The position numbers and the translations under genes were made by a program. A stretch of 61,688 nt of DNA, taken from positions 1 to 61,688 of IMG/VR virus record IMGVR_UViG_3300012894_000058; one strand, 5' to 3'. Shown here in pieces: positions 1-61,688 of this stretch (the first letter of the stretch is position 1; each line of letters opens with the position of its first letter). The notes beneath the pieces are model-generated. The model did not search any database and was not told the origin of the DNA. It saw only the letters and a program-made list of their open reading frames with translations. The stretch comes from a virus (Duplodnaviria; Caudoviricetes).

Positions 1-176
1 AGGTCTCGCAGGTTGTTACGCACCACGAAGTCACCCCCCTGGTCCATGAACGCCTGCACGGGGGCCTGCACCGCCTTGCCAGCGCGGCTCAGGGTCATGC
101 GCAGATTCTTGCCGGTCAAGTCCGGGTTCTGTTCGCTGCCTTTCAACCAAACAGAACACGCGCTCGCAGCCTGAGT

Positions 177-193
177 GTCAACCACTGGTTGTC
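177..193. promoter_or_regulatory. 17-bp palindrome, copy 1 (GTCAACCACTGGTTGTC)
   Basis: One mismatch to GTCAACCANTGGTTGAC; intergenic. Confidence 0.6.
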
Positions 194-258
194 ATACCGA
201 CTTACTCAGCTGATTCAGGAAAGTTCATCACCGGCCGCGGCCAGTTCAAATCCCTCTC

Positions 259-651
259 GTGGTCTACTTTGTTTCCATGGACGATCTGCCGATGACTCGC
301 GCTGAGGGCTTCCCTGTTCAAGGCCAGCTCACCACTGGCGAGGTGGTGACCGGCCTGCTGATCCTGCGGTACGACCGTCAGCAGATTGACGGCTTCCCCT
401 ACCCGGTCGGGGCGGGCATGACCCGCCGCTGTGAGCTGACCATCGAAGGCATGATGCCAGAGCGGCCCCTCCCCTTCACAGCCATGGTCATCTCCGCCCG
501 TCTCGGTGAGCGGATGCAGATCGACGTCACACCCCAGACGGTCAGCCCGAGTGCGACCTCCTGGACCTGTGAGGGTCCCTATGAGCTGGTGCAGCGCTGG
601 AGGCTCCCTGGTGCAGGCCTGGGCATTCAGGATCTCCCGGATAACCGCTGA
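259..651 (+). CDS. Hypothetical protein
   Basis: 130-aa ORF co-directional with the next two genes; start may be ATG 277. Confidence 0.55.
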   Translation: MVYFVSMDDLPMTRAEGFPVQGQLTTGEVVTGLLILRYDRQQIDGFPYPVGAGMTRRCELTIEGMMPERPLPFTAMVISARLGERMQIDVTPQTVSPSATSWTCEGPYELVQRWRLPGAGLGIQDLPDNR

Positions 652-685
652 TCTCTCTAACCTCCGCTCGCTAGGATAAGCACCG

Positions 686-1129
686 ATGCCGCGGACCGAA
701 AAAAGCACCCAGGCCCAGCAATTGCTCCTGACCGCCCTGCGGTCCACGCCCGGTTTGGGCATGACGGAAGGCGCCTTGCGGCGGATGACCGATCTGAACC
801 CCTCAATTTTTCAGGAGGCGATGCACCTCCTGATTGAGACACAGCGGGTGGCAGTCAGCCAGCGAAATGGGCGCCAGACCCAAACCGAGTATCACTTGGT
901 ACAGCGGCAAGAGGTGCGGGAAGTAAAGGACGGGCCGCTCAGCCCTGTGGCAATGACGGTGCTCGAGCGACTGAACACCCGGGCCGAAGGTGCCAGGGCC
1001 CTGTCCAAAGCGCTCGACATTGATTTGAGTTGGGTGCAGCAAGTCTTGGATGAACTGGAGGCGGCCGGTCAGGTCAGTCGCAGCCAGGTAGGGATGCTGG
1101 TCATTTACCGGGGCATTGGGCTCAAGTGA
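686..1129 (+). CDS. Probable tandem winged-helix DNA-binding protein
   Basis: Two wHTH-like units (e.g. ARALSKALDIDLSWVQQVLDELEAAGQVSR); GTGA overlap with next gene. Confidence 0.65.
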   Translation: MPRTEKSTQAQQLLLTALRSTPGLGMTEGALRRMTDLNPSIFQEAMHLLIETQRVAVSQRNGRQTQTEYHLVQRQEVREVKDGPLSPVAMTVLERLNTRAEGARALSKALDIDLSWVQQVLDELEAAGQVSRSQVGMLVIYRGIGLK

Positions 1130-1404
1130 ACCAGATGTACTGGACGATTCCGGAGGCAGTGGACCTATTAGCGGAAGCCCACTGGGTTGATCTGGGCGGG
1201 CAGGGACTCGACCCGGATCCTGTGACGCTCGAAGCCCTGATCCGAGCTCTGGCCTTTCGACCAGAGGTGCTTGAAGAGGTCCGGCAGGCCTGGGAAGAGG
1301 AACTGCTTCTTTCGGAATGGTCACAGGAACGCCGAGACCAGGCCCGGTATTGGCTGGATGCTGTCATGGTCGGGAGAATGGCGGATCCAGACGGGAGTTA
1401 TTGA
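1126..1404 (+). CDS. Hypothetical protein, paralogue of 4946-5215
   Basis: Shared MYWT..EA.D.LAE...VDLGG, PDPVT.EAL.RAL and RDQARYWLDAV. Confidence 0.75.
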   Translation: MNQMYWTIPEAVDLLAEAHWVDLGGQGLDPDPVTLEALIRALAFRPEVLEEVRQAWEEELLLSEWSQERRDQARYWLDAVMVGRMADPDGSY

Positions 1405-1470
1405 GGCGCTTGAGTAAGTATCTCAGCGTAGAGAGCTCCATTTGATCCAGCACCCCTCAACCGTATAAAC

Positions 1471-1487
1471 GTCAACCGCTGGTTGTC
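1471..1487. promoter_or_regulatory. 17-bp palindrome, copy 2 (GTCAACCGCTGGTTGTC)
   Basis: Two mismatches to consensus; followed by ATAC as in copy 1. Confidence 0.5.
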
Positions 1488-1599
1488 ATACTGTAACTGC
1501 TCAGCGCGTAACCTCTCGTTTATTCGCTGAGTAGTCACGACTGATTATCGAGGCTCAGTTGCTGAGGAAGTAGAGTTGGTGGTGGCTATTTGTCCTACT

Positions 1600-1878
1600 T
1601 CACTGCCGGACAGCATCGTTTTTCGACATAATTTTAAATCGTCCCGTATTATAATTAATTTGGATAACCCAATACTTCTTGCTTGTATCCATAATTTCCG
1701 CAGTAGTCCTTAAATCATTTCTTAAGTCAATAACTTTATTTAAAACCCTACCAGAGAATATGTATTCATCCTCTCCCTCTACTTTCTCTTCATAGGGAAC
1801 ATCCGACACATGGTATTCGATAGTTCTACCGAATTTATCAATAAATTTACTAATGTAGGTGATTGTTTGGTTGCTCAT
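1600..1878 (-). CDS. AT-rich hypothetical protein (moron)
   Basis: 92 aa from ATG 1878 (MSNQTITY); composition differs from flanks. Confidence 0.6.
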   Translation of the reverse strand: MSNQTITYISKFIDKFGRTIEYHVSDVPYEEKVEGEDEYIFSGRVLNKVIDLRNDLRTTAEIMDTSKKYWVIQINYNTGRFKIMSKNDAVRQ

Positions 1879-1966
1879 TTTAGCGGTCCCATTATCGTTT
1901 TCAGAGTGTACTGTCCATTTGCGAGAATGAGGCGCGTCACGTGCTGAACTGTCACGACATACCGGA

Positions 1967-2194
1967 TTACTCGGCTGATTTCTGTTGTGCACCTTCAAGT
2001 TGCACTTGAACACGGCTCCGCCTGATCAACTCAATCTGCTCAGGGTTCAGGGCATCGCCGGACATGCGCACAAGCTCGTCGGTGCTGATCAGGCCCTGCC
2101 CAGGTGCGGGAACGAACCCCTTCAGCAGAAAGGCGACCGTCTCTTCGAGGAGGGTGAGGTCGATGTCTGGAGCTGGAAGGTATCGGAGTTTCAT
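1967..2194 (-). CDS. Hypothetical protein
   Basis: 75 aa; ATGA overlap with the upstream HTH pseudogene. Confidence 0.6.
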   Translation of the reverse strand: MKLRYLPAPDIDLTLLEETVAFLLKGFVPAPGQGLISTDELVRMSGDALNPEQIELIRRSRVQVQLEGAQQKSAE

Positions 2195-2380
2195 TGTTGG
2201 ATCTTAGGCCGCAGCACGATCTCCATGCCGAGGCTATCGAGAAGAGTCTCGATCTAGTCGAGAGGAATACGGATGCGCCCTGAGAGGGCCTGAGTCACGG
2301 TCGGCTGCTTCATCTGGAAGCGCTCGGCCAATCGGTTCTGAAATCCCCTGGGCTGCTCTGCTGCCAGTTTTCTGATGGCG
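2191..2380 (-). pseudogene. XRE-type HTH pseudogene
   Basis: Reads IRKLAAEQPRGFQNRLAERFQMKQPTVTQALSGRIRIPLD*IETLLDSLGMEIVLRPKIQQ*; in-frame TAG at 2254-2256, no clear start; resembles the HTH at 27993. Confidence 0.6.
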
Positions 2381-2400
2381 AAGATAGGACAGGGAAATAA

Positions 2401-2449
2401 TAAGTGAACTTCACGGCAGCTTTGACGAAGCTGCCGTGAAGTTCACTTA
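2401..2449. terminator. Perfect 22-bp inverted repeat, likely terminator of the metallopeptidase gene
   Basis: TAAGTGAACTTCACGGCAGCTT-TGACG-AAGCTGCCGTGAAGTTCACTTA. Confidence 0.7.
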
Positions 2450-2477
2450 CATTTTATATTTTATTCGCTAGTTGGGA

Positions 2478-4595
2478 TTAGTTACCAATTCTTCCTTCTG
2501 ATACTCCATGCGTCAAGAAATGAACAGCAATATCAAAGTTGCTGAAATTTCTCAAGTCATTATATCTATTGCGATAGCTATTGGGATTAAAAGCAGCCGA
2601 AGGAGATCTACCTTCATAAATTCCGTTAGTCAAGTAGTGATAAACAAGGTCCTTATTAGAAAATGAAGCTAGATCGGAGTTGTGGGAACGATAGTAATTA
2701 ACGTCAAAGAAATTATTTGCAGATCTGCCTTCATTAATACCAGTCGAAAGATAATGTAGAAGTCTATCTTTCTTACTCATGTTGATGAGGTCGGGCGAAT
2801 TTGCAGAATAGATACTATCATTGTAAATAAAGCTTGCGACTCTACCCTCATTAACACCGTAAAGAGCGTAGTGCCGAGCTCTTTGACTCAGGCTGATACC
2901 CAAAAGATCAGGACTTGTTTCTGAGTAGATAGCCTGATCATAGGCGATACTGCCTCTTCGAGACTCATTGATACCACTATCGAAGTAATGATTGAATTGC
3001 TGATTGACTGTTAATGAAGCTAAATCTATTTCACGCTGAGACCCTCTATATATTCTAGGATCAAAAATTAAGCTTGCTACTCTGCCCTCGTTAATACCGG
3101 AGTCACGGTAGTGATTCGCCATATTGATATAAGACATATTTGCCAAGTCGCTATTCATTGCTTTATAGGTTTTAGGATCAAACATCAAACTTGCCATAAG
3201 GCCTGAAAATAATCCGTTGGTAGCATAAGAGACAAATAATTCGCTGTCAGATCCCGAGAGATTATTTTGATTTCTGTAGATGTCAGGATTAAAGAAAATT
3301 GATGCATTACGTCCCACGTTCACTCCAGTATCGTGAAAATGGGTCAGCAACGCTTGATTTGAATAAGAGCTTACGTCTGAATAGTGTGACTTATAGTAGG
3401 ACGGATCAAAAAAAGGAGCACTAAAAATAGGACTTGAAGCATTTGGTACACTTACGGGATAAAGGGTATGCATTCCATCTGAAATATCATTAGGACTAAA
3501 AGTAGTATATAATCCTAAGAAGTCGTCACTTATAGTGCCTATATAGTCTCTACCAGCAACAAATGATGAAGAAGGGTGTTTAATGTTTACTTGAGCGTAT
3601 TTACTGTAATTCATGAGACTGTTATAATCAAATGGACCGAATGAACGTGACATATTACACAGCTTATTATAATTAAACACCCCGGTAACTAGAGATGATG
3701 CCGAACTGTAGTAGTCGTAACTGCTAGTAACGAAATTATCCCGATCGCATCGCTGGTGCTCATGCATGAGACCGGCTGCATGACCTAATTCATGAAGCAC
3801 AACATTGGTTTGCTGATACACCCCGCTTGCAATAGACATAGAAGGAAGCCCCAATGCTCTTACTCTGCTTTGATCTACATATCCAGGAGCGGTTACTCCC
3901 CCTCTATAATTAGGTATAAAACCTGTTGCTATTCTCATCGTGGTTCCAGATGGATTTGTACCGTTGATCAGAACAGGCATATAACCGGTTGCGATATTAA
4001 ATTGTCTTACAGCCTCTTCAAAGTAGCTTTTCTGGCTTGTAGTAACTGTTGAGTCATAATCGAAATATATTCTCGCTCCAGGCCATGCAGCCTCTTGGTA
4101 TCCATGAAAAAAGCAGAAAATACCACAACTGAAGCCGTCTTTAGCAACATTGGCCTGCGCTGTTATACCGCTAGTGGTTTGATTATCTCTAAGGTACTGT
4201 GAATAGCGCGCAACCAGTCCAGGCATATCCTGAGTCGATGTTAATGGAAGGTCATCGTCAATTAGTGCGTACCCATTTACATTGCTATAAGAAATTCTCT
4301 CCTTATTCGCGAAAGTTAGAGTTACATAGTCTGCATCTTTCATTGTCTGAGCCACGGCAGGTTTGATTGTGGCAGACAAGGTTGTAGTTTCCATAGCGTT
4401 ATTTCGGTAGGTGGTATACGTTTGCGAGGGTCCCGTAAGACTCGCTTCCACATCAATCAACACCGGCGTATTGGCATTGAGAGACTTAATCTTTGATGCG
4501 CTGGGCGGAGTGACGCCGCTTTCAGGAGCACCGCAGGCGGCGAGTAAGAGGGTGAGAGATAAGCCAGACCACCGCAAAATTTTCATTTTATTCAT
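2478..4595 (-). CDS. Lipoprotein with astacin-like (M12A) zinc metallopeptidase domain and eight C-terminal repeats
   Basis: Lipobox LAAC; HELGHAAGLMHEHQRCDRD; Met-turn YNSLMNY; repeats FDP..Y...NSDL...HY...G..EGR; AT-rich; start 4601, 4595 or 4586. Confidence 0.85.
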   Translation of the reverse strand: MNKMKILRWSGLSLTLLLAACGAPESGVTPPSASKIKSLNANTPVLIDVEASLTGPSQTYTTYRNNAMETTTLSATIKPAVAQTMKDADYVTLTFANKERISYSNVNGYALIDDDLPLTSTQDMPGLVARYSQYLRDNQTTSGITAQANVAKDGFSCGIFCFFHGYQEAAWPGARIYFDYDSTVTTSQKSYFEEAVRQFNIATGYMPVLINGTNPSGTTMRIATGFIPNYRGGVTAPGYVDQSRVRALGLPSMSIASGVYQQTNVVLHELGHAAGLMHEHQRCDRDNFVTSSYDYYSSASSLVTGVFNYNKLCNMSRSFGPFDYNSLMNYSKYAQVNIKHPSSSFVAGRDYIGTISDDFLGLYTTFSPNDISDGMHTLYPVSVPNASSPIFSAPFFDPSYYKSHYSDVSSYSNQALLTHFHDTGVNVGRNASIFFNPDIYRNQNNLSGSDSELFVSYATNGLFSGLMASLMFDPKTYKAMNSDLANMSYINMANHYRDSGINEGRVASLIFDPRIYRGSQREIDLASLTVNQQFNHYFDSGINESRRGSIAYDQAIYSETSPDLLGISLSQRARHYALYGVNEGRVASFIYNDSIYSANSPDLINMSKKDRLLHYLSTGINEGRSANNFFDVNYYRSHNSDLASFSNKDLVYHYLTNGIYEGRSPSAAFNPNSYRNRYNDLRNFSNFDIAVHFLTHGVSEGRIGN

Positions 4596-4773
4596 GCTCA
4601 TCCAATATAAATCACAGGGGACACGCCCGGGTCCACATATGTGTCGTGTGTGCATTTTGGACGGGACACTGATGGCTGCCAGCTGTGCGAGGGGTGTCGA
4701 CAAGGTCACCTCGGAGATGGCGTTCGATTTCCTGGCTGATAGTGTCGAGGCCAAGCTAAACTGACCCGAAACG

Positions 4774-4816
4774 AAACCCCCCCGGCACACCGCACTGAGC
4801 GGGGCCGGGGGTTTTG
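4774..4816. terminator. Probable intrinsic terminator
   Basis: AAACCCCCCCGGC...GCCGGGGGTTTT. Confidence 0.55.
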
Positions 4817-4945
4817 CTGCTCTATCCTGCTGGCTATGACCCACCGCGCTGAAGTCGTCCTGCTGGCGCTTGTTGAACAAAGTCACCGGGCGGCCTGTGC
4901 CTGGCACGAGGGCGTGGAGCGCTGGTACCGGGTCCTGGTCGCCCG

Positions 4946-5215
4946 ATGAGCCGGATGTATTGGACAGTGTCAGAAGCGGCAGATGTGCTGGCTGAGGTGT
5001 ACCTAGTGGATCTGGGGGGACACAGCTTCACAGCCCCGGACCCGGTGACCTTCGAAGCCTTGGCGCGAGCCCTTGACGCTCAGCCAGAGATACTCGAACA
5101 AGTCTGGCAAGCCTGGGACGCTCAACAGATCAAAGCTGGCTGGTCAGAGAGACACCGGGACCAGGCGCGGTACTGGCTCGATGCGGTGGTGATCGGGGGG
5201 CTACCAACAGACTGA
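4946..5215 (+). CDS. Hypothetical protein, paralogue of 1126-1404
   Basis: Full-length similarity to 1126-1404. Confidence 0.75.
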   Translation: MSRMYWTVSEAADVLAEVYLVDLGGHSFTAPDPVTFEALARALDAQPEILEQVWQAWDAQQIKAGWSERHRDQARYWLDAVVIGGLPTD

Positions 5216-5273
5216 AGGCCCGGTGCGACTCATGAAAACTAACTAAACAGGCTTTATGAGTTTTATATGTCAG

Positions 5274-5289
5274 TGTGAGATTGTTCACA
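5274..5289. promoter_or_regulatory. Perfect CRP-family box
   Basis: TGTGA-GATTGT-TCACA, about 30 bp before ATG 5319. Confidence 0.6.
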
Positions 5290-5318
5290 CTGGCATTTTT
5301 TCGTTCCTGGAGGGAAGG

Positions 5319-6557
5319 ATGAAACGAGTACTCGCAGCAGTTCTGGGGGCAAGTCTCCTACTGGCAGGATGTGGGCAATCCAGCACACCTGCCGCTACGT
5401 CGACCACCGGTCCATACGCCGATGGGGTGGATCACAGCTGGACCGCCTCGATCGCCGAAGGTCAGCGCATCTACAGCGCTCTGTCGCAGGGGTTGAAGTC
5501 CCAAGACTTCAACATCGGCCTGTCCATCACTGCCACCAACGGCTACGGCCCGATCGAACTCAACACCAGCAACGGGGAGTATCTCGCAGGAGACGGCCAC
5601 CCGATCACCCTGAACGGCCAGGTCTATTCCACTGGGCTCGGGGTGCATGCCAACAGTGAGATCCACATTCACGCGACGAACCTGCAGACGCCCCTCTGCA
5701 CCCGGTTCCAGGCCGACATCGGCGTGGATGACGAAGTAGGCAACAATGGCAGCGTGGTCTTCCAGGTGTTTGCGGACAACGTGCAGGTGTTCGACTCCGG
5801 CGTCATGACCGGAACGAGCGGCACCCAACATATCAACGTACCAATCGGGCACAAGAGTGACTTGCGCCTTGTCGTATCTGACGCTAATGACAACTCTTTC
5901 TATGACCATGCCGACTGGGCTGGCGCTACCTTAAGCTGCGCCAAGCCTGTCACTGCTTATCAGCTCCCTACGATCAGCAGCGTGACTGGCAATTATCAGA
6001 ATCGCAATTACACCGATCAGGGCATCACCTTGTCACCTACCACTGTCACCATGACTGGCAATAACCTGCAGAACGCTACTGTTACTTTTGGAACCTTCGG
6101 CGAGGGAACCCAAGTCGAGGTAACTCCGGATGGTACCCAGCTCTCCGTCATTGCCCCACTCGCTCGCAACCTTGTTCCAATGGTTGTCGCCACGCCGTTG
6201 GGCAAGGTCAATGCTGGGACGTTCTATGACGGCTACGGCGAGTTCAGAGGGCAAGTGCATTTGCTGAGCCTGGGAGTATTGCCCTATGGACCCGCTGCCG
6301 GAGGGGCGGCAGTTACGCTCAAGTTTGTTGGAGACCCGAACTTTTCTGGAGCACCACAGGAGCCTTTCGACGTCTATGACGTCTACTTCGGTGACAAGAA
6401 GTCTCCATTTGTCTCCCGGTCTTCCGACGGCACGATGATCGCCATTGCACCTCCAGGGACTGGGCAGGTTGACGTGACCGCCCGTTGCCCCATTTCCTCG
6501 TGCTACACCCTGAATGCCGGAATCACAGAAGCTCTGCCTTATACATACGACCGCTGA
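5319..6557 (+). CDS. Lipoprotein with NPCBM/NEW2 domain and probable IPT/TIG-like domains
   Basis: Lipobox LAGC; GLGVHANSEI, F.ADIGVDDE.G..GSVVFQV, DHADWAGA; GGAGGG RBS. Confidence 0.85.
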   Translation: MKRVLAAVLGASLLLAGCGQSSTPAATSTTGPYADGVDHSWTASIAEGQRIYSALSQGLKSQDFNIGLSITATNGYGPIELNTSNGEYLAGDGHPITLNGQVYSTGLGVHANSEIHIHATNLQTPLCTRFQADIGVDDEVGNNGSVVFQVFADNVQVFDSGVMTGTSGTQHINVPIGHKSDLRLVVSDANDNSFYDHADWAGATLSCAKPVTAYQLPTISSVTGNYQNRNYTDQGITLSPTTVTMTGNNLQNATVTFGTFGEGTQVEVTPDGTQLSVIAPLARNLVPMVVATPLGKVNAGTFYDGYGEFRGQVHLLSLGVLPYGPAAGGAAVTLKFVGDPNFSGAPQEPFDVYDVYFGDKKSPFVSRSSDGTMIAIAPPGTGQVDVTARCPISSCYTLNAGITEALPYTYDR

Positions 6558-6565
6558 GAACACAA

Positions 6566-6609
6566 GAACGCCCCCGCCCGCGCTGAGAAGCGTCTGGGCG
6601 GGGGCGTTC
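6566..6609. terminator. Hairpin between convergent genes
   Basis: GAACGCCCCCGCCC...GGGCGGGGGCGTTC. Confidence 0.65.
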
Positions 6610-6628
6610 ATTTGGCGCGAGTTGTCCG

Positions 6629-7012
6629 TTACCTGGTGCCGCTGATCTTCACCTTGGCACCATCGGCTCGATCTGCTTCCAAGGTGCTCGAGGTGTATCC
6701 GGTGACGTAGATCACCCGCTTCTCGGTAACCGGCACCGTACCGAAGTTGCACAGTACGCCAGTCGACTCAGGTGCGCAGCGGGTGTCCTGCAGGCGCAGC
6801 TTCGGGCCTTTCAAGTGCACCACGGTGTTGACCGTCCCGGTCTTGCCGGGCAGATAGGTGAGGGTGATGCAGGTAGCCGTCTCAGTCGAGAGGCACGAAG
6901 GGGTCTGCGAGACAGTCAGGGTCGCACCACCCGGATCGGGGGGCAACACGACCGGCCCGGCCAGCAAGGTGCAGGACGCCAGGATCAACGGCAGCAGCAG
7001 CAGGCGCTTCAC
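6629..7012 (-). CDS. Small lipoprotein at end of lysis cassette (o-spanin candidate)
   Basis: MKRLLLLPLILASC lipobox; 4-bp overlap with upstream membrane gene. Confidence 0.7.
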   Translation of the reverse strand: MKRLLLLPLILASCTLLAGPVVLPPDPGGATLTVSQTPSCLSTETATCITLTYLPGKTGTVNTVVHLKGPKLRLQDTRCAPESTGVLCNFGTVPVTEKRVIYVTGYTSSTLEADRADGAKVKISGTR

Positions 7013-7752
7013 TTCACACCCTCCCCGCTCGGCAGTTCCGGCGCGTTGACGACCGGGGGTGTGACCGGGACCGGGAACAGCTCACGGTACACGCTCTCGA
7101 TCAGGCCCTCGATACTGCCGCTCGCCAGCAGCGGCGCGAGGCTAGCCGCCACAGCGGGCGGCGCGAACTGCTGCACGGCGAAGCGCAGCGTGACGGCGAC
7201 CACTTCGGCCCGGTCGGCACCCACGAAAACGCCCGCCAGCTGGTTGGCCGCCGGGATCACATCCTTGGCGAGACCCAACAGAGTCACGGCGTTGAGGTTA
7301 TTTCCGAGCGCCTGCACGTCCGCCTTGAGCTTCGGCAGCCAGGTGTCGACCCAGGTGCCGAGTGCGGCGGACTGGCCGGGAGTGGCGGGGGTGGAGCCGA
7401 GGGAAAGTGCACCGGACAGCAGGGTCATGAGGGTCAACATGTCGGGATCCTTTGGAACGGGCGCGGCCTCCACGGGGGCCGGGAGGGAGGCGGGCGCGGG
7501 GTCGGCGGCAGGCATAGCCGGAGTGGGCACCACGTTGTCAGGCTGAACAGGCGCGGGCTGACCGGGCAGGAGGATGGTGCTGTCGGCAGAACGAATGCCC
7601 CACCCGCCAAGCGCGGCCAGCGCGGCATAGGTTTCGTTCGGGAATGTCGGTAGGCGGAAGTGCGTCGCAGCAGCGTTCCAGATGGCAACGATGATGACTC
7701 CGACAACGGCCCAGAACGTCTTGCTCTGCCAGATGGACTTGTACTTGACCAT
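7009..7752 (-). CDS. Membrane protein with holin-like N-terminus, Pro-rich linker and helical C-terminal domain
   Basis: KSIWQSKTFW plus hydrophobic segments; directly after endolysin. Confidence 0.7.
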   Translation of the reverse strand: MVKYKSIWQSKTFWAVVGVIIVAIWNAAATHFRLPTFPNETYAALAALGGWGIRSADSTILLPGQPAPVQPDNVVPTPAMPAADPAPASLPAPVEAAPVPKDPDMLTLMTLLSGALSLGSTPATPGQSAALGTWVDTWLPKLKADVQALGNNLNAVTLLGLAKDVIPAANQLAGVFVGADRAEVVAVTLRFAVQQFAPPAVAASLAPLLASGSIEGLIESVYRELFPVPVTPPVVNAPELPSGEGVK

Positions 7753-7819
7753 GCGTGTCTCCAGGCATGAGGGCGGCCCGCCTGAACAAGCACGGGCCTG
7801 GGTTGGGTTGTCGACCTGC

Positions 7820-8449
7820 TCAGCTCAGCAGCGGCAGCAGGCGGCGGTAAGTGGCGAGCATCCCGTCGAGGTCGAGCATGGCCGGGCCGTTTACTGCTCG
7901 GCGCGTGCCAGAGATGTTGCCCGCCCGCGCCAGCTGGTCGGCACTGCTCATGCGCGTCCAGTACGCGCACGCCGCCAGACAACTCACGCCGATCTGCTCG
8001 ATCAGCTCCGGAGTGGAGCGCAGCGGCTGGCCGATCAGCTTGCCCGTGTGCTGGTAGTTCACCTCACCGGTGGTCTGGATATACCCGCCGCCCCGATACC
8101 GCCAGCCGTCGCCACTCGCTACGTCACCATTCCCGAGCTTTCCCGCGTACACCAGATTGGCGAGTCCTTCGGGGTTGCCCAGGTACGGGCCCGTCGGGTA
8201 CTTGCCACCGCGCCTCGGGTCGAACTTACTCGGGAATACCGCCATGAGCCGTGCCGTCGTCGTGTAGTACAGCCCTTCGCGCTTCGGGACGATGCCACTC
8301 TCGACTTGCAGGTTGGCGAGTAGTGCGGCCACCGAGTGTGGATCAGTAATGCCGAACTGCTCGAGCGCCCAGGTCATCTTGGTGGCGGTCAGTTCGGCCG
8401 TCGGGTGTCGGCTATTCGCCGTCACGATCATCTGGCGGGTGATCTTCAT
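7820..8449 (-). CDS. Endolysin, glycoside hydrolase family 19
   Basis: ESG...E.L.Y, LANLVY...LGNGD..SGDGWRYRGGGYIQTTG..NY, AVNG; start MKITRQ. Confidence 0.9.
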   Translation of the reverse strand: MKITRQMIVTANSRHPTAELTATKMTWALEQFGITDPHSVAALLANLQVESGIVPKREGLYYTTTARLMAVFPSKFDPRRGGKYPTGPYLGNPEGLANLVYAGKLGNGDVASGDGWRYRGGGYIQTTGEVNYQHTGKLIGQPLRSTPELIEQIGVSCLAACAYWTRMSSADQLARAGNISGTRRAVNGPAMLDLDGMLATYRRLLPLLS

Positions 8450-8904
8450 GGCGCGTCTCCTGGCTGCCAATCTGGTTGACGCAGGACGATTCGAATTGCG
8501 ATCAGCGCGATACCGAGCAAGCTCAGCGCGAAGCCGAGCGTCAGTGGCTCGTGCGTGATGCGTATATCTCCCAGGCGCAGGCAAATGCCAGCCGCTGCCC
8601 CGAGCATGCCCAGGTAGGCCAGCCAGTGGGCCGTCCTGACCAGCACCAACGCATAGGTCAGCAGCGCGATCACTGTCACGCGCGCCAGGATCCCTGCTTG
8701 CCAGTCTCCGATCACGACGCCACTGTAATCGGCCATTACACCCGGGATACTCTGCTGACCCCAGAGCAGCGCGGCCAGGATCAGCGTCGTCAACCCGTGC
8801 CAGAAGTTGAAGCGCGGCGGCTGGAGCGGGCTGTGGGCCCGAGTAAAGCGGCGCAGGCGGTCTTCAGACGTGGGGAGGGCTTTGGTTGCCATCGGAATCA
8901 CCAT
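8446..8904 (-). CDS. Multi-pass membrane protein, holin/antiholin candidate
   Basis: About four hydrophobic segments; overlaps the endolysin start. Confidence 0.65.
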   Translation of the reverse strand: MVIPMATKALPTSEDRLRRFTRAHSPLQPPRFNFWHGLTTLILAALLWGQQSIPGVMADYSGVVIGDWQAGILARVTVIALLTYALVLVRTAHWLAYLGMLGAAAGICLRLGDIRITHEPLTLGFALSLLGIALIAIRIVLRQPDWQPGDAP

Positions 8905-9295
8905 CCTTCTTGGGTTGCTGAGCGCTGATGAACTTGCCGAGCGGTCCAGTCGCCGCCTGGGCGAGCGCCACCAGGATCGATTTGATGCCCGAATCGCTGC
9001 TGACCATGTCCCAGAGCCTCGGCCCGGCGATGCCTCCGAAGGCGGTCAGGAGCGAGATGCCGGTGAAGTTGTGGAGCACTGGCCAGAATCCGGGGATGGT
9101 CAGGGCAAGCATGGTACCGACCAGCGTGCCGGTGCCGGTATCGGGCAGGGTGGTCGGCCAGGGCGTCAACGGCAGGCCGCGCCGCTGCTGGGCCTGCCGC
9201 TCGCGGGTGCGGGTGAGCAGACTGGCCAGCAGGGCCATGCCTGCGGCGTACAGCACCACCCACAGGTCGAGGCCCTCGAAGATGTTGTGTTGCAA
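8864..9295 (-). CDS. Holin candidate
   Basis: About three hydrophobic segments, charged C-terminus, AGGAG RBS. Confidence 0.65.
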   Translation of the reverse strand: MQHNIFEGLDLWVVLYAAGMALLASLLTRTRERQAQQRRGLPLTPWPTTLPDTGTGTLVGTMLALTIPGFWPVLHNFTGISLLTAFGGIAGPRLWDMVSSDSGIKSILVALAQAATGPLGKFISAQQPKKDGDSDGNQSPPHV

Positions 9296-9307
9296 GGTGC
9301 ACTCCTG

Positions 9308-9661
9308 TCATGGAAAGAAGGGGGCCGTGAAGTTCTGGATGCGGACGCGGTAGAACTTGCCGCTCAGGGCCTGCCACTTCAAGACCCAGTACCAGGGAAT
9401 GCCACTTCTCCGAAACGGCATGTCGGGCGTGACGACGGTCAGCGGATACTGGCGACCTCCTTCGAGCTGCACCAGGGCGTAGCCGTTTGGTGGACACGGC
9501 GCGCCGGAGAGGGTGGTGGTAGTGATGACCTGTGCGGCGTACATGCCGGGTAGACCGTTCGAACTGGCGATGGCCTGAACCCGGCAGAGTGGGGCGGGTG
9601 ATGGAGGCGCGGCAGCAGAAGCGGCCCCGAGGATCAGGGCCGCGAGCAGGACATGTTTCAT
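9308..9661 (-). CDS. Small secreted protein
   Basis: Signal peptide MKHVLLAALILGAASAA; GGAG RBS. Confidence 0.7.
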   Translation of the reverse strand: MKHVLLAALILGAASAAAPPSPAPLCRVQAIASSNGLPGMYAAQVITTTTLSGAPCPPNGYALVQLEGGRQYPLTVVTPDMPFRRSGIPWYWVLKWQALSGKFYRVRIQNFTAPFFP

Positions 9662-9674
9662 GGGGCTCCAAAAA

Positions 9675-11282
9675 CTAGGAAAGGTTGGCGCTCACTGCAC
9701 CGATCACTGTTCCGGCTTGATATCGGGCAGCGTGCCAAGCGTTGTGCTCGAGCACCTCCTGCGCGTACTTAGCAACGGCTGCTGAGGCGTCCATACCACC
9801 CAGCGTGGTATTAGCGGTGGCACCACTCCCGACGACGGTGTCGGTGCCACCCACGTCGTATGCATTGTTGTAGTTGTAGCCGTCTCCAGGGTTCTTGTTC
9901 CTCGAACCGGGCCGGTCCCAGCACATGCTCTGGTTGTCGTGTAAATAGGTCCGCTTCACGGTGCCGCCTGAGTAGGCATTCACATAGATGCCTACGTTGG
10001 TTCCACGGTTCACGGTGCCGTCTGGGTACTGACCTGAGCAGACCACCTTGTTGAACGACACCTCCTGATCGTTGCCGTTCCCGACGCCAATCCCAGCGTT
10101 ACCAGTGGCCAGCAGCAGGTTCTGAGTGATGAGGCCGTTGCCGTGCTTACTGTCGTCACTATCCGGCTGCGCACCGTCGCTGATGATTCCGCAGCCAGCG
10201 TTGAAGCCTGGGTCGGTGTTCGGGTCGGCCCCCTTGGTGATCGGCCACAGCCCAAAAATGCATAGACGGCGGATGTTGTACTTCCGGGTGCTCAGGCCGC
10301 TGCTTACGTAGTTGTTGATCGGATCTTCGATCAGCCCCACACCTGGCTCGGTCAGCACTTCGCCGTCTTCTACGTCATACACCGGGACGCTAAAGCAGTG
10401 GTCGGCCTGGAAGGCGTGACCGACTGCCCCACGAACCAGCTGGTAGGTGCCGTTGGCATTGGTCTTCAGGCACTGCATGCCAGTCGCCCGCCACTTTCGC
10501 AGAACGATTCGTTGCACGGAGCTCGTGCTCTGGCCGTTCACATACAGCACGAACGACGCGGCCTCGCTGTCCACATATTCCACCGTGATCCCGGCAGGCT
10601 TCTGGGCATTGATCAGCTTGCCGTGGCTGCTGTTCGCCACACCCGGGTGCACCCCGAACCCGATCAGGTTGCTGATCAAACCATCCGATCCAGAATTTGC
10701 CAGGATCCCATCTCCAGCATGCTTCACCCGGGCATTCGTGACGCTGTAGTTGGTGACGCCGGCCGGGATGATGATGGCGGGAACCGACGGGTCGGCGCTG
10801 GCATAGTTGCCGGTGATCGCTTGCCCTTGAGACAGCGTCACTGGGGATTTGTAGGTCCGTGGCTGCTGTGCCGATCCGAGCGTGGCGATGAGTGTCCAGG
10901 TCGCCGAGTTGCTGATCCCGAACACTCGGTAGTTCGCCGCTTCACCGTCTGGCAGTGTCTGATCGGTATAAGTGCCGACGCCCACAAAATCGCGCAAATA
11001 GAACTCACGCCCGCCGCGCTGCCGCATGACGGCGTACATCACGAAAGCGCTGGTGGTCGGCCAGATCAAGGTGAGGCTGTTCGCATTCACGAGAATCTGA
11101 GCTGCCCCTGTCACCACACCTTTCAAGAAGGCGGGGGCGATTTGACCAGACGTACTGACGGTCAGCGCCAGATTCGCGTTTGTGGTGGGCGTGACACCCT
11201 CTCCCTGCTGTCGGTACTTCATGGTTGGTGTATCGGTGAAGCCGAGTCGTCCTTTGGCATCGAAACTCGGATAGGTGGGCAT
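9675..11282 (-). CDS. Tail fibre/tailspike, probable beta-helix
   Basis: 535 aa, G/N/T-rich with parallel beta-helix-like repeats; position after tail tip. Confidence 0.65.
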   Translation of the reverse strand: MPTYPSFDAKGRLGFTDTPTMKYRQQGEGVTPTTNANLALTVSTSGQIAPAFLKGVVTGAAQILVNANSLTLIWPTTSAFVMYAVMRQRGGREFYLRDFVGVGTYTDQTLPDGEAANYRVFGISNSATWTLIATLGSAQQPRTYKSPVTLSQGQAITGNYASADPSVPAIIIPAGVTNYSVTNARVKHAGDGILANSGSDGLISNLIGFGVHPGVANSSHGKLINAQKPAGITVEYVDSEAASFVLYVNGQSTSSVQRIVLRKWRATGMQCLKTNANGTYQLVRGAVGHAFQADHCFSVPVYDVEDGEVLTEPGVGLIEDPINNYVSSGLSTRKYNIRRLCIFGLWPITKGADPNTDPGFNAGCGIISDGAQPDSDDSKHGNGLITQNLLLATGNAGIGVGNGNDQEVSFNKVVCSGQYPDGTVNRGTNVGIYVNAYSGGTVKRTYLHDNQSMCWDRPGSRNKNPGDGYNYNNAYDVGGTDTVVGSGATANTTLGGMDASAAVAKYAQEVLEHNAWHAARYQAGTVIGAVSANLS

Positions 11283-12670
11283 CAGCCAACCCTGGGAGCG
11301 ACCGAAGGCGCAGCGGTGTATGAGCCAAAATCCGTGATGTCGAACTGTCCTCCTGCTGAGGCGATGCCCATACCACCTGCACCGAGCACAGCTGTCTGCG
11401 CTCCCCAGATGGTGTAATCGGTGGGCTCAGGATCATTCACTTTGAAAATGCGGGCGCCAATGAATGAACCTGCGAAATCAAGCAGGCAGCGGTAGCCGAC
11501 GCCATTCACGAGGGTTGGATCGGCAACCTGCCCAGGTCCGCCCAGCAGCGCATCATTGCAATCCACCCAGACGCCAGAGCCATTGAAGTACCCGATTGAG
11601 AACCCACGCAAAGCGGCATTGGAGTTGTACCGGAACCGGACGCCTACGGCGACTGGAGCCGCTGCCGTGCCAGACACACGCCCGAGCACATAGGCATCGG
11701 ACAAATTGCCGTCGTTTTTGATGACGACCACCTGCAGGCCACCGTCTGGCGCGGTGCCTGTCGCCACGTTGGTCACGGCCGCCAGACCGTTACTGGCCTT
11801 GAATTCGAGGAGACCACCGCTCGGCGAGTGCTGTGTGTTGCTGTCTCCATAGCTGATATTGTCCATCGGATTCCAGGGCTGAGCCCATTTCGTCGTCGGG
11901 ATGGCGGCGAGATTTCCATACTGTCCCGCACTGCCACCGATGATGATCTTGTCCTGGACGGTCACTGCTGGGGTCGCACTGGTGTCTCCGAATCGCACGT
12001 TGAACGGCGAGTTGTTCGGAAGCAGGGTTGTGGCGCTCATGACCCTGGCGGGCTCATAGTAGACCTTGAAAACCGTTTCCTTGTACGTCGTGCTGTAGGC
12101 ATCGGAATCAGGGTTGTAGTACGCCACATTCACGTCGCTCGGTGTGGTTTTCTGCTTGAGGACCATCGCGTACTTCACAGTCAGGCCAGACATGCCGATG
12201 ATGTCAAAGCCGGTGAGCTTGCGATATGTGCCGTCCGCCATCTTGAGGAACTTGGGCGTACCGTAGAACCGGCTGACCATTGAGGGATCGAGGTCGCGGA
12301 CAACACCGGGGCCAGACAAGTAGACGAGACAGCCGTTGGTACCGCCTGTCAGCCCAGTGGTGATGGCGGGGTCAGCGGCTGCTGCACCGGCCGCTGCAAG
12401 GATCTCCATCTTGCTGCCATCGAACGCAAACACCGCCGGGCTGGTGTGGGCGGCCGTGACCCGGTAGGTGCTGCCACCCTGCGTGAAGGTGTCGCTGATC
12501 GCGTAAACGGTTGTTGCCGCCCAGGCCCCGCGTGGATTCAGGCCGGCCAGAGTAAAGTCCATCGGGGCGGTGCCATCGTCGTAAGCCACCCGCAGCGTGT
12601 TCGCGTTCGGCCTGCTGAGAGCCAGCCCCCGGCCTGGCTTGCCGCGCCCAACGTTACTGCTGCCGGTCAT
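11282..12670 (-). CDS. Tail fibre / receptor-binding protein with CBM5/12-like module
   Basis: GAWAATTVYAISDTFTQGGSTYRVTAAHTS. Confidence 0.65.
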   Translation of the reverse strand: MTGSSNVGRGKPGRGLALSRPNANTLRVAYDDGTAPMDFTLAGLNPRGAWAATTVYAISDTFTQGGSTYRVTAAHTSPAVFAFDGSKMEILAAAGAAAADPAITTGLTGGTNGCLVYLSGPGVVRDLDPSMVSRFYGTPKFLKMADGTYRKLTGFDIIGMSGLTVKYAMVLKQKTTPSDVNVAYYNPDSDAYSTTYKETVFKVYYEPARVMSATTLLPNNSPFNVRFGDTSATPAVTVQDKIIIGGSAGQYGNLAAIPTTKWAQPWNPMDNISYGDSNTQHSPSGGLLEFKASNGLAAVTNVATGTAPDGGLQVVVIKNDGNLSDAYVLGRVSGTAAAPVAVGVRFRYNSNAALRGFSIGYFNGSGVWVDCNDALLGGPGQVADPTLVNGVGYRCLLDFAGSFIGARIFKVNDPEPTDYTIWGAQTAVLGAGGMGIASAGGQFDITDFGSYTAAPSVAPRVG

Positions 12671-13011
12671 CCGAACACCTGCAGCAGCACGTCCCCAGCG
12701 CTGGCGACGGCAAGATACTGCTGACCCTCGAGAGCGAAGAGCTGACTTCCCGGCACCTCGTCGGGGGCCGTGCCGTCCACCAGACCGACCGTACCGCTGG
12801 CAATGCCGACCTTGACGCTGCTGTCTCCGGCCTTCACCGTGACGTTCGCCGAGAGACTGATCACGTTCACGAAGGTCGCGCCCGCAGGCATCTGGATGGC
12901 CGTCTGACCATCGGGCGCGCTCAAGCGGATGTTGTACCCGCCCAGCGAGATGCAGGGCACCGGCCGGGCGTTGCCTTCGAGGCGGTACGTCAATTTCTTC
13001 AGGGGTGCCAT
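12667..13011 (-). CDS. Hypothetical tail-associated protein
   Basis: 114 aa, GGAGG RBS, ATGA overlap. Confidence 0.7.
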   Translation of the reverse strand: MAPLKKLTYRLEGNARPVPCISLGGYNIRLSAPDGQTAIQMPAGATFVNVISLSANVTVKAGDSSVKVGIASGTVGLVDGTAPDEVPGSQLFALEGQQYLAVASAGDVLLQVFG

Positions 13012-13028
13012 GTTGAACCTCCGGAGGG

Positions 13029-13048
13029 AACCCCGCTTCGGCGGGGTT
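13029..13048. terminator. GC hairpin between tail genes
   Basis: AACCCCGC-TTCG-GCGGGGTT. Confidence 0.5.
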
Positions 13049-13058
13049 GAGTGGGCTA

Positions 13059-15167
13059 TCAGTTTTCGAGGCGGCGGACGCTCATCTTGGTGGTGATGGT
13101 GGTGGCATCTCCATAAACCTGTGTTCCTGCGCTGCTGTACGCCCAGACTTCGATCGTGTCGCCAGCGGTCAGTTCCAGCACATCGGTGTTGGTCAGGGCG
13201 ATCGAGCCGGTCACGATGCCATCCTCACCGACTTTCATCGACTCCACGTTGTTTCGCCGGACGGCCGCATTGACGCTGGTCCCGTTCGACCCGACGAACA
13301 CTACGGTTACGGCAATCAAATAGAGCCCTGTTGCTTTCACGGTGTAGACACTTGGCTTCATCGCTTCGGGCCGGACATCGTCCCCACCGGTACTGATCAC
13401 CCGATCCATGTTCACCCGCGTCCAGGTGGTCGCTGAGATGTTCTGCAGGGTGTTCTGGGCCGCCACGGCCAACAGCGGCTGGTATTCCAGCTCCCCATCC
13501 GGCCCGGTGACGTCCCGGACCACAGTCTTCGGCCCGACCGTGACCACCGCTCGGTCAAAGGCACCGGTGGCCGAACCGTTGCGGATCTTGTTGCGGTCGC
13601 TGATGCCCTGCTCTCGCACCGCCACGTCCTGGTGCGTGCGAGTGCCGGTGATCTCGTGAGCTCCGACCTCTACCTCGCAGTCGAAGCTATCCACAATCAG
13701 GATGTTTGCGTAGCCATAGCCGGGGCCGACCTCCCCGGTGGTCTGGTTGGGATCGTTGATCCGGTTGTTGTTGGTGTAGGTGTTCTCGTGGATGATGCAC
13801 TTGCGGGTCTGGTAGAGGTAGATCGCCCACTTGCCGCACTGATAGAAGTGTCCGGCGATCTGGTGCAGGCTGCCGCCCTCGATCAGCACCGCTCCACCGG
13901 TCAATACGCCGTCGTAGCTCCCATCGAAGCGGCAATCGGCCAGGACCTGCATGCTCACCGCATTCGGGGTGCACCAGATGGCGCACTTGTCCCAGCTCGG
14001 CACGAAGTCAGTGCCGGCCACCGAGAGGTTCACCGTCTCGTTTTTAAGGCCGAACTCGCGCCGCGGCGCCCAGATGTAGTTGCTGCCGGTGATGCGCGAG
14101 TCGCTGTGCTGCATGACCACCGAGCCGGACTTGCACCAGATGTTGGTCAGGCGGGTCATGAAGCAGACGGCGTTGCCGCTGGCCAGACAGGCGATGCCTG
14201 ACAGGCCCTTCCGGTCGAGGTTGTCGGTCGTGAAGACGTGAACGTCCTCGATCACCGCGTGGATGGTGTCCCAGAGCGTAATTTCCCAGGTGGCAGTGGG
14301 ATGGATCTGGCGCTCCAGATCCATCCGGCGGATCTTGACCCCGAACGTCCCTTCGTCGAGCACCTTCTTTCCCTGATCATCGTTCGGGAGGGCCGCTTTC
14401 GGCAAGGTTTCGAAGAACGGCACGTCGGTGGTGGCCCGCAGCACCGTTGCTTCCCCGGAGCCATAGACGTCCGTCTTGGCTCCCACGATGACCTTGTGGG
14501 CCCACAGGTAGATGCCCGGGAGGATGAACACCTGCCCGCCCACGTTGATAGCCATCTGCAACGCGTCGCTGTTGACCGTCCCGCTGGCCGCTGGGCTCAT
14601 GCCCGCCCAGGCCGCCAGCACTGGCCCGGCATACAAACGAATCGCATAGAGGTTGTTCTGCTCCAGGTGGTACACCGTACAGCCGTTGGCCGTGCCCGTA
14701 TCGCGGATGGCGAACACGCCGCCGAGAATCGCCTGCTGCACCACCACCGTGTCGCCGGAAGCCAGCCCGTCGATGCCATCGAGCAGCGTTTCCATGGTGT
14801 CGACCGTCAGCCGGTTGCGGATCCGGGCCACATCGTCCGCGCTGGCCAGCTTGTCGCTGCGCGCCGTGACCGCGTTCCCGTTCCAGGTGACGTACTGAGT
14901 GCCCACTCGGTACTGGCCGGCCACCTTCCCCGCAAGTTCACCCTCAGCAGAAACAGCCCCGGCCAAGTTCGAGAGTTGGAAGGCGTCACTGGCGGCTTTC
15001 TGAGCGGCCGTCGTGGCAGCGGCGACTGGTGCGAGGCCGGCCGCGATCTGACCGGGCAGAGCATCGGCGCTCGTCTTCGCCCGGTTCGCCTGATCGAAAG
15101 CGAACTGTGTGGCGTCGGCCAGCACCTGTACAGCCTGGCCGGTGACGACCGGAACGCTACCGGCCAT
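13059..15167 (-). CDS. Tailspike with pectate-lyase-like beta-helix and C1q-like C-terminus
   Basis: NSDALQMAIN.GG.VFILPGIY; C-terminal YTVKATGLYLI...LELTAGDTIEVW. Confidence 0.75.
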   Translation of the reverse strand: MAGSVPVVTGQAVQVLADATQFAFDQANRAKTSADALPGQIAAGLAPVAAATTAAQKAASDAFQLSNLAGAVSAEGELAGKVAGQYRVGTQYVTWNGNAVTARSDKLASADDVARIRNRLTVDTMETLLDGIDGLASGDTVVVQQAILGGVFAIRDTGTANGCTVYHLEQNNLYAIRLYAGPVLAAWAGMSPAASGTVNSDALQMAINVGGQVFILPGIYLWAHKVIVGAKTDVYGSGEATVLRATTDVPFFETLPKAALPNDDQGKKVLDEGTFGVKIRRMDLERQIHPTATWEITLWDTIHAVIEDVHVFTTDNLDRKGLSGIACLASGNAVCFMTRLTNIWCKSGSVVMQHSDSRITGSNYIWAPRREFGLKNETVNLSVAGTDFVPSWDKCAIWCTPNAVSMQVLADCRFDGSYDGVLTGGAVLIEGGSLHQIAGHFYQCGKWAIYLYQTRKCIIHENTYTNNNRINDPNQTTGEVGPGYGYANILIVDSFDCEVEVGAHEITGTRTHQDVAVREQGISDRNKIRNGSATGAFDRAVVTVGPKTVVRDVTGPDGELEYQPLLAVAAQNTLQNISATTWTRVNMDRVISTGGDDVRPEAMKPSVYTVKATGLYLIAVTVVFVGSNGTSVNAAVRRNNVESMKVGEDGIVTGSIALTNTDVLELTAGDTIEVWAYSSAGTQVYGDATTITTKMSVRRLEN

Positions 15168-15169
15168 GT

Positions 15170-15754
15170 TTAGAACTCGTTGGCTGCGTCATAACTCAAG
15201 ACCTCCGTCTGATAGGTGAATGTGCGGCCGGCGGCCTGGGTCGTCAGGGTGCCCGGCGTGTTCGAGACGCCACCGAGCGTTGAGTAGGTGCCGTCCTCAT
15301 TGCGGATCAGCAACCCGAGCGGGTAGTCGCCCGCGTTCATCTCGATCGGGAATCGGGTCGGGCGCACATCGTCGTCCGAGAGCCGCCAGAGGTTGTCGAG
15401 CAGTTCGAGGGTGTAGGTCAGTGTGCGGTTGAGCCCTGCCCGCCCCCGGTCTGGCGGTGGCCGCCCCTTGACGCCCAGCACGGTCACGTACCGTGCCCCC
15501 ACGTAGTACCGGGTGCAGGCCCGCATGCGGGCCTCCCAGGCATTCGCGGACACCCCACAGCTGCTCGGGTCGGTGCCGCTGATGATCAGCTGCACCTGCA
15601 TCGTCGCGCTGCTGACCGCCTCCTGGCCGTTCTCAATCTCGCCTTCCTTCCAGCGTTGCCCTCCGTAGGTGCGCTTGATGTCCAGTTCGAAGTCGACCTG
15701 CGGATCGCTGGCGTTGGCAATCGCCGGGTACCCGCCCGGGGCTGGGTTCTGCAC
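15170..15754 (-). CDS. Minor tail protein
   Basis: 194 aa in tail-tip cluster; function by synteny. Confidence 0.6.
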   Translation of the reverse strand: MQNPAPGGYPAIANASDPQVDFELDIKRTYGGQRWKEGEIENGQEAVSSATMQVQLIISGTDPSSCGVSANAWEARMRACTRYYVGARYVTVLGVKGRPPPDRGRAGLNRTLTYTLELLDNLWRLSDDDVRPTRFPIEMNAGDYPLGLLIRNEDGTYSTLGGVSNTPGTLTTQAAGRTFTYQTEVLSYDAANEF

Positions 15755-15808
15755 GATGGGGTACAGCGAACCTTTGGCGAAGACAGCGTTTTCGATAAGT
15801 CACCTCCT

Positions 15809-17443
15809 CTAATTGCTGCTGCTCACCAGCACAGCGCCCAGGGCCGAGATCTTGTCGCGGTCCTTAATCAGTGCCCAGGCCGCCGTGACCGCCGGATCGT
15901 CCCGCTGACCGAGCTTGACGAGTGTCTGTTCTGTGCCCGCCGGTGTCACCACGTACTCGTAGCTGGCCGGCAGTGTCACCAGGTCGAGCGGTGCCCTGGC
16001 CTTGCTGCGCCGCTGCAGATCGACGTAGGCCACCGGCTCGATCCAGCCGGGCACGCTCACCACGGCAGCGGCCACCACCGGCAGGCGCAGCACAGCCGCC
16101 GCCAGCGGAGCGCTGAACGCTTCGCTGACGTACAGCAGGGCCGCGGCCCTGATCACCACGTTGGCCGTGTAGTCGGTCACGGTGGCCTGGATGGTCAGCG
16201 TCCAGGCTTTCGAACCAGCGCTCTGCCGCAGGGCGTCCCGCACCTCGTCGGGCAGCAGGAAGTACCCGTTGTTCCCGGCTGGCGAGACGACCCTGAAGCT
16301 GGCCTGCCCGTCCGAAATGATGATCCGGGTAAGCGCCAGGTTCTCGGCCGCGAACTCCACACCGATCGGGATCTCGCCCCCTTGAGCCGGATACGTCAGT
16401 TGCATCTGAACGCCCAGCCAGCCGTGATTGGCGGAGTCGGGAATCAAGGTCAGAGCGCTGCTCCGGTCTCCGTCGTATAGAGCCTTCTCGTCGCCACTGG
16501 TGGTGTAGTCACCGATCTGCCCTCCACTGCTGACGATGGTGACAGTCGGGCTGAGTTCCACTCCCGTTTCCACAGCGCGCCGGAAGTTGGCACTGTCGAG
16601 GATCACTCCCAGGGTGGTGACGCTCACCCCGTAGTCGGGCGGTGACACGCCACTGATCACCGGGATCGGGCAGGCCAGCAGCTCGGAGGCCACTGCGCTC
16701 TGCGCGTTCTGCACTGTGTTCGGCGTCTGCCCACGGATGATCGGCGTGGCCGAGTAGGTCATCAGCGTGCCGGTCATGGGACGCGGCCACAGGAGACGCA
16801 GGTGCGTCACCAGTTCCTCGGCGCTGACGTCCTGCCACTCGGTCTTCACCCCTTCGGTGGCCTCGTCGATCAGCAGGGGCGTGCGGCTTACCGGGCCGAA
16901 CACCACCTGCCGATCAGCGTTCACCCGCACCGCTGCGTTCTCCAGTCGCCCGGCCAGTGTCTTAAGCACCGCGTCCGCATGCTGGTAGTTCGGAGCCAGC
17001 GCCCCCGAGGTGACGCCGCTGCTGAAGGCCGGGAACACCGGAACAGGATCGAGCAAGTTACCGAGCTGATCAGTGGCCTTCAAGTCGGTCAGCAGCTGCT
17101 GCACCTGACGGTACAGGTCAGCCGAAGCCAGCAGCGTCCTGACCTCGACCTCGCCGAGCCGCTTCATCAGCCCCACGATCTTGTAGCTGCCACTGGGGCT
17201 GTACCGGCTCTTGCTCTGGGTAACGATGCCCGCGAAGAGGTTGCGCCAGGTCGTGCCATCGTCGCTCTGCTGGATCTCCAGCAGCTCACGTGGGTGCAGA
17301 TCCACGTCGCCGTTGAAGGTGGCCTCGGTGCAGTCGCCGTTGCCGTCCCGCTTGGCAATGAAGCTGCCGTCGACGCGCAGCAGGTTGACCGGATAGGCCG
17401 CCCGGAAGGTACCGCGCGGGTCACTGATTCTGAATCTCCACAT
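15809..17443 (-). CDS. Tail tip / baseplate hub-like protein
   Basis: 544 aa right after tape measure; NLFAGIV motif, GGAGG RBS. Confidence 0.65.
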   Translation of the reverse strand: MWRFRISDPRGTFRAAYPVNLLRVDGSFIAKRDGNGDCTEATFNGDVDLHPRELLEIQQSDDGTTWRNLFAGIVTQSKSRYSPSGSYKIVGLMKRLGEVEVRTLLASADLYRQVQQLLTDLKATDQLGNLLDPVPVFPAFSSGVTSGALAPNYQHADAVLKTLAGRLENAAVRVNADRQVVFGPVSRTPLLIDEATEGVKTEWQDVSAEELVTHLRLLWPRPMTGTLMTYSATPIIRGQTPNTVQNAQSAVASELLACPIPVISGVSPPDYGVSVTTLGVILDSANFRRAVETGVELSPTVTIVSSGGQIGDYTTSGDEKALYDGDRSSALTLIPDSANHGWLGVQMQLTYPAQGGEIPIGVEFAAENLALTRIIISDGQASFRVVSPAGNNGYFLLPDEVRDALRQSAGSKAWTLTIQATVTDYTANVVIRAAALLYVSEAFSAPLAAAVLRLPVVAAAVVSVPGWIEPVAYVDLQRRSKARAPLDLVTLPASYEYVVTPAGTEQTLVKLGQRDDPAVTAAWALIKDRDKISALGAVLVSSSN

Positions 17444-17446
17444 GGT

Positions 17447-20400
17447 TCACCTCCCGCTGAGCGTGCCGAGTCCGCTGCTGCTGCCACCGCGCGCCATGGC
17501 ATCCAGCCGGGCTTCGAGCCGCGCCACAGTGCCGTCAAACCGCACCGTGCTGCCGTCGAATCGTCTGGTCGAGATGTCGTAGAGCTGGGCCGCTGAGACC
17601 TGCAGGTTGCCTGCCGCCAGGTGCTGCTGGGCTGACTCGATCAGCCCGGTCGGCACAGCGAACCCGACGCTGCTGGGCGTGCTGCCGAACGTACTGGAAG
17701 AGGCATTGCTGCCGCTGCTGTTGCTGTCTGCGTTGCTGCCGTACCCGGGCAGGCTCGGGGCGATGGCCTGATAACTGCTGGTCACACGGCCTTCCTCTGA
17801 CCGAATATTGGCCAGATCAGCCGTGGTGTCCTTGCCGGCCGCGCTGTCATCAGCAAACTGCTGGATGTACTTGCTGAGGTTCGACTTCGCAATGATGGCC
17901 CGCAGCGCGTACGTCTGGATCAGCTTGTTCATCTGCTTGTCGAGCGCATCACCCACGCCGCTGAAGTCGGCGTTGTCGGTGGCATCGATCAGCACGCTTT
18001 CAAGCGTCCCGTTGATGCTCTGGGCGAAGTCGCTGAAGATGTTCGAGGCCTTCACCAGCGCATCTGAAGCGGCCTTGTCGAGTGTCTCGGGTGCACCTCC
18101 AAATAGTGACCAGCCGAGCCGCTGCCAGAAGCCCGCGTTGGCCTTCGTGGTCAAGGCCTCGGAATCCTGCTTCAGCCGGTCGTAGTAAGGGTTGGCGATG
18201 TTGCCGTAGGTCTTGCTGCCCATCGCCTGCTGCTCGGCCGAGGCCTGCTCGAGCGTGTTCTTCTTCCACAGCTGGTAGCCCGGGTCGAGGGCCATGATCG
18301 CGTCGCCCAGACTGAGCACAGCCCCGATGGTGGACTCGACCCCACCCACAATGTCGCCGGAGGCGAACTTGCCGAAGGCATCGATACCGCTGTTGACCGT
18401 GTTGAACAGACTGCTGATCCCCTGCTGCTGTTCGGAACTGGCCCCAAACGCCGAGAAGATCGAACTGAGCACCTGTTGGACGCCCTGCACATCCGACTTG
18501 AACTTCTCCAGTTCGGAGTGCTGGAGGTTGATTCGGTCGCTCACTCCCTTCTCGCTGAGAGCTGTCAGGGTGGCCTGCAGCTGGGCGTACGCCGTCGCCT
18601 CGTCTTGATGGTCGGCTACCGCGTCCGAGTAGGCCGCGAAGGCGGCAATCTTGGCGAGCTGCTGCCGCTGGGCGAGGTAGGCCCGTTCGCTGATCAACCC
18701 CTGGTTGTGCCGCTCTTCCAGGCTGTTGCTCTGACTGCCCGCTTGAATGTCGCGGATGCTCCGGGCGCTTTGGGTGGCGTCCTTCTGCTTGCTGTCAATC
18801 TCGGCCAGGATCAACGGCAAGCGCACGAGGTCTTTCAGGCCCCGTGCCCGCGCCGCTTGGTTCTGTAGCTCCTCTATGGTGTTGAGCTTGAGCCCATCGG
18901 TGTAGACCTTCTGAGCCTCTGTGACCTGGAAGGCCGCATAAGCCTTGTCCCGCTCGGTCGGGTCGTTCAGGCGGGCCTCGACACCAGGATCCACCCAGGA
19001 TGTGCCGTCCGGGTTCAGCTTGGGCTTCACCCGAGTCGGAAGCGGCGCGGCCTCTCCGGACGCCGTGGGCATACCGTTGCCTTGCCTGCGGTTGTTCAGG
19101 CCCACCGTGTCCGATGGGTCAAGCTGGCCCCGGCCGAGAGAAGGCTCAGCCAGTGGGAAGTCGAGCGCCTGCTGAATGCGGTCAAGCCGCACCTGCTCAG
19201 CTGTGGCTCTCTGCTCTGCCCCATCCACCCAGGCCGTGACCGCCTCCCGTCCGGCATCGCCGAGCGAGCCGGTCACGACTGAGTCAGTCCCGAAGCCCTC
19301 GGTCATCTTGAGAATGGCTTTCCGCAGAGGATCACTGGTGCTCGGGTCTTCGATCTTGGTCTGAATGGCCGCCAGCTGCTCGTCGATACTGCCGTCGAGG
19401 TTGCCCAGGAACTCTTGGGCCTGCTGTTCGGTGGCCTGATCACCCGTCAGCCCACTGAGGGCCGCCCGGAGCTTGTCCACCGACTCAGCCGACGCCTCAC
19501 CCCGCGCCGCCGAGTCCATCAGGCCGGAGAGCACACCGGTCAGCAGATCAATGGCCGGTCCGCGCTGCCCAACGCTGTTCAAGCTGTCAGCCACTGCCAG
19601 GGCGCTGTCTGCGGCCTCGCTGTTGCCGCTGACCATGCCCTGCAGGCGCTGAGCCGTGAGGTAGGCCGCCTGCCCCTGTCCGATCAGCGCGAAGGTGGCC
19701 GCCCTGGCGCCCGCGACGTGCTTCTCGGTGGTCAGGCCAAGCTTACCCGTCTCGACCCCCAACAGATTGAACTGGTGAGTCAGCTCCTGCTGGGTGGCCG
19801 CGTCGAGGGTGCCGGCCGCCACGTGCTCACGCAGCTTGTCGGCCAGGGTCGAGTAGGCATCGCGCTGCTTGACCACAGCATCGGTCTGTTTCTGAGTCGC
19901 CGTATCCACCGGCTCGGTGTCCCGGGCCGCTGCGAGGGCAGCGTCCCGCTTCTGCTTGGCGAGGATCAGTCGCCCATCCTTCAACTGGGCCGGGCCGCTG
20001 TCGGCCTCGGCTTTGTCGATCTTGTATTGGGCCTGCGCGATGGCCTCTGCACCTTTTTGGAGGTCGGAAGCAAAGCGCTTCTGCACCGCAAGTTGCTTGG
20101 AGACGTTGTCGCCAGCGTCTTTCACAGCGGCGTCACGCATCCGCTTCAACTCGTCGTAGTGCCCCTGCGCTTTCTGGACGTCTTGAGTTCGGAGCGCTTG
20201 AGTGATGCCTTGCGACTCCTTTAAGGCCTTGTCCCGCTCTGCTTGGGCCTTTTTCTCGTCTTGATCCGCTTGGGCCTGATTCTGCTTCCGCGCCGTATAG
20301 GCCGCCTGTTCCAGTTCGACGACAGAAGCACGGGCCTTGCTGTCCTTGACATAGGCCGCCAGGGCAGCGTCTGCACTGGCTTTCCGGGTCGCATCTCCGC

Positions 20401-23400
20401 TCTTCTGTGCGGCCTCCTGATCTTTGATCAGCTTCAGGGCATCGTCGCCGTACTTTCGGATCTCCGAAGTATTGGCGATGTACTGACCGCTATTTGATTT
20501 GGTCTGTGTGCCCTGCACCGACTGCACCGCGCGTGCATTGCTAAACGAGGCGTCAGAGTATCGCTTGAGCGCCGAGGTAGCCGCGTCCAGGGCTTTCGGA
20601 TCGCTCTTCTCTCTGGCCCTGTCCACTGCTGCCACAAGACGCTGAGCGGCGCCGATCTGCTCGGCCGTGATCGGTCTGAGGTCGTCTACCGCCTTCTTCG
20701 CATCATCTCGAATGCTCTGCCAGAGTTCCTTGTGAGCTTTCTTGAAGGCGTTGATCGCCTTGATCGTCGCCACACTGTGATCACCAGCAGCGTAGGCGTC
20801 GAACAGCTTCTGGCCCATCGCCCGCATCTCGGCCTCGGTAGTGCCACTACCGGATGTTCCGGTGCCATACCCAAAATCTGCAAAGTAGTTGGCACGATGT
20901 GCCTGAAATTGAGGCGACTTCACCGCCTCGCCGCGATCAATCACGCCGTCGTGGTTGCTGTCCCACACAGCATTGTCGGCATATGCCTTAGACCCACGCT
21001 TGTACCCGCTTCCTGTGACTGAACTGTAGAGGTCGCCCAGGCCAGCGCCAGGCTTGAAATCAGAGCGGGCCCGGAAGTACTTGACTACGTACTCCATCTG
21101 CTGCTCAAAGGTCATCCCAGCGAGTGCGGTGGTCGTTGTACCCAGCCCTTTCGCTGTGCCGTCCATGAACTGAATCAAGCCCGTAGCGCTGCTCTTAGGG
21201 TTCCTGGCAGCAGGATCAAACGTACCACCAGTTTCAAAGCTGATGATGGCCGCCAAGTCGTTCGGGTTTACGCCCAATTCCTGCGCCGCCCGGAGAATGG
21301 CCGACCCTTTCTCCGGCGTGAACCCCCGGCTCGGCGTACCTGCTGCAGCCTGCTGTGCCGGGTTGAGTGGCCCGATGAACTGGCTCCCGCCTGGTTGCTG
21401 CGTCTGCTGCAACCTGAACTTCTCCAGTTCTCGAACATAGCTCGTGTAGCGGCCTTGCTCATCACTGGCAAGACCACCGTTCTGAGCTTTGTCACTCAGA
21501 TACTTGATGTTATCCACCAGCATCTTGATCCGCGCTTGGTCTTTCTCTCCAAACTTGGTCAAGTCAATACCACTGATGCCAACAAAACTGCGCAATTCCT
21601 CGCTCACGCCTCGGAGATTGTCAGCCCAGTCTTTTGCGCCGTGTGCCGCTTTGGTCAGGAAGTCCAGAACGATGTTGTAGGCGGGGGCGCTGGACTCACC
21701 GAAGCTCTGGGCCGCCGCTGTCCAGGCGTTCTTGAGTTCGACGGTACGGTCGACACTGTTCTGGGTCGCCTTCTCAACACGATCCTGAAGGGCCGCTGCA
21801 TTTTTCGTGCTGTCTGAGGAAGCGTCAAGCGCCACTTTCAGCAGGTTGTGGCCGACCGTCAGCTGGTCGACGAGGCGAATATCGCGCACGTTCTTCAGCC
21901 CCAAGCTGTCCAGGGTGGCCGTCATATCCTCGCCACTCTCGTGGGCACGGGCCAACCCGTCAGCGAGCATCTGGAACGCCTGCCCAGGGTGGTTCCTGAC
22001 CAGATCCTTGAATTGCCCGGCGGTGATGCCCATAACCCGGCTAAACGCTTCGGCCCGCACGCTCACCTGACCGTTGAACAGGTTCGCCAATTCATCGGCC
22101 GAGATGCCCGCGGCGCCGGCCATGTCGGTGAGCGCCTTCTGGTTGCCGCCCGCCGCACGGTTCATTGCCATGAGCACACGAATCACCGCGCCGCCGCCCG
22201 CTTCCGCGTTCGCGCCAAGGCCGGAGAGCGCACCCGAAACACCGATGATGTCTTTCCGGCTAAGGTTCAGCACCACCGAGCCCGACGCCATGTACTTCGT
22301 CAGGTTCAGCACGCTGTTGATCGAACCGGGAGTCACAGTGTCCACGGCAGCCAGCGTCGCCACGACCTCTTTCATGTCGGCATTGAAGGTCTTCGCCGTG
22401 CTGCCGGTCTCGTTCAGAAATTTGGCGAGATCTTCCGACATCTGGCCCATGTCCTGGAAGCTCTTGTTGTTCGTGCGGGTCGCCACGCCCAGCTCGGCGA
22501 TGGACTTCGTGAAGTCCTGAATGTTAGGCACGCCCTGCACGCCCATGAGGACGGCATTGCGAGCAATGCCAGTCAGCTGCTCGGTGGTGACCGGCAGCTC
22601 GGTGCTGAGCTTCTGAAAGCTGTCGCCCAGCGCCTGCATGTCCTGACCACTGAGGTCCTGAGCCACGCTGGAAATACCCTGCAAGCCCTGCTCGAAGGCA
22701 CCGAACGCCTGCGAGGTCTCGACGAACGTCTTGCCCAGAGCGAAGACCGCGAGCCCGGCCGCGCCCAGGGCGATGCCCATCACGCCGGAGGTGCTGGCGA
22801 TCTGCTGGAAAGCCGAGGCAGCACCGAGGCTCTGCCCGATCAGGCCCGGCATGAACATGCTGAGCTGCTGAGCCCCACTCAGGGCGTTCTGGAAATTGCC
22901 GCTGATGCCAAGCCGGTTCACGCCCCCGGCGAGCGTGTTCTGTTCGCGCGCCAGGCGCGCTTCCATATCGGCCATCGCCTTGAGCTGCGTGGTGGTGGCC
23001 TCGCCACTCGATTTCAGCTGGGTCAGAGCCTGCGAGACACCGGTGATGCTCCGCTGATACGCCAGGGCGGCGTCACGCTGCTCCCGCCAGGTCGTGGCCT
23101 CACCGCTGGCCTTATCGAACTGAGCGCGGGTCTGGGCATAGGTCAGTCGAATCCCGTCGAGGGCCTGCCGGGTCCGCTCGGCGCCAGCCGTGAATGCGGA
23201 CGCACTGGCCTTCGCAGCATCGGTGATCGCTTGATTTGCGGCCTTCTCTGCAGCGACACGCTGGGCCGAGAGCTGCATGTTCAGGGCCATCGTGGCGCGG
23301 TAGTTCCGCATCTTCTCGGCTTCGACCTGGGCGGCCTGGGTCATGCCTTCCCGCTCGAGGCGCATGTTGAGCAGCAGGTTGCCCCGGTACTCGTTCATGC

Positions 23401-23740
23401 GCTGGGATTCCAGGCGCGAGTTCAAGCTCAAGGTGTTGCGGTAGTTCGTCGCATCGTTGATGCGTGCTCTGGCCGCACCGCTCTCTGCCGCCGCATTCTC
23501 CTGCGAGGCCCGGCGCTGCCCACTGAGAGCAGCCGTGAGCTGATTAATGGCCGTGATCTGCTCGCGCGTGGCGAGAGTGCTGGCCTCGATGGCCGCCTGT
23601 TGTGCCTGACCGAAGCCCACATCAGCCTTGAAGCCGCTCTGGATCTGCTTGAGCTGGGCCAGCTCATTTCTGAACATCTGGAGGTCGGACAGACCAGCAA
23701 CTTTCGCCTGCAAAAGGTATGAGACCGTCATGTCGGACAT
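17447..23740 (-). CDS. Tape measure protein with internal lytic transglycosylase domain
   Basis: About 2100 aa, Ala/Gln-rich helical; AAIISFETGGTFDPAARNPKSSATGLIQFM; GGGAGG RBS before MSDMTV. Confidence 0.92.
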   Translation of the reverse strand: MSDMTVSYLLQAKVAGLSDLQMFRNELAQLKQIQSGFKADVGFGQAQQAAIEASTLATREQITAINQLTAALSGQRRASQENAAAESGAARARINDATNYRNTLSLNSRLESQRMNEYRGNLLLNMRLEREGMTQAAQVEAEKMRNYRATMALNMQLSAQRVAAEKAANQAITDAAKASASAFTAGAERTRQALDGIRLTYAQTRAQFDKASGEATTWREQRDAALAYQRSITGVSQALTQLKSSGEATTTQLKAMADMEARLAREQNTLAGGVNRLGISGNFQNALSGAQQLSMFMPGLIGQSLGAASAFQQIASTSGVMGIALGAAGLAVFALGKTFVETSQAFGAFEQGLQGISSVAQDLSGQDMQALGDSFQKLSTELPVTTEQLTGIARNAVLMGVQGVPNIQDFTKSIAELGVATRTNNKSFQDMGQMSEDLAKFLNETGSTAKTFNADMKEVVATLAAVDTVTPGSINSVLNLTKYMASGSVVLNLSRKDIIGVSGALSGLGANAEAGGGAVIRVLMAMNRAAGGNQKALTDMAGAAGISADELANLFNGQVSVRAEAFSRVMGITAGQFKDLVRNHPGQAFQMLADGLARAHESGEDMTATLDSLGLKNVRDIRLVDQLTVGHNLLKVALDASSDSTKNAAALQDRVEKATQNSVDRTVELKNAWTAAAQSFGESSAPAYNIVLDFLTKAAHGAKDWADNLRGVSEELRSFVGISGIDLTKFGEKDQARIKMLVDNIKYLSDKAQNGGLASDEQGRYTSYVRELEKFRLQQTQQPGGSQFIGPLNPAQQAAAGTPSRGFTPEKGSAILRAAQELGVNPNDLAAIISFETGGTFDPAARNPKSSATGLIQFMDGTAKGLGTTTTALAGMTFEQQMEYVVKYFRARSDFKPGAGLGDLYSSVTGSGYKRGSKAYADNAVWDSNHDGVIDRGEAVKSPQFQAHRANYFADFGYGTGTSGSGTTEAEMRAMGQKLFDAYAAGDHSVATIKAINAFKKAHKELWQSIRDDAKKAVDDLRPITAEQIGAAQRLVAAVDRAREKSDPKALDAATSALKRYSDASFSNARAVQSVQGTQTKSNSGQYIANTSEIRKYGDDALKLIKDQEAAQKSGDATRKASADAALAAYVKDSKARASVVELEQAAYTARKQNQAQADQDEKKAQAERDKALKESQGITQALRTQDVQKAQGHYDELKRMRDAAVKDAGDNVSKQLAVQKRFASDLQKGAEAIAQAQYKIDKAEADSGPAQLKDGRLILAKQKRDAALAAARDTEPVDTATQKQTDAVVKQRDAYSTLADKLREHVAAGTLDAATQQELTHQFNLLGVETGKLGLTTEKHVAGARAATFALIGQGQAAYLTAQRLQGMVSGNSEAADSALAVADSLNSVGQRGPAIDLLTGVLSGLMDSAARGEASAESVDKLRAALSGLTGDQATEQQAQEFLGNLDGSIDEQLAAIQTKIEDPSTSDPLRKAILKMTEGFGTDSVVTGSLGDAGREAVTAWVDGAEQRATAEQVRLDRIQQALDFPLAEPSLGRGQLDPSDTVGLNNRRQGNGMPTASGEAAPLPTRVKPKLNPDGTSWVDPGVEARLNDPTERDKAYAAFQVTEAQKVYTDGLKLNTIEELQNQAARARGLKDLVRLPLILAEIDSKQKDATQSARSIRDIQAGSQSNSLEERHNQGLISERAYLAQRQQLAKIAAFAAYSDAVADHQDEATAYAQLQATLTALSEKGVSDRINLQHSELEKFKSDVQGVQQVLSSIFSAFGASSEQQQGISSLFNTVNSGIDAFGKFASGDIVGGVESTIGAVLSLGDAIMALDPGYQLWKKNTLEQASAEQQAMGSKTYGNIANPYYDRLKQDSEALTTKANAGFWQRLGWSLFGGAPETLDKAASDALVKASNIFSDFAQSINGTLESVLIDATDNADFSGVGDALDKQMNKLIQTYALRAIIAKSNLSKYIQQFADDSAAGKDTTADLANIRSEEGRVTSSYQAIAPSLPGYGSNADSNSSGSNASSSTFGSTPSSVGFAVPTGLIESAQQHLAAGNLQVSAAQLYDISTRRFDGSTVRFDGTVARLEARLDAMARGGSSSGLGTLSGR

Positions 23741-23763
23741 GGATTCACCTCCCGCGTTCCATG

Positions 23764-23790
23764 AAAAAACCCCAGGCAACTGCGCTGGGG
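23764..23790 (-). terminator. Intrinsic terminator just upstream of tape measure gene
   Basis: Minus strand CCCCAGCGCAGTTGCCTGGGG-TTTTTT. Confidence 0.7.
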
Positions 23791-23908
23791 CGGGTGGATT
23801 GAAAAGCTACTCAAGGGCCAGGGTGGATGCTTCATAGAAACTCCAATGACGAAGCCCCAGACATCGCTGCTGGGGCTTTCAAATGGTTCCGTTACCTGTT
23901 TCTGCATG

Positions 23909-24187
23909 TCATTTCTTGAGCGGCGTTAATGTCCAAATCCAGTCTGTGTAATCAGAGTGTTTCACAGCATGACACTCGAAAAACGCGCCGTCAGCAAATT
24001 CCAGAGATTTGGATCTCGATCTCTTGGGTATGAGGTAGCCGTGGCGGGCTTCAATGTGCAGAATCATCGGGATGTAACGCTGATCAATCTTGACATTACC
24101 TGTGACGCCACGAAGTCTGAACACTTCAGTTTGTCCCTCTTGCATGACCTCAATCCTTGCTTTCGTCTTCGGGTCAAGGTCGGTCAT
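23909..24187 (-). CDS. Hypothetical protein (moron)
   Basis: 92 aa from MTDLDPK, flanked by hairpins. Confidence 0.6.
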   Translation of the reverse strand: MTDLDPKTKARIEVMQEGQTEVFRLRGVTGNVKIDQRYIPMILHIEARHGYLIPKRSRSKSLEFADGAFFECHAVKHSDYTDWIWTLTPLKK

Positions 24188-24222
24188 GCCCAAGCATAAG
24201 CCCCGGCGAACCGGGGCGACTC

Positions 24223-25149
24223 TCAATCTGCAGCTTGCTGATCAGGCGGGCTGAACTTGTCAGGCATGAACTCCCAGGGTAAGCGAGCACTCTTGGACAA
24301 ATTGCAAAATGCGCAAGATAAAACAAGATTTTCTGGGAAGTTACTGCCACCTTTTGCTAAAGGAATAAAGTGATCAACGTGCCAACTTACACCCCGGCTT
24401 ATCTTGCATTCACAGTAAAAACATTTAGCGTTTTGTCGTCTGAAAAGCTCATTAACGTCTTTGTTGTTAAATTCTCCCGGAGCCTGAAGTCGCTTAGCTT
24501 TTGATTTGGCATTTTGAGCACGGGAGGCACCTGGATTTTTAGCTCTCCATTTCCTTGCGTATTCACTAGCCTTATCTCTAAATAATGGGTCAGTAGCCAA
24601 CTTTTTTGCTCTAAATTTTCTACATCTTTCTAATCCTTGTTCTCTATTGGCTTTCTGATACTGACTCTGCTTAATTTTATGATTAGGATCAGCCTTTCTT
24701 TGCTCAACCTGTTTTTTTATATGACTTTTATAATTTGGAGAATTTTTCCTCTTTTCGACCCTCTCTCTTTTTTGTTCTAGGGTTAGACTGGCATAGCGGA
24801 TTCTTGATCTTTCTCTGTGACTTTCTCTTCTACTACTTGTGGAAGCTGACTGACTTTTCTTCAGCTTCCTCCTATCGTCAGAATAATATTCTCTTTCTGC
24901 TGCCTGTTTACATTCGCGGCAGCGAGCATGGAAACTGCCCGATATGCCCTTTCTGGGCACAAAAAACTGATTGTTAAGAGGCATGCACTTGTCACATTTT
25001 GTGCAAAATTTCATCCCGGCTGGAGCAATTTGCTCCTTCTTCTTCTCGCGCAAAGCAACACACTGAATACAAGTAATATTTGTACTACTTTTGTAGAATT
25101 TTCTACTAGCAGGCTTTTCTATTCCGCATGCTTTGCATACCCTAGGCAT
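24223..25149 (-). CDS. HNH endonuclease with N-terminal CxxC zinc fingers
   Basis: CFYC...HVDHFIPLAKGGSNFPENLVLSCAFCNLSK; AT-rich. Confidence 0.9.
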   Translation of the reverse strand: MPRVCKACGIEKPASRKFYKSSTNITCIQCVALREKKKEQIAPAGMKFCTKCDKCMPLNNQFFVPRKGISGSFHARCRECKQAAEREYYSDDRRKLKKSQSASTSSRRESHRERSRIRYASLTLEQKRERVEKRKNSPNYKSHIKKQVEQRKADPNHKIKQSQYQKANREQGLERCRKFRAKKLATDPLFRDKASEYARKWRAKNPGASRAQNAKSKAKRLQAPGEFNNKDVNELFRRQNAKCFYCECKISRGVSWHVDHFIPLAKGGSNFPENLVLSCAFCNLSKSARLPWEFMPDKFSPPDQQAAD

Positions 25150-25471
25150 CCCGTCCACCTCCTTCTTTGAAGCGCTCCGGCATGAACTCGTGCGGCATGG
25201 CGCTGGCCTTGCGCCGGTTGCATTCGGGGCAGGCGATCACGATGTTTGTCGCCCAGTTGGAACCACCTCGGCTGAGCGGCACAAAGTGCTCGACCTGATA
25301 TTTGTTCCGGCCGCTGAAGAACAGCGGCACCTTGCAGTAATGGCAGAGATGCCCTTGCTTGCCAAGCCGTGCCAGCACGTCGTACTTGTCAAAACTACCG
25401 GGGGCGGCCACGGCGATGGCCCTTCTCTTATGGGTCGCCTTCACCTTGTCTCTGAAGCTGTAGCCCTGCAT
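25142..25471 (-). CDS. Small HNH endonuclease
   Basis: CHYC...VEHFVPLSRGGSNWATNIVIACPECNRRK. Confidence 0.85.
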   Translation of the reverse strand: MQGYSFRDKVKATHKRRAIAVAAPGSFDKYDVLARLGKQGHLCHYCKVPLFFSGRNKYQVEHFVPLSRGGSNWATNIVIACPECNRRKASAMPHEFMPERFKEGGGRDA

Positions 25472-26412
25472 CAGTTCAGCGCCTCGACGGTGATGGTGCG
25501 CTCCGGCTGGGCGGGTTCGCCGTGCAACCACTTGCCGAGCATCTCGTGCGCGTAGTAGGCCAGCAGCTTGAGTTGCATCAGGTCTGAGCCCCGGTGTTCG
25601 AGGAGTTCCGGCCCGTCCTTGTCGAACTTGAGCAGGGTGTCGAGGATTTTTCGCAGCGCGTCCAGCCGGGGCGGGATGTTCGGGTCAGCGCCGGGCCGAT
25701 AGCCGTCAGGCAGGTCAATCACGGGCCGGGCCACTGGCACTGGCGGCGCTCCAATGATCAGCCCGAACTCGGTGTCAGGCCGAGCTGGAGTGAGCTGCTG
25801 AGGCGCTACGGTGTCAACCACTGGTTGACGTTCGAGAAGAGGTGGCGTGGCCTGTTCCTGAGCCTCCTGGGCCAGCGCCTCAGCCTCAGCCGGACGCTTG
25901 CCGATGTTTCCGGTCTGCTGAGTGAAGGTCGCCCCACCGCGCTGAACGGTACGTTCCGTGGGCGCATCTATAACATTGTTAGAGATAAGCTCCTTCCGCA
26001 ACCGCCCTACCGTCATCGCCGAAACGTTTGCCCTTCGGGCTATCTCAGCGTCTACCCATCCTCCCCACTCCTGATCTTTCAGCAGCGTCTCGACGGCGCG
26101 GCGCTTGTCGGCATTGGTGCGCCGCAGCCCGTGGCTGGCATTGGCCCCGACAGCGAAGAGGATGGCGTCCCGTTTCGTGCCCTCCCGCACGTCAGCCTCA
26201 ACTTCCCGGATGCTCAGGTTCTTATACGCCTTGAGCCGGTGAAAGCCGTCAGCGAGCCACAAGGTCGAGTCTTCCTGAAAGACCGCCAGGGCCGGGAGAG
26301 TGCCGCCCTCTTTCACCACCTCCTGATAGTCCTTGAGCACGTCTTCGTTGTAGGGGCCGACGCGCATCTGTGTGCCGCCGTCCGTTCTGATCAGGTCAGT
26401 TCTGAGTTTCAT
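25471..26412 (-). CDS. ParB/Srx N-terminal domain protein with HTH
   Basis: LADGFHRLKAY, N..HGL, DAEIARRANVSAMTVGRLRK. Confidence 0.85.
   Translation of the reverse strand: MKLRTDLIRTDGGTQMRVGPYNEDVLKDYQEVVKEGGTLPALAVFQEDSTLWLADGFHRLKAYKNLSIREVEADVREGTKRDAILFAVGANASHGLRRTNADKRRAVETLLKDQEWGGWVDAEIARRANVSAMTVGRLRKELISNNVIDAPTERTVQRGGATFTQQTGNIGKRPAEAEALAQEAQEQATPPLLERQPVVDTVAPQQLTPARPDTEFGLIIGAPPVPVARPVIDLPDGYRPGADPNIPPRLDALRKILDTLLKFDKDGPELLEHRGSDLMQLKLLAYYAHEMLGKWLHGEPAQPERTITVEALN
25813..25829. promoter_or_regulatory. 17-bp palindrome, copy 3 (intragenic)
   Basis: GTCAACCACTGGTTGAC; 25811-25833 identical to 48782-48804. Confidence 0.65.
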
Positions 26413-26941
26413 TGGGCAGTGCCTCCGGGCTGAAGTCAAAGCGGAAGAGGGGCACGCGCAGGTCTTCTTCCTGCTCGGTGCCGTGGTAGCGGGAGACGTT
26501 CAGGTACAGCCGGGCACGTTTGCTGCGCGTGCTGAGGTCTTTGACGGTGCGGGCGTACTTGCGGGTGGCCTCGACGTGATTCAAGAGCCGCCACTTCTCG
26601 TTGCGCTGGAAGAAGGTGACGTGCAAGCCGAACACGTCGAAAATCACGAACTCGGCGCGGTTCATGGCGCGGCGGGCAGCGGTAGTCGAGATGCCGAGGT
26701 GGCTGGCGAGCGTGTCGGGGTCGAGGCCGTTCTGAAGGCCGCGCTGTTCGAGCAGTTCCAGTGCAGTCAGCCAGCGGGTGCTGCGCTTCTGCTGGCTGAC
26801 TCTCAGGCCTTTGACCGTTTCAGTGAGCTGCTTGTCGCGCATTAGGGTCATGACTTTTCCGATGGAGATCAGGGCGTGCGGGTTGAACAGAACGAGGCGG
26901 CGGCCACGGCGCTGCGGGAGCAGATCGTCACTCTTGGGCAT
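26396..26941 (-). CDS. Hypothetical protein with possible HTH
   Basis: DTLASHLGISTTAARRAM; GGAGA RBS. Confidence 0.65.
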   Translation of the reverse strand: MPKSDDLLPQRRGRRLVLFNPHALISIGKVMTLMRDKQLTETVKGLRVSQQKRSTRWLTALELLEQRGLQNGLDPDTLASHLGISTTAARRAMNRAEFVIFDVFGLHVTFFQRNEKWRLLNHVEATRKYARTVKDLSTRSKRARLYLNVSRYHGTEQEEDLRVPLFRFDFSPEALPNETQN

Positions 26942-26998
26942 GGTGTTCTCCGAAGGTCAGCGCCCGCTGGTGAGAGCGGGCACCGAAGAGGCGATTAC

Positions 26999-27595
26999 TC
27001 AGGCTGCGAGGGGGTGAAGGACTTGAACCTCCTCCAGATCAGGCAGCGGGGCCAGCCAGCCCAGCGCACGCAAGGCCGCGTACCCGGTGGGCGTGTGATC
27101 GACCCGGAAGGTGGCGACATACTCAGTGCCCCCTTCCTCCTGCTGAATCGCTACTCGGATGGGGAAGCGAGTGAACTGGTCACGGGGAAGATCGGCAGCG
27201 TCAACGAAGTTCACGGTCACTTCCCCGGTGAACTGGCCGGAGCACCGCTGCCCTGTGCGCCCGACATATTTCAGAGCGAGCCCACCGTCTGTCCAGTTGG
27301 CCTCAGTGATGCTCGGCAGGCACATCAGGTACTTGTCGAAGCGGGCCTCCTCGCTGTCGGGGTCGCCGCCATAGAGGCCGAGCCAGACTGTGGCCTGCCA
27401 GATCAGGTGCGGTGAGGGAATGGAGTAGAGGGGGCCTCCGTTCTGCCAATCAGTGAGTAACACGCCGTCAGGGGACATGGAGGTGCCGTCGCGGGCCGTG
27501 ACCGTCAGCACCTCCCCGCTTTCGAGCGTGAGGGTCACAGTGTCCTGTCCTGCCGCCGTCACCCCCTTCACCTGGGGGAGATTGGCCCGGCTCAC
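26999..27595 (-). CDS. Hypothetical protein
   Basis: 198 aa, GTGA overlap with upstream gene. Confidence 0.65.
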   Translation of the reverse strand: MSRANLPQVKGVTAAGQDTVTLTLESGEVLTVTARDGTSMSPDGVLLTDWQNGGPLYSIPSPHLIWQATVWLGLYGGDPDSEEARFDKYLMCLPSITEANWTDGGLALKYVGRTGQRCSGQFTGEVTVNFVDAADLPRDQFTRFPIRVAIQQEEGGTEYVATFRVDHTPTGYAALRALGWLAPLPDLEEVQVLHPLAA

Positions 27596-27864
27596 GCGGC
27601 CACCTCTTCCGCGACCTTCTCGACGCTGCCGCCATCCTTCGCCCAGGTGAGCAGCTCGGAGACCTGCTGCATCGTGGCGGGCTTGCCGTCGATCTCGTAG
27701 CTCAGGGCTTCCGGCTTGTCGCTCTGCTTGCCCGTGATGGTCAGGGTATAAAAGCGGCTGCTCATCCGCACGCGGTCCATCTCGAACCAGACCATCACGT
27801 TAAAGGTCTTGGTGAGGGTGAGCGGCTGTGACGCCTGTGTAACGGGTGCTGCGTATAGTGTCAT
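27592..27864 (-). CDS. Hypothetical protein
   Basis: 90 aa from MTLYAAP with GGAGG RBS. Confidence 0.7.
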   Translation of the reverse strand: MTLYAAPVTQASQPLTLTKTFNVMVWFEMDRVRMSSRFYTLTITGKQSDKPEALSYEIDGKPATMQQVSELLTWAKDGGSVEKVAEEVAA

Positions 27865-27934
27865 TCGAACCTCCAGGGGTTCCAAAAAACCCTTCCTCCC
27901 CGTCGAAAGTTAGGCGGGGTTTTTTGGTGCCCCT

Positions 27935-27977
27935 ATGTTATCTCCCATTGACAACTGTTGTCAATGGGAGATAACAT
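27935..27977. promoter_or_regulatory. 43-bp palindrome forming a symmetric divergent promoter
   Basis: 21-bp arms around one T; each strand reads TTGACA-N18-TAACAT. Confidence 0.8.
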
Positions 27978-27992
27978 GAACCGGGTGATACG

Positions 27993-28397
27993 ATGACCGG
28001 GATGAATGCCGATGTGCGCGACGCCGTTAAAGCAGTTCTTGAGCAGCGAGGTCTGACTCAGGCTGAGCTAGCACGACGTATTGGGATGGAGCGCCCCAAC
28101 TTACACAGACTTTTATCTGGAAGAAGTGGACAAGTGCCTGAAGCCTGGCAGAAGATTTTTGACGAGCTGGGTTTACAGTTAATCGCCATTCCATTGAACG
28201 GCGACATTGATTTAGCCGCTTACCGTGCTGAGCAGCAGACTATCGATGAAAGTGTTGAATCGCTTTTGTCGGAATTTCCGGTCGATTTGCATAAACAGTT
28301 GAGAGGACACTTGCGACGATCTGTGGAAATGGCTCGACGACATGAGAAATCACTTCAAGCTTCAGAAAAATCTGCTGTGCCGAAGCAAGACGCCTGA
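27993..28397 (+). CDS. XRE-family HTH regulator
   Basis: RGLTQAELARRIGMERPNLHRLLSG. Confidence 0.85.
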   Translation: MTGMNADVRDAVKAVLEQRGLTQAELARRIGMERPNLHRLLSGRSGQVPEAWQKIFDELGLQLIAIPLNGDIDLAAYRAEQQTIDESVESLLSEFPVDLHKQLRGHLRRSVEMARRHEKSLQASEKSAVPKQDA

Positions 28398-28401
28398 TCT
28401 C

Positions 28402-28809
28402 ATGACGTTCGTCGAGGTCTTGCGTTTGGGCGTTACTGGTCATCCGGTAGGTGTCTTTTCATCTACTGAGTGGGTCGCCACGGCCAACGAGCCTGATCGG
28501 TACATCAATCTCAGCGCCTCCCAGTCTGTGATCACGATTCTTCAGCAGAACCCAAGCGCCTTTCTTGCTGAACTGCACACTCGCCTTGAACAGCTTGGCT
28601 TGAGTGACGCCCCTGAGTTCCCGACCGAGGCTGCTATTCGTATGGGTCTGACGTGGAACTCTGCTCACTGGCAGGAGGGAGCGCTCCGTTGGGTTCAGGA
28701 CCTGAATTGGGCCGTTCGCTTTCGACCGGAGTTGCTGGTTTTAGAGCGCAGCGGGAGAACGCAGCACATTCGCCACTGGGCAAAGCGCTTGGCGAGGTCC
28801 AAGATTTGA
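28402..28809 (+). CDS. Hypothetical protein
   Basis: 135 aa from ATG 4 bp after HTH stop. Confidence 0.65.
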   Translation: MTFVEVLRLGVTGHPVGVFSSTEWVATANEPDRYINLSASQSVITILQQNPSAFLAELHTRLEQLGLSDAPEFPTEAAIRMGLTWNSAHWQEGALRWVQDLNWAVRFRPELLVLERSGRTQHIRHWAKRLARSKI

Positions 28810-28835
28810 TTCCCATCATTCCCACCTCCTATGAC

Positions 28836-28866
28836 AAAGCCCCAGCGCATTCGCCTGGGGCTTTTT
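28836..28866. terminator. Bidirectional terminator
   Basis: AAAGCCCCAGCGCATTCGCCTGGGGCTTTTT between convergent genes. Confidence 0.75.
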
Positions 28867-28894
28867 AGCTTAAACACAAATAATATCGACATCT

Positions 28895-29860
28895 CTAGCT
28901 TTCTAAAGCTATTTTAGTAAATAACTGTCTTCCGATTTCAGTTATGTTAACTCTGTAAGCCGCAAAGGGTTCGGACGGTCTAACTTGTTCAAATACACCC
29001 ATCAAATAACAAACAGATAGAGCATTGAAAAATATTTCCTCCAGTCCACCTCTTCCTGCCAACTCATCTATGTACGAAGATATCGACTTTCTTAAACTAG
29101 GGATATCATTTTCACTAGAAACGATTCTAATGGCAATCTGATTAAATATAGACGCTGTATTGATAGAAGTGACTTTAGGCTCGGGTTCAGGATTTGCTGA
29201 ATCAGCAACTTTAATATCTATTATCCGATTTGATAACAAATTGTGTATTTTATTAAGTGTTTGATTCTTATCAGAATCTTGCACTAATCTTCTTAGTTCT
29301 GAATTCTCTCGACCAAGTCTTACAAGTTCATCAGTTATTTCGGCGCTCGAAGTTGCCGTCGGTCTGACCCAACCATCTCTTGAACTATCACTAAATGCAT
29401 TACCCAATGCCGTCATAACCATATAAGGTAGCTCAGATTTAGTTTGCCAAAAAGCAATCATTCGATTCTTCGATGATTTTTCTCTGAAAGCCTTTAACTT
29501 GGCAACCGCATCGGCACTTGTGTCTGTCGCTGTACCACCAGGCCAAGAAGCCGCTTCATCGAGTTGAAATACGAGACAGGGCACACCCCTTTGAATTGCG
29601 TAGTCGTACTCCATCTCGGTGAAGCCTAATCCGGTTTCTTCGTTGATCGATCCATACCGTCGAGCGATCAAGAGAACGTAGTAGTCGCTCGCGTCTATGG
29701 TCTTGGTGATGACAGACCACTGGCTAGCGTTGGCAGCACCAAAAGCCTCCATACCTAGAGGAATATGCCCTGCCCGCATGATCGCCTGGATCACTGCGTC
29801 ACGGTGCTCTTTCAGGTCGTTGTATGTGCTGCTGACGAACACCGTGTATCGCTTGTCCAT
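28895..29860 (-). CDS. DUF4062-domain protein
   Basis: VFVSSTYNDLKEHR, GME.F, IDASDYYVLLIARRYGS, TEMEYDYA; GGGAGG RBS. Confidence 0.85.
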   Translation of the reverse strand: MDKRYTVFVSSTYNDLKEHRDAVIQAIMRAGHIPLGMEAFGAANASQWSVITKTIDASDYYVLLIARRYGSINEETGLGFTEMEYDYAIQRGVPCLVFQLDEAASWPGGTATDTSADAVAKLKAFREKSSKNRMIAFWQTKSELPYMVMTALGNAFSDSSRDGWVRPTATSSAEITDELVRLGRENSELRRLVQDSDKNQTLNKIHNLLSNRIIDIKVADSANPEPEPKVTSINTASIFNQIAIRIVSSENDIPSLRKSISSYIDELAGRGGLEEIFFNALSVCYLMGVFEQVRPSEPFAAYRVNITEIGRQLFTKIALES

Positions 29861-29931
29861 GTCCTCCCAGCGTACCGCCCTTCGCCCCGGCTCGTCACGG
29901 ATGTTGTGTGTCTGCATACGAGACTCCCTAT

Positions 29932-29959
29932 AAAAAAGCCCCAGCGCGGTTGCCTGGGA
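29932..29959 (-). terminator. Intrinsic terminator
   Basis: Hairpin CCCCAGCGCGGTTGCCTGGG preceded by A6 on the plus strand. Confidence 0.65.
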
Positions 29960-30019
29960 CTCCTCTTTGATTTAGCTACTTCTAGCTTCTGGCTTGTCAT
30001 ACCGGCGCCGGGGGAACAG

Positions 30020-30694
30020 CTAGGGCGTACCTGTAGTAGCAGTGATTGGTGTTGGTCGATACCTAAGAGTTACGAAAGTGACATACGCGATGCCGCAAAT
30101 AATCAAACTGACAGCTAAGTCTAATAGCAATCCGATTGAACCAATGGCTTTTCCAATATTTACAGCGCTATTTGTATCTAACCATATATATCCACCGTAA
30201 AGGGCAACGAGAAATAAAAATCCCACAACTATATAGCAACCTACTTCAACAGACTTGTGAATAATTCTTATTCTATCATTCTTATGTATTTCCATAATTT
30301 TATCTGTCGTATCGAAAAAGTTTTTGATAAATCCAATTAATATAATTGGAAAACCAAACAGAAATAAGGTCATCTGTCCAACTATAGATTTATAAAGCAT
30401 ATTATTACACTTAAAAGCAATTGATTTGGGAGAGTCGCTTTCGTGCGTAATAGAGTGATATTTTACATAATTTTCGAAGCAGTTCACATATTTATCTACG
30501 GACAAAGACTTTATATTGTATGGATCTAGGTTGGATAAAACTTGCACAAGATAGAGTCCACCTAAGAAAAATAGAATAGCTATTGCTGCTGTAGATAGAA
30601 GAATTATCTTTTCCTGTCGCATCAAAGTAAATCTTGCAGTGGTCACGGCTTGAACATAACTCTTTCGTTGGCCCCAGATAATCGAGGATGTCAT
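30020..30694 (-). CDS. AT-rich multi-pass membrane protein (moron)
   Basis: About four hydrophobic segments; start may be ATG 30622. Confidence 0.7.
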   Translation of the reverse strand: MTSSIIWGQRKSYVQAVTTARFTLMRQEKIILLSTAAIAILFFLGGLYLVQVLSNLDPYNIKSLSVDKYVNCFENYVKYHSITHESDSPKSIAFKCNNMLYKSIVGQMTLFLFGFPIILIGFIKNFFDTTDKIMEIHKNDRIRIIHKSVEVGCYIVVGFLFLVALYGGYIWLDTNSAVNIGKAIGSIGLLLDLAVSLIICGIAYVTFVTLRYRPTPITATTGTP

Positions 30695-30764
30695 CCATAC
30701 CTCTTATTCCCCCAACGCGAACGCCCCCGCATCTCTGCCGGGGGCGTTACCTGTGTTGTGGTCT

Positions 30765-31214
30765 TTACTTCTGGACGGTCTTCTTTGGCCTGCCCGGACC
30801 CTTGGTACTCGTAGCGCGACTGTTCCCGAGCGTCCGACCCTTCTCAAAGCTTGCACCCATCTTCCTTCTCGTCTCGGCGGCTAGTGCCTTGAAGTCCACG
30901 AGGCCCGCTTCGATGGCTTCCGATGTCACCTTGATTTTACTATTAGCCCGCGTCGAACTCAGCTCTTTATTGATCTTCGCAAACCACGCTTCAAATTCCG
31001 GCGTGCCGTCGATAATCAGGTCTTTGGCGGTGCGGGTATATGTCTCGGTGCTTCCCCGCTTGGTGAACTTCTTAGGCAACTCGAAACGTCCCGGGGTATT
31101 TGCTGCATCAATCTCACCTTCACGAACAGCATCTCGTAATCGCTTGATGAAAGTATCGCTACGCTGAGGGTTATGGAGCTTCTTGATCTGATCGCTAAGG
31201 GTGATGTATGGCAC
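30765..31214 (-). CDS. Basic protein with AT-hook-like C-terminus
   Basis: Ends KGPGRPKKTVQK; probable GTG start; bounded by hairpins at about 30720-30748 and 31298-31323. Confidence 0.7.
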   Translation of the reverse strand: MPYITLSDQIKKLHNPQRSDTFIKRLRDAVREGEIDAANTPGRFELPKKFTKRGSTETYTRTAKDLIIDGTPEFEAWFAKINKELSSTRANSKIKVTSEAIEAGLVDFKALAAETRRKMGASFEKGRTLGNSRATSTKGPGRPKKTVQK

Positions 31215-31362
31215 ATAAATATTTAAACACAAATCAAGCAACTTGGGAAGCTAAGGCAGTTTTGAGCGGCGTTCCATAATTATCTTCTCCCATACAGAAA
31301 CCCCAGCATCTCTACTGGGGTTTATCTCATTTCAACTACTTCCATACCAACATACGCCATCT

Positions 31363-33477
31363 TTAATCTCTTGGTTTTTTGCGTTTTCGATCCTTCTTTT
31401 TCGGTAGGTTCCCAATAGACTCTTCCTGTCTAGTAGCTAATAAAGCTTGTTCATCGCTCTTGGGCTTATTTACTACGACACTATTGAGTAGATATTTTCC
31501 ATGTACTGCTTTTAGGTATTCAATTGCGCTATCGTCATCACTTACGTATGCCAACCTTTCTGAGTAAAACTGAAGCCGGCTTCTACACTCTTCAATAATT
31601 TGGCCCCAGCTCTTTGCCCAAATAATCAAATTGCCTTGATCAGAGAAAACTCCCTCGGGTTTTCCAATCTGCGTGCAGGCTCCTCTTGCAACGTCATCCA
31701 TCTCATTTGATACGGCCCATACAGACCAAAAAGTATTTACATCCTTAAATCGCTCATCATTTTTAATTGCTGCTCCATAGCTAACTGCTTGGCTCAGAAC
31801 TTCCATGTCGATTTTTTGCTTGGGTCTTTTAAGTTCAACTATCAAATGATGGCGTTGTTGAGATCTTGCTCTAGGAATTGATCTGGATAACATTAAATCC
31901 ACTATTCCCCTACTGCCGTCCGATCTCAGCACTTCGTCTAGTTCGTATATCTCGCCCTCATCGTCTCCAGCATCATTTAAGTTGTCACGTTTGAGTAAAG
32001 CTATATGTTTTCTAAGAACTTCAGTCAGAGACTGATCATTGACTGTTAAGTGAAATTCCTCGCCAAATATCCATGTCTGCTCTGCTAAAACTTTATGCAA
32101 CTCTCTCCTCTCTAAGAGAGTTTTCTTGGAATCTTTAGAAAACAAAAGCATTTCTAGCCCGTGCAGAAAATCCAATCTATCTGCCACCAATCTTGAAGCG
32201 CTAATTATGGCTGATAAACTAGTTTTATTCAGCAGATTAGATAGTTCTACAACTTTTGCTTCGGGTAAATCAAGTACTTCTTGCACCACTTTTAGTAATT
32301 CAGCTGGGCTTTTTTCCAGTGATTGTTTTATAAGTCGCAGCTGAAATGCCTGCGTTTTGAGATCAGACTTTTCAAAACTAGGCAAAAATTCTTTGACATT
32401 CATGGAAACTACGTCGAAGACTTGGCGCTCAACTTCTTCAGCGGGGGTCTTTGCCTCGCCTGAATATGGATAAATATCCTCAGATTTCCACTGCTGAACG
32501 GCAGTTTGAGCTTTATCCGCAGCACGCTTGCGGAAGTGAGTTCTCACTTCTGTTTTCACGCGCTCAACCACGGGGTCAATCGGAGACTTCAAGCCATCAT
32601 TTTGCCAAAATAGTTGCGATTTATCATAAAGCTCTCTAACAAAATTAGATTTCACGTACGCCGTATAGCTGAAGTTCGGCGCTGGAATCTTTGGATGGAT
32701 TTCTTCAAGAGTGAATCCGGCATCATCACATAGATACACCGCCCTTTCAAGATCCATCCCCCATTCAGTAATTGTCAATTTTACATCAATCTTTCTTCCA
32801 TCATTCAATTCAATATCACTCAAAATATAATCTTTAGACTCTATTTCGTATTCTTTTGGGTCAATGGTCAAACCATCGTATACGACACTTACTTCAGGAT
32901 ATTGACGCAGGTAGGGAGCAAGCCTCCTGGTAATTTGAAGTCGACTTTCAGACGAACGCAACCCTCTGGCTTTCTCGGTTAAATTACTAATTTTAACAGT
33001 TGTAGAGGTCTCTTCGGCATTTGTTTCAAGATTGGTAGTCGCGATAGGCCGTTTAATGGCGCTCACATTACTTTCAATCGAAATAGCATATAAAGACGAG
33101 CCAACATGATCTCTGGAAACCGTATGCCAGACAACATCAGCTCCTAGGTTGTGGGCTTGGAAACGCCCCTTACCCTCCTTGCCATGCAGCATGCGTTTTT
33201 CTTGACGGGTCCGGACTGATGCAGCCTTCCAGGAGCCGCCTAGATTCTCAAATGCCGCCAAATCCCGATTTGAGATTCCGGTACCGTTATCCCAAACCTC
33301 AATGGAGTCAAGACCACCAAGCAGATTATTGGCAAATGTGACCTCTACTTCTTGGGCATCAGCATCTAGGCCGTTCCAAATCAACTCACACAACGAAGCG
33401 ACTGGGGTTTGCCCCCCAGAAATCTTTTGCAGGTGATCATCTTGAACGTTGACTGAGAGCGTGCGCCTGTTCTGCAT
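31363..33477 (-). CDS. GHKL (HATPase_c) ATPase fused to C-terminal PD-(D/E)xK nuclease-like domain
   Basis: ELIWNGLDA, DNGTG, GKEGKGRF; C-terminal VDLML...IVELKRP; GGAGA RBS. Confidence 0.85.
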   Translation of the reverse strand: MQNRRTLSVNVQDDHLQKISGGQTPVASLCELIWNGLDADAQEVEVTFANNLLGGLDSIEVWDNGTGISNRDLAAFENLGGSWKAASVRTRQEKRMLHGKEGKGRFQAHNLGADVVWHTVSRDHVGSSLYAISIESNVSAIKRPIATTNLETNAEETSTTVKISNLTEKARGLRSSESRLQITRRLAPYLRQYPEVSVVYDGLTIDPKEYEIESKDYILSDIELNDGRKIDVKLTITEWGMDLERAVYLCDDAGFTLEEIHPKIPAPNFSYTAYVKSNFVRELYDKSQLFWQNDGLKSPIDPVVERVKTEVRTHFRKRAADKAQTAVQQWKSEDIYPYSGEAKTPAEEVERQVFDVVSMNVKEFLPSFEKSDLKTQAFQLRLIKQSLEKSPAELLKVVQEVLDLPEAKVVELSNLLNKTSLSAIISASRLVADRLDFLHGLEMLLFSKDSKKTLLERRELHKVLAEQTWIFGEEFHLTVNDQSLTEVLRKHIALLKRDNLNDAGDDEGEIYELDEVLRSDGSRGIVDLMLSRSIPRARSQQRHHLIVELKRPKQKIDMEVLSQAVSYGAAIKNDERFKDVNTFWSVWAVSNEMDDVARGACTQIGKPEGVFSDQGNLIIWAKSWGQIIEECRSRLQFYSERLAYVSDDDSAIEYLKAVHGKYLLNSVVVNKPKSDEQALLATRQEESIGNLPKKKDRKRKKPRD

Positions 33478-33557
33478 GTAGGTCTCCAGAGTGCCCCCCA
33501 GCCTGAGGCCGGGGGTGATAGCGCACGCTAGCATGCTTAGCTCATCTTGAATCAGAA

Positions 33558-33574
33558 TTATGTTAATAGCGTAT
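33558..33574. promoter_or_regulatory. RDRM-like 17-bp site
   Basis: TTATGT-TAATA-GCGTAT, about 80 bp upstream of GHKL gene. Confidence 0.35.
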
Positions 33575-33640
33575 CACCCCTTCTGGGAAGATATAGGTAC
33601 CTCTGGAATGTTTACGCCAACGTTGGACCGTCCTGAGTTG

Positions 33641-33853
33641 TTACTTGTTCCTGCCCTTCTGGCCCACGTCCCAGGCTTCCCGAAAACTCTCGCGCCCCTG
33701 CGCGAACGTCCAGAGCGCCACCTGGAAGCAGACCTCGTCGAGGAACTGGTGCATCAGCTCACCCATGCTCGGGTACCGCCCCTTACTCATGCCGTGCCAG
33801 ATCAGGGCGGCGCGGAGCTGGCGCTCGATGAGTCCGACGAGGCATCCGCCAGT
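33641..33853 (-). CDS. Probable gpT-like tail chaperone extension ORF
   Basis: Open -1 frame overlapping the chaperone 3' end (LVGLIERQLRAALIWHGMSKGRYPS...); internal ATG 33790. Confidence 0.5.
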   Translation of the reverse strand, partial: TGGCLVGLIERQLRAALIWHGMSKGRYPSMGELMHQFLDEVCFQVALWTFAQGRESFREAWDVGQKGRNK

Positions 33854-34320
33854 TCACGCCCAAACAATCGAATGGCGGTGTACACCGGCTCTTCGTATAG
33901 ACCCAGCGCGCTGCCGACTTCCCCATATTCGGGGTCGCTCATGCCCTCGCGCAGCACGGCCCGTCGCATGACCTTATTCAGCGCCAGCATGTGCGCGTTG
34001 AAGTCCTCACTGACCGGTAGTGCGTCATCGAAGGGCTTCGGATCATCAACCTTTGCCTTCTGTTGCTGGGCTGAGCCTAAGGCTTTGGAGCCCTGGTTGG
34101 CATACCAGTTGGCCCACCGGACGTATTCATCCTCGCCTGCCAGGGCCAGCATCGCTTCATGCCCGATCTGGGAACCCCGGACACGCTTGATCACGAAGCG
34201 CTGTCCTTCACCCTCGGCCGCTTGAACGACTTCGACTTCGCCTTGCGCGTCGAGCTGTTCCTTTAGCCAGATGGTCTTCAGGTTCCGGTTCTTGAAGAAC
34301 TGTGCAGTTGTGGTCGACAT
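33802..34320 (-). CDS. Tail assembly chaperone (gpG-like)
   Basis: 172 aa directly after major tail gene; function by synteny. Confidence 0.65.
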   Translation of the reverse strand: MSTTTAQFFKNRNLKTIWLKEQLDAQGEVEVVQAAEGEGQRFVIKRVRGSQIGHEAMLALAGEDEYVRWANWYANQGSKALGSAQQQKAKVDDPKPFDDALPVSEDFNAHMLALNKVMRRAVLREGMSDPEYGEVGSALGLYEEPVYTAIRLFGRELADASSDSSSASSAPP

Positions 34321-34431
34321 CTGAACCTCTGTGTGGTGTGGTTGGCCCGCATGGCAGCCACAGAGACCGAGCGCCGCCGCCAGTGTTCAGCGGGCCAGCG
34401 GCGCTCGGATGCGGGCGAAGGGTCAGGATGC

Positions 34432-35376
34432 TTAGCCAGTCACCGTGAACGGGGCAGATCCGGGAGTGCTGCTGCGAGCACGGAAGGTCGCGTCGGTGAT
34501 CACGCGGCCCGGCGCTACCGGAACACCGAAGGCACTGATCTGCGCATTCAGCGCGATCACCTTACTGCCCAGGGTGTACGTCACTGCCAGCATTGACGAG
34601 CTGCGGTCAGCTTCCAGCAGCGCGTTCTGATTGCCGTTGAACCTGGTGGTGATCTCGGCTGTGATCGGTGCAGTACCGGGCGCAAAACCAGGGATCGTCA
34701 GACCCACGGCGGGCAGTGGGTCGAGGGGGTTCATAAAGTGCAGCGTCACGTCACCGTCGGGGATCACGTTCACGCCGCCAATGGCGAAGACACCACTGCC
34801 CGCGAAGTACGCCTGGCCGTAGGCGGGGATGACAGGCGTGGCCGGAGTGACGGCCGCGTCGGTATCACCGATCTTGACGAAGGTGCCTGTGCAGGCCTGC
34901 ACGGTGGCGCTGAACGTCGCGTTCTTCGTTCGGTCAGTCGGGATGGTGATCGTCAGATCCATGATCTGTGCATCGACGAACTGCAGCAGTCCCTGAGTCG
35001 GCACGAACCACTGGCCACAGACGGCCGGCAGAGGAAGAAACGCTGCCCACTGGTTGGCATTACTGGGGGTGATCACGGTGGCGACGGCTTCACCGAACAT
35101 CGCCGTCAGGAACAGCGTCAACTCAGCCGGAGCCAGGGTGCCAGTCCAGGTGAACTTCAGGTCGTAGCCGGCGGGCACGGCGGGAGCCTCGAAGCGCGAG
35201 AGGGCGAAGTAGTCGTCCATGCGCTTCAGGAAGTCAGGCTTGACGCCGCTGCCGCCGTTTTCGCGCATGAAGTTGGTCGGGGCGGTGTACTTGCCGGGCT
35301 CGGCCTGCAGGGCTACGCCCAGCCAGCCGAAGCGGCCGTCGTTCACCGGCGTGGTGTTCGGAACGAAGGTAGGCAT
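34432..35376 (-). CDS. Major tail (tube) protein
   Basis: 314 aa, beta-rich, T/A/P-rich; position after neck genes. Confidence 0.75.
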   Translation of the reverse strand: MPTFVPNTTPVNDGRFGWLGVALQAEPGKYTAPTNFMRENGGSGVKPDFLKRMDDYFALSRFEAPAVPAGYDLKFTWTGTLAPAELTLFLTAMFGEAVATVITPSNANQWAAFLPLPAVCGQWFVPTQGLLQFVDAQIMDLTITIPTDRTKNATFSATVQACTGTFVKIGDTDAAVTPATPVIPAYGQAYFAGSGVFAIGGVNVIPDGDVTLHFMNPLDPLPAVGLTIPGFAPGTAPITAEITTRFNGNQNALLEADRSSSMLAVTYTLGSKVIALNAQISAFGVPVAPGRVITDATFRARSSTPGSAPFTVTG

Positions 35377-35717
35377 TATTCACGCTCCTGGGGGGTGCTC
35401 TCAGCCTCGGCTTCCGCTTCGGTGGCAGGGGTCGGAAAGACGTCGGCGGGCACTTCGATCTGCACCGGCTCGTCGGAGACCAGAGGGGGTGCAGGGGCAT
35501 CGGCCGGGGCGGGCTCGAAGAGACCGGTCTGCTCGAAGAGCGTGGCCGTTTCCTCGTCGGAGGCCTCGACGATCTCACCCACGGCGGTCACGGTGGCGAG
35601 CGGGCGGCCTTCAATGAAGAGGGTGCCGAGGGCCACGCCGATGTACTTCCAGCGGCTGTGCGCCACGGGCTGTGGAGCGGGCGTCTGCTCGGGTGTGGGG
35701 TCTTGTACTTGCGTCAT
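35376..35717 (-). CDS. Acidic hypothetical structural-module protein
   Basis: 113 aa from MTQVQD, AGGAG RBS, overlaps on both sides. Confidence 0.65.
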   Translation of the reverse strand: MTQVQDPTPEQTPAPQPVAHSRWKYIGVALGTLFIEGRPLATVTAVGEIVEASDEETATLFEQTGLFEPAPADAPAPPLVSDEPVQIEVPADVFPTPATEAEAEAESTPQERE

Positions 35718-36166
35718 AGGTGCACTCCTGTTTCGAGGTCGAGGGTCAGATCCCAGTCGGTGGACATGGTCAGCACCTCGGGTTGCTGCACGTCCCTGGG
35801 CAGTTCGTTCAGCCTGAAGCCGGTAGCGAATCCACCGAAGCTGTACACAGCCGGCACCTGCACTGCGGGGATGAGCCGGAAGCCTTCCAGCGCTGCGTTT
35901 AGCCGCGCCTCGTCGGGTGTCAGGTCGCCAGGGTTGGTGTCGTGGGCGTAGTGCACCGCGACGTAGCCGCTGTAACAGCGCCGCACTACAAGCCCGTTCG
36001 CCCCGACACCCCCACCTTCCAGCGTGCGGACGTCCGTGACAGCGAACTCGCTGCTGCCCGCGACCACCTGCCGTGCAAGCAGTGGGCGAGGCACGAGGTC
36101 GCGCAAGTTGGCTTCCTTCTGCACGTGCTGGTAGAGCAGCGCCAGGATTACGCGGGCGTCTTTCAA
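35714..36166 (-). CDS. Putative tail terminator/completion protein
   Basis: 150 aa; synteny. Confidence 0.6.
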   Translation of the reverse strand: MKDARVILALLYQHVQKEANLRDLVPRPLLARQVVAGSSEFAVTDVRTLEGGGVGANGLVVRRCYSGYVAVHYAHDTNPGDLTPDEARLNAALEGFRLIPAVQVPAVYSFGGFATGFRLNELPRDVQQPEVLTMSTDWDLTLDLETGVHL

Positions 36167-36621
36167 GTTCTGAGCACCTCCTGTAGGTGGATTCGTAGTG
36201 CTCGGGTAGCCTCGTCGCCGCCGTCACGCACCGCGTGCTTGGGCTTCAAGGTCACCTGTCGGACGCGCACCCAGTTGCCGGTGCGCTCCGAGGTGTCGGT
36301 CGGGTTGTACAGGCGGAAGGTCAGCCAGCGCCCAGGGGCGGCCTTGATGACGGCACCGTACTCGTTGGCCCGCACCCCCGGCCCGGACACGCTCAGCTCA
36401 GCTCCACTGGGCGTGGCTGAGGCTCGAATGCTGGCGCGTGTCCCGCCCGTGCGGCTGGTGTAGTACCGCCCGCCTGGGCCGTCCTGGTAGGCGGCTTTCA
36501 GGTTCTTCTCGGCCTCTTTCGCCCAGACCGCGTTCAGCCGCTGACTGACCACCTGCGGATTCAGGCGGTCGAGGCTGGCCAGCATCGTGTCGATGCTGCC
36601 GGTGGTGCTCAGCTCGATCAC
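36163..36621 (-). CDS. Putative neck protein (HK97 gp10-like)
   Basis: RTGGTRASI, NEYGAVIK; GTG start overlapping upstream stop. Confidence 0.65.
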   Translation of the reverse strand: MIELSTTGSIDTMLASLDRLNPQVVSQRLNAVWAKEAEKNLKAAYQDGPGGRYYTSRTGGTRASIRASATPSGAELSVSGPGVRANEYGAVIKAAPGRWLTFRLYNPTDTSERTGNWVRVRQVTLKPKHAVRDGGDEATRALRIHLQEVLRT

Positions 36622-37334
36622 AGCGTGTGCTTCTCGTGCCACCAAGCATCGCCAGGACCGGCCGGTGTCACCACCGAATCGCCGGGCTGTGGCGCCGGGT
36701 CCGGTGTGGGATCGACGCCGACCTGTGGCGGTCCCTGCCAGCTCAGGCCCAGCACGTCGCCTAAGACGCCTCGCTGCACCGGTGGCACCACGTTGTACCG
36801 GTCGCCGTTCGAGGTCTTCACCTCGTCGCCGGGGTTGAGCAGCGCACCGGGCGGCAGGCTGAGACGATGGCTGTTGCCGGGAATGCTGACCAGGTCGTTC
36901 CCGCTCTCGATCTGCCCCGGCCGGGCACTCAGCGCCTCGATCCGGCCGAGCCACTGTGTGCCGTCGGCCAGCACGATCGGTTGCGGGAAGTACCGAGCGT
37001 CGACCTGACAGCAGGCATACAGCGCCTGCCCGCTCAGGTCATCCACGTCGGTCGGGAAGCCTAGGTGCAACGTGCCGCCCTCCCAGGCTACGGTGCTGCC
37101 GATGGCAGGAGCCTGGCTGTCCGGGTGGAACTCGACGGTGCGCAGCGCGGCCTTGTCCGGAGTGAGCACGATGTTCCCAGCCCGTTTGCCGGCTGAGGGA
37201 TCGATCACCACGAACTGACGTGCCACACCGTCGCTCCAGGTCAGCGTGTGCGGATAGAAGAACCCGCCGCCACTGACCAGGCCCGCCCGGAACTGGAGCT
37301 GATCAGCCGTCATCTCCTGCGAGAGATCAAGCAT
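36618..37334 (-). CDS. Putative head closure protein
   Basis: 238 aa; synteny. Confidence 0.55.
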   Translation of the reverse strand: MLDLSQEMTADQLQFRAGLVSGGGFFYPHTLTWSDGVARQFVVIDPSAGKRAGNIVLTPDKAALRTVEFHPDSQAPAIGSTVAWEGGTLHLGFPTDVDDLSGQALYACCQVDARYFPQPIVLADGTQWLGRIEALSARPGQIESGNDLVSIPGNSHRLSLPPGALLNPGDEVKTSNGDRYNVVPPVQRGVLGDVLGLSWQGPPQVGVDPTPDPAPQPGDSVVTPAGPGDAWWHEKHTL

Positions 37335-37708
37335 CAGAAGCCCATTTCGACACTGACCGCCACGCTCTGGGCACGCGCCGTCGTGACGGGCGTGAGGCTG
37401 GACGCCCGCAGCAGCCCGGCCTGCTCAATGCGCAGGTGTTCGAGCTTGGTGGCAAGATCCTGGCGCTGACTCGCGCCAGTCGCCGACTTCTGTTCCTCGG
37501 CTTGCCGAAGCACCTGCCGGATCTGGGCGCCGACTAGGATGTACCGCGCCCCCGCCTCGCGCTGAGCATCCGTGACGTCCGCTGGCCGGGCCAGTGCCGC
37601 CGTCACGATGGAGGCCAGTCGCAGCGTGAACTGATTTTGCGTGTCGCCTAGGTCGGCAGGCCGATAGTCGAGGCTCAGCGTGTCAGTGAGCTGCTGGGGA
37701 GTCTGCAT
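37334..37708 (-). CDS. Putative head-tail connector
   Basis: 124 aa helical; GAGGTG RBS; synteny. Confidence 0.6.
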   Translation of the reverse strand: MQTPQQLTDTLSLDYRPADLGDTQNQFTLRLASIVTAALARPADVTDAQREAGARYILVGAQIRQVLRQAEEQKSATGASQRQDLATKLEHLRIEQAGLLRASSLTPVTTARAQSVAVSVEMGF

Positions 37709-37731
37709 GATTCACCTCGTTCAGGCTGTGC

Positions 37732-38328
37732 TCAGACCCCGTGCTCGGCAGCCAACGCCAGCAGGCCGTCACGGCGCAGGGAGGCGTCGTAGGTCACGCC
37801 CTTCCCGTCAAGCGCGGCCTTCAGCTCAGCCTTGGTGCGCTGATCGGTGTCGCCAGGCGCAGGCGTCTCAGGGTCGGAGGTGGCTGCCTGGGCTGTCGCC
37901 AGTTGTGCCTGCAGGTCGCTGATCTGAGTGCGGAAGGCGTTCGCATCATTCGCGGCGGCATCGCGGTAGCCGGTCATGGTCGTCAGCTGCTGCTTCAGGT
38001 CATCACGCTCGGTCTGCCACTTGGCCGTCTTGCTCTCCAGCTCCGCCTTGACCTCGCCGAGCTGGCCGGTGAGCAGGTCTCGCGCCTCGGTGAGCCGCCC
38101 AATTTCCTCGCTCTTGCCCTGCTCACGGCCCAGGGCCTCGTTGCGCTCAGTCGTGACCTCGGCCAGCTGCAGCGCCTGGGTCTGGCTGTCCTGCACCACG
38201 CGGTTGTACTCGTCACGGCTGACCGTATCGGCCACCGCAGGCTTGGCCTGGTTGAGCAAGGTGCCGTCTTCGTGGACTGGCTGACCCTTCTCGTTGACAA
38301 AGCCGCCGTCCTGCCAGAAGACGCTCAC
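37732..38328 (-). CDS. Coiled-coil protein with HeH/Rho-N-like C-terminus
   Basis: Heptad region; TKAELKAALDGKGVTYDASLRRDGLLAL. Confidence 0.7.
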   Translation of the reverse strand: MSVFWQDGGFVNEKGQPVHEDGTLLNQAKPAVADTVSRDEYNRVVQDSQTQALQLAEVTTERNEALGREQGKSEEIGRLTEARDLLTGQLGEVKAELESKTAKWQTERDDLKQQLTTMTGYRDAAANDANAFRTQISDLQAQLATAQAATSDPETPAPGDTDQRTKAELKAALDGKGVTYDASLRRDGLLALAAEHGV

Positions 38329-39467
38329 AGGAAGCTCGCGTCTTCAGCGGGAGGAGCGACGTAGGTGGCGACCGTAGCACCGGCCGGGCGAGGCCCGAAG
38401 TACAGCGCTGCGCCACCAGCACGATTGCTGACACCGAACCCGAAGGAATCTTCCACGTACTGTGCGAACAGGTTCACGACGCCGTTCATCCCCTTGATGC
38501 GCAGACCCTGAAGCATCGGGATCTTGCTGATGCGGCGCTTGATGACCTTCGGCCCGTTCAGGTTCAGGCACAGCGCGTAGTTCTGGAGCGCCCAGGGCTT
38601 GATGAAAACCGGGTAGCCACCAGCGGTGTATCCGATGAACTTGTCATCAGTCCGGGTGTTGTCGAGGTTGTCGAGTGCAACCGCGCCAGTCAACGGGTTG
38701 ATGACCTGGGCGACCGTGGCCGCCACGAAGTTCGCCATCGCCCGGAACTTCGACGCGTCCACCTGATTGATGTAGATCACGATGTTGTTGCCGGTGCTGT
38801 GCTCGCCGACGTTGTTCGCCAGCGTGTCGAGATCACTGGCCGTCAGGTTATCCACGGCGGTGTAGTGGGTGTGGGTCCCGTCGAACGACTGCCCGCTCGG
38901 GCCGACGTTCGGGATCTCGCCGTCGCCGTTGTAGAGCGGCATCACGTATTGACCGGTCAGGATCTGGTATCCCGTCGCCACATCCACGTACTCACGCAGG
39001 ACGCGCTGCACGGGCGTGTACAGAGCGGCAGCCAGGGCGATGCGCACCTCGTTGGTGTGGGCGAGCTGAATGCTGTCCATCTGCGTGACCATGGTGCCGA
39101 TGCTGGCCGCTGCCATGAAGTCCTCGGTCCAGCCAGTGGCGTCCTGAAAGCGGTCGAGCGGGAAGCCGCGCCCGTAGTTCTTACCCGCCTTCTGGGTGCG
39201 GGCGAGGCCGTACTCGTCGACCGGAGCCATGCGGCGGTTGATGGTGCCGGGCGAGGCTTCGGTGCGCTCGGTGGTGGTCTCGGTCAGTGTGGCCAGCGAG
39301 CTGTTCAGGCTGTAGTTGTACGCGCCGAGCTGCTGGCTGACCACGGCGAGCGCGTTGTTCAGGCCGAAGGTGTAGATGCTGAGGCCGTTGGCGCGCAGGT
39401 CTTGCAGGCTCAGGACACCGGTCTGCCGGGCCTTGATCTGCGGGACGATGATTCTGGGTTTCGTCAT
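38325..39467 (-). CDS. Major capsid protein
   Basis: 380 aa from MTKPRII, AGGAG RBS; follows scaffold and decoration genes. Confidence 0.8.
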   Translation of the reverse strand: MTKPRIIVPQIKARQTGVLSLQDLRANGLSIYTFGLNNALAVVSQQLGAYNYSLNSSLATLTETTTERTEASPGTINRRMAPVDEYGLARTQKAGKNYGRGFPLDRFQDATGWTEDFMAAASIGTMVTQMDSIQLAHTNEVRIALAAALYTPVQRVLREYVDVATGYQILTGQYVMPLYNGDGEIPNVGPSGQSFDGTHTHYTAVDNLTASDLDTLANNVGEHSTGNNIVIYINQVDASKFRAMANFVAATVAQVINPLTGAVALDNLDNTRTDDKFIGYTAGGYPVFIKPWALQNYALCLNLNGPKVIKRRISKIPMLQGLRIKGMNGVVNLFAQYVEDSFGFGVSNRAGGAALYFGPRPAGATVATYVAPPAEDASFL

Positions 39468-39504
39468 TTCATGCTCCTGTAGAGGGGGCTGGAGTTGCCG
39501 GAGA

Positions 39505-39891
39505 TCAGAGGGCGGTGAGGCCGAGCGCGATGATCGCCAAGTCGAACCGACTGACCGGGCGGAACACCTTGGTGGTGGCCCCATCGTCGAACGTGCCGAC
39601 CGTCGAGGCCAGGCCGTAGAGCTTGCTGCCGTCGAGCGTGGTGTCGGTGGCACGGAAGCGGACACCGGTGCCGAAGACCGTGACCGGCTGACCGGCATAG
39701 GTCTGGCGCGGGCTGCTCACGCCATCGAACTTCTGCCCGGCGATGGCCGGGAACACCCGGAAGTCGCTGGAGATGGTGACAGGCGTGCAGGGCGCGAGGT
39801 CCGCACCGGCGCGGAGGCCAGCGATGTTGAACGACCGCTGGGCGGCAGTGCCGTCGATATCGGCGGTGGGGCTGAGGGTGAACTGTGTCAT
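39505..39891 (-). CDS. Putative head decoration protein
   Basis: 128 aa between scaffold and capsid; AAGGAG RBS. Confidence 0.65.
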   Translation of the reverse strand: MTQFTLSPTADIDGTAAQRSFNIAGLRAGADLAPCTPVTISSDFRVFPAIAGQKFDGVSSPRQTYAGQPVTVFGTGVRFRATDTTLDGSKLYGLASTVGTFDDGATTKVFRPVSRFDLAIIALGLTAL

Positions 39892-39914
39892 CTGTACGTC
39901 TCCTTAAAGTGGAT

Positions 39915-40721
39915 TTAGATGCTTCCAGCGCCGCCGACCAGCTGCTGACCTGGCGTGCCGCTGAGCTTCACGCCGCCGCCGACGTTCGACTCGCTGGCCC
40001 GCTGATTCGGCAGGCTGGGCGAGGTGAATGTCGGCTGCTGGTTGGGGTTCTGCTGTTCCTGCTGCTGGGTCTCGGTCTTCTTCAGGCTGGCCTCGAAGCC
40101 CTTCACGTCCGGGTGCTGATTCAGCGCCGTGAACGCGGTTTCCTTACCGGCCGCGTCGAGCGTGGGGATTCCCCAGGTCTCGACTTCCTTCTCCTGCCCG
40201 TCTTCGCCGGTCACCTTGACGCTGCGCTTGACCGGCAGGCCCTGTTCGTCACGAAGAATCTTCGTGAGCCTGCCTGCGTCGTACCCGAGCGCGTCGGCTG
40301 CATCGCGGTAGGCCAGTTCACGCTTGAGCTTGATGCCTTCCGCGCCGCCCTCGGCGTCCTTGCGCAGCTGAGCCACCTGTTCAGCGACTTTGGCCGGGTC
40401 CAGTCCGGCCTTCTTCAACGCGGCGGTGAGCTGCTCGTTGGTCACTCCGGCCTCACTGAGGGTCCGGTATGCGGCCTGAGCGGCGTCGGATGCCGCGTCA
40501 GCGTCTTCAGGCGCAACAGGCAGCTTGAGCGCCTCGACCAATTTGGTGTAGGCGCGCTGGAAGGCGCGGGCACCGCTGTTCTGCCCCTCGCGCTGCACCA
40601 CGTCCCGCTGAGCGGCGTTGAGTGCTGCAGTGGCGTCCCCATCATGGGCGGCCAGATACTCAGCGACGGACTTGGCGAGGGCGAGGTGCAGGTAGACGGT
40701 AATGCGGCGGTTCTGGGTCAT
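39915..40721 (-). CDS. Putative scaffold protein
   Basis: Ala/Glu/Lys helical with low-complexity tail; after portal. Confidence 0.7.
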   Translation of the reverse strand: MTQNRRITVYLHLALAKSVAEYLAAHDGDATAALNAAQRDVVQREGQNSGARAFQRAYTKLVEALKLPVAPEDADAASDAAQAAYRTLSEAGVTNEQLTAALKKAGLDPAKVAEQVAQLRKDAEGGAEGIKLKRELAYRDAADALGYDAGRLTKILRDEQGLPVKRSVKVTGEDGQEKEVETWGIPTLDAAGKETAFTALNQHPDVKGFEASLKKTETQQQEQQNPNQQPTFTSPSLPNQRASESNVGGGVKLSGTPGQQLVGGAGSI

Positions 40722-40871
40722 GGTGATACTCCCCCGGCCCGACTCGGGCAGCGGTTTAAGCCGGATCACTGTCCGGGCAGAAGGTGGACGCCTGCCAGTG
40801 GCGGGCGCAGTCGGGGCCGGGCTTACCAGCCGAGCGGGAAACTTTCCCAGTCCGGTGTGCCAGCCGTACGG

Positions 40872-42557
40872 TCAGGTGTTTGTGGCGGCCTGCTGATCTT
40901 CTGTAGGCGACGGTGCAACCGCCGGTTCAGGCGGCGCGTTCTCGTCGGCGATGCGGGCATCCTCTGCGGCCTGGTCGGATACGCCGGTGGTGCTCTGGAG
41001 GCGCTGACGACTCCAGACCTTCGCCTGCATCAAGGACAGTCCAGCGGCGATAGCCTCGGGGCTAGGATCGAATACTTGCTGGCGACAAGTCACGCTGGCC
41101 CGCAGGCTCCGGTACTTGCCCGGCTGACCCTGCACCATCGCGCTGATCTCGAGCGCGAACTCGATCAACTCCCGGATCAGGTGCTCGACGGCCGTGGCGT
41201 AGCGTGCGGTGGCCCGCAAGAAGCTGCCGGTGGCCACTTCTCTGCTTCGGCCGCTCGCCGTGGCCTTGTCATCCATCAGCACGAAGCGCTGCCGGAGGGC
41301 CGAGTAGATGTTGCTCTCAGCGATGTTGATGGCCGCCTGGATGGCCTTCGGGTCGGCCGGGTCGATCTTGCCGTAGCTCGCACCCCGGTAGGGCGTCTCT
41401 TCGACGATCTCGACCGGCTGCCCGTTCGGGCCGGTGCTGCGGGTGATGGTGGTGGTCACGCTCGGCTGGTAGAACATCTGCGTTCCGGGCCCGGCCTGCA
41501 CCGTCTGCTCAGGAATGCCCGGAACCACCGTGCCATCGGAGAGCACGCTCGGTTCGGTGCCCCCGGTGGTTGGCGGGTCGATACCGATGCCGTAAATCTG
41601 GGCAAAGCCCGCGAAGTGGGTGTTACGGCTGAGCAAGGTCTGCGCCACGTTCAGGGCGTCCTGGTTGCTCAGCACGTCCCGGGTCACGGCACCGCGCGGG
41701 AACTTCAGCTCGAACAGCCAGAGCCGCCCGCCCAGGTCCATCGGGTCAGACGGTTTGCGCTCGGCGATCTCCTGCCCACCGATGCTCAGAGTGGCCAGCA
41801 CCGTCTTACCGTTTTCGTCGACGTGCGTGACTTCCCACTCAGTTTTCAGGTCGTTCGAAGAGCGATAGATCACCTGCGTGACACCGATCCGCTCCAGGCT
41901 CTCGGGATCGGTGTACACCCCGCTCGTGCCCACGTCCGGTAGGACCAGGTGCAGCGGTTCCAGCGACTTCAAAGGGTCGGTGATCAACTTCAGCTTGCCA
42001 CTGGCATCCTTATAGCGCTGCGGAATCCGGGGCCGGACAGCGGCGCGGCCGTGCGCGATGGCCGAGACCAGCAGGTTTTGCAGGGTGGTCGGCAGGTCGC
42101 GTTGGTCCCACCAGGCGGTGATGATCGCCTCGGCCTCATCGAGCAGCGCCTGCTCTTCTTTGGGAAGCGGCTTGGTCTCGTCGCCGCTGTCCTGATCGCT
42201 CACCAGTGCCCAGTCGGCCTCGTCGGCACCCACTCCATCGGCCAGGAACTCCACGCCCTCGAGCGTGATGTTCCGGGAGTTGAACGACTTGACCAGCGCT
42301 TTCTGCATCTCGCCGTAGCGTTTGTGCCCTTGCGGCACCATCGGCCCCACCCAATAGAGCGTGCCGCTCCCGTCGATCTCGGGGCCTTCCTGTCCAGGGA
42401 CGGGCAGCTGAGGCATTCCGAGAAGTGGCAGGCCTGCTGACCTGGGGCCGAGCTGATACCCGGCAAGGTAGTCGCTGATGCGCTCGGTGAGCGGGCTGTT
42501 GAACGTGCCGAGGGCGTAGGTCAGTTCGACCAGATTGGGATTGTTGGGGTCGAGCAC
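40872..42557 (-). CDS. Portal protein
   Basis: 561 aa after terminase; ASGRSRE and C-terminal EDARIADE typical of SPP1-like portals. Confidence 0.8.
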   Translation of the reverse strand: MLDPNNPNLVELTYALGTFNSPLTERISDYLAGYQLGPRSAGLPLLGMPQLPVPGQEGPEIDGSGTLYWVGPMVPQGHKRYGEMQKALVKSFNSRNITLEGVEFLADGVGADEADWALVSDQDSGDETKPLPKEEQALLDEAEAIITAWWDQRDLPTTLQNLLVSAIAHGRAAVRPRIPQRYKDASGKLKLITDPLKSLEPLHLVLPDVGTSGVYTDPESLERIGVTQVIYRSSNDLKTEWEVTHVDENGKTVLATLSIGGQEIAERKPSDPMDLGGRLWLFELKFPRGAVTRDVLSNQDALNVAQTLLSRNTHFAGFAQIYGIGIDPPTTGGTEPSVLSDGTVVPGIPEQTVQAGPGTQMFYQPSVTTTITRSTGPNGQPVEIVEETPYRGASYGKIDPADPKAIQAAINIAESNIYSALRQRFVLMDDKATASGRSREVATGSFLRATARYATAVEHLIRELIEFALEISAMVQGQPGKYRSLRASVTCRQQVFDPSPEAIAAGLSLMQAKVWSRQRLQSTTGVSDQAAEDARIADENAPPEPAVAPSPTEDQQAATNT

Positions 42558-43012
42558 CGCATCACCTCCTCGGGGGTCAGTTCGGTCAGGGTCAGGTCGC
42601 GGGCCATCGCCCAGACGCGCAGGCGATCACCGGTCACGATCGGGTAGTAGACGTGGGTCTGGACGGGCTCCATCTGCGGGAACATCTCGCAGGCGGCGCT
42701 GCGCCAGTCGGTGAGGTCTTCGTCGCTGTACTCGCTGGGCGTGCCGACCGGGTGCGAGTGCCAGAAACCGAGGTAGCGCAGGCCGGATTCGTTCAGCTCA
42801 CGCTCGTGCAGCGGATCCTGCAGGGCGAAGAGGCCAGGAAGTCGGATGTCGAGCGGGCCGGGTCGGGTGAAGGTCATGACATACGCCGAGTGAAGGCCGG
42901 TCAGGAAGCCCAGCAGCAGACCGCCCTGTTCGAGCTGTTCCATGCCCATGCTGGCCAGATCGGGCGGAACGGTCAGGCCCAGGTGGCCGAGGGTGTTGGC
43001 GCTGAATCTCAT
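42521..43012 (-). CDS. JAB/MPN+ metalloprotease (Prok-JAB, Cap3-like)
   Basis: EQGGLLLG, TRPGPLD.R, YLGFWHSHP.....YSDED...W; ATGA overlap with terL. Confidence 0.85.
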   Translation of the reverse strand: MRFSANTLGHLGLTVPPDLASMGMEQLEQGGLLLGFLTGLHSAYVMTFTRPGPLDIRLPGLFALQDPLHERELNESGLRYLGFWHSHPVGTPSEYSDEDLTDWRSAACEMFPQMEPVQTHVYYPIVTGDRLRVWAMARDLTLTELTPEEVMRCSTPTIPIWSN

Positions 43013-44370
43013 CCCTCCACACTCCGGCGGCGGACGGTCGTGACAGTGGTCGGGATGGTCTCGGGCTGCAGCATCAGTTCCGTCAGGGCCCACACTGCCG
43101 CGTCCATCCGGTCGGGTGACTTCTCGCCTGGCACCCAGGTGGCCATCTGGCCTTCGAGGTCCTTGAACACCCCAACGTGCTGCACCTTCATCTGCACGTA
43201 CAGCGAACTGATCGGCTCAGCTCGCGTCTGCTTACCCCGGCTGGCCCAGACGGTGATGACGTTTGCCGTCTTGTCGATCGTGCGAATGGTGTTCTCCACC
43301 ATGTCGCCGCCGTTGTTCCGTTCTGGCACGATCGCGTCGGCTCGGTAGTACTTGTAGGCGTCGAGCGCCACAGTGGCCCACTCGGTGGGGCTGTAGTTGC
43401 CGCTTAAGTCGGCCAGGATGTACGCCCGGCCAAGTGCGTCCCTGCCCGCCACCACGATGCCGGTCTCGGCGCTGTCGTCACTCTGGCTGGCCTGCGGGTC
43501 GATGGCGACCACGATCCTCACCAGGTCGGGCAGCTGTTCGAAGGTGGTGCGGAAACCCTCGCGGTTGAACATGGCGTATTGCCATAACGCGCCGGGCGTG
43601 TCCTCGAGCAGCTCACCATCCAGCTCCTGCCGACCGAGGCGCGTGCCTTCGTACTTGCTGATGACGTTGCGCTTGAAGGTGCTGGAGAGGTTGTCGAGGT
43701 TGTCGGCCGTCTTGCCCCCAGTCAGCACCGTGCTCTCTTCTTTGCGCAGCTCGCGGATCAGCCGCACCGGCCTGGGCGTGCCGGTGAGGATCACGCGCGG
43801 ATCTCTGCCGAGGCGCAGCCCGAACAGCAGGTTGGTCCAGGTGGTGTCCTCTGCCGTTCCTTTATCGGCGTCATTCCAGGTGGCCGGTTCATCACCCCAG
43901 GCACCATGGTGCTGTGGTCCTCGGAGCTTGCGAGGCTTCTCACTGGAGTAGATCTTGAAGCGCGCGCCGTTCTTGAGGAACAGTTCGCCGAGGCTTCGAT
44001 TCCAGGCCAGCTCGACGCTACCTCCTCTCAGCTCGCTCTCGTCGAGCACGCCGAGCAGACCGGACTCGCCTTCGACCATCACGTCTCGCCCGTCGGCAGC
44101 GGTCTGTGCCACCAGAGCGAAGCGGCCCCGTGGGGTGGTGCGGGCCCAGTCAGCGATGGTCTCGGCTCCGGTTCTCGTCTTGCCGAAGCCTCGCCCGGCC
44201 AGGATCAGCCACGTCAGCCACTCGCCTTCCGGTGGGAGCTGGTTGGGTCTGGCGGTTTCCAGCCAGCGCATCCGGGCGCTGAGGCCGTGACGCTTGGGCG
44301 GTGGACGGCGGGGGGTGATCCTAGCGGCTCGCCGCTGCGTCGCCTTGATCCGGCTCACCATCTCCAGCAT
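43009..44370 (-). CDS. terL: Terminase large subunit
   Basis: Walker A GRGFGKT, AWGDE, TGTP, VVAIDP, SPDRMDA. Confidence 0.95.
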   Translation of the reverse strand: MLEMVSRIKATQRRAARITPRRPPPKRHGLSARMRWLETARPNQLPPEGEWLTWLILAGRGFGKTRTGAETIADWARTTPRGRFALVAQTAADGRDVMVEGESGLLGVLDESELRGGSVELAWNRSLGELFLKNGARFKIYSSEKPRKLRGPQHHGAWGDEPATWNDADKGTAEDTTWTNLLFGLRLGRDPRVILTGTPRPVRLIRELRKEESTVLTGGKTADNLDNLSSTFKRNVISKYEGTRLGRQELDGELLEDTPGALWQYAMFNREGFRTTFEQLPDLVRIVVAIDPQASQSDDSAETGIVVAGRDALGRAYILADLSGNYSPTEWATVALDAYKYYRADAIVPERNNGGDMVENTIRTIDKTANVITVWASRGKQTRAEPISSLYVQMKVQHVGVFKDLEGQMATWVPGEKSPDRMDAAVWALTELMLQPETIPTTVTTVRRRSVEG

Positions 44371-44749
44371 CGGTCACCTCCCCATTGGCACTGCCGAGTA
44401 CTTCGCGGGTCAGGGCGATCTCGCTCAGCACCTTGATCGCTCCGGTCACGGCGCTGATGTTCTCGGCGGTCGAGCCGGGCAGCTCAGTGACCATGGTTCC
44501 GAGCTTGCGGATTAGGCCGGTCAGGCTGGTGTTGAGTTCGTCGGCCCAGTTCTGGGTGGTGATCAGCCTGGAAAGTTGGGCGTAGAGGCCGGAAAGCTCG
44601 GTGTCGGTGTCGAGGGCGGCGCGGTAGTTGCGCAGCGTCCTGTCGGTGATTTTGTGGGTTTCGCAAGCTTTCCGGTCGCCGTGGAGGGCGGCATCCACCA
44701 GAACGCGGGCGGCCTTGTGGTTGTCTCGTCTTGGGGATGCCATGCTCAC
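44321..44749 (-). CDS. terS: Terminase small subunit
   Basis: HTH-like (KITDRTLRNYR) directly upstream of terL. Confidence 0.7.
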   Translation of the reverse strand: MSMASPRRDNHKAARVLVDAALHGDRKACETHKITDRTLRNYRAALDTDTELSGLYAQLSRLITTQNWADELNTSLTGLIRKLGTMVTELPGSTAENISAVTGAIKVLSEIALTREVLGSANGEVTDAGDGEPDQGDAAASR

Positions 44750-44763
44750 CTCCTCGGTGCATG

Positions 44764-44784
44764 AAAAAACCCGCCGAAGCGGGT
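44764..44784 (-). terminator. Intrinsic terminator upstream of terS
   Basis: Minus strand ACCCGCTTCGGCGGG-TTTTTT. Confidence 0.7.
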
Positions 44785-44802
44785 GATGAAAGCTCTACTG
44801 GC

Positions 44803-45051
44803 TCAGAGCATATTGATTATTTCTACAACCATTTCTTTCGCCTTTTCAATATTTCCTACCCTACGTGTGATCTCAACACCAGACTTCATCAGAAGAATCA
44901 ATTCCGTGGTGCGCAATCCCACGGCCCCAGCCACATCGTTCATCACTGCTTTTGCGCTCACGGCGGCGATTTCATCTAGCAGAACATACTGTCCATCCGA
45001 AATCTTGAGGAGTTTTCCGTGACGTGTTGTATCAAATGTTTCTAGGGCCAT
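44803..45051 (-). CDS. Small AT-rich hypothetical protein
   Basis: 82 aa; TAGGCT 6 nt before ATG. Confidence 0.65.
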   Translation of the reverse strand: MALETFDTTRHGKLLKISDGQYVLLDEIAAVSAKAVMNDVAGAVGLRTTELILLMKSGVEITRRVGNIEKAKEMVVEIINML

Positions 45052-45072
45052 ACCTCTAGCCTACTATCACCG

Positions 45073-45091
45073 TGTCAACCAGTGGTTGACA
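45073..45091. promoter_or_regulatory. Palindrome, copy 4 (19 bp), between divergent genes
   Basis: TGTCAACCA-G-TGGTTGACA. Confidence 0.7.
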
Positions 45092-45132
45092 TTTGGCGCA
45101 ACAAATTGTTGGAAGGTCAGCTAGGCTGAGGC

Positions 45133-45384
45133 ATGTTTCCAAGTAATGAGCTGATCAATGGCGAGCAACTGGTCTACGTAGCAGTTTATGGCTCAACTAT
45201 CGAGAATGCTCAGGATGCGTTACCGAAGGCTATTGCCGAGGCTGTTCGCAACCGCATGAATGTCATGAATGGTGCTGATCTCGTGGATGTCACCGTGACG
45301 GGATTAAGTGGGCCGACACCACACCCCAGCCAGATAGGCGTACTTGTGACGCTCAGAACGCGTGCCAAATCCAGTTCCGTTTGA
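45133..45384 (+). CDS. Small hypothetical protein
   Basis: 83 aa; TAGGCT 5 nt before ATG. Confidence 0.6.
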   Translation: MFPSNELINGEQLVYVAVYGSTIENAQDALPKAIAEAVRNRMNVMNGADLVDVTVTGLSGPTPHPSQIGVLVTLRTRAKSSSV

Positions 45385-45471
45385 GGCAGTAGGTTTTAAA
45401 CAGCACGCGAAAAGCGCTTCCATCACTGGGGGCGCTGCTGTTTTCTACTCTGGGTACACTTCTGAACTGTT

Positions 45472-46404
45472 TTATAGTAGCGGCTCTGAACGCAGAATGG
45501 CAACGATCTCGACACGATTCACCAACTCAAGGGCACAGTTCCGCAGATCACCACTTCGACGGGGGGCGAGCTGCACCCCTCGGCTTTGGGCATGGAACTC
45601 GAAGATCGTGGGCATGCGGTCGCTGCTGAGGTAGTTCGACCATGCCAGAGCGAGGGCTGGCCTGCTGACGTAGGCGTTCATGGCAAGGCGGGTCAGCTCG
45701 TCGACGGCTGAGGCGGCCTGAGCATTCGTCGCCACGATCCGTTCTCTCAGCGTCTCGACCTTCCGCATGGAGGTGTAACCCCAGGCAGCGAGCATGGCGT
45801 CATACTCGGCTCGGTAGAGGCGCAGGGTGTGCTCTTCGATCCGGAGCACAGCCAACTCGGGCACGCGGATGGTCAGGCGCCGCGGGCCGCTGCTACTGCC
45901 GGTCATCTCCACGTCACTGCTGTGGCTGGGTAGAAGCGTCGAGCGGGTGGAGACGGCCTCCCAGTTGCGGTCTCCGTTGTTGAGTGCCCAGAGCGCCTCA
46001 CAGACTGCCTCGGCCCGCCAGCGAATCAGGTTACGGTCGTACTCTTGCTGCTGCTGCTCAGACTTAGGCAGGCGTCGACTCTCGGCGCGCACGCGCTGCT
46101 CTGCAAGGCGGGTGATCTGTGCCGGGGAGGTGTTCTTGGCTTCCAGGCGCTGGGCCCGGCCTGCTGCGTCGAGCTTCCGGCCTTCGCGCTGCTGCTGCTC
46201 ACGGAGGCTCTTGAGGTGCCGCATAACTTCGCGCCAAGTGTTCCAGTCGCCGGAGATTCGGGCCTCCCAGGCAATCTGGGCGATCTTCTGCCGGGCGGCC
46301 GTGATGCCCTTGAGACTAGGGTTAGCGCTCGTTCGCAGAAGCAGCGCGCTGACCCGCTGGGTGATGCTGTCTGGTGTGGAAGGCCGAGCGCGTGGTGTGG
46401 TCAT
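45472..46404 (-). CDS. Arg-rich protein, possible late-gene regulator
   Basis: 310 aa from MTTPRAR with GGAGG RBS; lambda Q-like position only. Confidence 0.6.
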   Translation of the reverse strand: MTTPRARPSTPDSITQRVSALLLRTSANPSLKGITAARQKIAQIAWEARISGDWNTWREVMRHLKSLREQQQREGRKLDAAGRAQRLEAKNTSPAQITRLAEQRVRAESRRLPKSEQQQQEYDRNLIRWRAEAVCEALWALNNGDRNWEAVSTRSTLLPSHSSDVEMTGSSSGPRRLTIRVPELAVLRIEEHTLRLYRAEYDAMLAAWGYTSMRKVETLRERIVATNAQAASAVDELTRLAMNAYVSRPALALAWSNYLSSDRMPTIFEFHAQSRGVQLAPRRSGDLRNCALELVNRVEIVAILRSEPLL

Positions 46405-46477
46405 GGGTCGGGCCTCCGGTACGAGGAGAAAAGGCATGTTTCGTCCGATGTGATTCCAAAGCAGATACTGTAGAGAA

Positions 46478-46867
46478 ATGAAAATGTTAGGGTTGTTGGC
46501 TATCAGCCTCGTGTTGTGCGGGTGCAGCGATACGATCACTGGTGTCGAGCATCTTCAGGTGGCACCAAACACTGTGAAGTGCGACTCCTATTATTCAGGC
46601 GCGGAAATGGGAAACTGCTTAGTGGTACGTCTTGAAGAGAAAAGCGGGTTTAGTCCCTGGTCTATCATTGGCGAATCTTCAATTGCTGGATTTGCTTATG
46701 AGCCAGGATATTTCTACGATCTCTCTATTAACACAAGTTGTAATCGGTTCGCTCTTGGAGAATTTCCTGAAGTCACGCGTAAACTTGGCAGTGTCAACAG
46801 TAAGACAGTGAGTACAGAGGAGTTTCAGCCATTTCGTGACAAGTACTATCTATATGGTTACTGCTGA
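46478..46867 (+). CDS. DUF4377-like lipoprotein (moron)
   Basis: Lipobox LCGC; VAP..V.C...CLVV...W...IAGFAYEPGYFY.L. Confidence 0.75.
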   Translation: MKMLGLLAISLVLCGCSDTITGVEHLQVAPNTVKCDSYYSGAEMGNCLVVRLEEKSGFSPWSIIGESSIAGFAYEPGYFYDLSINTSCNRFALGEFPEVTRKLGSVNSKTVSTEEFQPFRDKYYLYGYC

Positions 46868-46878
46868 GCAGTTCATGT

Positions 46879-47178
46879 CTAACCTTCTGGCCGGATGACG
46901 TCTGGCATCTCGTCGTGCCTTAGGTCGTTCTGGCTACCCCACCGTGTGTCAGCCAGCCCGAGATGCCGCATGTAGAACGGGTCGCTGAGCGGCAGGCAGC
47001 CGTACTGTTCCCTGATCAGCACCGCGTACTGGCGCTCGGCCTCCAGATGGGTGCAGTCCGCATCGATCCCGGAGGCGTCCACCCGGGCCAGCGCTTCAGC
47101 GGTCTGCCGCTGCTGATCCCGGGCGGTGCGACGCTGAGCCATGGCCCGCTGTGCCTGCTGGCGCTTTCGACGGCTCAT
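46879..47178 (-). CDS. Hypothetical protein
   Basis: 99 aa, ATGA overlap with rusA. Confidence 0.6.
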   Translation of the reverse strand: MSRRKRQQAQRAMAQRRTARDQQRQTAEALARVDASGIDADCTHLEAERQYAVLIREQYGCLPLSDPFYMRHLGLADTRWGSQNDLRHDEMPDVIRPEG

Positions 47179-47786
47179 GGCTCGAACAGCGTGGCGTCGA
47201 GCGCGGTGATGGTCACGGCTACTTGCCCGCCCTTGAGGACCGGCCCGCGCTGCACGGTGAGCCGGTCGATCAGGCTGTCATCTGCCCAGACGCCGGCATG
47301 CGTCAGGGCATCTTCGAGCGCCTTAGGGATGTTGCTGAGGTCACGGGCGCGGCGGTCTGGCGGGCTGACGTGCAGGTGCAGGGCAAGGCGGGAACCGGCA
47401 GGCGTGGTCGGGTTGCCAGCCTGCTCGACCTGGCGCATCACGCTGCGGCGGTATTCCCTTCCCTTCTCGCTGAGCAGCACGCGGACCTGCGGCTTACCCT
47501 TCACGGTCATGACGATGCTGCGCCAGATGCTGTTGAGGGAAGGCGGGTACGGCAGGGTCAAGCAGAGAGAGCCGGATGCAGGTGCGAACTTAAGAGAACG
47601 CATTGCTTGAGTTCGGGCAGGGATTTCGACGCTCTGTGAGAGGACAGGCCTGATCAGCAGAGGCACGCCCAGGAAGTCGGCCATCTCCGCTCGCCGGCCC
47701 TGATCCTGAATCGTGCCGAGGTACCGGCGGGCCGCGTCCTGGGTCGGCCAGCGGGAACGCCAGCGCTCGGAAGTCGGGGCGGTCAT
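47175..47786 (-). CDS. rusA: RusA Holliday junction resolvase
   Basis: LPYPPSLN, PDRRARDLSNIPKALEDAL..AGVWADDS. Confidence 0.9.
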   Translation of the reverse strand: MTAPTSERWRSRWPTQDAARRYLGTIQDQGRRAEMADFLGVPLLIRPVLSQSVEIPARTQAMRSLKFAPASGSLCLTLPYPPSLNSIWRSIVMTVKGKPQVRVLLSEKGREYRRSVMRQVEQAGNPTTPAGSRLALHLHVSPPDRRARDLSNIPKALEDALTHAGVWADDSLIDRLTVQRGPVLKGGQVAVTITALDATLFEP

Positions 47787-47986
47787 CTGGTCCTGCCCCT
47801 GATCGAGTCCAGGCCTAAGCTGCTCAGGCGGCCATCCTGATGCACCATGATCATCTGGCGCCCTTCCGCTGGCGGCAGCTTGCCGAGGTCAATCTCGATC
47901 CGGCGCTCGCGCCGTGCATTCACGGCGGCCGGGCAACCGCACACCCCGACACGCGGGCTGGGCCGCCCGCAGTGGCGGCAGGTCAC
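47783..47986 (-). CDS. Small Cys-containing protein
   Basis: CRHC...CGC; overlaps on both sides. Confidence 0.55.
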   Translation of the reverse strand: MTCRHCGRPSPRVGVCGCPAAVNARRERRIEIDLGKLPPAEGRQMIMVHQDGRLSSLGLDSIRGRTR

Positions 47987-48822
47987 TTCCCGTGCTCCTT
48001 GATGAAGTTCAGGACAGCCTTCTTCGGGTAGCTGGCACTCTCACCGACAGCCAGCACGATGCCCCGCTTTACGTCCATGATCTGCACGAACATGACCGGG
48101 TTTCCGCTCGGGTCCGGCCGAGCAATGAGCTGTATCTGCTGGTCGTCCGGCAGACTTTTAGCCTTGTCTGCAAACCAATCAGTCCAGCCCCCGCGCCCGT
48201 TGCTTTTGGCGTCCAGCATGCCTTCCTGCTGATGCATTTTCTGACGCATCATCCGTTCGTGCGTCCCGGTGCTGACGTTCTCGGCCAGCGTGGCCGCGCG
48301 CTGCGCTCCAGTCAGGGCGGCATACGGCACCTCGGCTCCGGTGTCCGGGTGCATCACCGTGGCGTGCAGATCGATGGCTTGTGCCACCTCGGCCGCCGCC
48401 TTGACCTGCGAGGTCGTGGGGCGCTCGCTGCCGGTGGCCGTCTTCAGGTACTGAGCCACGGCCTGCTGCATCTCGGGTTCAAGGGCCTGCACGATCTTCG
48501 CCGTGCCCTTCAGCTCCCGCGCCTCACGCTCGGTGCTGACTTCCAGCCCGACCGCGCCGAGCTTCTGTGCCACGTCGGCCCCACCAATCAGCTGCTGAGC
48601 ACGCTGGCGGGAGAAGCCCCAGACGCGCTCGGTGTAATCACCGAAGGTCTTGTCGCTCGCGCGGTACAGCCGGTTGTCGCGTATCTCAGTCAGGGCCTCG
48701 CCTACCGCAGCGAAAGTGCTGATACCGGCCCGGATGGTGGTTTCGAGATCTCGGAGGCGGGCGGCTTCCATCTGGTTCAGCGTGTCAACCACTGGTTGAC
48801 GTTCTGCAACGGCGTTCGTCAT
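47983..48822 (-). CDS. Phage protein with N-terminal HTH-like region
   Basis: VGEALTEIRDNRLYR...TFGDYTERVWGFSRQRAQQLI. Confidence 0.7.
   Translation of the reverse strand: MTNAVAERQPVVDTLNQMEAARLRDLETTIRAGISTFAAVGEALTEIRDNRLYRASDKTFGDYTERVWGFSRQRAQQLIGGADVAQKLGAVGLEVSTEREARELKGTAKIVQALEPEMQQAVAQYLKTATGSERPTTSQVKAAAEVAQAIDLHATVMHPDTGAEVPYAALTGAQRAATLAENVSTGTHERMMRQKMHQQEGMLDAKSNGRGGWTDWFADKAKSLPDDQQIQLIARPDPSGNPVMFVQIMDVKRGIVLAVGESASYPKKAVLNFIKEHGK
48784..48800. promoter_or_regulatory. 17-bp palindrome, copy 5 (intragenic, about 22 nt into gene)
   Basis: GTCAACCACTGGTTGAC. Confidence 0.65.
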
Positions 48823-48862
48823 GGGTGTTCCTTCCAGGGAGGGGTGAGTCTCCCTGAGATGG

Positions 48863-50053
48863 TCAGATGTTCAGCAGCGGTACGTGCCCAGCGTCGATCA
48901 GCTCGCTGCGCAGGAAGAAGGTGTCGCCAGTCGTCTCGCTCCCGTCCCAGCGATCCGGCCAGGTCTTCAGGTCGATCAGTTCCAGAATCCGGGCCTCTTC
49001 CTCAACGCTGATCAGTTCCAGTGCCGGGAGGTGAGCGGGCCGCTGGGCGTTGCATTCGGCCTGAAGTGTCAGCACCTTGTCGAGCATCCGCAGCCGCGTC
49101 TCGAAGGTCATCGGCCCGAGCCGGTCGCCGCGCCCGATCAAGCCGCCGTCCTTCTTCCGCTCGTTGTGCTTGCGCAGCCGATTGCCCGGTGAGCGCATCT
49201 CTTCCCAAAACGCTCGCAGGCCCAGCAGCGGGGTGAGCCACGCCCACTCGGGCAGCTGAATCACCACTTCCAACCCCTTGTCCCGGCTGGCCACTGGGCA
49301 GCCGATACAGCCAGTCCGGGCCGCAATCTCGGTCGCCTCATCGCCACCGTAGATGTCCACCACCGGCAGCGTCGGGTAGCCGTGGGCATACCCCACGTCC
49401 TGGTTGGTGAGCCAGTCGAAGACGTTGCAGACCCGCCAGTGCACCAGCGGGGCCAGCATGTCGCCCAGGCCGGACTTGATGTCGTTCTGGAAGTAGCCCT
49501 GCCCGCACTCGCTGCCGTCGCGCGAGCAGCTCACGGCGATGCGCTGGTCTCTGGCCTCGCTTTCGCCGATCCGCACGCCGGTGAAGATCAGCAGCCGACC
49601 GTGGCGGGCGTGCAAGGCCTCCATGGCCTCCTGCATCGGGTCGAGCTTCATGATTCCGGTGCACCAGCGGAATCGGGCGCCGGGAGGGGGCACACCCCGG
49701 CCGAGCATGTAGACCCAGTAGCGCTTGTCGAGCGGGGGGAGCACCACATTGGCGTCTACACCCAGGGCCTTGAGGTGATCGAGCTGCTGCATGGCCGCAA
49801 GGTGCAGCGGGGGCAGTTCCATGCGGGTATCGGCGTACATGGCCGTCAAGGTCTTTGGCTTCGGTACCCGGCCGGTCTGGATGAGCCAGTGCAGCAGGGT
49901 CAGGGTGGCGGTGCTGTCCTTGCCGCCGGAGAAGGTCACGACCCAGTGGTCGGAGCGGTCGGCGTAGGCGTTCACGGCCTCGGCTGTGAGGTCAATGGCG
50001 CGGGCCAGGTCCTGGCGGCCCTCGTCGAACAGGGAGAGCTGAGAGGCGCTCAC
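48863..50053 (-). CDS. PAPS reductase family protein (DndC-like)
   Basis: FSGGKDS PP-loop, ADT.ME, RWCT..MK..P, GVR.GES..R, RTGCIGCP. Confidence 0.85.
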   Translation of the reverse strand: MSASQLSLFDEGRQDLARAIDLTAEAVNAYADRSDHWVVTFSGGKDSTATLTLLHWLIQTGRVPKPKTLTAMYADTRMELPPLHLAAMQQLDHLKALGVDANVVLPPLDKRYWVYMLGRGVPPPGARFRWCTGIMKLDPMQEAMEALHARHGRLLIFTGVRIGESEARDQRIAVSCSRDGSECGQGYFQNDIKSGLGDMLAPLVHWRVCNVFDWLTNQDVGYAHGYPTLPVVDIYGGDEATEIAARTGCIGCPVASRDKGLEVVIQLPEWAWLTPLLGLRAFWEEMRSPGNRLRKHNERKKDGGLIGRGDRLGPMTFETRLRMLDKVLTLQAECNAQRPAHLPALELISVEEEARILELIDLKTWPDRWDGSETTGDTFFLRSELIDAGHVPLLNI

Positions 50054-50883
50054 GCCTTAAGCTCCCAGCCGTACGTGCTGAGGTCTTCGACCAGACGGTC
50101 ACTGGCCCGCAGGCTCTGGCGGAACACGGCCGTGCGGGCTTCCGCGTCGAACTCGGCGGCCTGCCAGGTGGTGGTGCTCTCGTGCATCACGCCACCGAAG
50201 CCGGGCGACTGGCGGACCATGTGTACGGTGGGATCGTTCGGCGCTTCCGGGTGCGCCTCGGCATGGCGGTGATACTCGCGGGTCTCGGTGACGCTGGTGC
50301 CGGGCCGCTCACCCTGCTTCCGCACTTCCAGAATCAGGGTGTACTCCCAGGGGGCGGGCGCCTCGCCAGCGTTCTCTGTCCGGACGTCGTCTGAAACGAA
50401 GAGGTTGCCCTGGCCTTCAAGCTGGGCATCCTCGGCCCGGTTGCTGGCCACCTCGCTCTGGATCGACTCTTCGAGCGTCTGCTGCTCGTCGGCGGTGCAC
50501 TCCAGGCAGTTGCTGGCCTTCATCAGCAGCTCGATGCCCAGGCCACGCTCTTCGAGGTCATCGGTCAGTACCCGCACAGTGACCACGACTTCGCCCTCGT
50601 CACTGATCGTGATGTTGCCGCGCAGATCAACGCCGAAGATCACCGGATCGAGAGGCGTGCCATCGAGCATCGGCGTGACTTCCAGCTTCACGCCCGTCGC
50701 CTTCACGGCACTCTGGAGAAGCCGCAGGTGTTCCAGCTCGAACTTCCGCTCCGGCCGCGCGCCGGACATGAACGCCGCCTTGACGTCGGCCACGGTGCCG
50801 AGGTCTTTGATCTTCTTGATGCCGATAGAGATGACCTTGATTGCGAAGATGCCGTAGGTGTGCAGGGGGATGATCTGGGTCAT
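50050..50883 (-). CDS. Hypothetical protein
   Basis: 277 aa, AAGGAG RBS. Confidence 0.7.
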   Translation of the reverse strand: MTQIIPLHTYGIFAIKVISIGIKKIKDLGTVADVKAAFMSGARPERKFELEHLRLLQSAVKATGVKLEVTPMLDGTPLDPVIFGVDLRGNITISDEGEVVVTVRVLTDDLEERGLGIELLMKASNCLECTADEQQTLEESIQSEVASNRAEDAQLEGQGNLFVSDDVRTENAGEAPAPWEYTLILEVRKQGERPGTSVTETREYHRHAEAHPEAPNDPTVHMVRQSPGFGGVMHESTTTWQAAEFDAEARTAVFRQSLRASDRLVEDLSTYGWELKA

Positions 50884-50894
50884 GGTGGTCTCCT

Positions 50895-52244
50895 TTAGTC
50901 GGCGGCGCTCTGGCCGTAGAACTCGGCAGCGAGGTTCTGAAAGCGCACGAAGGCGCTGTGGAATTGGACCTTGACCGTCCCGAGCGGGCCGTTGCGCTGC
51001 TTGCCAACGATCAGCTCGGCGATGCCCTGCTGGTCGGTGTGCGGGTTGTAGTACTCGTCGCGGTAGATGAAGAACACCACGTCGGCGTCCTGCTCGACGC
51101 TGCCCGACTCGCGCAGGTCGCTGAGCATCGGGCGGTGGTTGGGGCGTTGCTCGACGGCCCGGCTGAGCTGCGAAAGGGCCAGCACCGGAATCTGTAACTC
51201 CATCGCCAGGGCCTTCAGCGCCGTGGTGATCGCTGTAACGCGCTGCACCGGGTTGTCCCCGGCCCGGCCGTTGATCTGTACCAGCTGCAGGTAGTCGAGG
51301 ATGAACAGCTTGAGCGGCGCACGTTCGTGCTCGGCGCGCACCTCGTCGATCAGTTCCTGCAGCTTCAGGGCGGGTTTGGGCAGGATGTCGAAGTCGGTCA
51401 GGGCCAGCTTGCTCTGGGCGTACGTCAGCCGCTCGTGGGCGCGGCCGTTCAGGGCCGTGCGGTCGCCGCGCCGGGCCTGACTCAGGCTCTTGAGATCCAC
51501 CCGCGCTTCGCTCGCCAGGACGCGGGCGGCGATCTCCTGCGCGCCCATCTCCAGGCTGAAGCCCAGCACGCGCCCGGTGGTCAGGGCGACGTGCGCGCCG
51601 AACTGGAAGGCGAGGCCGCTCTTCCCCATCGCGGGCCGGGCAGCCAGCACGTACAGGCGGCCTGGTTCCAGCCCGCCGGTCAGCTCATCGAAGTCACCCA
51701 GGCCGGTCGGGACACCCTGAGGCCCGGTACCGGACTCGGCCTGTGCCAGTACCTCGGCAATGCTGTCGGCCACCGAGACCGTGCGCTTCAAGCCCAGATC
51801 AAGGGCAGGCGGCTGAGTAGTCAAGGCGGCGAGATCTTCGAGCGCCAGGTCCTGGTCGTAGGCGTGCACCATCAGGCCGCTGTGCCAGCGGATCGTCCGG
51901 CGCAGGTAGGCTTTCTCGCTCACCACCTGGGCGTAGTGCTCGGCGTGTGCCGAGGTCGGCACCTGGTCACCCAGGCCGATCAGGTAGCTCAAGCCACCGG
52001 CCTCGTCGAGCTGACCGCTGCGGTTAAGTTCCTCGGTGATCAGGGTCAGGTCGGTCGGGGCGCCACTCGCCCGCAGGCTTAAGGCGGCTCGCCAGATGTG
52101 CCGGTGCTTCTCGAAGTAGAAATCCTCCGGGGTCAGCTTGCCGATGGCGGGGCGGGTCAGAGCGTCCGGGTCGAGCAGGATGCTGCCGAGCACGGCGATC
52201 TCTGCGCCCTCGCTGTGGGGTAACACGCGCGGTACGTTATCCAT
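50895..52244 (-). CDS. dnaB: Replicative DNA helicase
   Basis: AARPAMGKS, SLEM, DYLQL, LSQLSR, SDLRESGSVEQDAD, KQRNG. Confidence 0.95.
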   Translation of the reverse strand: MDNVPRVLPHSEGAEIAVLGSILLDPDALTRPAIGKLTPEDFYFEKHRHIWRAALSLRASGAPTDLTLITEELNRSGQLDEAGGLSYLIGLGDQVPTSAHAEHYAQVVSEKAYLRRTIRWHSGLMVHAYDQDLALEDLAALTTQPPALDLGLKRTVSVADSIAEVLAQAESGTGPQGVPTGLGDFDELTGGLEPGRLYVLAARPAMGKSGLAFQFGAHVALTTGRVLGFSLEMGAQEIAARVLASEARVDLKSLSQARRGDRTALNGRAHERLTYAQSKLALTDFDILPKPALKLQELIDEVRAEHERAPLKLFILDYLQLVQINGRAGDNPVQRVTAITTALKALAMELQIPVLALSQLSRAVEQRPNHRPMLSDLRESGSVEQDADVVFFIYRDEYYNPHTDQQGIAELIVGKQRNGPLGTVKVQFHSAFVRFQNLAAEFYGQSAAD

Positions 52245-53289
52245 GATTGGCCTCCAGGGCCCAGCGGGCCACGAGCCGGTCGCCGAGGTCGGTGGGTGCG
52301 CCGACTTCTTCGAAGTACACGATCCCGAACTCGACCACCTCGACGGTCCAGATGCGGCCGTCAGGGGCAACACGGCGCTGTCCAGGTGCTACGGCGGGTT
52401 CACCAAACGTCGCGGCCACCTGCTGCTGCACGACCTGGGCCGCCTGCGCTTTCTGCATCCGGGCCTTCAGGCCACCCCAGGGGTGGGCGAAGCTGCCGGA
52501 CTCCACGATGTCGGCAGCAGCGGCTTTCAACGTCTCCCCCAGCCCGGCGTCAATCCAGCCGTGCCAGACGGCAATCTGCGCTTCCTGACTGACCTGAGCC
52601 AGTCGGTTGAGCTTGATCCACTGCACCCAGGTCGGCGTGAGGCCGGCCGCCTCAATGGCGCTGAGCGCGGCGCGGTGCGGCGTGGCGGGCGGCGGAACTT
52701 TTTCAGAGCCTGTCACGTTGACGTTCCCTCCGTCCTGGTGCGTGTTTTCCAAAACATCCTGAGAGGCAGCCGCCTGTCTGGCCTCGCCAGAGGCCGCGCC
52801 GTCAGGCGAGGTGTTCGGTGTTCGAAGTTCGGTGTTCGAAGGTTCAACACCAACATCGGTTGCCCGAAGATCGGAGGTGCTGGCCCGGCCTGCGCTGGTG
52901 GTGTTGGTGGAAGAAACATCTTTTATTTCAATAGGAATAAAAGATGTTTCTTGTCCGGACACTTTGTCCTGAGGGGTCCGGACAATCTGTCCGGAGGGGG
53001 GGGTCCGGACAGTCCGCCTGGCTTCGGTGGCCAGCAGCTGAATTTCGCACTTGTCTTTACCCCCGTCGGCCCGCTTCTGCTGGGTTCTGGAGATGAAGCC
53101 CAGCGTTTCGAGGCGGTCGAGGTGACGGCGAAGGGTCCGGGGGTCACAGCCCGCGTCGGCGGCCAGGACTTCCTGATACTCGGCGACCAGGCCGTCGCCG
53201 TTGGCGTACTCGGCCAGAGCGAGCAGGGTGCTCTTGTAGATGTGACTGACGGGCTGATTGAACGCCCAAGCGAGGGCACGGCTGCTCAT
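52237..53289 (-). CDS. Replication initiator with N-terminal winged HTH
   Basis: TLLALAEYAN...LAADAGCDPRTLRRHLDRLETLGFI; internal iterons; upstream of dnaB. Confidence 0.85.
   Translation of the reverse strand: MSSRALAWAFNQPVSHIYKSTLLALAEYANGDGLVAEYQEVLAADAGCDPRTLRRHLDRLETLGFISRTQQKRADGGKDKCEIQLLATEARRTVRTPPSGQIVRTPQDKVSGQETSFIPIEIKDVSSTNTTSAGRASTSDLRATDVGVEPSNTELRTPNTSPDGAASGEARQAAASQDVLENTHQDGGNVNVTGSEKVPPPATPHRAALSAIEAAGLTPTWVQWIKLNRLAQVSQEAQIAVWHGWIDAGLGETLKAAAADIVESGSFAHPWGGLKARMQKAQAAQVVQQQVAATFGEPAVAPGQRRVAPDGRIWTVEVVEFGIVYFEEVGAPTDLGDRLVARWALEANHG
52911..53011. repeat. Probable phage replication origin
   Basis: AT-rich 17-bp inverted repeat (52911-52952) plus four GTCCGGA(CA) iterons. 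Confidence 0.7.
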
Positions 53290-53453
53290 CGCAAACCCTT
53301 TCGGACGGTACAGGCGGCGCGCTGCCCGTAGCTCATGGCGAGGCCGCGCAGCATGGCCTCACGCGCTGAAGGGCCGAGTGCCTTCAGGTCTGCGATCCAG
53401 GCCCGCCTCAGGGCCAGGGGGAAGGGTCGGCCGACGGGAGTTGTGACGGTCAT
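53286..53453 (-). CDS. Small hypothetical protein
   Basis: 55 aa, ATGA overlaps. Confidence 0.5.
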   Translation of the reverse strand: MTVTTPVGRPFPLALRRAWIADLKALGPSAREAMLRGLAMSYGQRAACTVRKGLR

Positions 53454-53719
53454 GCGCGCACCCACCCAGGCCGCCCGGCGAGCAGCGCGCCGCAACTGCA
53501 GTCAGGCGTCGAGATTGGGAGCGCCAGCGTGCCGTGCGCCATCACGCAGGGCACGGGCAGCTTCGTCTTGACGTTGTAACCGGGCTCCAACTTCGGGTCA
53601 TGCGCGCTCCAACCGAGGATGCACTCAATCTCGTTGGGGTACTGACCTGGCGTGCCGTTGGCGCAGGTGCCGCAGACCTGCCCGGTCAGGGCAGGGAGGT
53701 CACTCTTGGGCACAGGCAT
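53450..53719 (-). CDS. Small Cys-rich protein
   Basis: CGTC...; coupled to bet stop. Confidence 0.55.
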   Translation of the reverse strand: MPVPKSDLPALTGQVCGTCANGTPGQYPNEIECILGWSAHDPKLEPGYNVKTKLPVPCVMAHGTLALPISTPDCSCGALLAGRPGWVRA

Positions 53720-54954
53720 CAGAACGGCAATCTCTGTTCCTGCCACATCTGGAACTTGGCGAGTTGGTCGGCGACCTCTTCGTCCGCCCAGCCGTTGATC
53801 GTGTTCGTCAGGAAGCTGGCCTGATCCTCGCTGAGATCCTTGGTGCTCGCCAGCTGCTCAGGCAGCGTTAGCATCCAGGTGGCGAAGTCGTGACGCTGCT
53901 CTGGAGTCTTCAGGCCGAGCTTGTTCCCGTACGCCGTCTGGAGTGCCTTCAAACCCTCAGGGCTGAGCACCAGCGTCGCTTCGACCGGCTCGTCGATGTC
54001 GAGCGGCAGGGTAGCTGCATTGGGCAAGTCATCTTCCTGAGCAGTGCGGGCGGCCATGTCTTCGGCGTGCTGCTCACCGATCCGCTTCATGCCCTCGTAG
54101 ACCGCCTGAGCGTCGCCAAGGTCAGTCTTCCAGTGCGGGTGCTGGCGCATGACCATTACGGCCTTCTCGCGCAGACCCAGCTCAGTCAGACGGGCGCCGA
54201 CCTTGCCGATCTTCTCTTCCCAGGCGATCAGGGCCGGAGAGCGGGCGGGCGTGACCTGCTGAGGTTCGACACCAGCTGCCTGGGCCACCTCGCGCGTCAC
54301 GTCCACCGTGCGAGCCTGCTGGGCAGGGGCAGCCTCCGTAGCTGGATTGTCAGCCTGCTGCATTTCGACGTCGCTATACACGCCAGACAACTCGGCCGGG
54401 AACGCCTTGCGCAGGGCCAACGCCTCGCTGCACTTGCCCAGCATGGTGTGCGGCATCTTTGCCCACATGTCGCTGACGATCTGCTTGCCGGTCGCCGAGC
54501 CACCCTGATACTCGGCCTTCGTCTGCACGTATTCGGCCCAGCGGGCGGTCGCCGGAAACTCGACCATCTGACCGTGTACCAGCTTTCGTACGATCACCCG
54601 GGCGAACTCCGGGTAGCCGTCTTTCAGCGGGCCGAACTCTGGGTCGGTGGTGCCCATATGCACACCGGAACGGGCGGCGATCAGACGGTACCCGTCGATG
54701 CCCGTCTGAATGACCATCTTCGAGGTCTCAACCCACTGGTTGCCCTGCTTCGTCTTGCCCTTGCGCACCACGGCGTAGACCTGACGCTGGAAGGGGTTGA
54801 GCCCGGTGCTGCGGCAGACTTCCAGGAAGAGGGCCAGTTCGAGGTCGGAAGTGCCGACAGCAACGGTGTTCTTGATCAGATCGATCTGATCGGTGCTGAA
54901 CCCGGCCGGCTGGGCCAGTGGCAGGTTCTGGGAACGTTCGGCAAGTTGGGTCAC
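53719..54954 (-). CDS. bet: Single-strand annealing recombinase (Bet/RecT family)
   Basis: GLNPFQRQVY, QTGIDGYRLIA, W.KMPHTML.KCSEALALRKAFP. Confidence 0.9.
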   Translation of the reverse strand: MTQLAERSQNLPLAQPAGFSTDQIDLIKNTVAVGTSDLELALFLEVCRSTGLNPFQRQVYAVVRKGKTKQGNQWVETSKMVIQTGIDGYRLIAARSGVHMGTTDPEFGPLKDGYPEFARVIVRKLVHGQMVEFPATARWAEYVQTKAEYQGGSATGKQIVSDMWAKMPHTMLGKCSEALALRKAFPAELSGVYSDVEMQQADNPATEAAPAQQARTVDVTREVAQAAGVEPQQVTPARSPALIAWEEKIGKVGARLTELGLREKAVMVMRQHPHWKTDLGDAQAVYEGMKRIGEQHAEDMAARTAQEDDLPNAATLPLDIDEPVEATLVLSPEGLKALQTAYGNKLGLKTPEQRHDFATWMLTLPEQLASTKDLSEDQASFLTNTINGWADEEVADQLAKFQMWQEQRLPF

Positions 54955-55232
54955 GACCGCACCGCCTTGTTCCACTCGTGCAGCACCAAGTCCCAGGCGC
55001 GGCCATGCCCACGCACCGGTACCTGACGAATCACGCGCAGGCGCACGGCGGGTTCGGTGGGCAGGTCGAGCACGCGCTCGAAGCGCTCGTGCTGGGGGAC
55101 GCTGGCAGCCCAGCCATCATCAGGGTCGGGAGTGTAGGTATGGTTGAGCACGGCAACCTCCTGAAGGCGCAGTTTGGGAAGCGAGGCCACGAGAGCCACG
55201 CCGAGAGCGAGGGTCAGGACGGTGAGCATCAC
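54951..55232 (-). CDS. Hypothetical protein with N-terminal hydrophobic segment
   Basis: 93 aa; overlaps on both sides. Confidence 0.55.
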   Translation of the reverse strand: MMLTVLTLALGVALVASLPKLRLQEVAVLNHTYTPDPDDGWAASVPQHERFERVLDLPTEPAVRLRVIRQVPVRGHGRAWDLVLHEWNKAVRS

Positions 55233-56161
55233 TGGCCTCCTGAAGCGAACAGCGGCCCGAGTTCGTCGGTCGCCGCCACCACTTGAACAGCGGGTTTCTG
55301 TTTTTCCGGCTTCCGGTCAGGTGAACGCACAGCCCCGCGCCGGCCCTTCTCGACGCCAAGCATCTTCCGCAACGCTTCGACGGATGCCCAGCCACCATCT
55401 GCGACACAGGCGCAGAACTCGTCCAGCACGGGGATGCCGCGCGGAGTGACCATGTTGATCAGGTTGGGCACGTTCTCCAGCACGAAGGTCGCGGGTTTCA
55501 ACTCGACGATCAGACGGGCGAACTCGAAGATCAGGCTGTTGCGCTCGTCCAGCACATCGCGCTTTCCGGCCGTGCTGAACCCCTGGCACGGAGGCCCACC
55601 AAACAGCACGTCCAACTCGCCCGCCTCCAACTCCAGGGCGTCAAGCACCTGCTGACCGGAGAACTTGCGGATGTCGCCGAAGAAGACGTGCGATGTCCCG
55701 CGCATCTCGGGGTAATGGCTGATCCAACCGCCGCCCGCCGTGGGCATCAGATCGAGTTGCGCTTTCATTTCGGGCGTGAACTGCTGGCCCGCGTCCAAGG
55801 CCTCCTGAACCTGCCGGAGATGGCGGTTCCCGTTACGTGTCAGCTCCTTGTTGAGCCGTTCCTTGTCTTCGGCGTCTGCGTAGTGCATCTCTACCTGCCC
55901 GAAGCGGCAGAGATTCATCATGTAGGTGATGGTGGCATCGGCAGCATGCTCGAACATGCCGATCACTTCGATGCCGGCCTGTTTCATGCCACAGCTGAAT
56001 CCGCCTGCTCCGGCGAACAGGTCAAGGCCAAGCACGCCATCGCCATAGCGGTGGCGGCCCTTGCGTGCCAGTGTGCGCGGGATCGTCAGTCCGCTCCGGG
56101 TTTGAGTCCAGGTGGCTGCAGCGCCGGGCGAGGGTTTGGGAACGTATAGGTTACCCGTCAT
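55229..56161 (-). CDS. C5-cytosine methyltransferase-like protein, N-terminal half only
   Basis: FAGAGG (I), GGPPCQGFS (IV), ENV (VI); motifs VIII-X and TRD not visible. Confidence 0.8.
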   Translation of the reverse strand: MTGNLYVPKPSPGAAATWTQTRSGLTIPRTLARKGRHRYGDGVLGLDLFAGAGGFSCGMKQAGIEVIGMFEHAADATITYMMNLCRFGQVEMHYADAEDKERLNKELTRNGNRHLRQVQEALDAGQQFTPEMKAQLDLMPTAGGGWISHYPEMRGTSHVFFGDIRKFSGQQVLDALELEAGELDVLFGGPPCQGFSTAGKRDVLDERNSLIFEFARLIVELKPATFVLENVPNLINMVTPRGIPVLDEFCACVADGGWASVEALRKMLGVEKGRRGAVRSPDRKPEKQKPAVQVVAATDELGPLFASGGQ

Positions 56162-56379
56162 CAGCGGGCCGCCAGCGTGTAAGCGTTTCCGGTGCCGCCG
56201 GTCTGATGCCGCTGGGCCGCCGATTGGTCAGCATGGGCGACGTGGCCCCGTTTGGTCATTCGGTAAAGGGTGCTGTAGACGACGGTGCAGTCAGCTGGGG
56301 CCAGTGCCCGGATCAACTGGCCGGCGGTCAGAGGCGAGACCGTGCTGAGCACCGTGGTGATGCGCTGGTCGAGGGTCAT
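56161..56379 (-). CDS. Small winged-helix protein
   Basis: PLTAGQLI...VYSTLYRMTKRGHV. Confidence 0.6.
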   Translation of the reverse strand: MTLDQRITTVLSTVSPLTAGQLIRALAPADCTVVYSTLYRMTKRGHVAHADQSAAQRHQTGGTGNAYTLAAR

Positions 56380-56467
56380 CAGTCCATCACCTCCTGGGTC
56401 TCGTAACGGCGCAGCGCCACGAGGTAGCAGGCCAGCAGCACGGCGAGCAGGAAGGCAGCACGGTTCA

Positions 56468-56935
56468 TCAACCCTCCCGCTGCATCACGCAGGAGGCGCA
56501 GGACATGAAGTCGGCAGGCTTGCCGCAGTCGTGGCAGAGGCAGAGGCCGTGTGATTCCGGAGCGATCACCGGCGCGGTGTCAGCGAGCAGCTGGGCAAGT
56601 CCGTAGCCCAGGGACAGCATCAGCATTCCGGACTTCATATCGACGGATGCGAGCGACTGCCCGCGTGCCTGCGCAGCCTTGGCGATGACGGCCAGCTCGT
56701 CGCGGTCGAACCGCGCCATGGTGTAGGTGTCGGGCAGGAAGGGCAGGTCGTGGGTCGCCAGTTCCAGCACGACCATCTCGGCGATGCAGGTGTCGAGCGC
56801 CTGGTCTGCCGCGCTGAGCTTGTCCCAGGCCATGCGCTCCGGCGCGACTTTGCGACCCTGCTGGAGCATGCCGTCGCGCCAGGAACGATGCACGACCTTG
56901 GCGAGCGCGTGGGACGTGAGGGGTGAGCGACTCAC
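56468..56935 (-). CDS. Hypothetical protein with C-terminal zinc finger
   Basis: CHDC...CASC. Confidence 0.6.
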   Translation of the reverse strand: MSRSPLTSHALAKVVHRSWRDGMLQQGRKVAPERMAWDKLSAADQALDTCIAEMVVLELATHDLPFLPDTYTMARFDRDELAVIAKAAQARGQSLASVDMKSGMLMLSLGYGLAQLLADTAPVIAPESHGLCLCHDCGKPADFMSCASCVMQREG

Positions 56936-57360
56936 AGCGTCACACCCTGGTTGCGCTCCAGACTTTCGAGCATCGCCACGCAGACGGCGGCCGTCTGAAT
57001 CAACTCCGCCTTCAGGTTCAGCAGGTGTTCGGTGTGCTGGAAGTCCAAGGCCTCGACTCTTTCCATCTGGCCTTCAATGGCGTTCAACGCCTCGGCTTTC
57101 TGGAAGGCCGCTTCAGCCTCGACAACTTCCTTGCTGACTTCACCGAACTCTTCGCCGAGAATCGCCAGCCAGAACAGCGGGCGGTGGTTCTGCTGGCTCC
57201 ACTTGGCGTCCTGTTTGACCCGCTCGTTGAGGATCAGGGTCAGCACCTGATCGGTCTTGTCGGCGCGCTGGTCGGCAGGCGTTCCGTAGGTGTCACAGGT
57301 CATGCACTGGCCGAAGTCGTCGAGCTGGGCACCGCACTCCCGGCAGGTGTCGCCGCTCAT
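56932..57360 (-). CDS. MazG-like nucleotide pyrophosphohydrolase
   Basis: ERVKQDAKW, ILGEEFGEV, ELIQTAAV; N-terminal CxxC pair. Confidence 0.75.
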   Translation of the reverse strand: MSGDTCRECGAQLDDFGQCMTCDTYGTPADQRADKTDQVLTLILNERVKQDAKWSQQNHRPLFWLAILGEEFGEVSKEVVEAEAAFQKAEALNAIEGQMERVEALDFQHTEHLLNLKAELIQTAAVCVAMLESLERNQGVTL

Positions 57361-57602
57361 GCGCTCACCGCCACAATCACAGGCAGCACGGCGCGGTAGA
57401 CGCCAGCGCACATCTGGCCGCTCGCGTCCACCTCCTCGCACTCGGCGTTCAGCCAGTTCAAGTTCTTCTTCTCGCCGCAGACCGAGCAGACACAGAACGT
57501 CGCGCCTGCTGCCTCAGCCGTCGCTCGGCGCTTCGCGTCGCGGACATCCTGGCGGGCATCGAAGTCGCTCACGGCCTCCAGATCGAGGTCAGTCCGCGGC
57601 AT
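57357..57602 (-). CDS. Small Cys-containing protein
   Basis: 81 aa, CSVC; overlaps on both sides. Confidence 0.55.
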   Translation of the reverse strand: MPRTDLDLEAVSDFDARQDVRDAKRRATAEAAGATFCVCSVCGEKKNLNWLNAECEEVDASGQMCAGVYRAVLPVIVAVSA

Positions 57603-57780
57603 GGGCGGCCTCCGCTTTCTCGCGCTCGACGCGCTCTAGCACGGTGCGGGTCAGTTCACGCAGCCGAGCGATGCGGCCTGGGATCGTGCGCGGGTCGCCC
57701 GGCACGATCACCAAGTTCTCCAGGCCCGGAATGTCCCGGTACGAGGGACGATCAGGCGCGGGGAAATCTTGTACACTCAT
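57589..57780 (-). CDS. Small hypothetical protein
   Basis: 63 aa from MSVQDF, GGAGA RBS. Confidence 0.55.
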   Translation of the reverse strand: MSVQDFPAPDRPSYRDIPGLENLVIVPGDPRTIPGRIARLRELTRTVLERVEREKAEAAHAAD

Positions 57781-57841
57781 GGCATCTCCGTTCAATCTTT
57801 GAATGCCCCCGGCTCTGACCCCGGGGGTTTTTCGTCTCGGC

Positions 57842-58093
57842 TTACGCCGTGGCCGTTGCCTCTTCACTCAATGCCTTAAAAGTTGAATCAGGTATCAACT
57901 CTGCGACAGCAACATTGAGATGAGGGGCGATCTTGCGCAAGCTCTCGAGAGATGGAGAAAATTCTCCAGATTCCCACGTAGCGATCATCCGGGCGTTTCC
58001 TTCACCTCCCAGAGCTAGCGCAGCCAGTTGACGCATTGAGAGGCCCGCTGCCGCGCGGGCCGCCTTGATGCGTGCTGCTATGGTTTCTGGCAT
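57842..58093 (-). CDS. Cro-like XRE regulator
   Basis: RIKAARAAAGLSMRQLA...WESGEFSPS; divergent from repressor. Confidence 0.85.
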   Translation of the reverse strand: MPETIAARIKAARAAAGLSMRQLAALALGGEGNARMIATWESGEFSPSLESLRKIAPHLNVAVAELIPDSTFKALSEEATATA

Positions 58094-58201
58094 GACTCAA
58101 GATACATCTATCAACACTGGAGGGTCAATACTTGAATCATGAACCCTGGCAGGTGTTGATAGTTGTGCCTACAGTTGGCATAGTATGTTCCATGTTGATA
58201 C
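58094..58201. promoter_or_regulatory. Divergent immunity promoter/operator region
   Basis: Minus strand TTGACC-N18-TATCTT-N5-ATG (leaderless cro); TAGTAT-N5-ATG for repressor; three TGTTGATA half-sites (about 58109 reverse, 58154, 58193). Confidence 0.65.
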
Positions 58202-58710
58202 CACTCTCTACACTCACGGCGGATGCGATGGTCATGACGCATGAGTCAGGGCTGGACGATCCCCGCGTGTTGGGAGATCGTCTGCGTCAGTACATCCGGC
58301 GGGCCGGCAAAACACAGGCTAAAGTTGCAGACGAGGTAGGTATGGACCCTACCTATCTCTCGCAGTTGGTGAACGGTCGAGTTAATTGGGTGAAGAGCGA
58401 CTACTTTCGTGCACTAGTGAACGCACTTGACATACCAGTTGATGACATCGCTGAACTCAACCCGAGTGCTGTCTTTTCGGTGACTGCCGAAAAGCAGGGC
58501 GAGCAGAAAAAACCAAAGCGCCCGATCTCGGACAGCCTGAAGGAAGCCGCTGCCATCTACGGCGGGCGGTTCCCTGATTTGGCTACCCCGCTTTGGCAAG
58601 ATTACTTAGAGTCATTTCGCCCGCGTGGATTGAGAGCCGATACCCCAGAAGCATGGCTGGACCTCTACCGCGACCTCGCCAAACACGGAATCACACCCGG
58701 CGGAAATTAA
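58192..58710 (+). CDS. XRE repressor with DdrO-like C-terminal domain
   Basis: HTH TQAKVADEVGMDPTYLSQLVNG; C-terminal TPLWQDYLESFRPRGLRADTPEAWLDLYRDL; start uncertain. Confidence 0.85.
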   Translation: MLIPLSTLTADAMVMTHESGLDDPRVLGDRLRQYIRRAGKTQAKVADEVGMDPTYLSQLVNGRVNWVKSDYFRALVNALDIPVDDIAELNPSAVFSVTAEKQGEQKKPKRPISDSLKEAAAIYGGRFPDLATPLWQDYLESFRPRGLRADTPEAWLDLYRDLAKHGITPGGN

Positions 58711-59345
58711 TGCGAGATGCCACCTTCGCCTACCTCAACCGCCTCGTGGCAGAACACAAGAAGATCGGATACACCACCGACCCCTACCGGGCAGCGGCTC
58801 TAAAAGGGATTCGAATCATCAAGGGTGACAGCAACTGTGCCAGCGCTGGCCCTCCTGCTGTGATTGTGCTGACGGAAGATCGCTATCTCGCGCGGCAGCG
58901 GTTCACGATCTTCCACGAGATTAACCACGTCGAGATGCAGCGGTATGAGCTGGAAGACGCCATTGCTGCCGAGGTGGACGAAGACGACGCTGACGCCCAC
59001 ATCGAAGCTGTTGCCAACTTCGGAGCTGGGCTGATGCTGATGCCTGAACCGATGATCCGGAACGTTCTCCGAGAATACGGCCACACTCCAGAGGCCGTAC
59101 TCAAGCTTATGGGTGTGGGACGGGTATCTCTACCCGCTGCAATGCGCCGTTACGTCAGCCATGACCTTGAGGCTGAGCGGGCTGCCTTTATTACCAGCGG
59201 CACTTATATCGCCGACACGGCCACCTGCGGTCGAGCACTGCCCTTCATCCGATACGACCGTGTGCCGGAAGTGCAAACGGTTGTTCCAGACGCATCCTTG
59301 ATGGTCGTGTCTCCGAAGAAAGTGTTGGGCGTGGTGTCGTGGTGA
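58710..59345 (+). CDS. ImmA/IrrE-family metallopeptidase
   Basis: RQRFTIFHEINH, E..AN.GA..MLMP, VS..AA.RR; TAATG coupling to repressor. Confidence 0.9.
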   Translation: MRDATFAYLNRLVAEHKKIGYTTDPYRAAALKGIRIIKGDSNCASAGPPAVIVLTEDRYLARQRFTIFHEINHVEMQRYELEDAIAAEVDEDDADAHIEAVANFGAGLMLMPEPMIRNVLREYGHTPEAVLKLMGVGRVSLPAAMRRYVSHDLEAERAAFITSGTYIADTATCGRALPFIRYDRVPEVQTVVPDASLMVVSPKKVLGVVSW

Positions 59346-59611
59346 GGCGACATCTTCAGCTGCTCGCTTCCGGAGCGACAATGTTTGCCCTCGGAGCGGC
59401 CCTCCTGATCTGGTATGCCACTGGCATCAAGCCCGGTGTCACGTTCGTTGACAGATCAGCCTTTGACAAGGTTGCTGAGCACATCGGGTTATTTCTGATT
59501 ATTTATGGGCCTTTGATTTTCTATAGAAAGTGGCGATTCGAAAGCAACAGAGAGTCAGTAGCTGCAGAAAAGGAGCAAACTCAAAAGCTGTCACCTGACA
59601 TGCATCTCTGA
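59339..59611 (+). CDS. Small two-TM membrane protein
   Basis: Two hydrophobic segments. Confidence 0.6.
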   Translation: MVRRHLQLLASGATMFALGAALLIWYATGIKPGVTFVDRSAFDKVAEHIGLFLIIYGPLIFYRKWRFESNRESVAAEKEQTQKLSPDMHL

Positions 59612-59627
59612 GCCTTTGAGCACGTAG

Positions 59628-59978
59628 ACCGCGCCCGCTCGGCCAGCGGGGGAAGGGGGGGATTGGGGGAAGCATGACTGATCGAAAGAAACCAACTGCC
59701 GAAAAAGGCGAGCGAAAAGAAGTCGTCATCCTTCGAATACTGATCGCATGCGGCATTGTCATGGCGATCAGCGCAGTCGCCCAATACAACAGCTTGCTCC
59801 AGCTCAAATATCTGACTGGCTGGCCGACCCCCACCGACTTCAACAACTGCATTGTTCTGATCGTCTGTGGAGTGGTGTTGACATTGTTCGCTTCCTGGCA
59901 TCTCTGGAAGCGGGCAAAGCGGTGACCCCCGTCGACGGCCTCTAGCGTTTCACCGCGCCCGCTCGGCCAGCGGGGGAA
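59628..59978 (+). repeat. 27-bp exact direct repeat (59628-59654 and 59952-59978)
   Basis: ACCGCGCCCGCTCGGCCAGCGGGGGAA twice, each before a moron start. Confidence 0.9.
59674..59925 (+). CDS. Small two-TM membrane protein
   Basis: Two hydrophobic segments, basic ends. Confidence 0.65.
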   Translation: MTDRKKPTAEKGERKEVVILRILIACGIVMAISAVAQYNSLLQLKYLTGWPTPTDFNNCIVLIVCGVVLTLFASWHLWKRAKR

Positions 59979-60003
59979 CTGGGAAGGGAAGGTGTACATA
60001 TAA

Positions 60004-61104
60004 ATGGCAATTTGGCGAGCTTATATTGACGATAGCGGTTCCGATGGAGCAGTTCTATTTCCAGATTTCTCTAAAAAACCTGTTGACCCGATGGACGGGT
60101 CAACGAAGCTGAAGGGGATGATGTCTCCAGTAACTTCAGTTGGTTTAGCTGCTTTCCAGACTAACCGTTGCGTTAGTGTTGTTGCGGAATGGATGAACTT
60201 CACGGCGAGAATAAAGCGAGATTTTCGTCTTTCAGGAGACGATTTACCTAAGATACATATGCGTTATCTCTGGGGTAGGAATTCTTTTAGAGACAGGCAT
60301 AAAAATCCTTATTTTGGTATGCCGGAAGAGCACAGAAATAGAATCTCTGCGGACGCGTATAACCTACTTATAGATATTGCACGCAGAGAAAAGGGGTATC
60401 TCCGAACATTCTATTCTACTAAAATTGATGGGCAAGAAAATTCATATTCTTTTTTCAATTCAGAAAGACAGATGCAAGATAGACAGATCATTTACTCTCG
60501 TTTCAGTAAGGATCATATTGCCGAAAAATATTACAATCTTATATTACAACCCACAATGAGCTTAATATCTCAAGCAACAATAATTCTCTCAGATCAAATT
60601 GGTGTCGGAGGGGATGTAGCAATAATCAATTATGATGATTCTGATGCATCTAAGGGATTCGATGCCGCAGATCTTTTTGATGTGATGCATGATTTCGGAT
60701 TTGCAGAGTCTTTGGTATACGGCGATCATGGCAAGAAAGTAAATTCATGCCTTCTTCAGATGGCAGATCTTATGAGCTTCTATGCGTACAAGAAAATACT
60801 ATCTCAACACCGACAAGAGCCGAACTGGGAAAGAAATAATTTCTCCCGTGTTTGCTATCAAGTAAACAAATATTTCAAACAAGACTCTTCGCCGACAGGA
60901 TCAGTATCGCCGTCAACTCAGGGAACTGCGATGCACTATTTAGTGGCTCGCCGGTATCTCGAAAGTATTGATCCTGCATGGGTGGAGCGCCATCTGCTTA
61001 CTGCAGGTGAACTGCACGCCAGCCTCTCCCCTGAACGTCCAGGCGTTTCCATCGTCCGGGACAGCAGCCATGCGTACTTTATGCAGCATAGGCGTCTACC
61101 ATAA
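60004..61104 (+). CDS. DUF3800-like (RNase H-fold) protein
   Basis: N-terminal AYIDDSG, central YDD, C-terminal LLQMADL; AT-rich. Confidence 0.75.
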   Translation: MAIWRAYIDDSGSDGAVLFPDFSKKPVDPMDGSTKLKGMMSPVTSVGLAAFQTNRCVSVVAEWMNFTARIKRDFRLSGDDLPKIHMRYLWGRNSFRDRHKNPYFGMPEEHRNRISADAYNLLIDIARREKGYLRTFYSTKIDGQENSYSFFNSERQMQDRQIIYSRFSKDHIAEKYYNLILQPTMSLISQATIILSDQIGVGGDVAIINYDDSDASKGFDAADLFDVMHDFGFAESLVYGDHGKKVNSCLLQMADLMSFYAYKKILSQHRQEPNWERNNFSRVCYQVNKYFKQDSSPTGSVSPSTQGTAMHYLVARRYLESIDPAWVERHLLTAGELHASLSPERPGVSIVRDSSHAYFMQHRRLP

Positions 61105-61108
61105 ATGT

Positions 61109-61213
61109 CAAGAGGCCGCGCGAAGCGGCCCCTCTGCAAGAAATTTACCATGCAGTCTGCGGAACGTCAACGTGCCCAGACCACCAAACGGGTGGATAAA
61201 GGAATCCTCTTGC
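61109..61213 (+). ncRNA. Candidate structured RNA downstream of DUF3800 gene
   Basis: Several complementary stems read by eye, no U-tract; see findings. Confidence 0.4.
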
Positions 61214-61262
61214 CCATGACCCGCCCCACCGCCATCTACCTGCGTATCTGGGCATTCCGCCC

Positions 61263-61688
61263 ATGACCCGCACCCTGTCCTACGCCCGGGTGTCCTCGGT
61301 GATGCAAGTGGACGGCTACAGCCTCCAGGCACAACGAGAGCGAGCCGCCGACTACGCCCGCTTCCGCAACTGGGAGCCGCCCATGCACTTCGCCGACGAA
61401 GGCGTCAGCGGCCGGCGCGACACCCGGCCCGGCCTGTCTGCCCTGCTGGCGGCCGTTCGGCCCGGCGACGTGGTGATCGTCAAAGACCTGACACGCATCG
61501 GGCGCGGCGGTGCGGTGCAGACGCTCGGCATCATTCGACAGATCGAGCAGGCCGGGGCCAGCGTCGCCTTGATCGACCAGAACATCGACACCAGCACGCC
61601 CACCGGCAAGATGATGCTCACCATCATGGCGGCCTTCTCGGAGCTGGAGATCGAGCAGACGCGCGAGCGCGGCATGATCGGCAAGGCC
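61263..61688 (+). CDS. Serine recombinase, probable integrase (5' part, runs off window)
   Basis: Not in ORF track; MTRTLSYARVSSVMQVDGYSLQAQ...DEGVSG...RPGL...DLTRIGR...DTSTPTGKMMLTIMAAFSELE. Confidence 0.9.
   Translation, partial: MTRTLSYARVSSVMQVDGYSLQAQRERAADYARFRNWEPPMHFADEGVSGRRDTRPGLSALLAAVRPGDVVIVKDLTRIGRGGAVQTLGIIRQIEQAGASVALIDQNIDTSTPTGKMMLTIMAAFSELEIEQTRERGMIGKA

Follow-up and report, generated by a model that had tools for sequence, protein, structure and literature searches.

A predicted Cap3-like JAMM peptidase gene in the head and packaging block of Deinococcus siphophages and prophages

We describe a JAB gene that, from the genomes compared, appears to be a fixed part of the head and packaging block in a lineage of Deinococcus siphophages and prophages. 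It was studied in a window, by which we mean the whole stretch of 61,688 nucleotides of the IMG/VR virus record IMGVR_UViG_3300012894_000058, a linear contig estimated to be 91% complete. The product is predicted to be an active zinc JAMM (iso)peptidase with the architecture of Cap3. Because the gene is conserved between the large terminase gene (terL) and the portal gene, and because similar genes are likewise placed elsewhere, its probable role is either in the assembly of heads or in the protection of that assembly. The elements of the locus are the following:

43009 to 44370, minus strand: large terminase, with Pfam Terminase_6N and Terminase_6C and phrog_979 (7.8e-34)
43012 to 43047, minus strand: C-terminal tail of the large terminase, TVTTVRRRSVEG, whose peptide xTTxR[RP]RSV is kept in the related loci L002, L003 and L038
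43009 to 43012, minus strand: ATGA overlap of the terL stop and the JAB start, read directly from the sequence
42521 to 43012, minus strand: JAB/JAMM gene (P0001), Cap3-like Prok-JAB, 163 aa, from the open reading frame and its translation
42929 to 42931, minus strand: codon of E28 in EQGG, the predicted general-base Glu of JAMM, invariant in 24/24 sequences
42842 to 42868, minus strand: codons T49-R-P-G-P-L-D-I-R57, the T.PGP.D.R motif, with T49, P51, G52, P53 and D55 invariant
42716 to 42760, minus strand: codons H85-S-H87 ... S96-x-x-D99 (HxHx8SxxD), predicted zinc ligands and catalytic Ser/Asp block
42521 to 42557, minus strand: 37 nt shared by the end of the JAB gene and the beginning of the portal gene
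40872 to 42557, minus strand: portal protein, phrog_104 (1.3e-05), with a weak SPP1_portal match below the cut-off
39915 to 40769, minus strand: scaffold-like protein of 284 aa, likely start Met17, no Pfam or PHROG family
39505 to 39891, minus strand: 128-aa ORF in the head-decoration position, no family match, likewise placed homologues in L002 and L038
38325 to 39461, minus strand: major capsid protein (MCP), phrog_3990 (6.4e-34), residues 12-353 matching profile positions 18-369

The JAB could start at the ATG at 43012 or at an upstream GTG at 43093. We favour the former because all of its homologues (23/23) start at the same point, with N-termini MR, MK, VR or VN in 21 of them and MI/MS or M- in the other two. 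The portal start (GTG, 42557) is supported by the portal of L003, which begins MRMDPNNPTLFELTYALGT. The GC content of the JAB gene (0.654, with a GC3 of 0.854) equals that of terL, portal, scaffold and MCP, and no promoter-like or terminator-like site was found on the minus strand from 44768 to 37500. The original prediction had described the gene as translationally coupled to terL, overlapping the portal start and phage-like in GC, and the ATGA, the shared 37 nt and the composition of the neighbouring head genes agree with it on all three points. By its arrangement, the JAB is predicted to be co-translated with the late packaging genes.

Among the neighbours, the MCP seems to have no extra delta domain because its residues 12-353 match profile positions 18-369, and the 128-aa ORF is a candidate decoration protein from its position. 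The scaffold-like gene is conserved in L002 and L038, with C-termini ..GGAGSI or ..VGAGTV. Its AF2 model is mostly helical and of low confidence (pLDDT 49), which is too poor for a fold search. A protease hidden in this 284-aa post-portal gene is unlikely, given the lack of a family match and the helical model.

An alignment of 24 sequences supports the intact JAMM signature that had been read from the window (E...HSH...S..D), with a correction of its spacer. E28, H85, H87 and D99 never vary, S96 is conserved to at least 90%, and the spacer of HxH-x8-S-xx-D exceeds the canonical x7 by one residue. With a one-residue gap, the block can be aligned to HTHP...PSxxD of the Cap3 chain 9ild_A. The two other motifs noticed at the outset, T.PGP.D.R and YLG.WH.HP, have invariant core positions in these sequences, which in the second are Y80, G82 and W84-H85-x-H87-P88. 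TxPGPxDxR is also present in the consensus of 71 Cap3-like representatives and its PG..D.R is common to 9ild_A; we suggest that it may take part in binding the substrate tail. The C-terminal extension of the protein, (R/P)CSxPT..(W)SN, is found in the seven closest homologues of the alignment. The Pfam family Prok-JAB (PF14464) matches with 29.3 bits, above its gathering score of 25 (29.5 bits in a six-frame search), which together with the conserved catalytic residues places the protein in the Prok-JAB/JAMM (MPN+) family.

Cap3-type JAB enzymes are regulators inside bacterial CBASS operons. By sequence and model, Cap3 is the nearest characterised relative of the window protein, rather than gpK or RadC, in line with the resemblance to Prok-JAB/Cap3 enzymes that had been noted from the motifs. 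The CBASS JAB models of PADLOC match it down to 1.4e-13. Foldseek aligned its AF2 model (pLDDT 85.6) to 9ild_A, from a Cap3-CD-NTase complex, at E 6.8e-09 (TM 0.73/0.78), and the same chain is the best structure in VIA (Z 18.1, rmsd 2.0, 136 residues, 21% identity; the next has Z 12.9). Most of the remote representatives (64/71) match the Cap3 model at 1e-10 or better, with a best value of 8.1e-71. However, while the fold is that of Cap3, the window protein reaches 21.6 bits with the Cap3 equivalog NF050170 (NCBIfam), whose cut-off is 200 bits, and is not part of a CD-NTase/Cap2 operon. The true CBASS contexts that we found (L001, L009, L034) differ from the window locus. Given this score and the lack of CD-NTase, E1 and Ubl in the record, the protein is no orthologue of Cap3.

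The family tree, which like the alignment A2 was made without the longer multi-domain proteins P0076 and P0079, groups the JABs of the window type, from Deinococcus phages and prophages, in one clade of 31 rows (SH-aLRT 99) with a stem of 1.03 substitutions per site. A phylogeny against Cap3, BilC and gpK had been proposed with the original prediction; in our tree these proteins form a separate clade of their own, and in sequence and fold comparisons the window protein is closest to Cap3, and not to gpK or RadC. Three long proteins (P0028-P0030), whose matches fall on short, repetitive parts of the query, were set aside as compositional.

Searched in six frames with profiles, the 61.7-kb record revealed no SMODS (CD-NTase), ThiF (E1), ThiS/MoaD-type Ubl or NlpC/P60 domain, and no BilC-type operon (Ubl, E1 and E2) was found. 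The expectation that conjugation partners are missing is thus supported for E1, Ubl, CD-NTase and NlpC/P60; the Prok-E2_B profile was silent in the record and in its controls alike. Since the contig is estimated to be 91% complete, the absence is not absolute, and within the record the JAB appears to be an orphan. Small ORFs beside the JABs (68-106 aa) were considered as Ubl candidates and discarded, being Arg/Lys-rich or otherwise devoid of a GG tail. PADLOC gave no match among the low-GC island proteins.

The original prediction proposed to look for the gene between terL and portal in relatives, and there it is in all the clade members with visible context (4/4). Among clusters of portal homologues on contigs of at least 3.9 kb, 16/22 co-occur with a JAB cluster, as judged by equal size of the longest contigs or by direct sighting, and mostly not from visible contexts. 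These 16 include D. phoenicis, where orf0026 is the portal and orf0027 the JAB. D. ruber, D. fonticola and D. kurensis likewise harbour relatives. No relative without the JAB was demonstrated within the lineage. The gene that follows the JAB is 90% identical to the window portal in L002, 61% in L003 and 49% in L038, and the identity of the JAB follows that of the portal (90 vs 90% and 53 vs 61%). In the comparison with L002, a single sequence pair, the dN/dS is 0.14 for the JAB, 0.12 for the portal, 0.13 for the scaffold and 0.22 for the MCP.

The junction of terL and JAB varies little in the relatives: it is ATGA in L003, GTGA in L002 (with a GTG start) and TGATG in L038. BLAST does not link the terminase bodies of L002, L003 and L038 with the window terL at a threshold of E 1e-3, and the 10-residue terL tail, the JAB and the portal are kept together despite these exchanges. 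Dual coding does not account for the conservation of the tail, since the JAB homologues start at the junction ATG or GTG and the tail DNA differs between L002, L003 and L038 by synonymous changes. Having survived the exchange of the terL body, the tail is likely a peptide for docking of the terminase to the portal.

Beyond this lineage, a tblastn search of 50,697 phage records gave no match for P0001, P0025, the central Cap3-like representative P0062 or the window portal. Searches for related loci found none with the JAB alone, none in viral contigs and one CBASS locus in genome contigs with the alignment A1, and nothing or only the L011 contig with the portal. Other lineages of Cap3-like JABs do adjoin terL or portal, in 19/30 IMG/VR loci. 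In the head modules of the uncultured podovirus MW202482, the sole tblastn match of a JAB from the actinobacterial-type clade, and of mycobacteriophage PBI1 (gp11), as in L005 and L006, the JAB comes after the portal and not after terL. The actinobacterial-type clade has two types of terL with one common tail, ..VGSYR. Finally, PaMx28-like phages, whose portal is 45% identical, carry nrdJ and a ligase, not a JAB, between terL and portal, so that this slot can hold dispensable cargo.

We tentatively favour the view that the JAB is a late enzyme of the head and packaging module that processes a phage protein. By comparison with characterised JAMM enzymes, it would hold its substrate by an extended C-terminal tail and cleave the peptide or isopeptide bond that ends this tail. 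The substrate would come from the phage itself, as a head or packaging protein present in low copy number at the portal vertex, and a cut at one site would process or release it while procapsids form or DNA is packaged. The JABs of the window type form their own clade, are fixed beside the portal and diverge with it under purifying selection, and comparable JABs recur in head modules of unrelated phages; a function intrinsic to the module suits this pattern no less well than a role as anti-defence cargo. Against processing of a phage protein, an xxGG tail like that of a Ubl is not obvious in any of the phage proteins here (the scaffold ends in ..LVGGAGSI in the window and in ..AVGAGTV in L038, the terL tails in EG, VE, AL or A), and the nearest characterised relatives are deconjugases of immune systems, not morphogenetic enzymes. 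A complex prediction of portal and JAB (score 0.00, mark 0.32) is neutral on their binding. The sequence data cannot separate the processing of a phage protein from counter-defence.

One form of the morphogenetic role, a head maturation protease, was already offered as an alternative in the original prediction, and the JAB may stand in for a prohead protease, none being recognised in the record. Some support comes from six-frame searches of the record, in which prohead proteases of the S78, S49 and ClpP types and MuF were not found (the S77 search was silent, as were its controls), and the gene that follows the portal resembles a plain scaffold gene. On the other hand, L006 and L010 carry a JAB plus a separate protease (phrog_458), which weakens this proposal. 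SPP1-type head modules, as in the actinobacterial-type clade, normally need no protease. Taken with L006 and L010, this means that the JAB is no general replacement for prohead proteases.

Only slightly less likely, in our view, is that the enzyme is a counter-defence deconjugase, a late viral analogue of Cap3 that might travel in the particle close to the portal and be injected. It would act on primed CD-NTase of type II CBASS or on Bil/Bub-type Ubl adducts of virion proteins, blunting immunity or rescuing assembling heads. The intact JAMM site, the closeness to Cap3 in sequence and structure with a common TxPGPxDxR, the orphan state (E1, CD-NTase and Ubl all missing from the record) and the late co-translation all agree with this idea, which was the one first put forward for the gene, and the patchy distribution at a wider scale suits accessory cargo. 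A commentary on Jenson 2023 states that Cap3 reverses CD-NTase conjugation, and published abstracts state that head proteins trigger CBASS late in infection and that Bil attaches a Ubl to the central tail fibre. Against it, the separate clade with its stem of 1.03 and the 21.6 of 200 bits exclude a recent capture, and the gene is fixed, diverges with the portal and is under purifying selection, whereas anti-defence genes typically vary in presence and absence. A cytoplasmic anti-CBASS activity would leave the recurrent position in head modules unexplained, a D. radiodurans control (one species only) had no SMODS match, and the literature found mentions no phage-encoded Cap3 or JAB used for counter-defence.

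A variant that joins both ideas seems unlikely to us. Here the JAB would correspond, among prokaryotes, to the deubiquitinases of viruses and would act as part of capsid assembly, stripping adducts made by host E1/E2 immune systems. Such systems, of the Cap2 or Bil/Bub type, would attack C-terminal tails or lysines that the packaging machinery exposes, and this would be why phages of several phyla have a Cap3-like deconjugase next to the portal. The enzyme would be made or perhaps packaged with the portal, and the conserved terL tail would be the guarded structure.

We consider it improbable that the peptidase serves host takeover by acting late on a host Ubl-type or sulfur-carrier substrate, such as MoaD-type fusions or conjugates, to alter host physiology. 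The idea has a precedent in the Deinococcus JAMM enzyme DR0402, which cuts a linear MoaD-MoaE fusion after the C-terminal Gly of MoaD (PMC8832034), and the D. radiodurans control matches Prok-JAB and ThiS/MoaD. However, the fold is far nearer to Cap3 (Z 18.1) than to the JAMM1-type 5lda_A (Z 12.7), nothing ties Moco or sulfur-carrier chemistry to the place between terL and portal, and the same arrangement in phages of other phyla would be left unexplained. Still harder to credit is a RadC-like, non-peptidase JAB that would assist packaging by working on nucleic acid. In its favour, the gene adjoins terL, RadC-clade JABs are proposed as nucleases (PMC5512222 and PMC3482391) and HNH endonuclease genes adjoin terminase genes (PMC3592412). 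Against it, RadC is absent among Pfam matches with E up to 0.01, RadC-named viral models match weakly in Foldseek (TM 0.39-0.43), the protein is in sequence and fold a Ubl-tail-binding JAB like Cap3 and has the conserved PGP motif, and in PBI1, MW202482, L005 and L006 the JAB follows the portal, not terL.

Whichever of the first two roles is right, a morphogenetic or a counter-defence function would be new. An architecture known from CBASS operons is here a stable gene of a phage head and packaging block, and related JABs lie beside terL or portal in Deinococcus phages, high-GC actinobacterial-type contigs, mycobacteriophages and uncultured viruses. Among the papers found, none assigns a function to this JAB. 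If morphogenetic, the gene would add a JAMM peptidase step to tailed-phage head assembly or packaging, of which we found no described example; if used in counter-defence, it would be the first phage-encoded deconjugase directed at bacterial ubiquitin-like immunity.

Among known systems, the closest is Cap3. Both Cap3 and the window protein consist of one domain of about 160 aa and contain the JAMM residues, TxPGPxDxR and YLGxWH[ST]HP. The JAB differs from Cap3 in the H-to-S spacer (x8 instead of x7), in its separate clade and in belonging to a phage head module and not to a defence operon, CD-NTase and Cap2 not being found nearby. The Bil/Bub deubiquitinases (8tyx_B, 9ea4) and the JAMM1-type enzymes (5lda_A, DR0402) have the same JAMM fold and catalytic motif and cut a beta-grasp protein behind its C-terminal tail. 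They are clearly weaker structural matches: 8tyx_B, our comparison for BilC, has the same superfold but comes at rank 29 in Foldseek with a TM of 0.49, and 9ea4 and 5lda_A reach Z 11.7 and Z 12.7. Lambda gpK is, like the JAB, a phage morphogenesis gene with a JAB motif of the HSHP type. In contrast to the single-domain JAB of the head module, it lies in the tail module, is fused to a C40 peptidase (NlpC/P60) and scores 6.6 bits with the clade/Cap3 HMM, which sets the JAB apart from gpK-like tail proteins. Finally, PBI1 gp11 (cluster D) is a stand-alone JAMM protein of about 150 aa beside the portal, in the region of terL, portal and minor capsid genes. It is remote in sequence (21 bits with the clade/Cap3 HMM, vs 146 for the window protein), has no PGP motif and follows the portal, and yet it is, like the window JAB, a JAMM gene placed within a phage head module.

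P0001, a 163-aa protein of the JAB/JAMM (Prok-JAB) family, is encoded in the window, a whole IMG/VR virus record (linear, 61,688 bp, 91% complete by CheckV estimate), among packaging and head genes:

43012 to 42521, minus strand: JAB gene, ORF encoding 163 aa (P0001)
flanking the JAB gene, minus strand: large terminase, terL (Terminase_6N/6C and phrog_979)
start GTG 42557, minus strand: portal (phrog_104), flanking the JAB gene
downstream of the portal: 284-aa scaffold-like gene, then a 128-aa ORF, then the major capsid protein (MCP, on the basis of phrog_3990)

The original prediction described this gene as coupled to terL, overlapping the portal start and of phage-like GC, and all three points hold. 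The terL stop and the JAB ATG are joined as ATGA (43009-43012), the portal ORF overlaps the JAB 3' end by 37 nt, and the GC (0.654) and GC3 (0.854) of the gene are the same as those of its neighbours; low-GC islands exist elsewhere in the record. No promoter-like or terminator-like site was found on the minus strand from 44768 to 37500. The JAB is therefore a late gene whose translation goes together with that of the packaging genes.

Other features of the record lie outside this module:

28895-33534, minus strand: low-GC island (GC 0.43-0.48, about 0.65 elsewhere) between tail and head regions, with a 340-aa DUF4062 protein, family-less ORFs of 224 and 158 aa, and a 723-aa HATPase_c_3 (GHKL/MORC-like) protein
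2478-6557: second low-GC stretch, with an 809-aa astacin (M12A) metallopeptidase (minus) beside a 433-aa NPCBM-domain protein (plus)
17447-23779, minus strand: tape measure, 2,110 aa, in which one domain (residues 750-955) is hit by phrog_196 (baseplate hub) and by phrog_4928
25471-26439, minus strand: ParB-like protein
47175-47786, minus strand: RusA resolvase
58593-59345, plus strand: IrrE/M78-type peptidase, a usual member of prophage immunity regions

The first island looks like defence-type cargo, and PADLOC gave no match for its proteins. The astacin and NPCBM proteins are unusual phage cargo; PADLOC did not match the astacin either.

P0001 scores 29.3 bits on Pfam Prok-JAB (cut-off 25) and is matched by 27 PADLOC models, the best being the CBASS 'JAB' model (1.4e-13). 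On the NCBIfam Cap3 model it scores 21.6 bits, below the cut-off of 200 bits, and no PHROG family matched. The JAMM residues and the T.PGP.D.R and YLG.WH.HP motifs read from the sequence are borne out by 24 aligned homologues, among which E28, H85, H87 and D99 are invariant, S96 is nearly so, and T49-x-PGP-x-D55 and Y80-x-G-x-WHxHP are likewise invariant. The family spacing is HxH-x8-SxxD, the canonical spacer being one residue shorter. We compared an AF2 model (pLDDT 85.6) with known structures by Foldseek and VIA. Its top match is the Cap3 chain of 9ild, a solved Cap3-CD-NTase complex (Foldseek E 6.8e-09, TM 0.73/0.78; VIA Z 18.1, rmsd 2.0, 136 residues). The VIA runners-up are an Rpn11 homologue, JAMM1 and Rpn11 (Z 12.9-12.6); BubCD has Z 11.7, and the bacterial Ubl-DUB 8tyx_B reaches TM 0.49 in Foldseek. 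The protein clusters neither with the lambda tail-assembly protein gpK, which scores 6.6 bits on the P0001 family HMM versus 146 for P0001, nor with RadC, absent from its Pfam hits. Together with the 9ild match, this places P0001 in the Cap3 type. Its predicted cleavage site is the peptide or isopeptide bond with which the extended C-terminal tail of the substrate ends.

P0001 is of Cap3 type but does not count as an orthologue of Cap3. When 1.84 billion representatives were searched exhaustively, it had 76 matches at 1e-3 or better, only 2 of them at 1e-10 or better. The Cap3 model is matched at 1e-10 or better by 64 of 71 aligned remote representatives, a set that excludes the long multi-domain proteins P0028-P0030, P0076 and P0079. 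A quick IQ-TREE analysis (127 rows; deeper nodes weak, support 44) puts the window family in a clade of its own (31 rows, SH-aLRT 99, stem 1.03); a separate 67-row group holds the Cap3-like representatives and three of four CBASS-context loci. In line with the original prediction, no gene for E1, Ubl, CD-NTase or NlpC/P60 was found: profile searches for ThiF, ThiS/MoaD, SMODS and NlpC/P60 were silent across the 61,688-bp record (estimated 91% complete). P0001 is an orphan JAB with no conjugation partner in the record.

In the Deinococcus phage lineage of the window, the JAB is fixed next to the portal. The order terL-JAB-portal occurs in 4/4 relatives with visible context (the window, L002, L003 and L011/L038). 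The JAB of L002 is 90% and that of L003 53-55% identical to P0001; that of L011/L038 is 56% identical to the homologue P0026, itself 43% identical to P0001. Portal homologues fall in 31 further clusters, of which the named ones belong to Deinococcus ruber, D. phoenicis or D. fonticola. A profile search gave 43 JAB clusters, with D. fonticola, D. kurensis and D. phoenicis among their sources. The longest contig reaches 3.9 kb or more in 22 portal clusters. Of these, 16 could be paired with a JAB, 15 by exactly equal longest contigs, from which pairing is inferred, and one (L002) by direct view; the other six lack such a pairing and are not counted as JAB-less. The D. phoenicis pair consists of orf0026 (portal) and orf0027 (JAB). 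Among relatives JAB identity follows portal identity, and dN/dS against L002, a single pair, is 0.14 for the JAB, 0.12 for the portal, 0.13 for the scaffold, 0.22 for the MCP and 0.43 for the 128-aa ORF. Judged from these sequences, purifying selection has kept an intact JAMM enzyme.

BLAST at 1e-3 matches the window terL to none of the terL bodies in L002, L003 and L038, yet the last residues are conserved as peptide across all four, with synonymous differences in the DNA:

window, 43012-43047, minus strand: terL C-terminal tail TVTTVRRRSVEG
L002: terL C-terminal tail MTVTTVRRRSVVE
L003: terL C-terminal tail IVTTSRPRSVAL
L038: terL C-terminal tail ITRTTTRPRSVA

The Deinococcus-clade pattern ..TTxR[RP]RSV.. 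sits on exchanged, unrelated bodies. Similarly, a high-GC clade (L007-L033) has two terL types with one common tail ..VGSYR (pattern ..F[KRQ]V[GR]SY[RY]). Since tails are kept while bodies are swapped, the inherited unit is terL tail, JAB and portal. Terminase C-termini dock on portals, which would explain the conservation without involvement of the JAB; most likely the tail serves as a docking peptide for the portal and marks a recombination joint.

The position in the head module recurs in other phages. A DNA pattern for YLGxWH[ST]HP retrieved 30 IMG/VR loci, each of which encodes a JAB homologue. In 19 of them it adjoins terL, portal or connector genes, although many loci are near-duplicates and the distinct JAB lineages with head context number about 7, window clade included.

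Context of the 30 loci
Head, by terL similarity: L007, L012, L016, L017, L019, L020, L021, L032, L033
Head, by PHROGs: L031, L007, L005, L006, L011, L013, L014
Head, by Pfam: L015
Head, by identity or synteny with the other head loci: L010, L026, L030
Outside the 19, in the same clade as head-context loci: L022
Type II CBASS (4/30): L009, L034 by Pfam; L029, L018 by identity or gene sizes
L025, 4051-6180 (contig GC 0.38): 709-aa fusion, long N-terminal region and C-terminal JAB domain, which may be an E1-JAB fusion like NCBIfam 6A-MBL cap2_3
L023: JAB adjoining a baseplate/lysozyme-like gene
Unassigned: L008/L024, L027/L028

Head-module JABs are spread over several deep groups of the 127-row tree, and gene orders differ: terL(phrog_979)-JAB-small basic ORF-portal(phrog_145)-MuF-scaffold-MCP in the high-GC clade, portal-like-x-JAB-protease(phrog_458)-MCP in L006/L010, and terL-portal-carboxypeptidase-JAB-x-MuF in GenBank MW202482. 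Mycobacteriophage PBI1 (L036) encodes a canonical JAMM protein, gp11, two genes past the portal-sized gp9. The basic ORF (68-70 aa, Arg/Lys-rich) lies between JAB and portal in L031 (10467-10676) and L030 (1910-2122), and its PBI1 counterpart, gp10 (7922-8128), between portal and JAB; it has neither a GG tail nor a PHROG family. Pseudomonas phage PaMx28 (L039), whose portal shares 45% identity with the L031 portal, has no JAB; its terL-portal interval (693-3394) holds nrdJ and a DNA ligase, so the interval is a cargo slot.

Two roles fit the data. The JAB is fixed in its lineage, diverges together with the portal, is translationally coupled and has a position that recurs in other head modules; this argues, tentatively, that P0001 would process one of the phage's own head or packaging proteins. 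A head maturation protease had been the alternative in the original prediction. In its favour, S78, S49 and ClpP proteases and MuF have no match in the window record, and the 284-aa gene after the portal, with a helical model and no Pfam or PHROG family, resembles a scaffold and not a protease. Against it, no substrate motif stood out for P0001, L006/L010 carry a separate protease alongside the JAB, and SPP1-type modules require none. The counter-defence deconjugase originally favoured is only slightly less likely. Its Cap3 likeness and orphan status stood, the distribution is patchy at wider scale, and published work describes reversal of CD-NTase conjugation by Cap3, late triggering of CBASS by phage head proteins and tagging of phage tail fibres by Bil. 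However, P0001 is not a recent capture, its gene shows no presence/absence variation, and SMODS was not matched in the single Deinococcus control genome. A host-takeover peptidase, which draws on the cleavage of MoaD-MoaE by Deinococcus DR0402 described in PMC8832034, is unlikely, and a RadC-like role on nucleic acid highly improbable.

In the literature covered (mainly open sources, few subscription journals), we found neither a study of what a JAB does in a phage head module nor a Cap3-like counter-defence enzyme encoded by a phage. The Prok-JAB family and the 'JAB/MPN' annotation in actinobacteriophages are already known. What is new is the fixed place of a Cap3-like clade between the terL and portal genes of Deinococcus phages, the breadth of the association of JABs with head modules, and the linkage of terL tail, JAB and portal.
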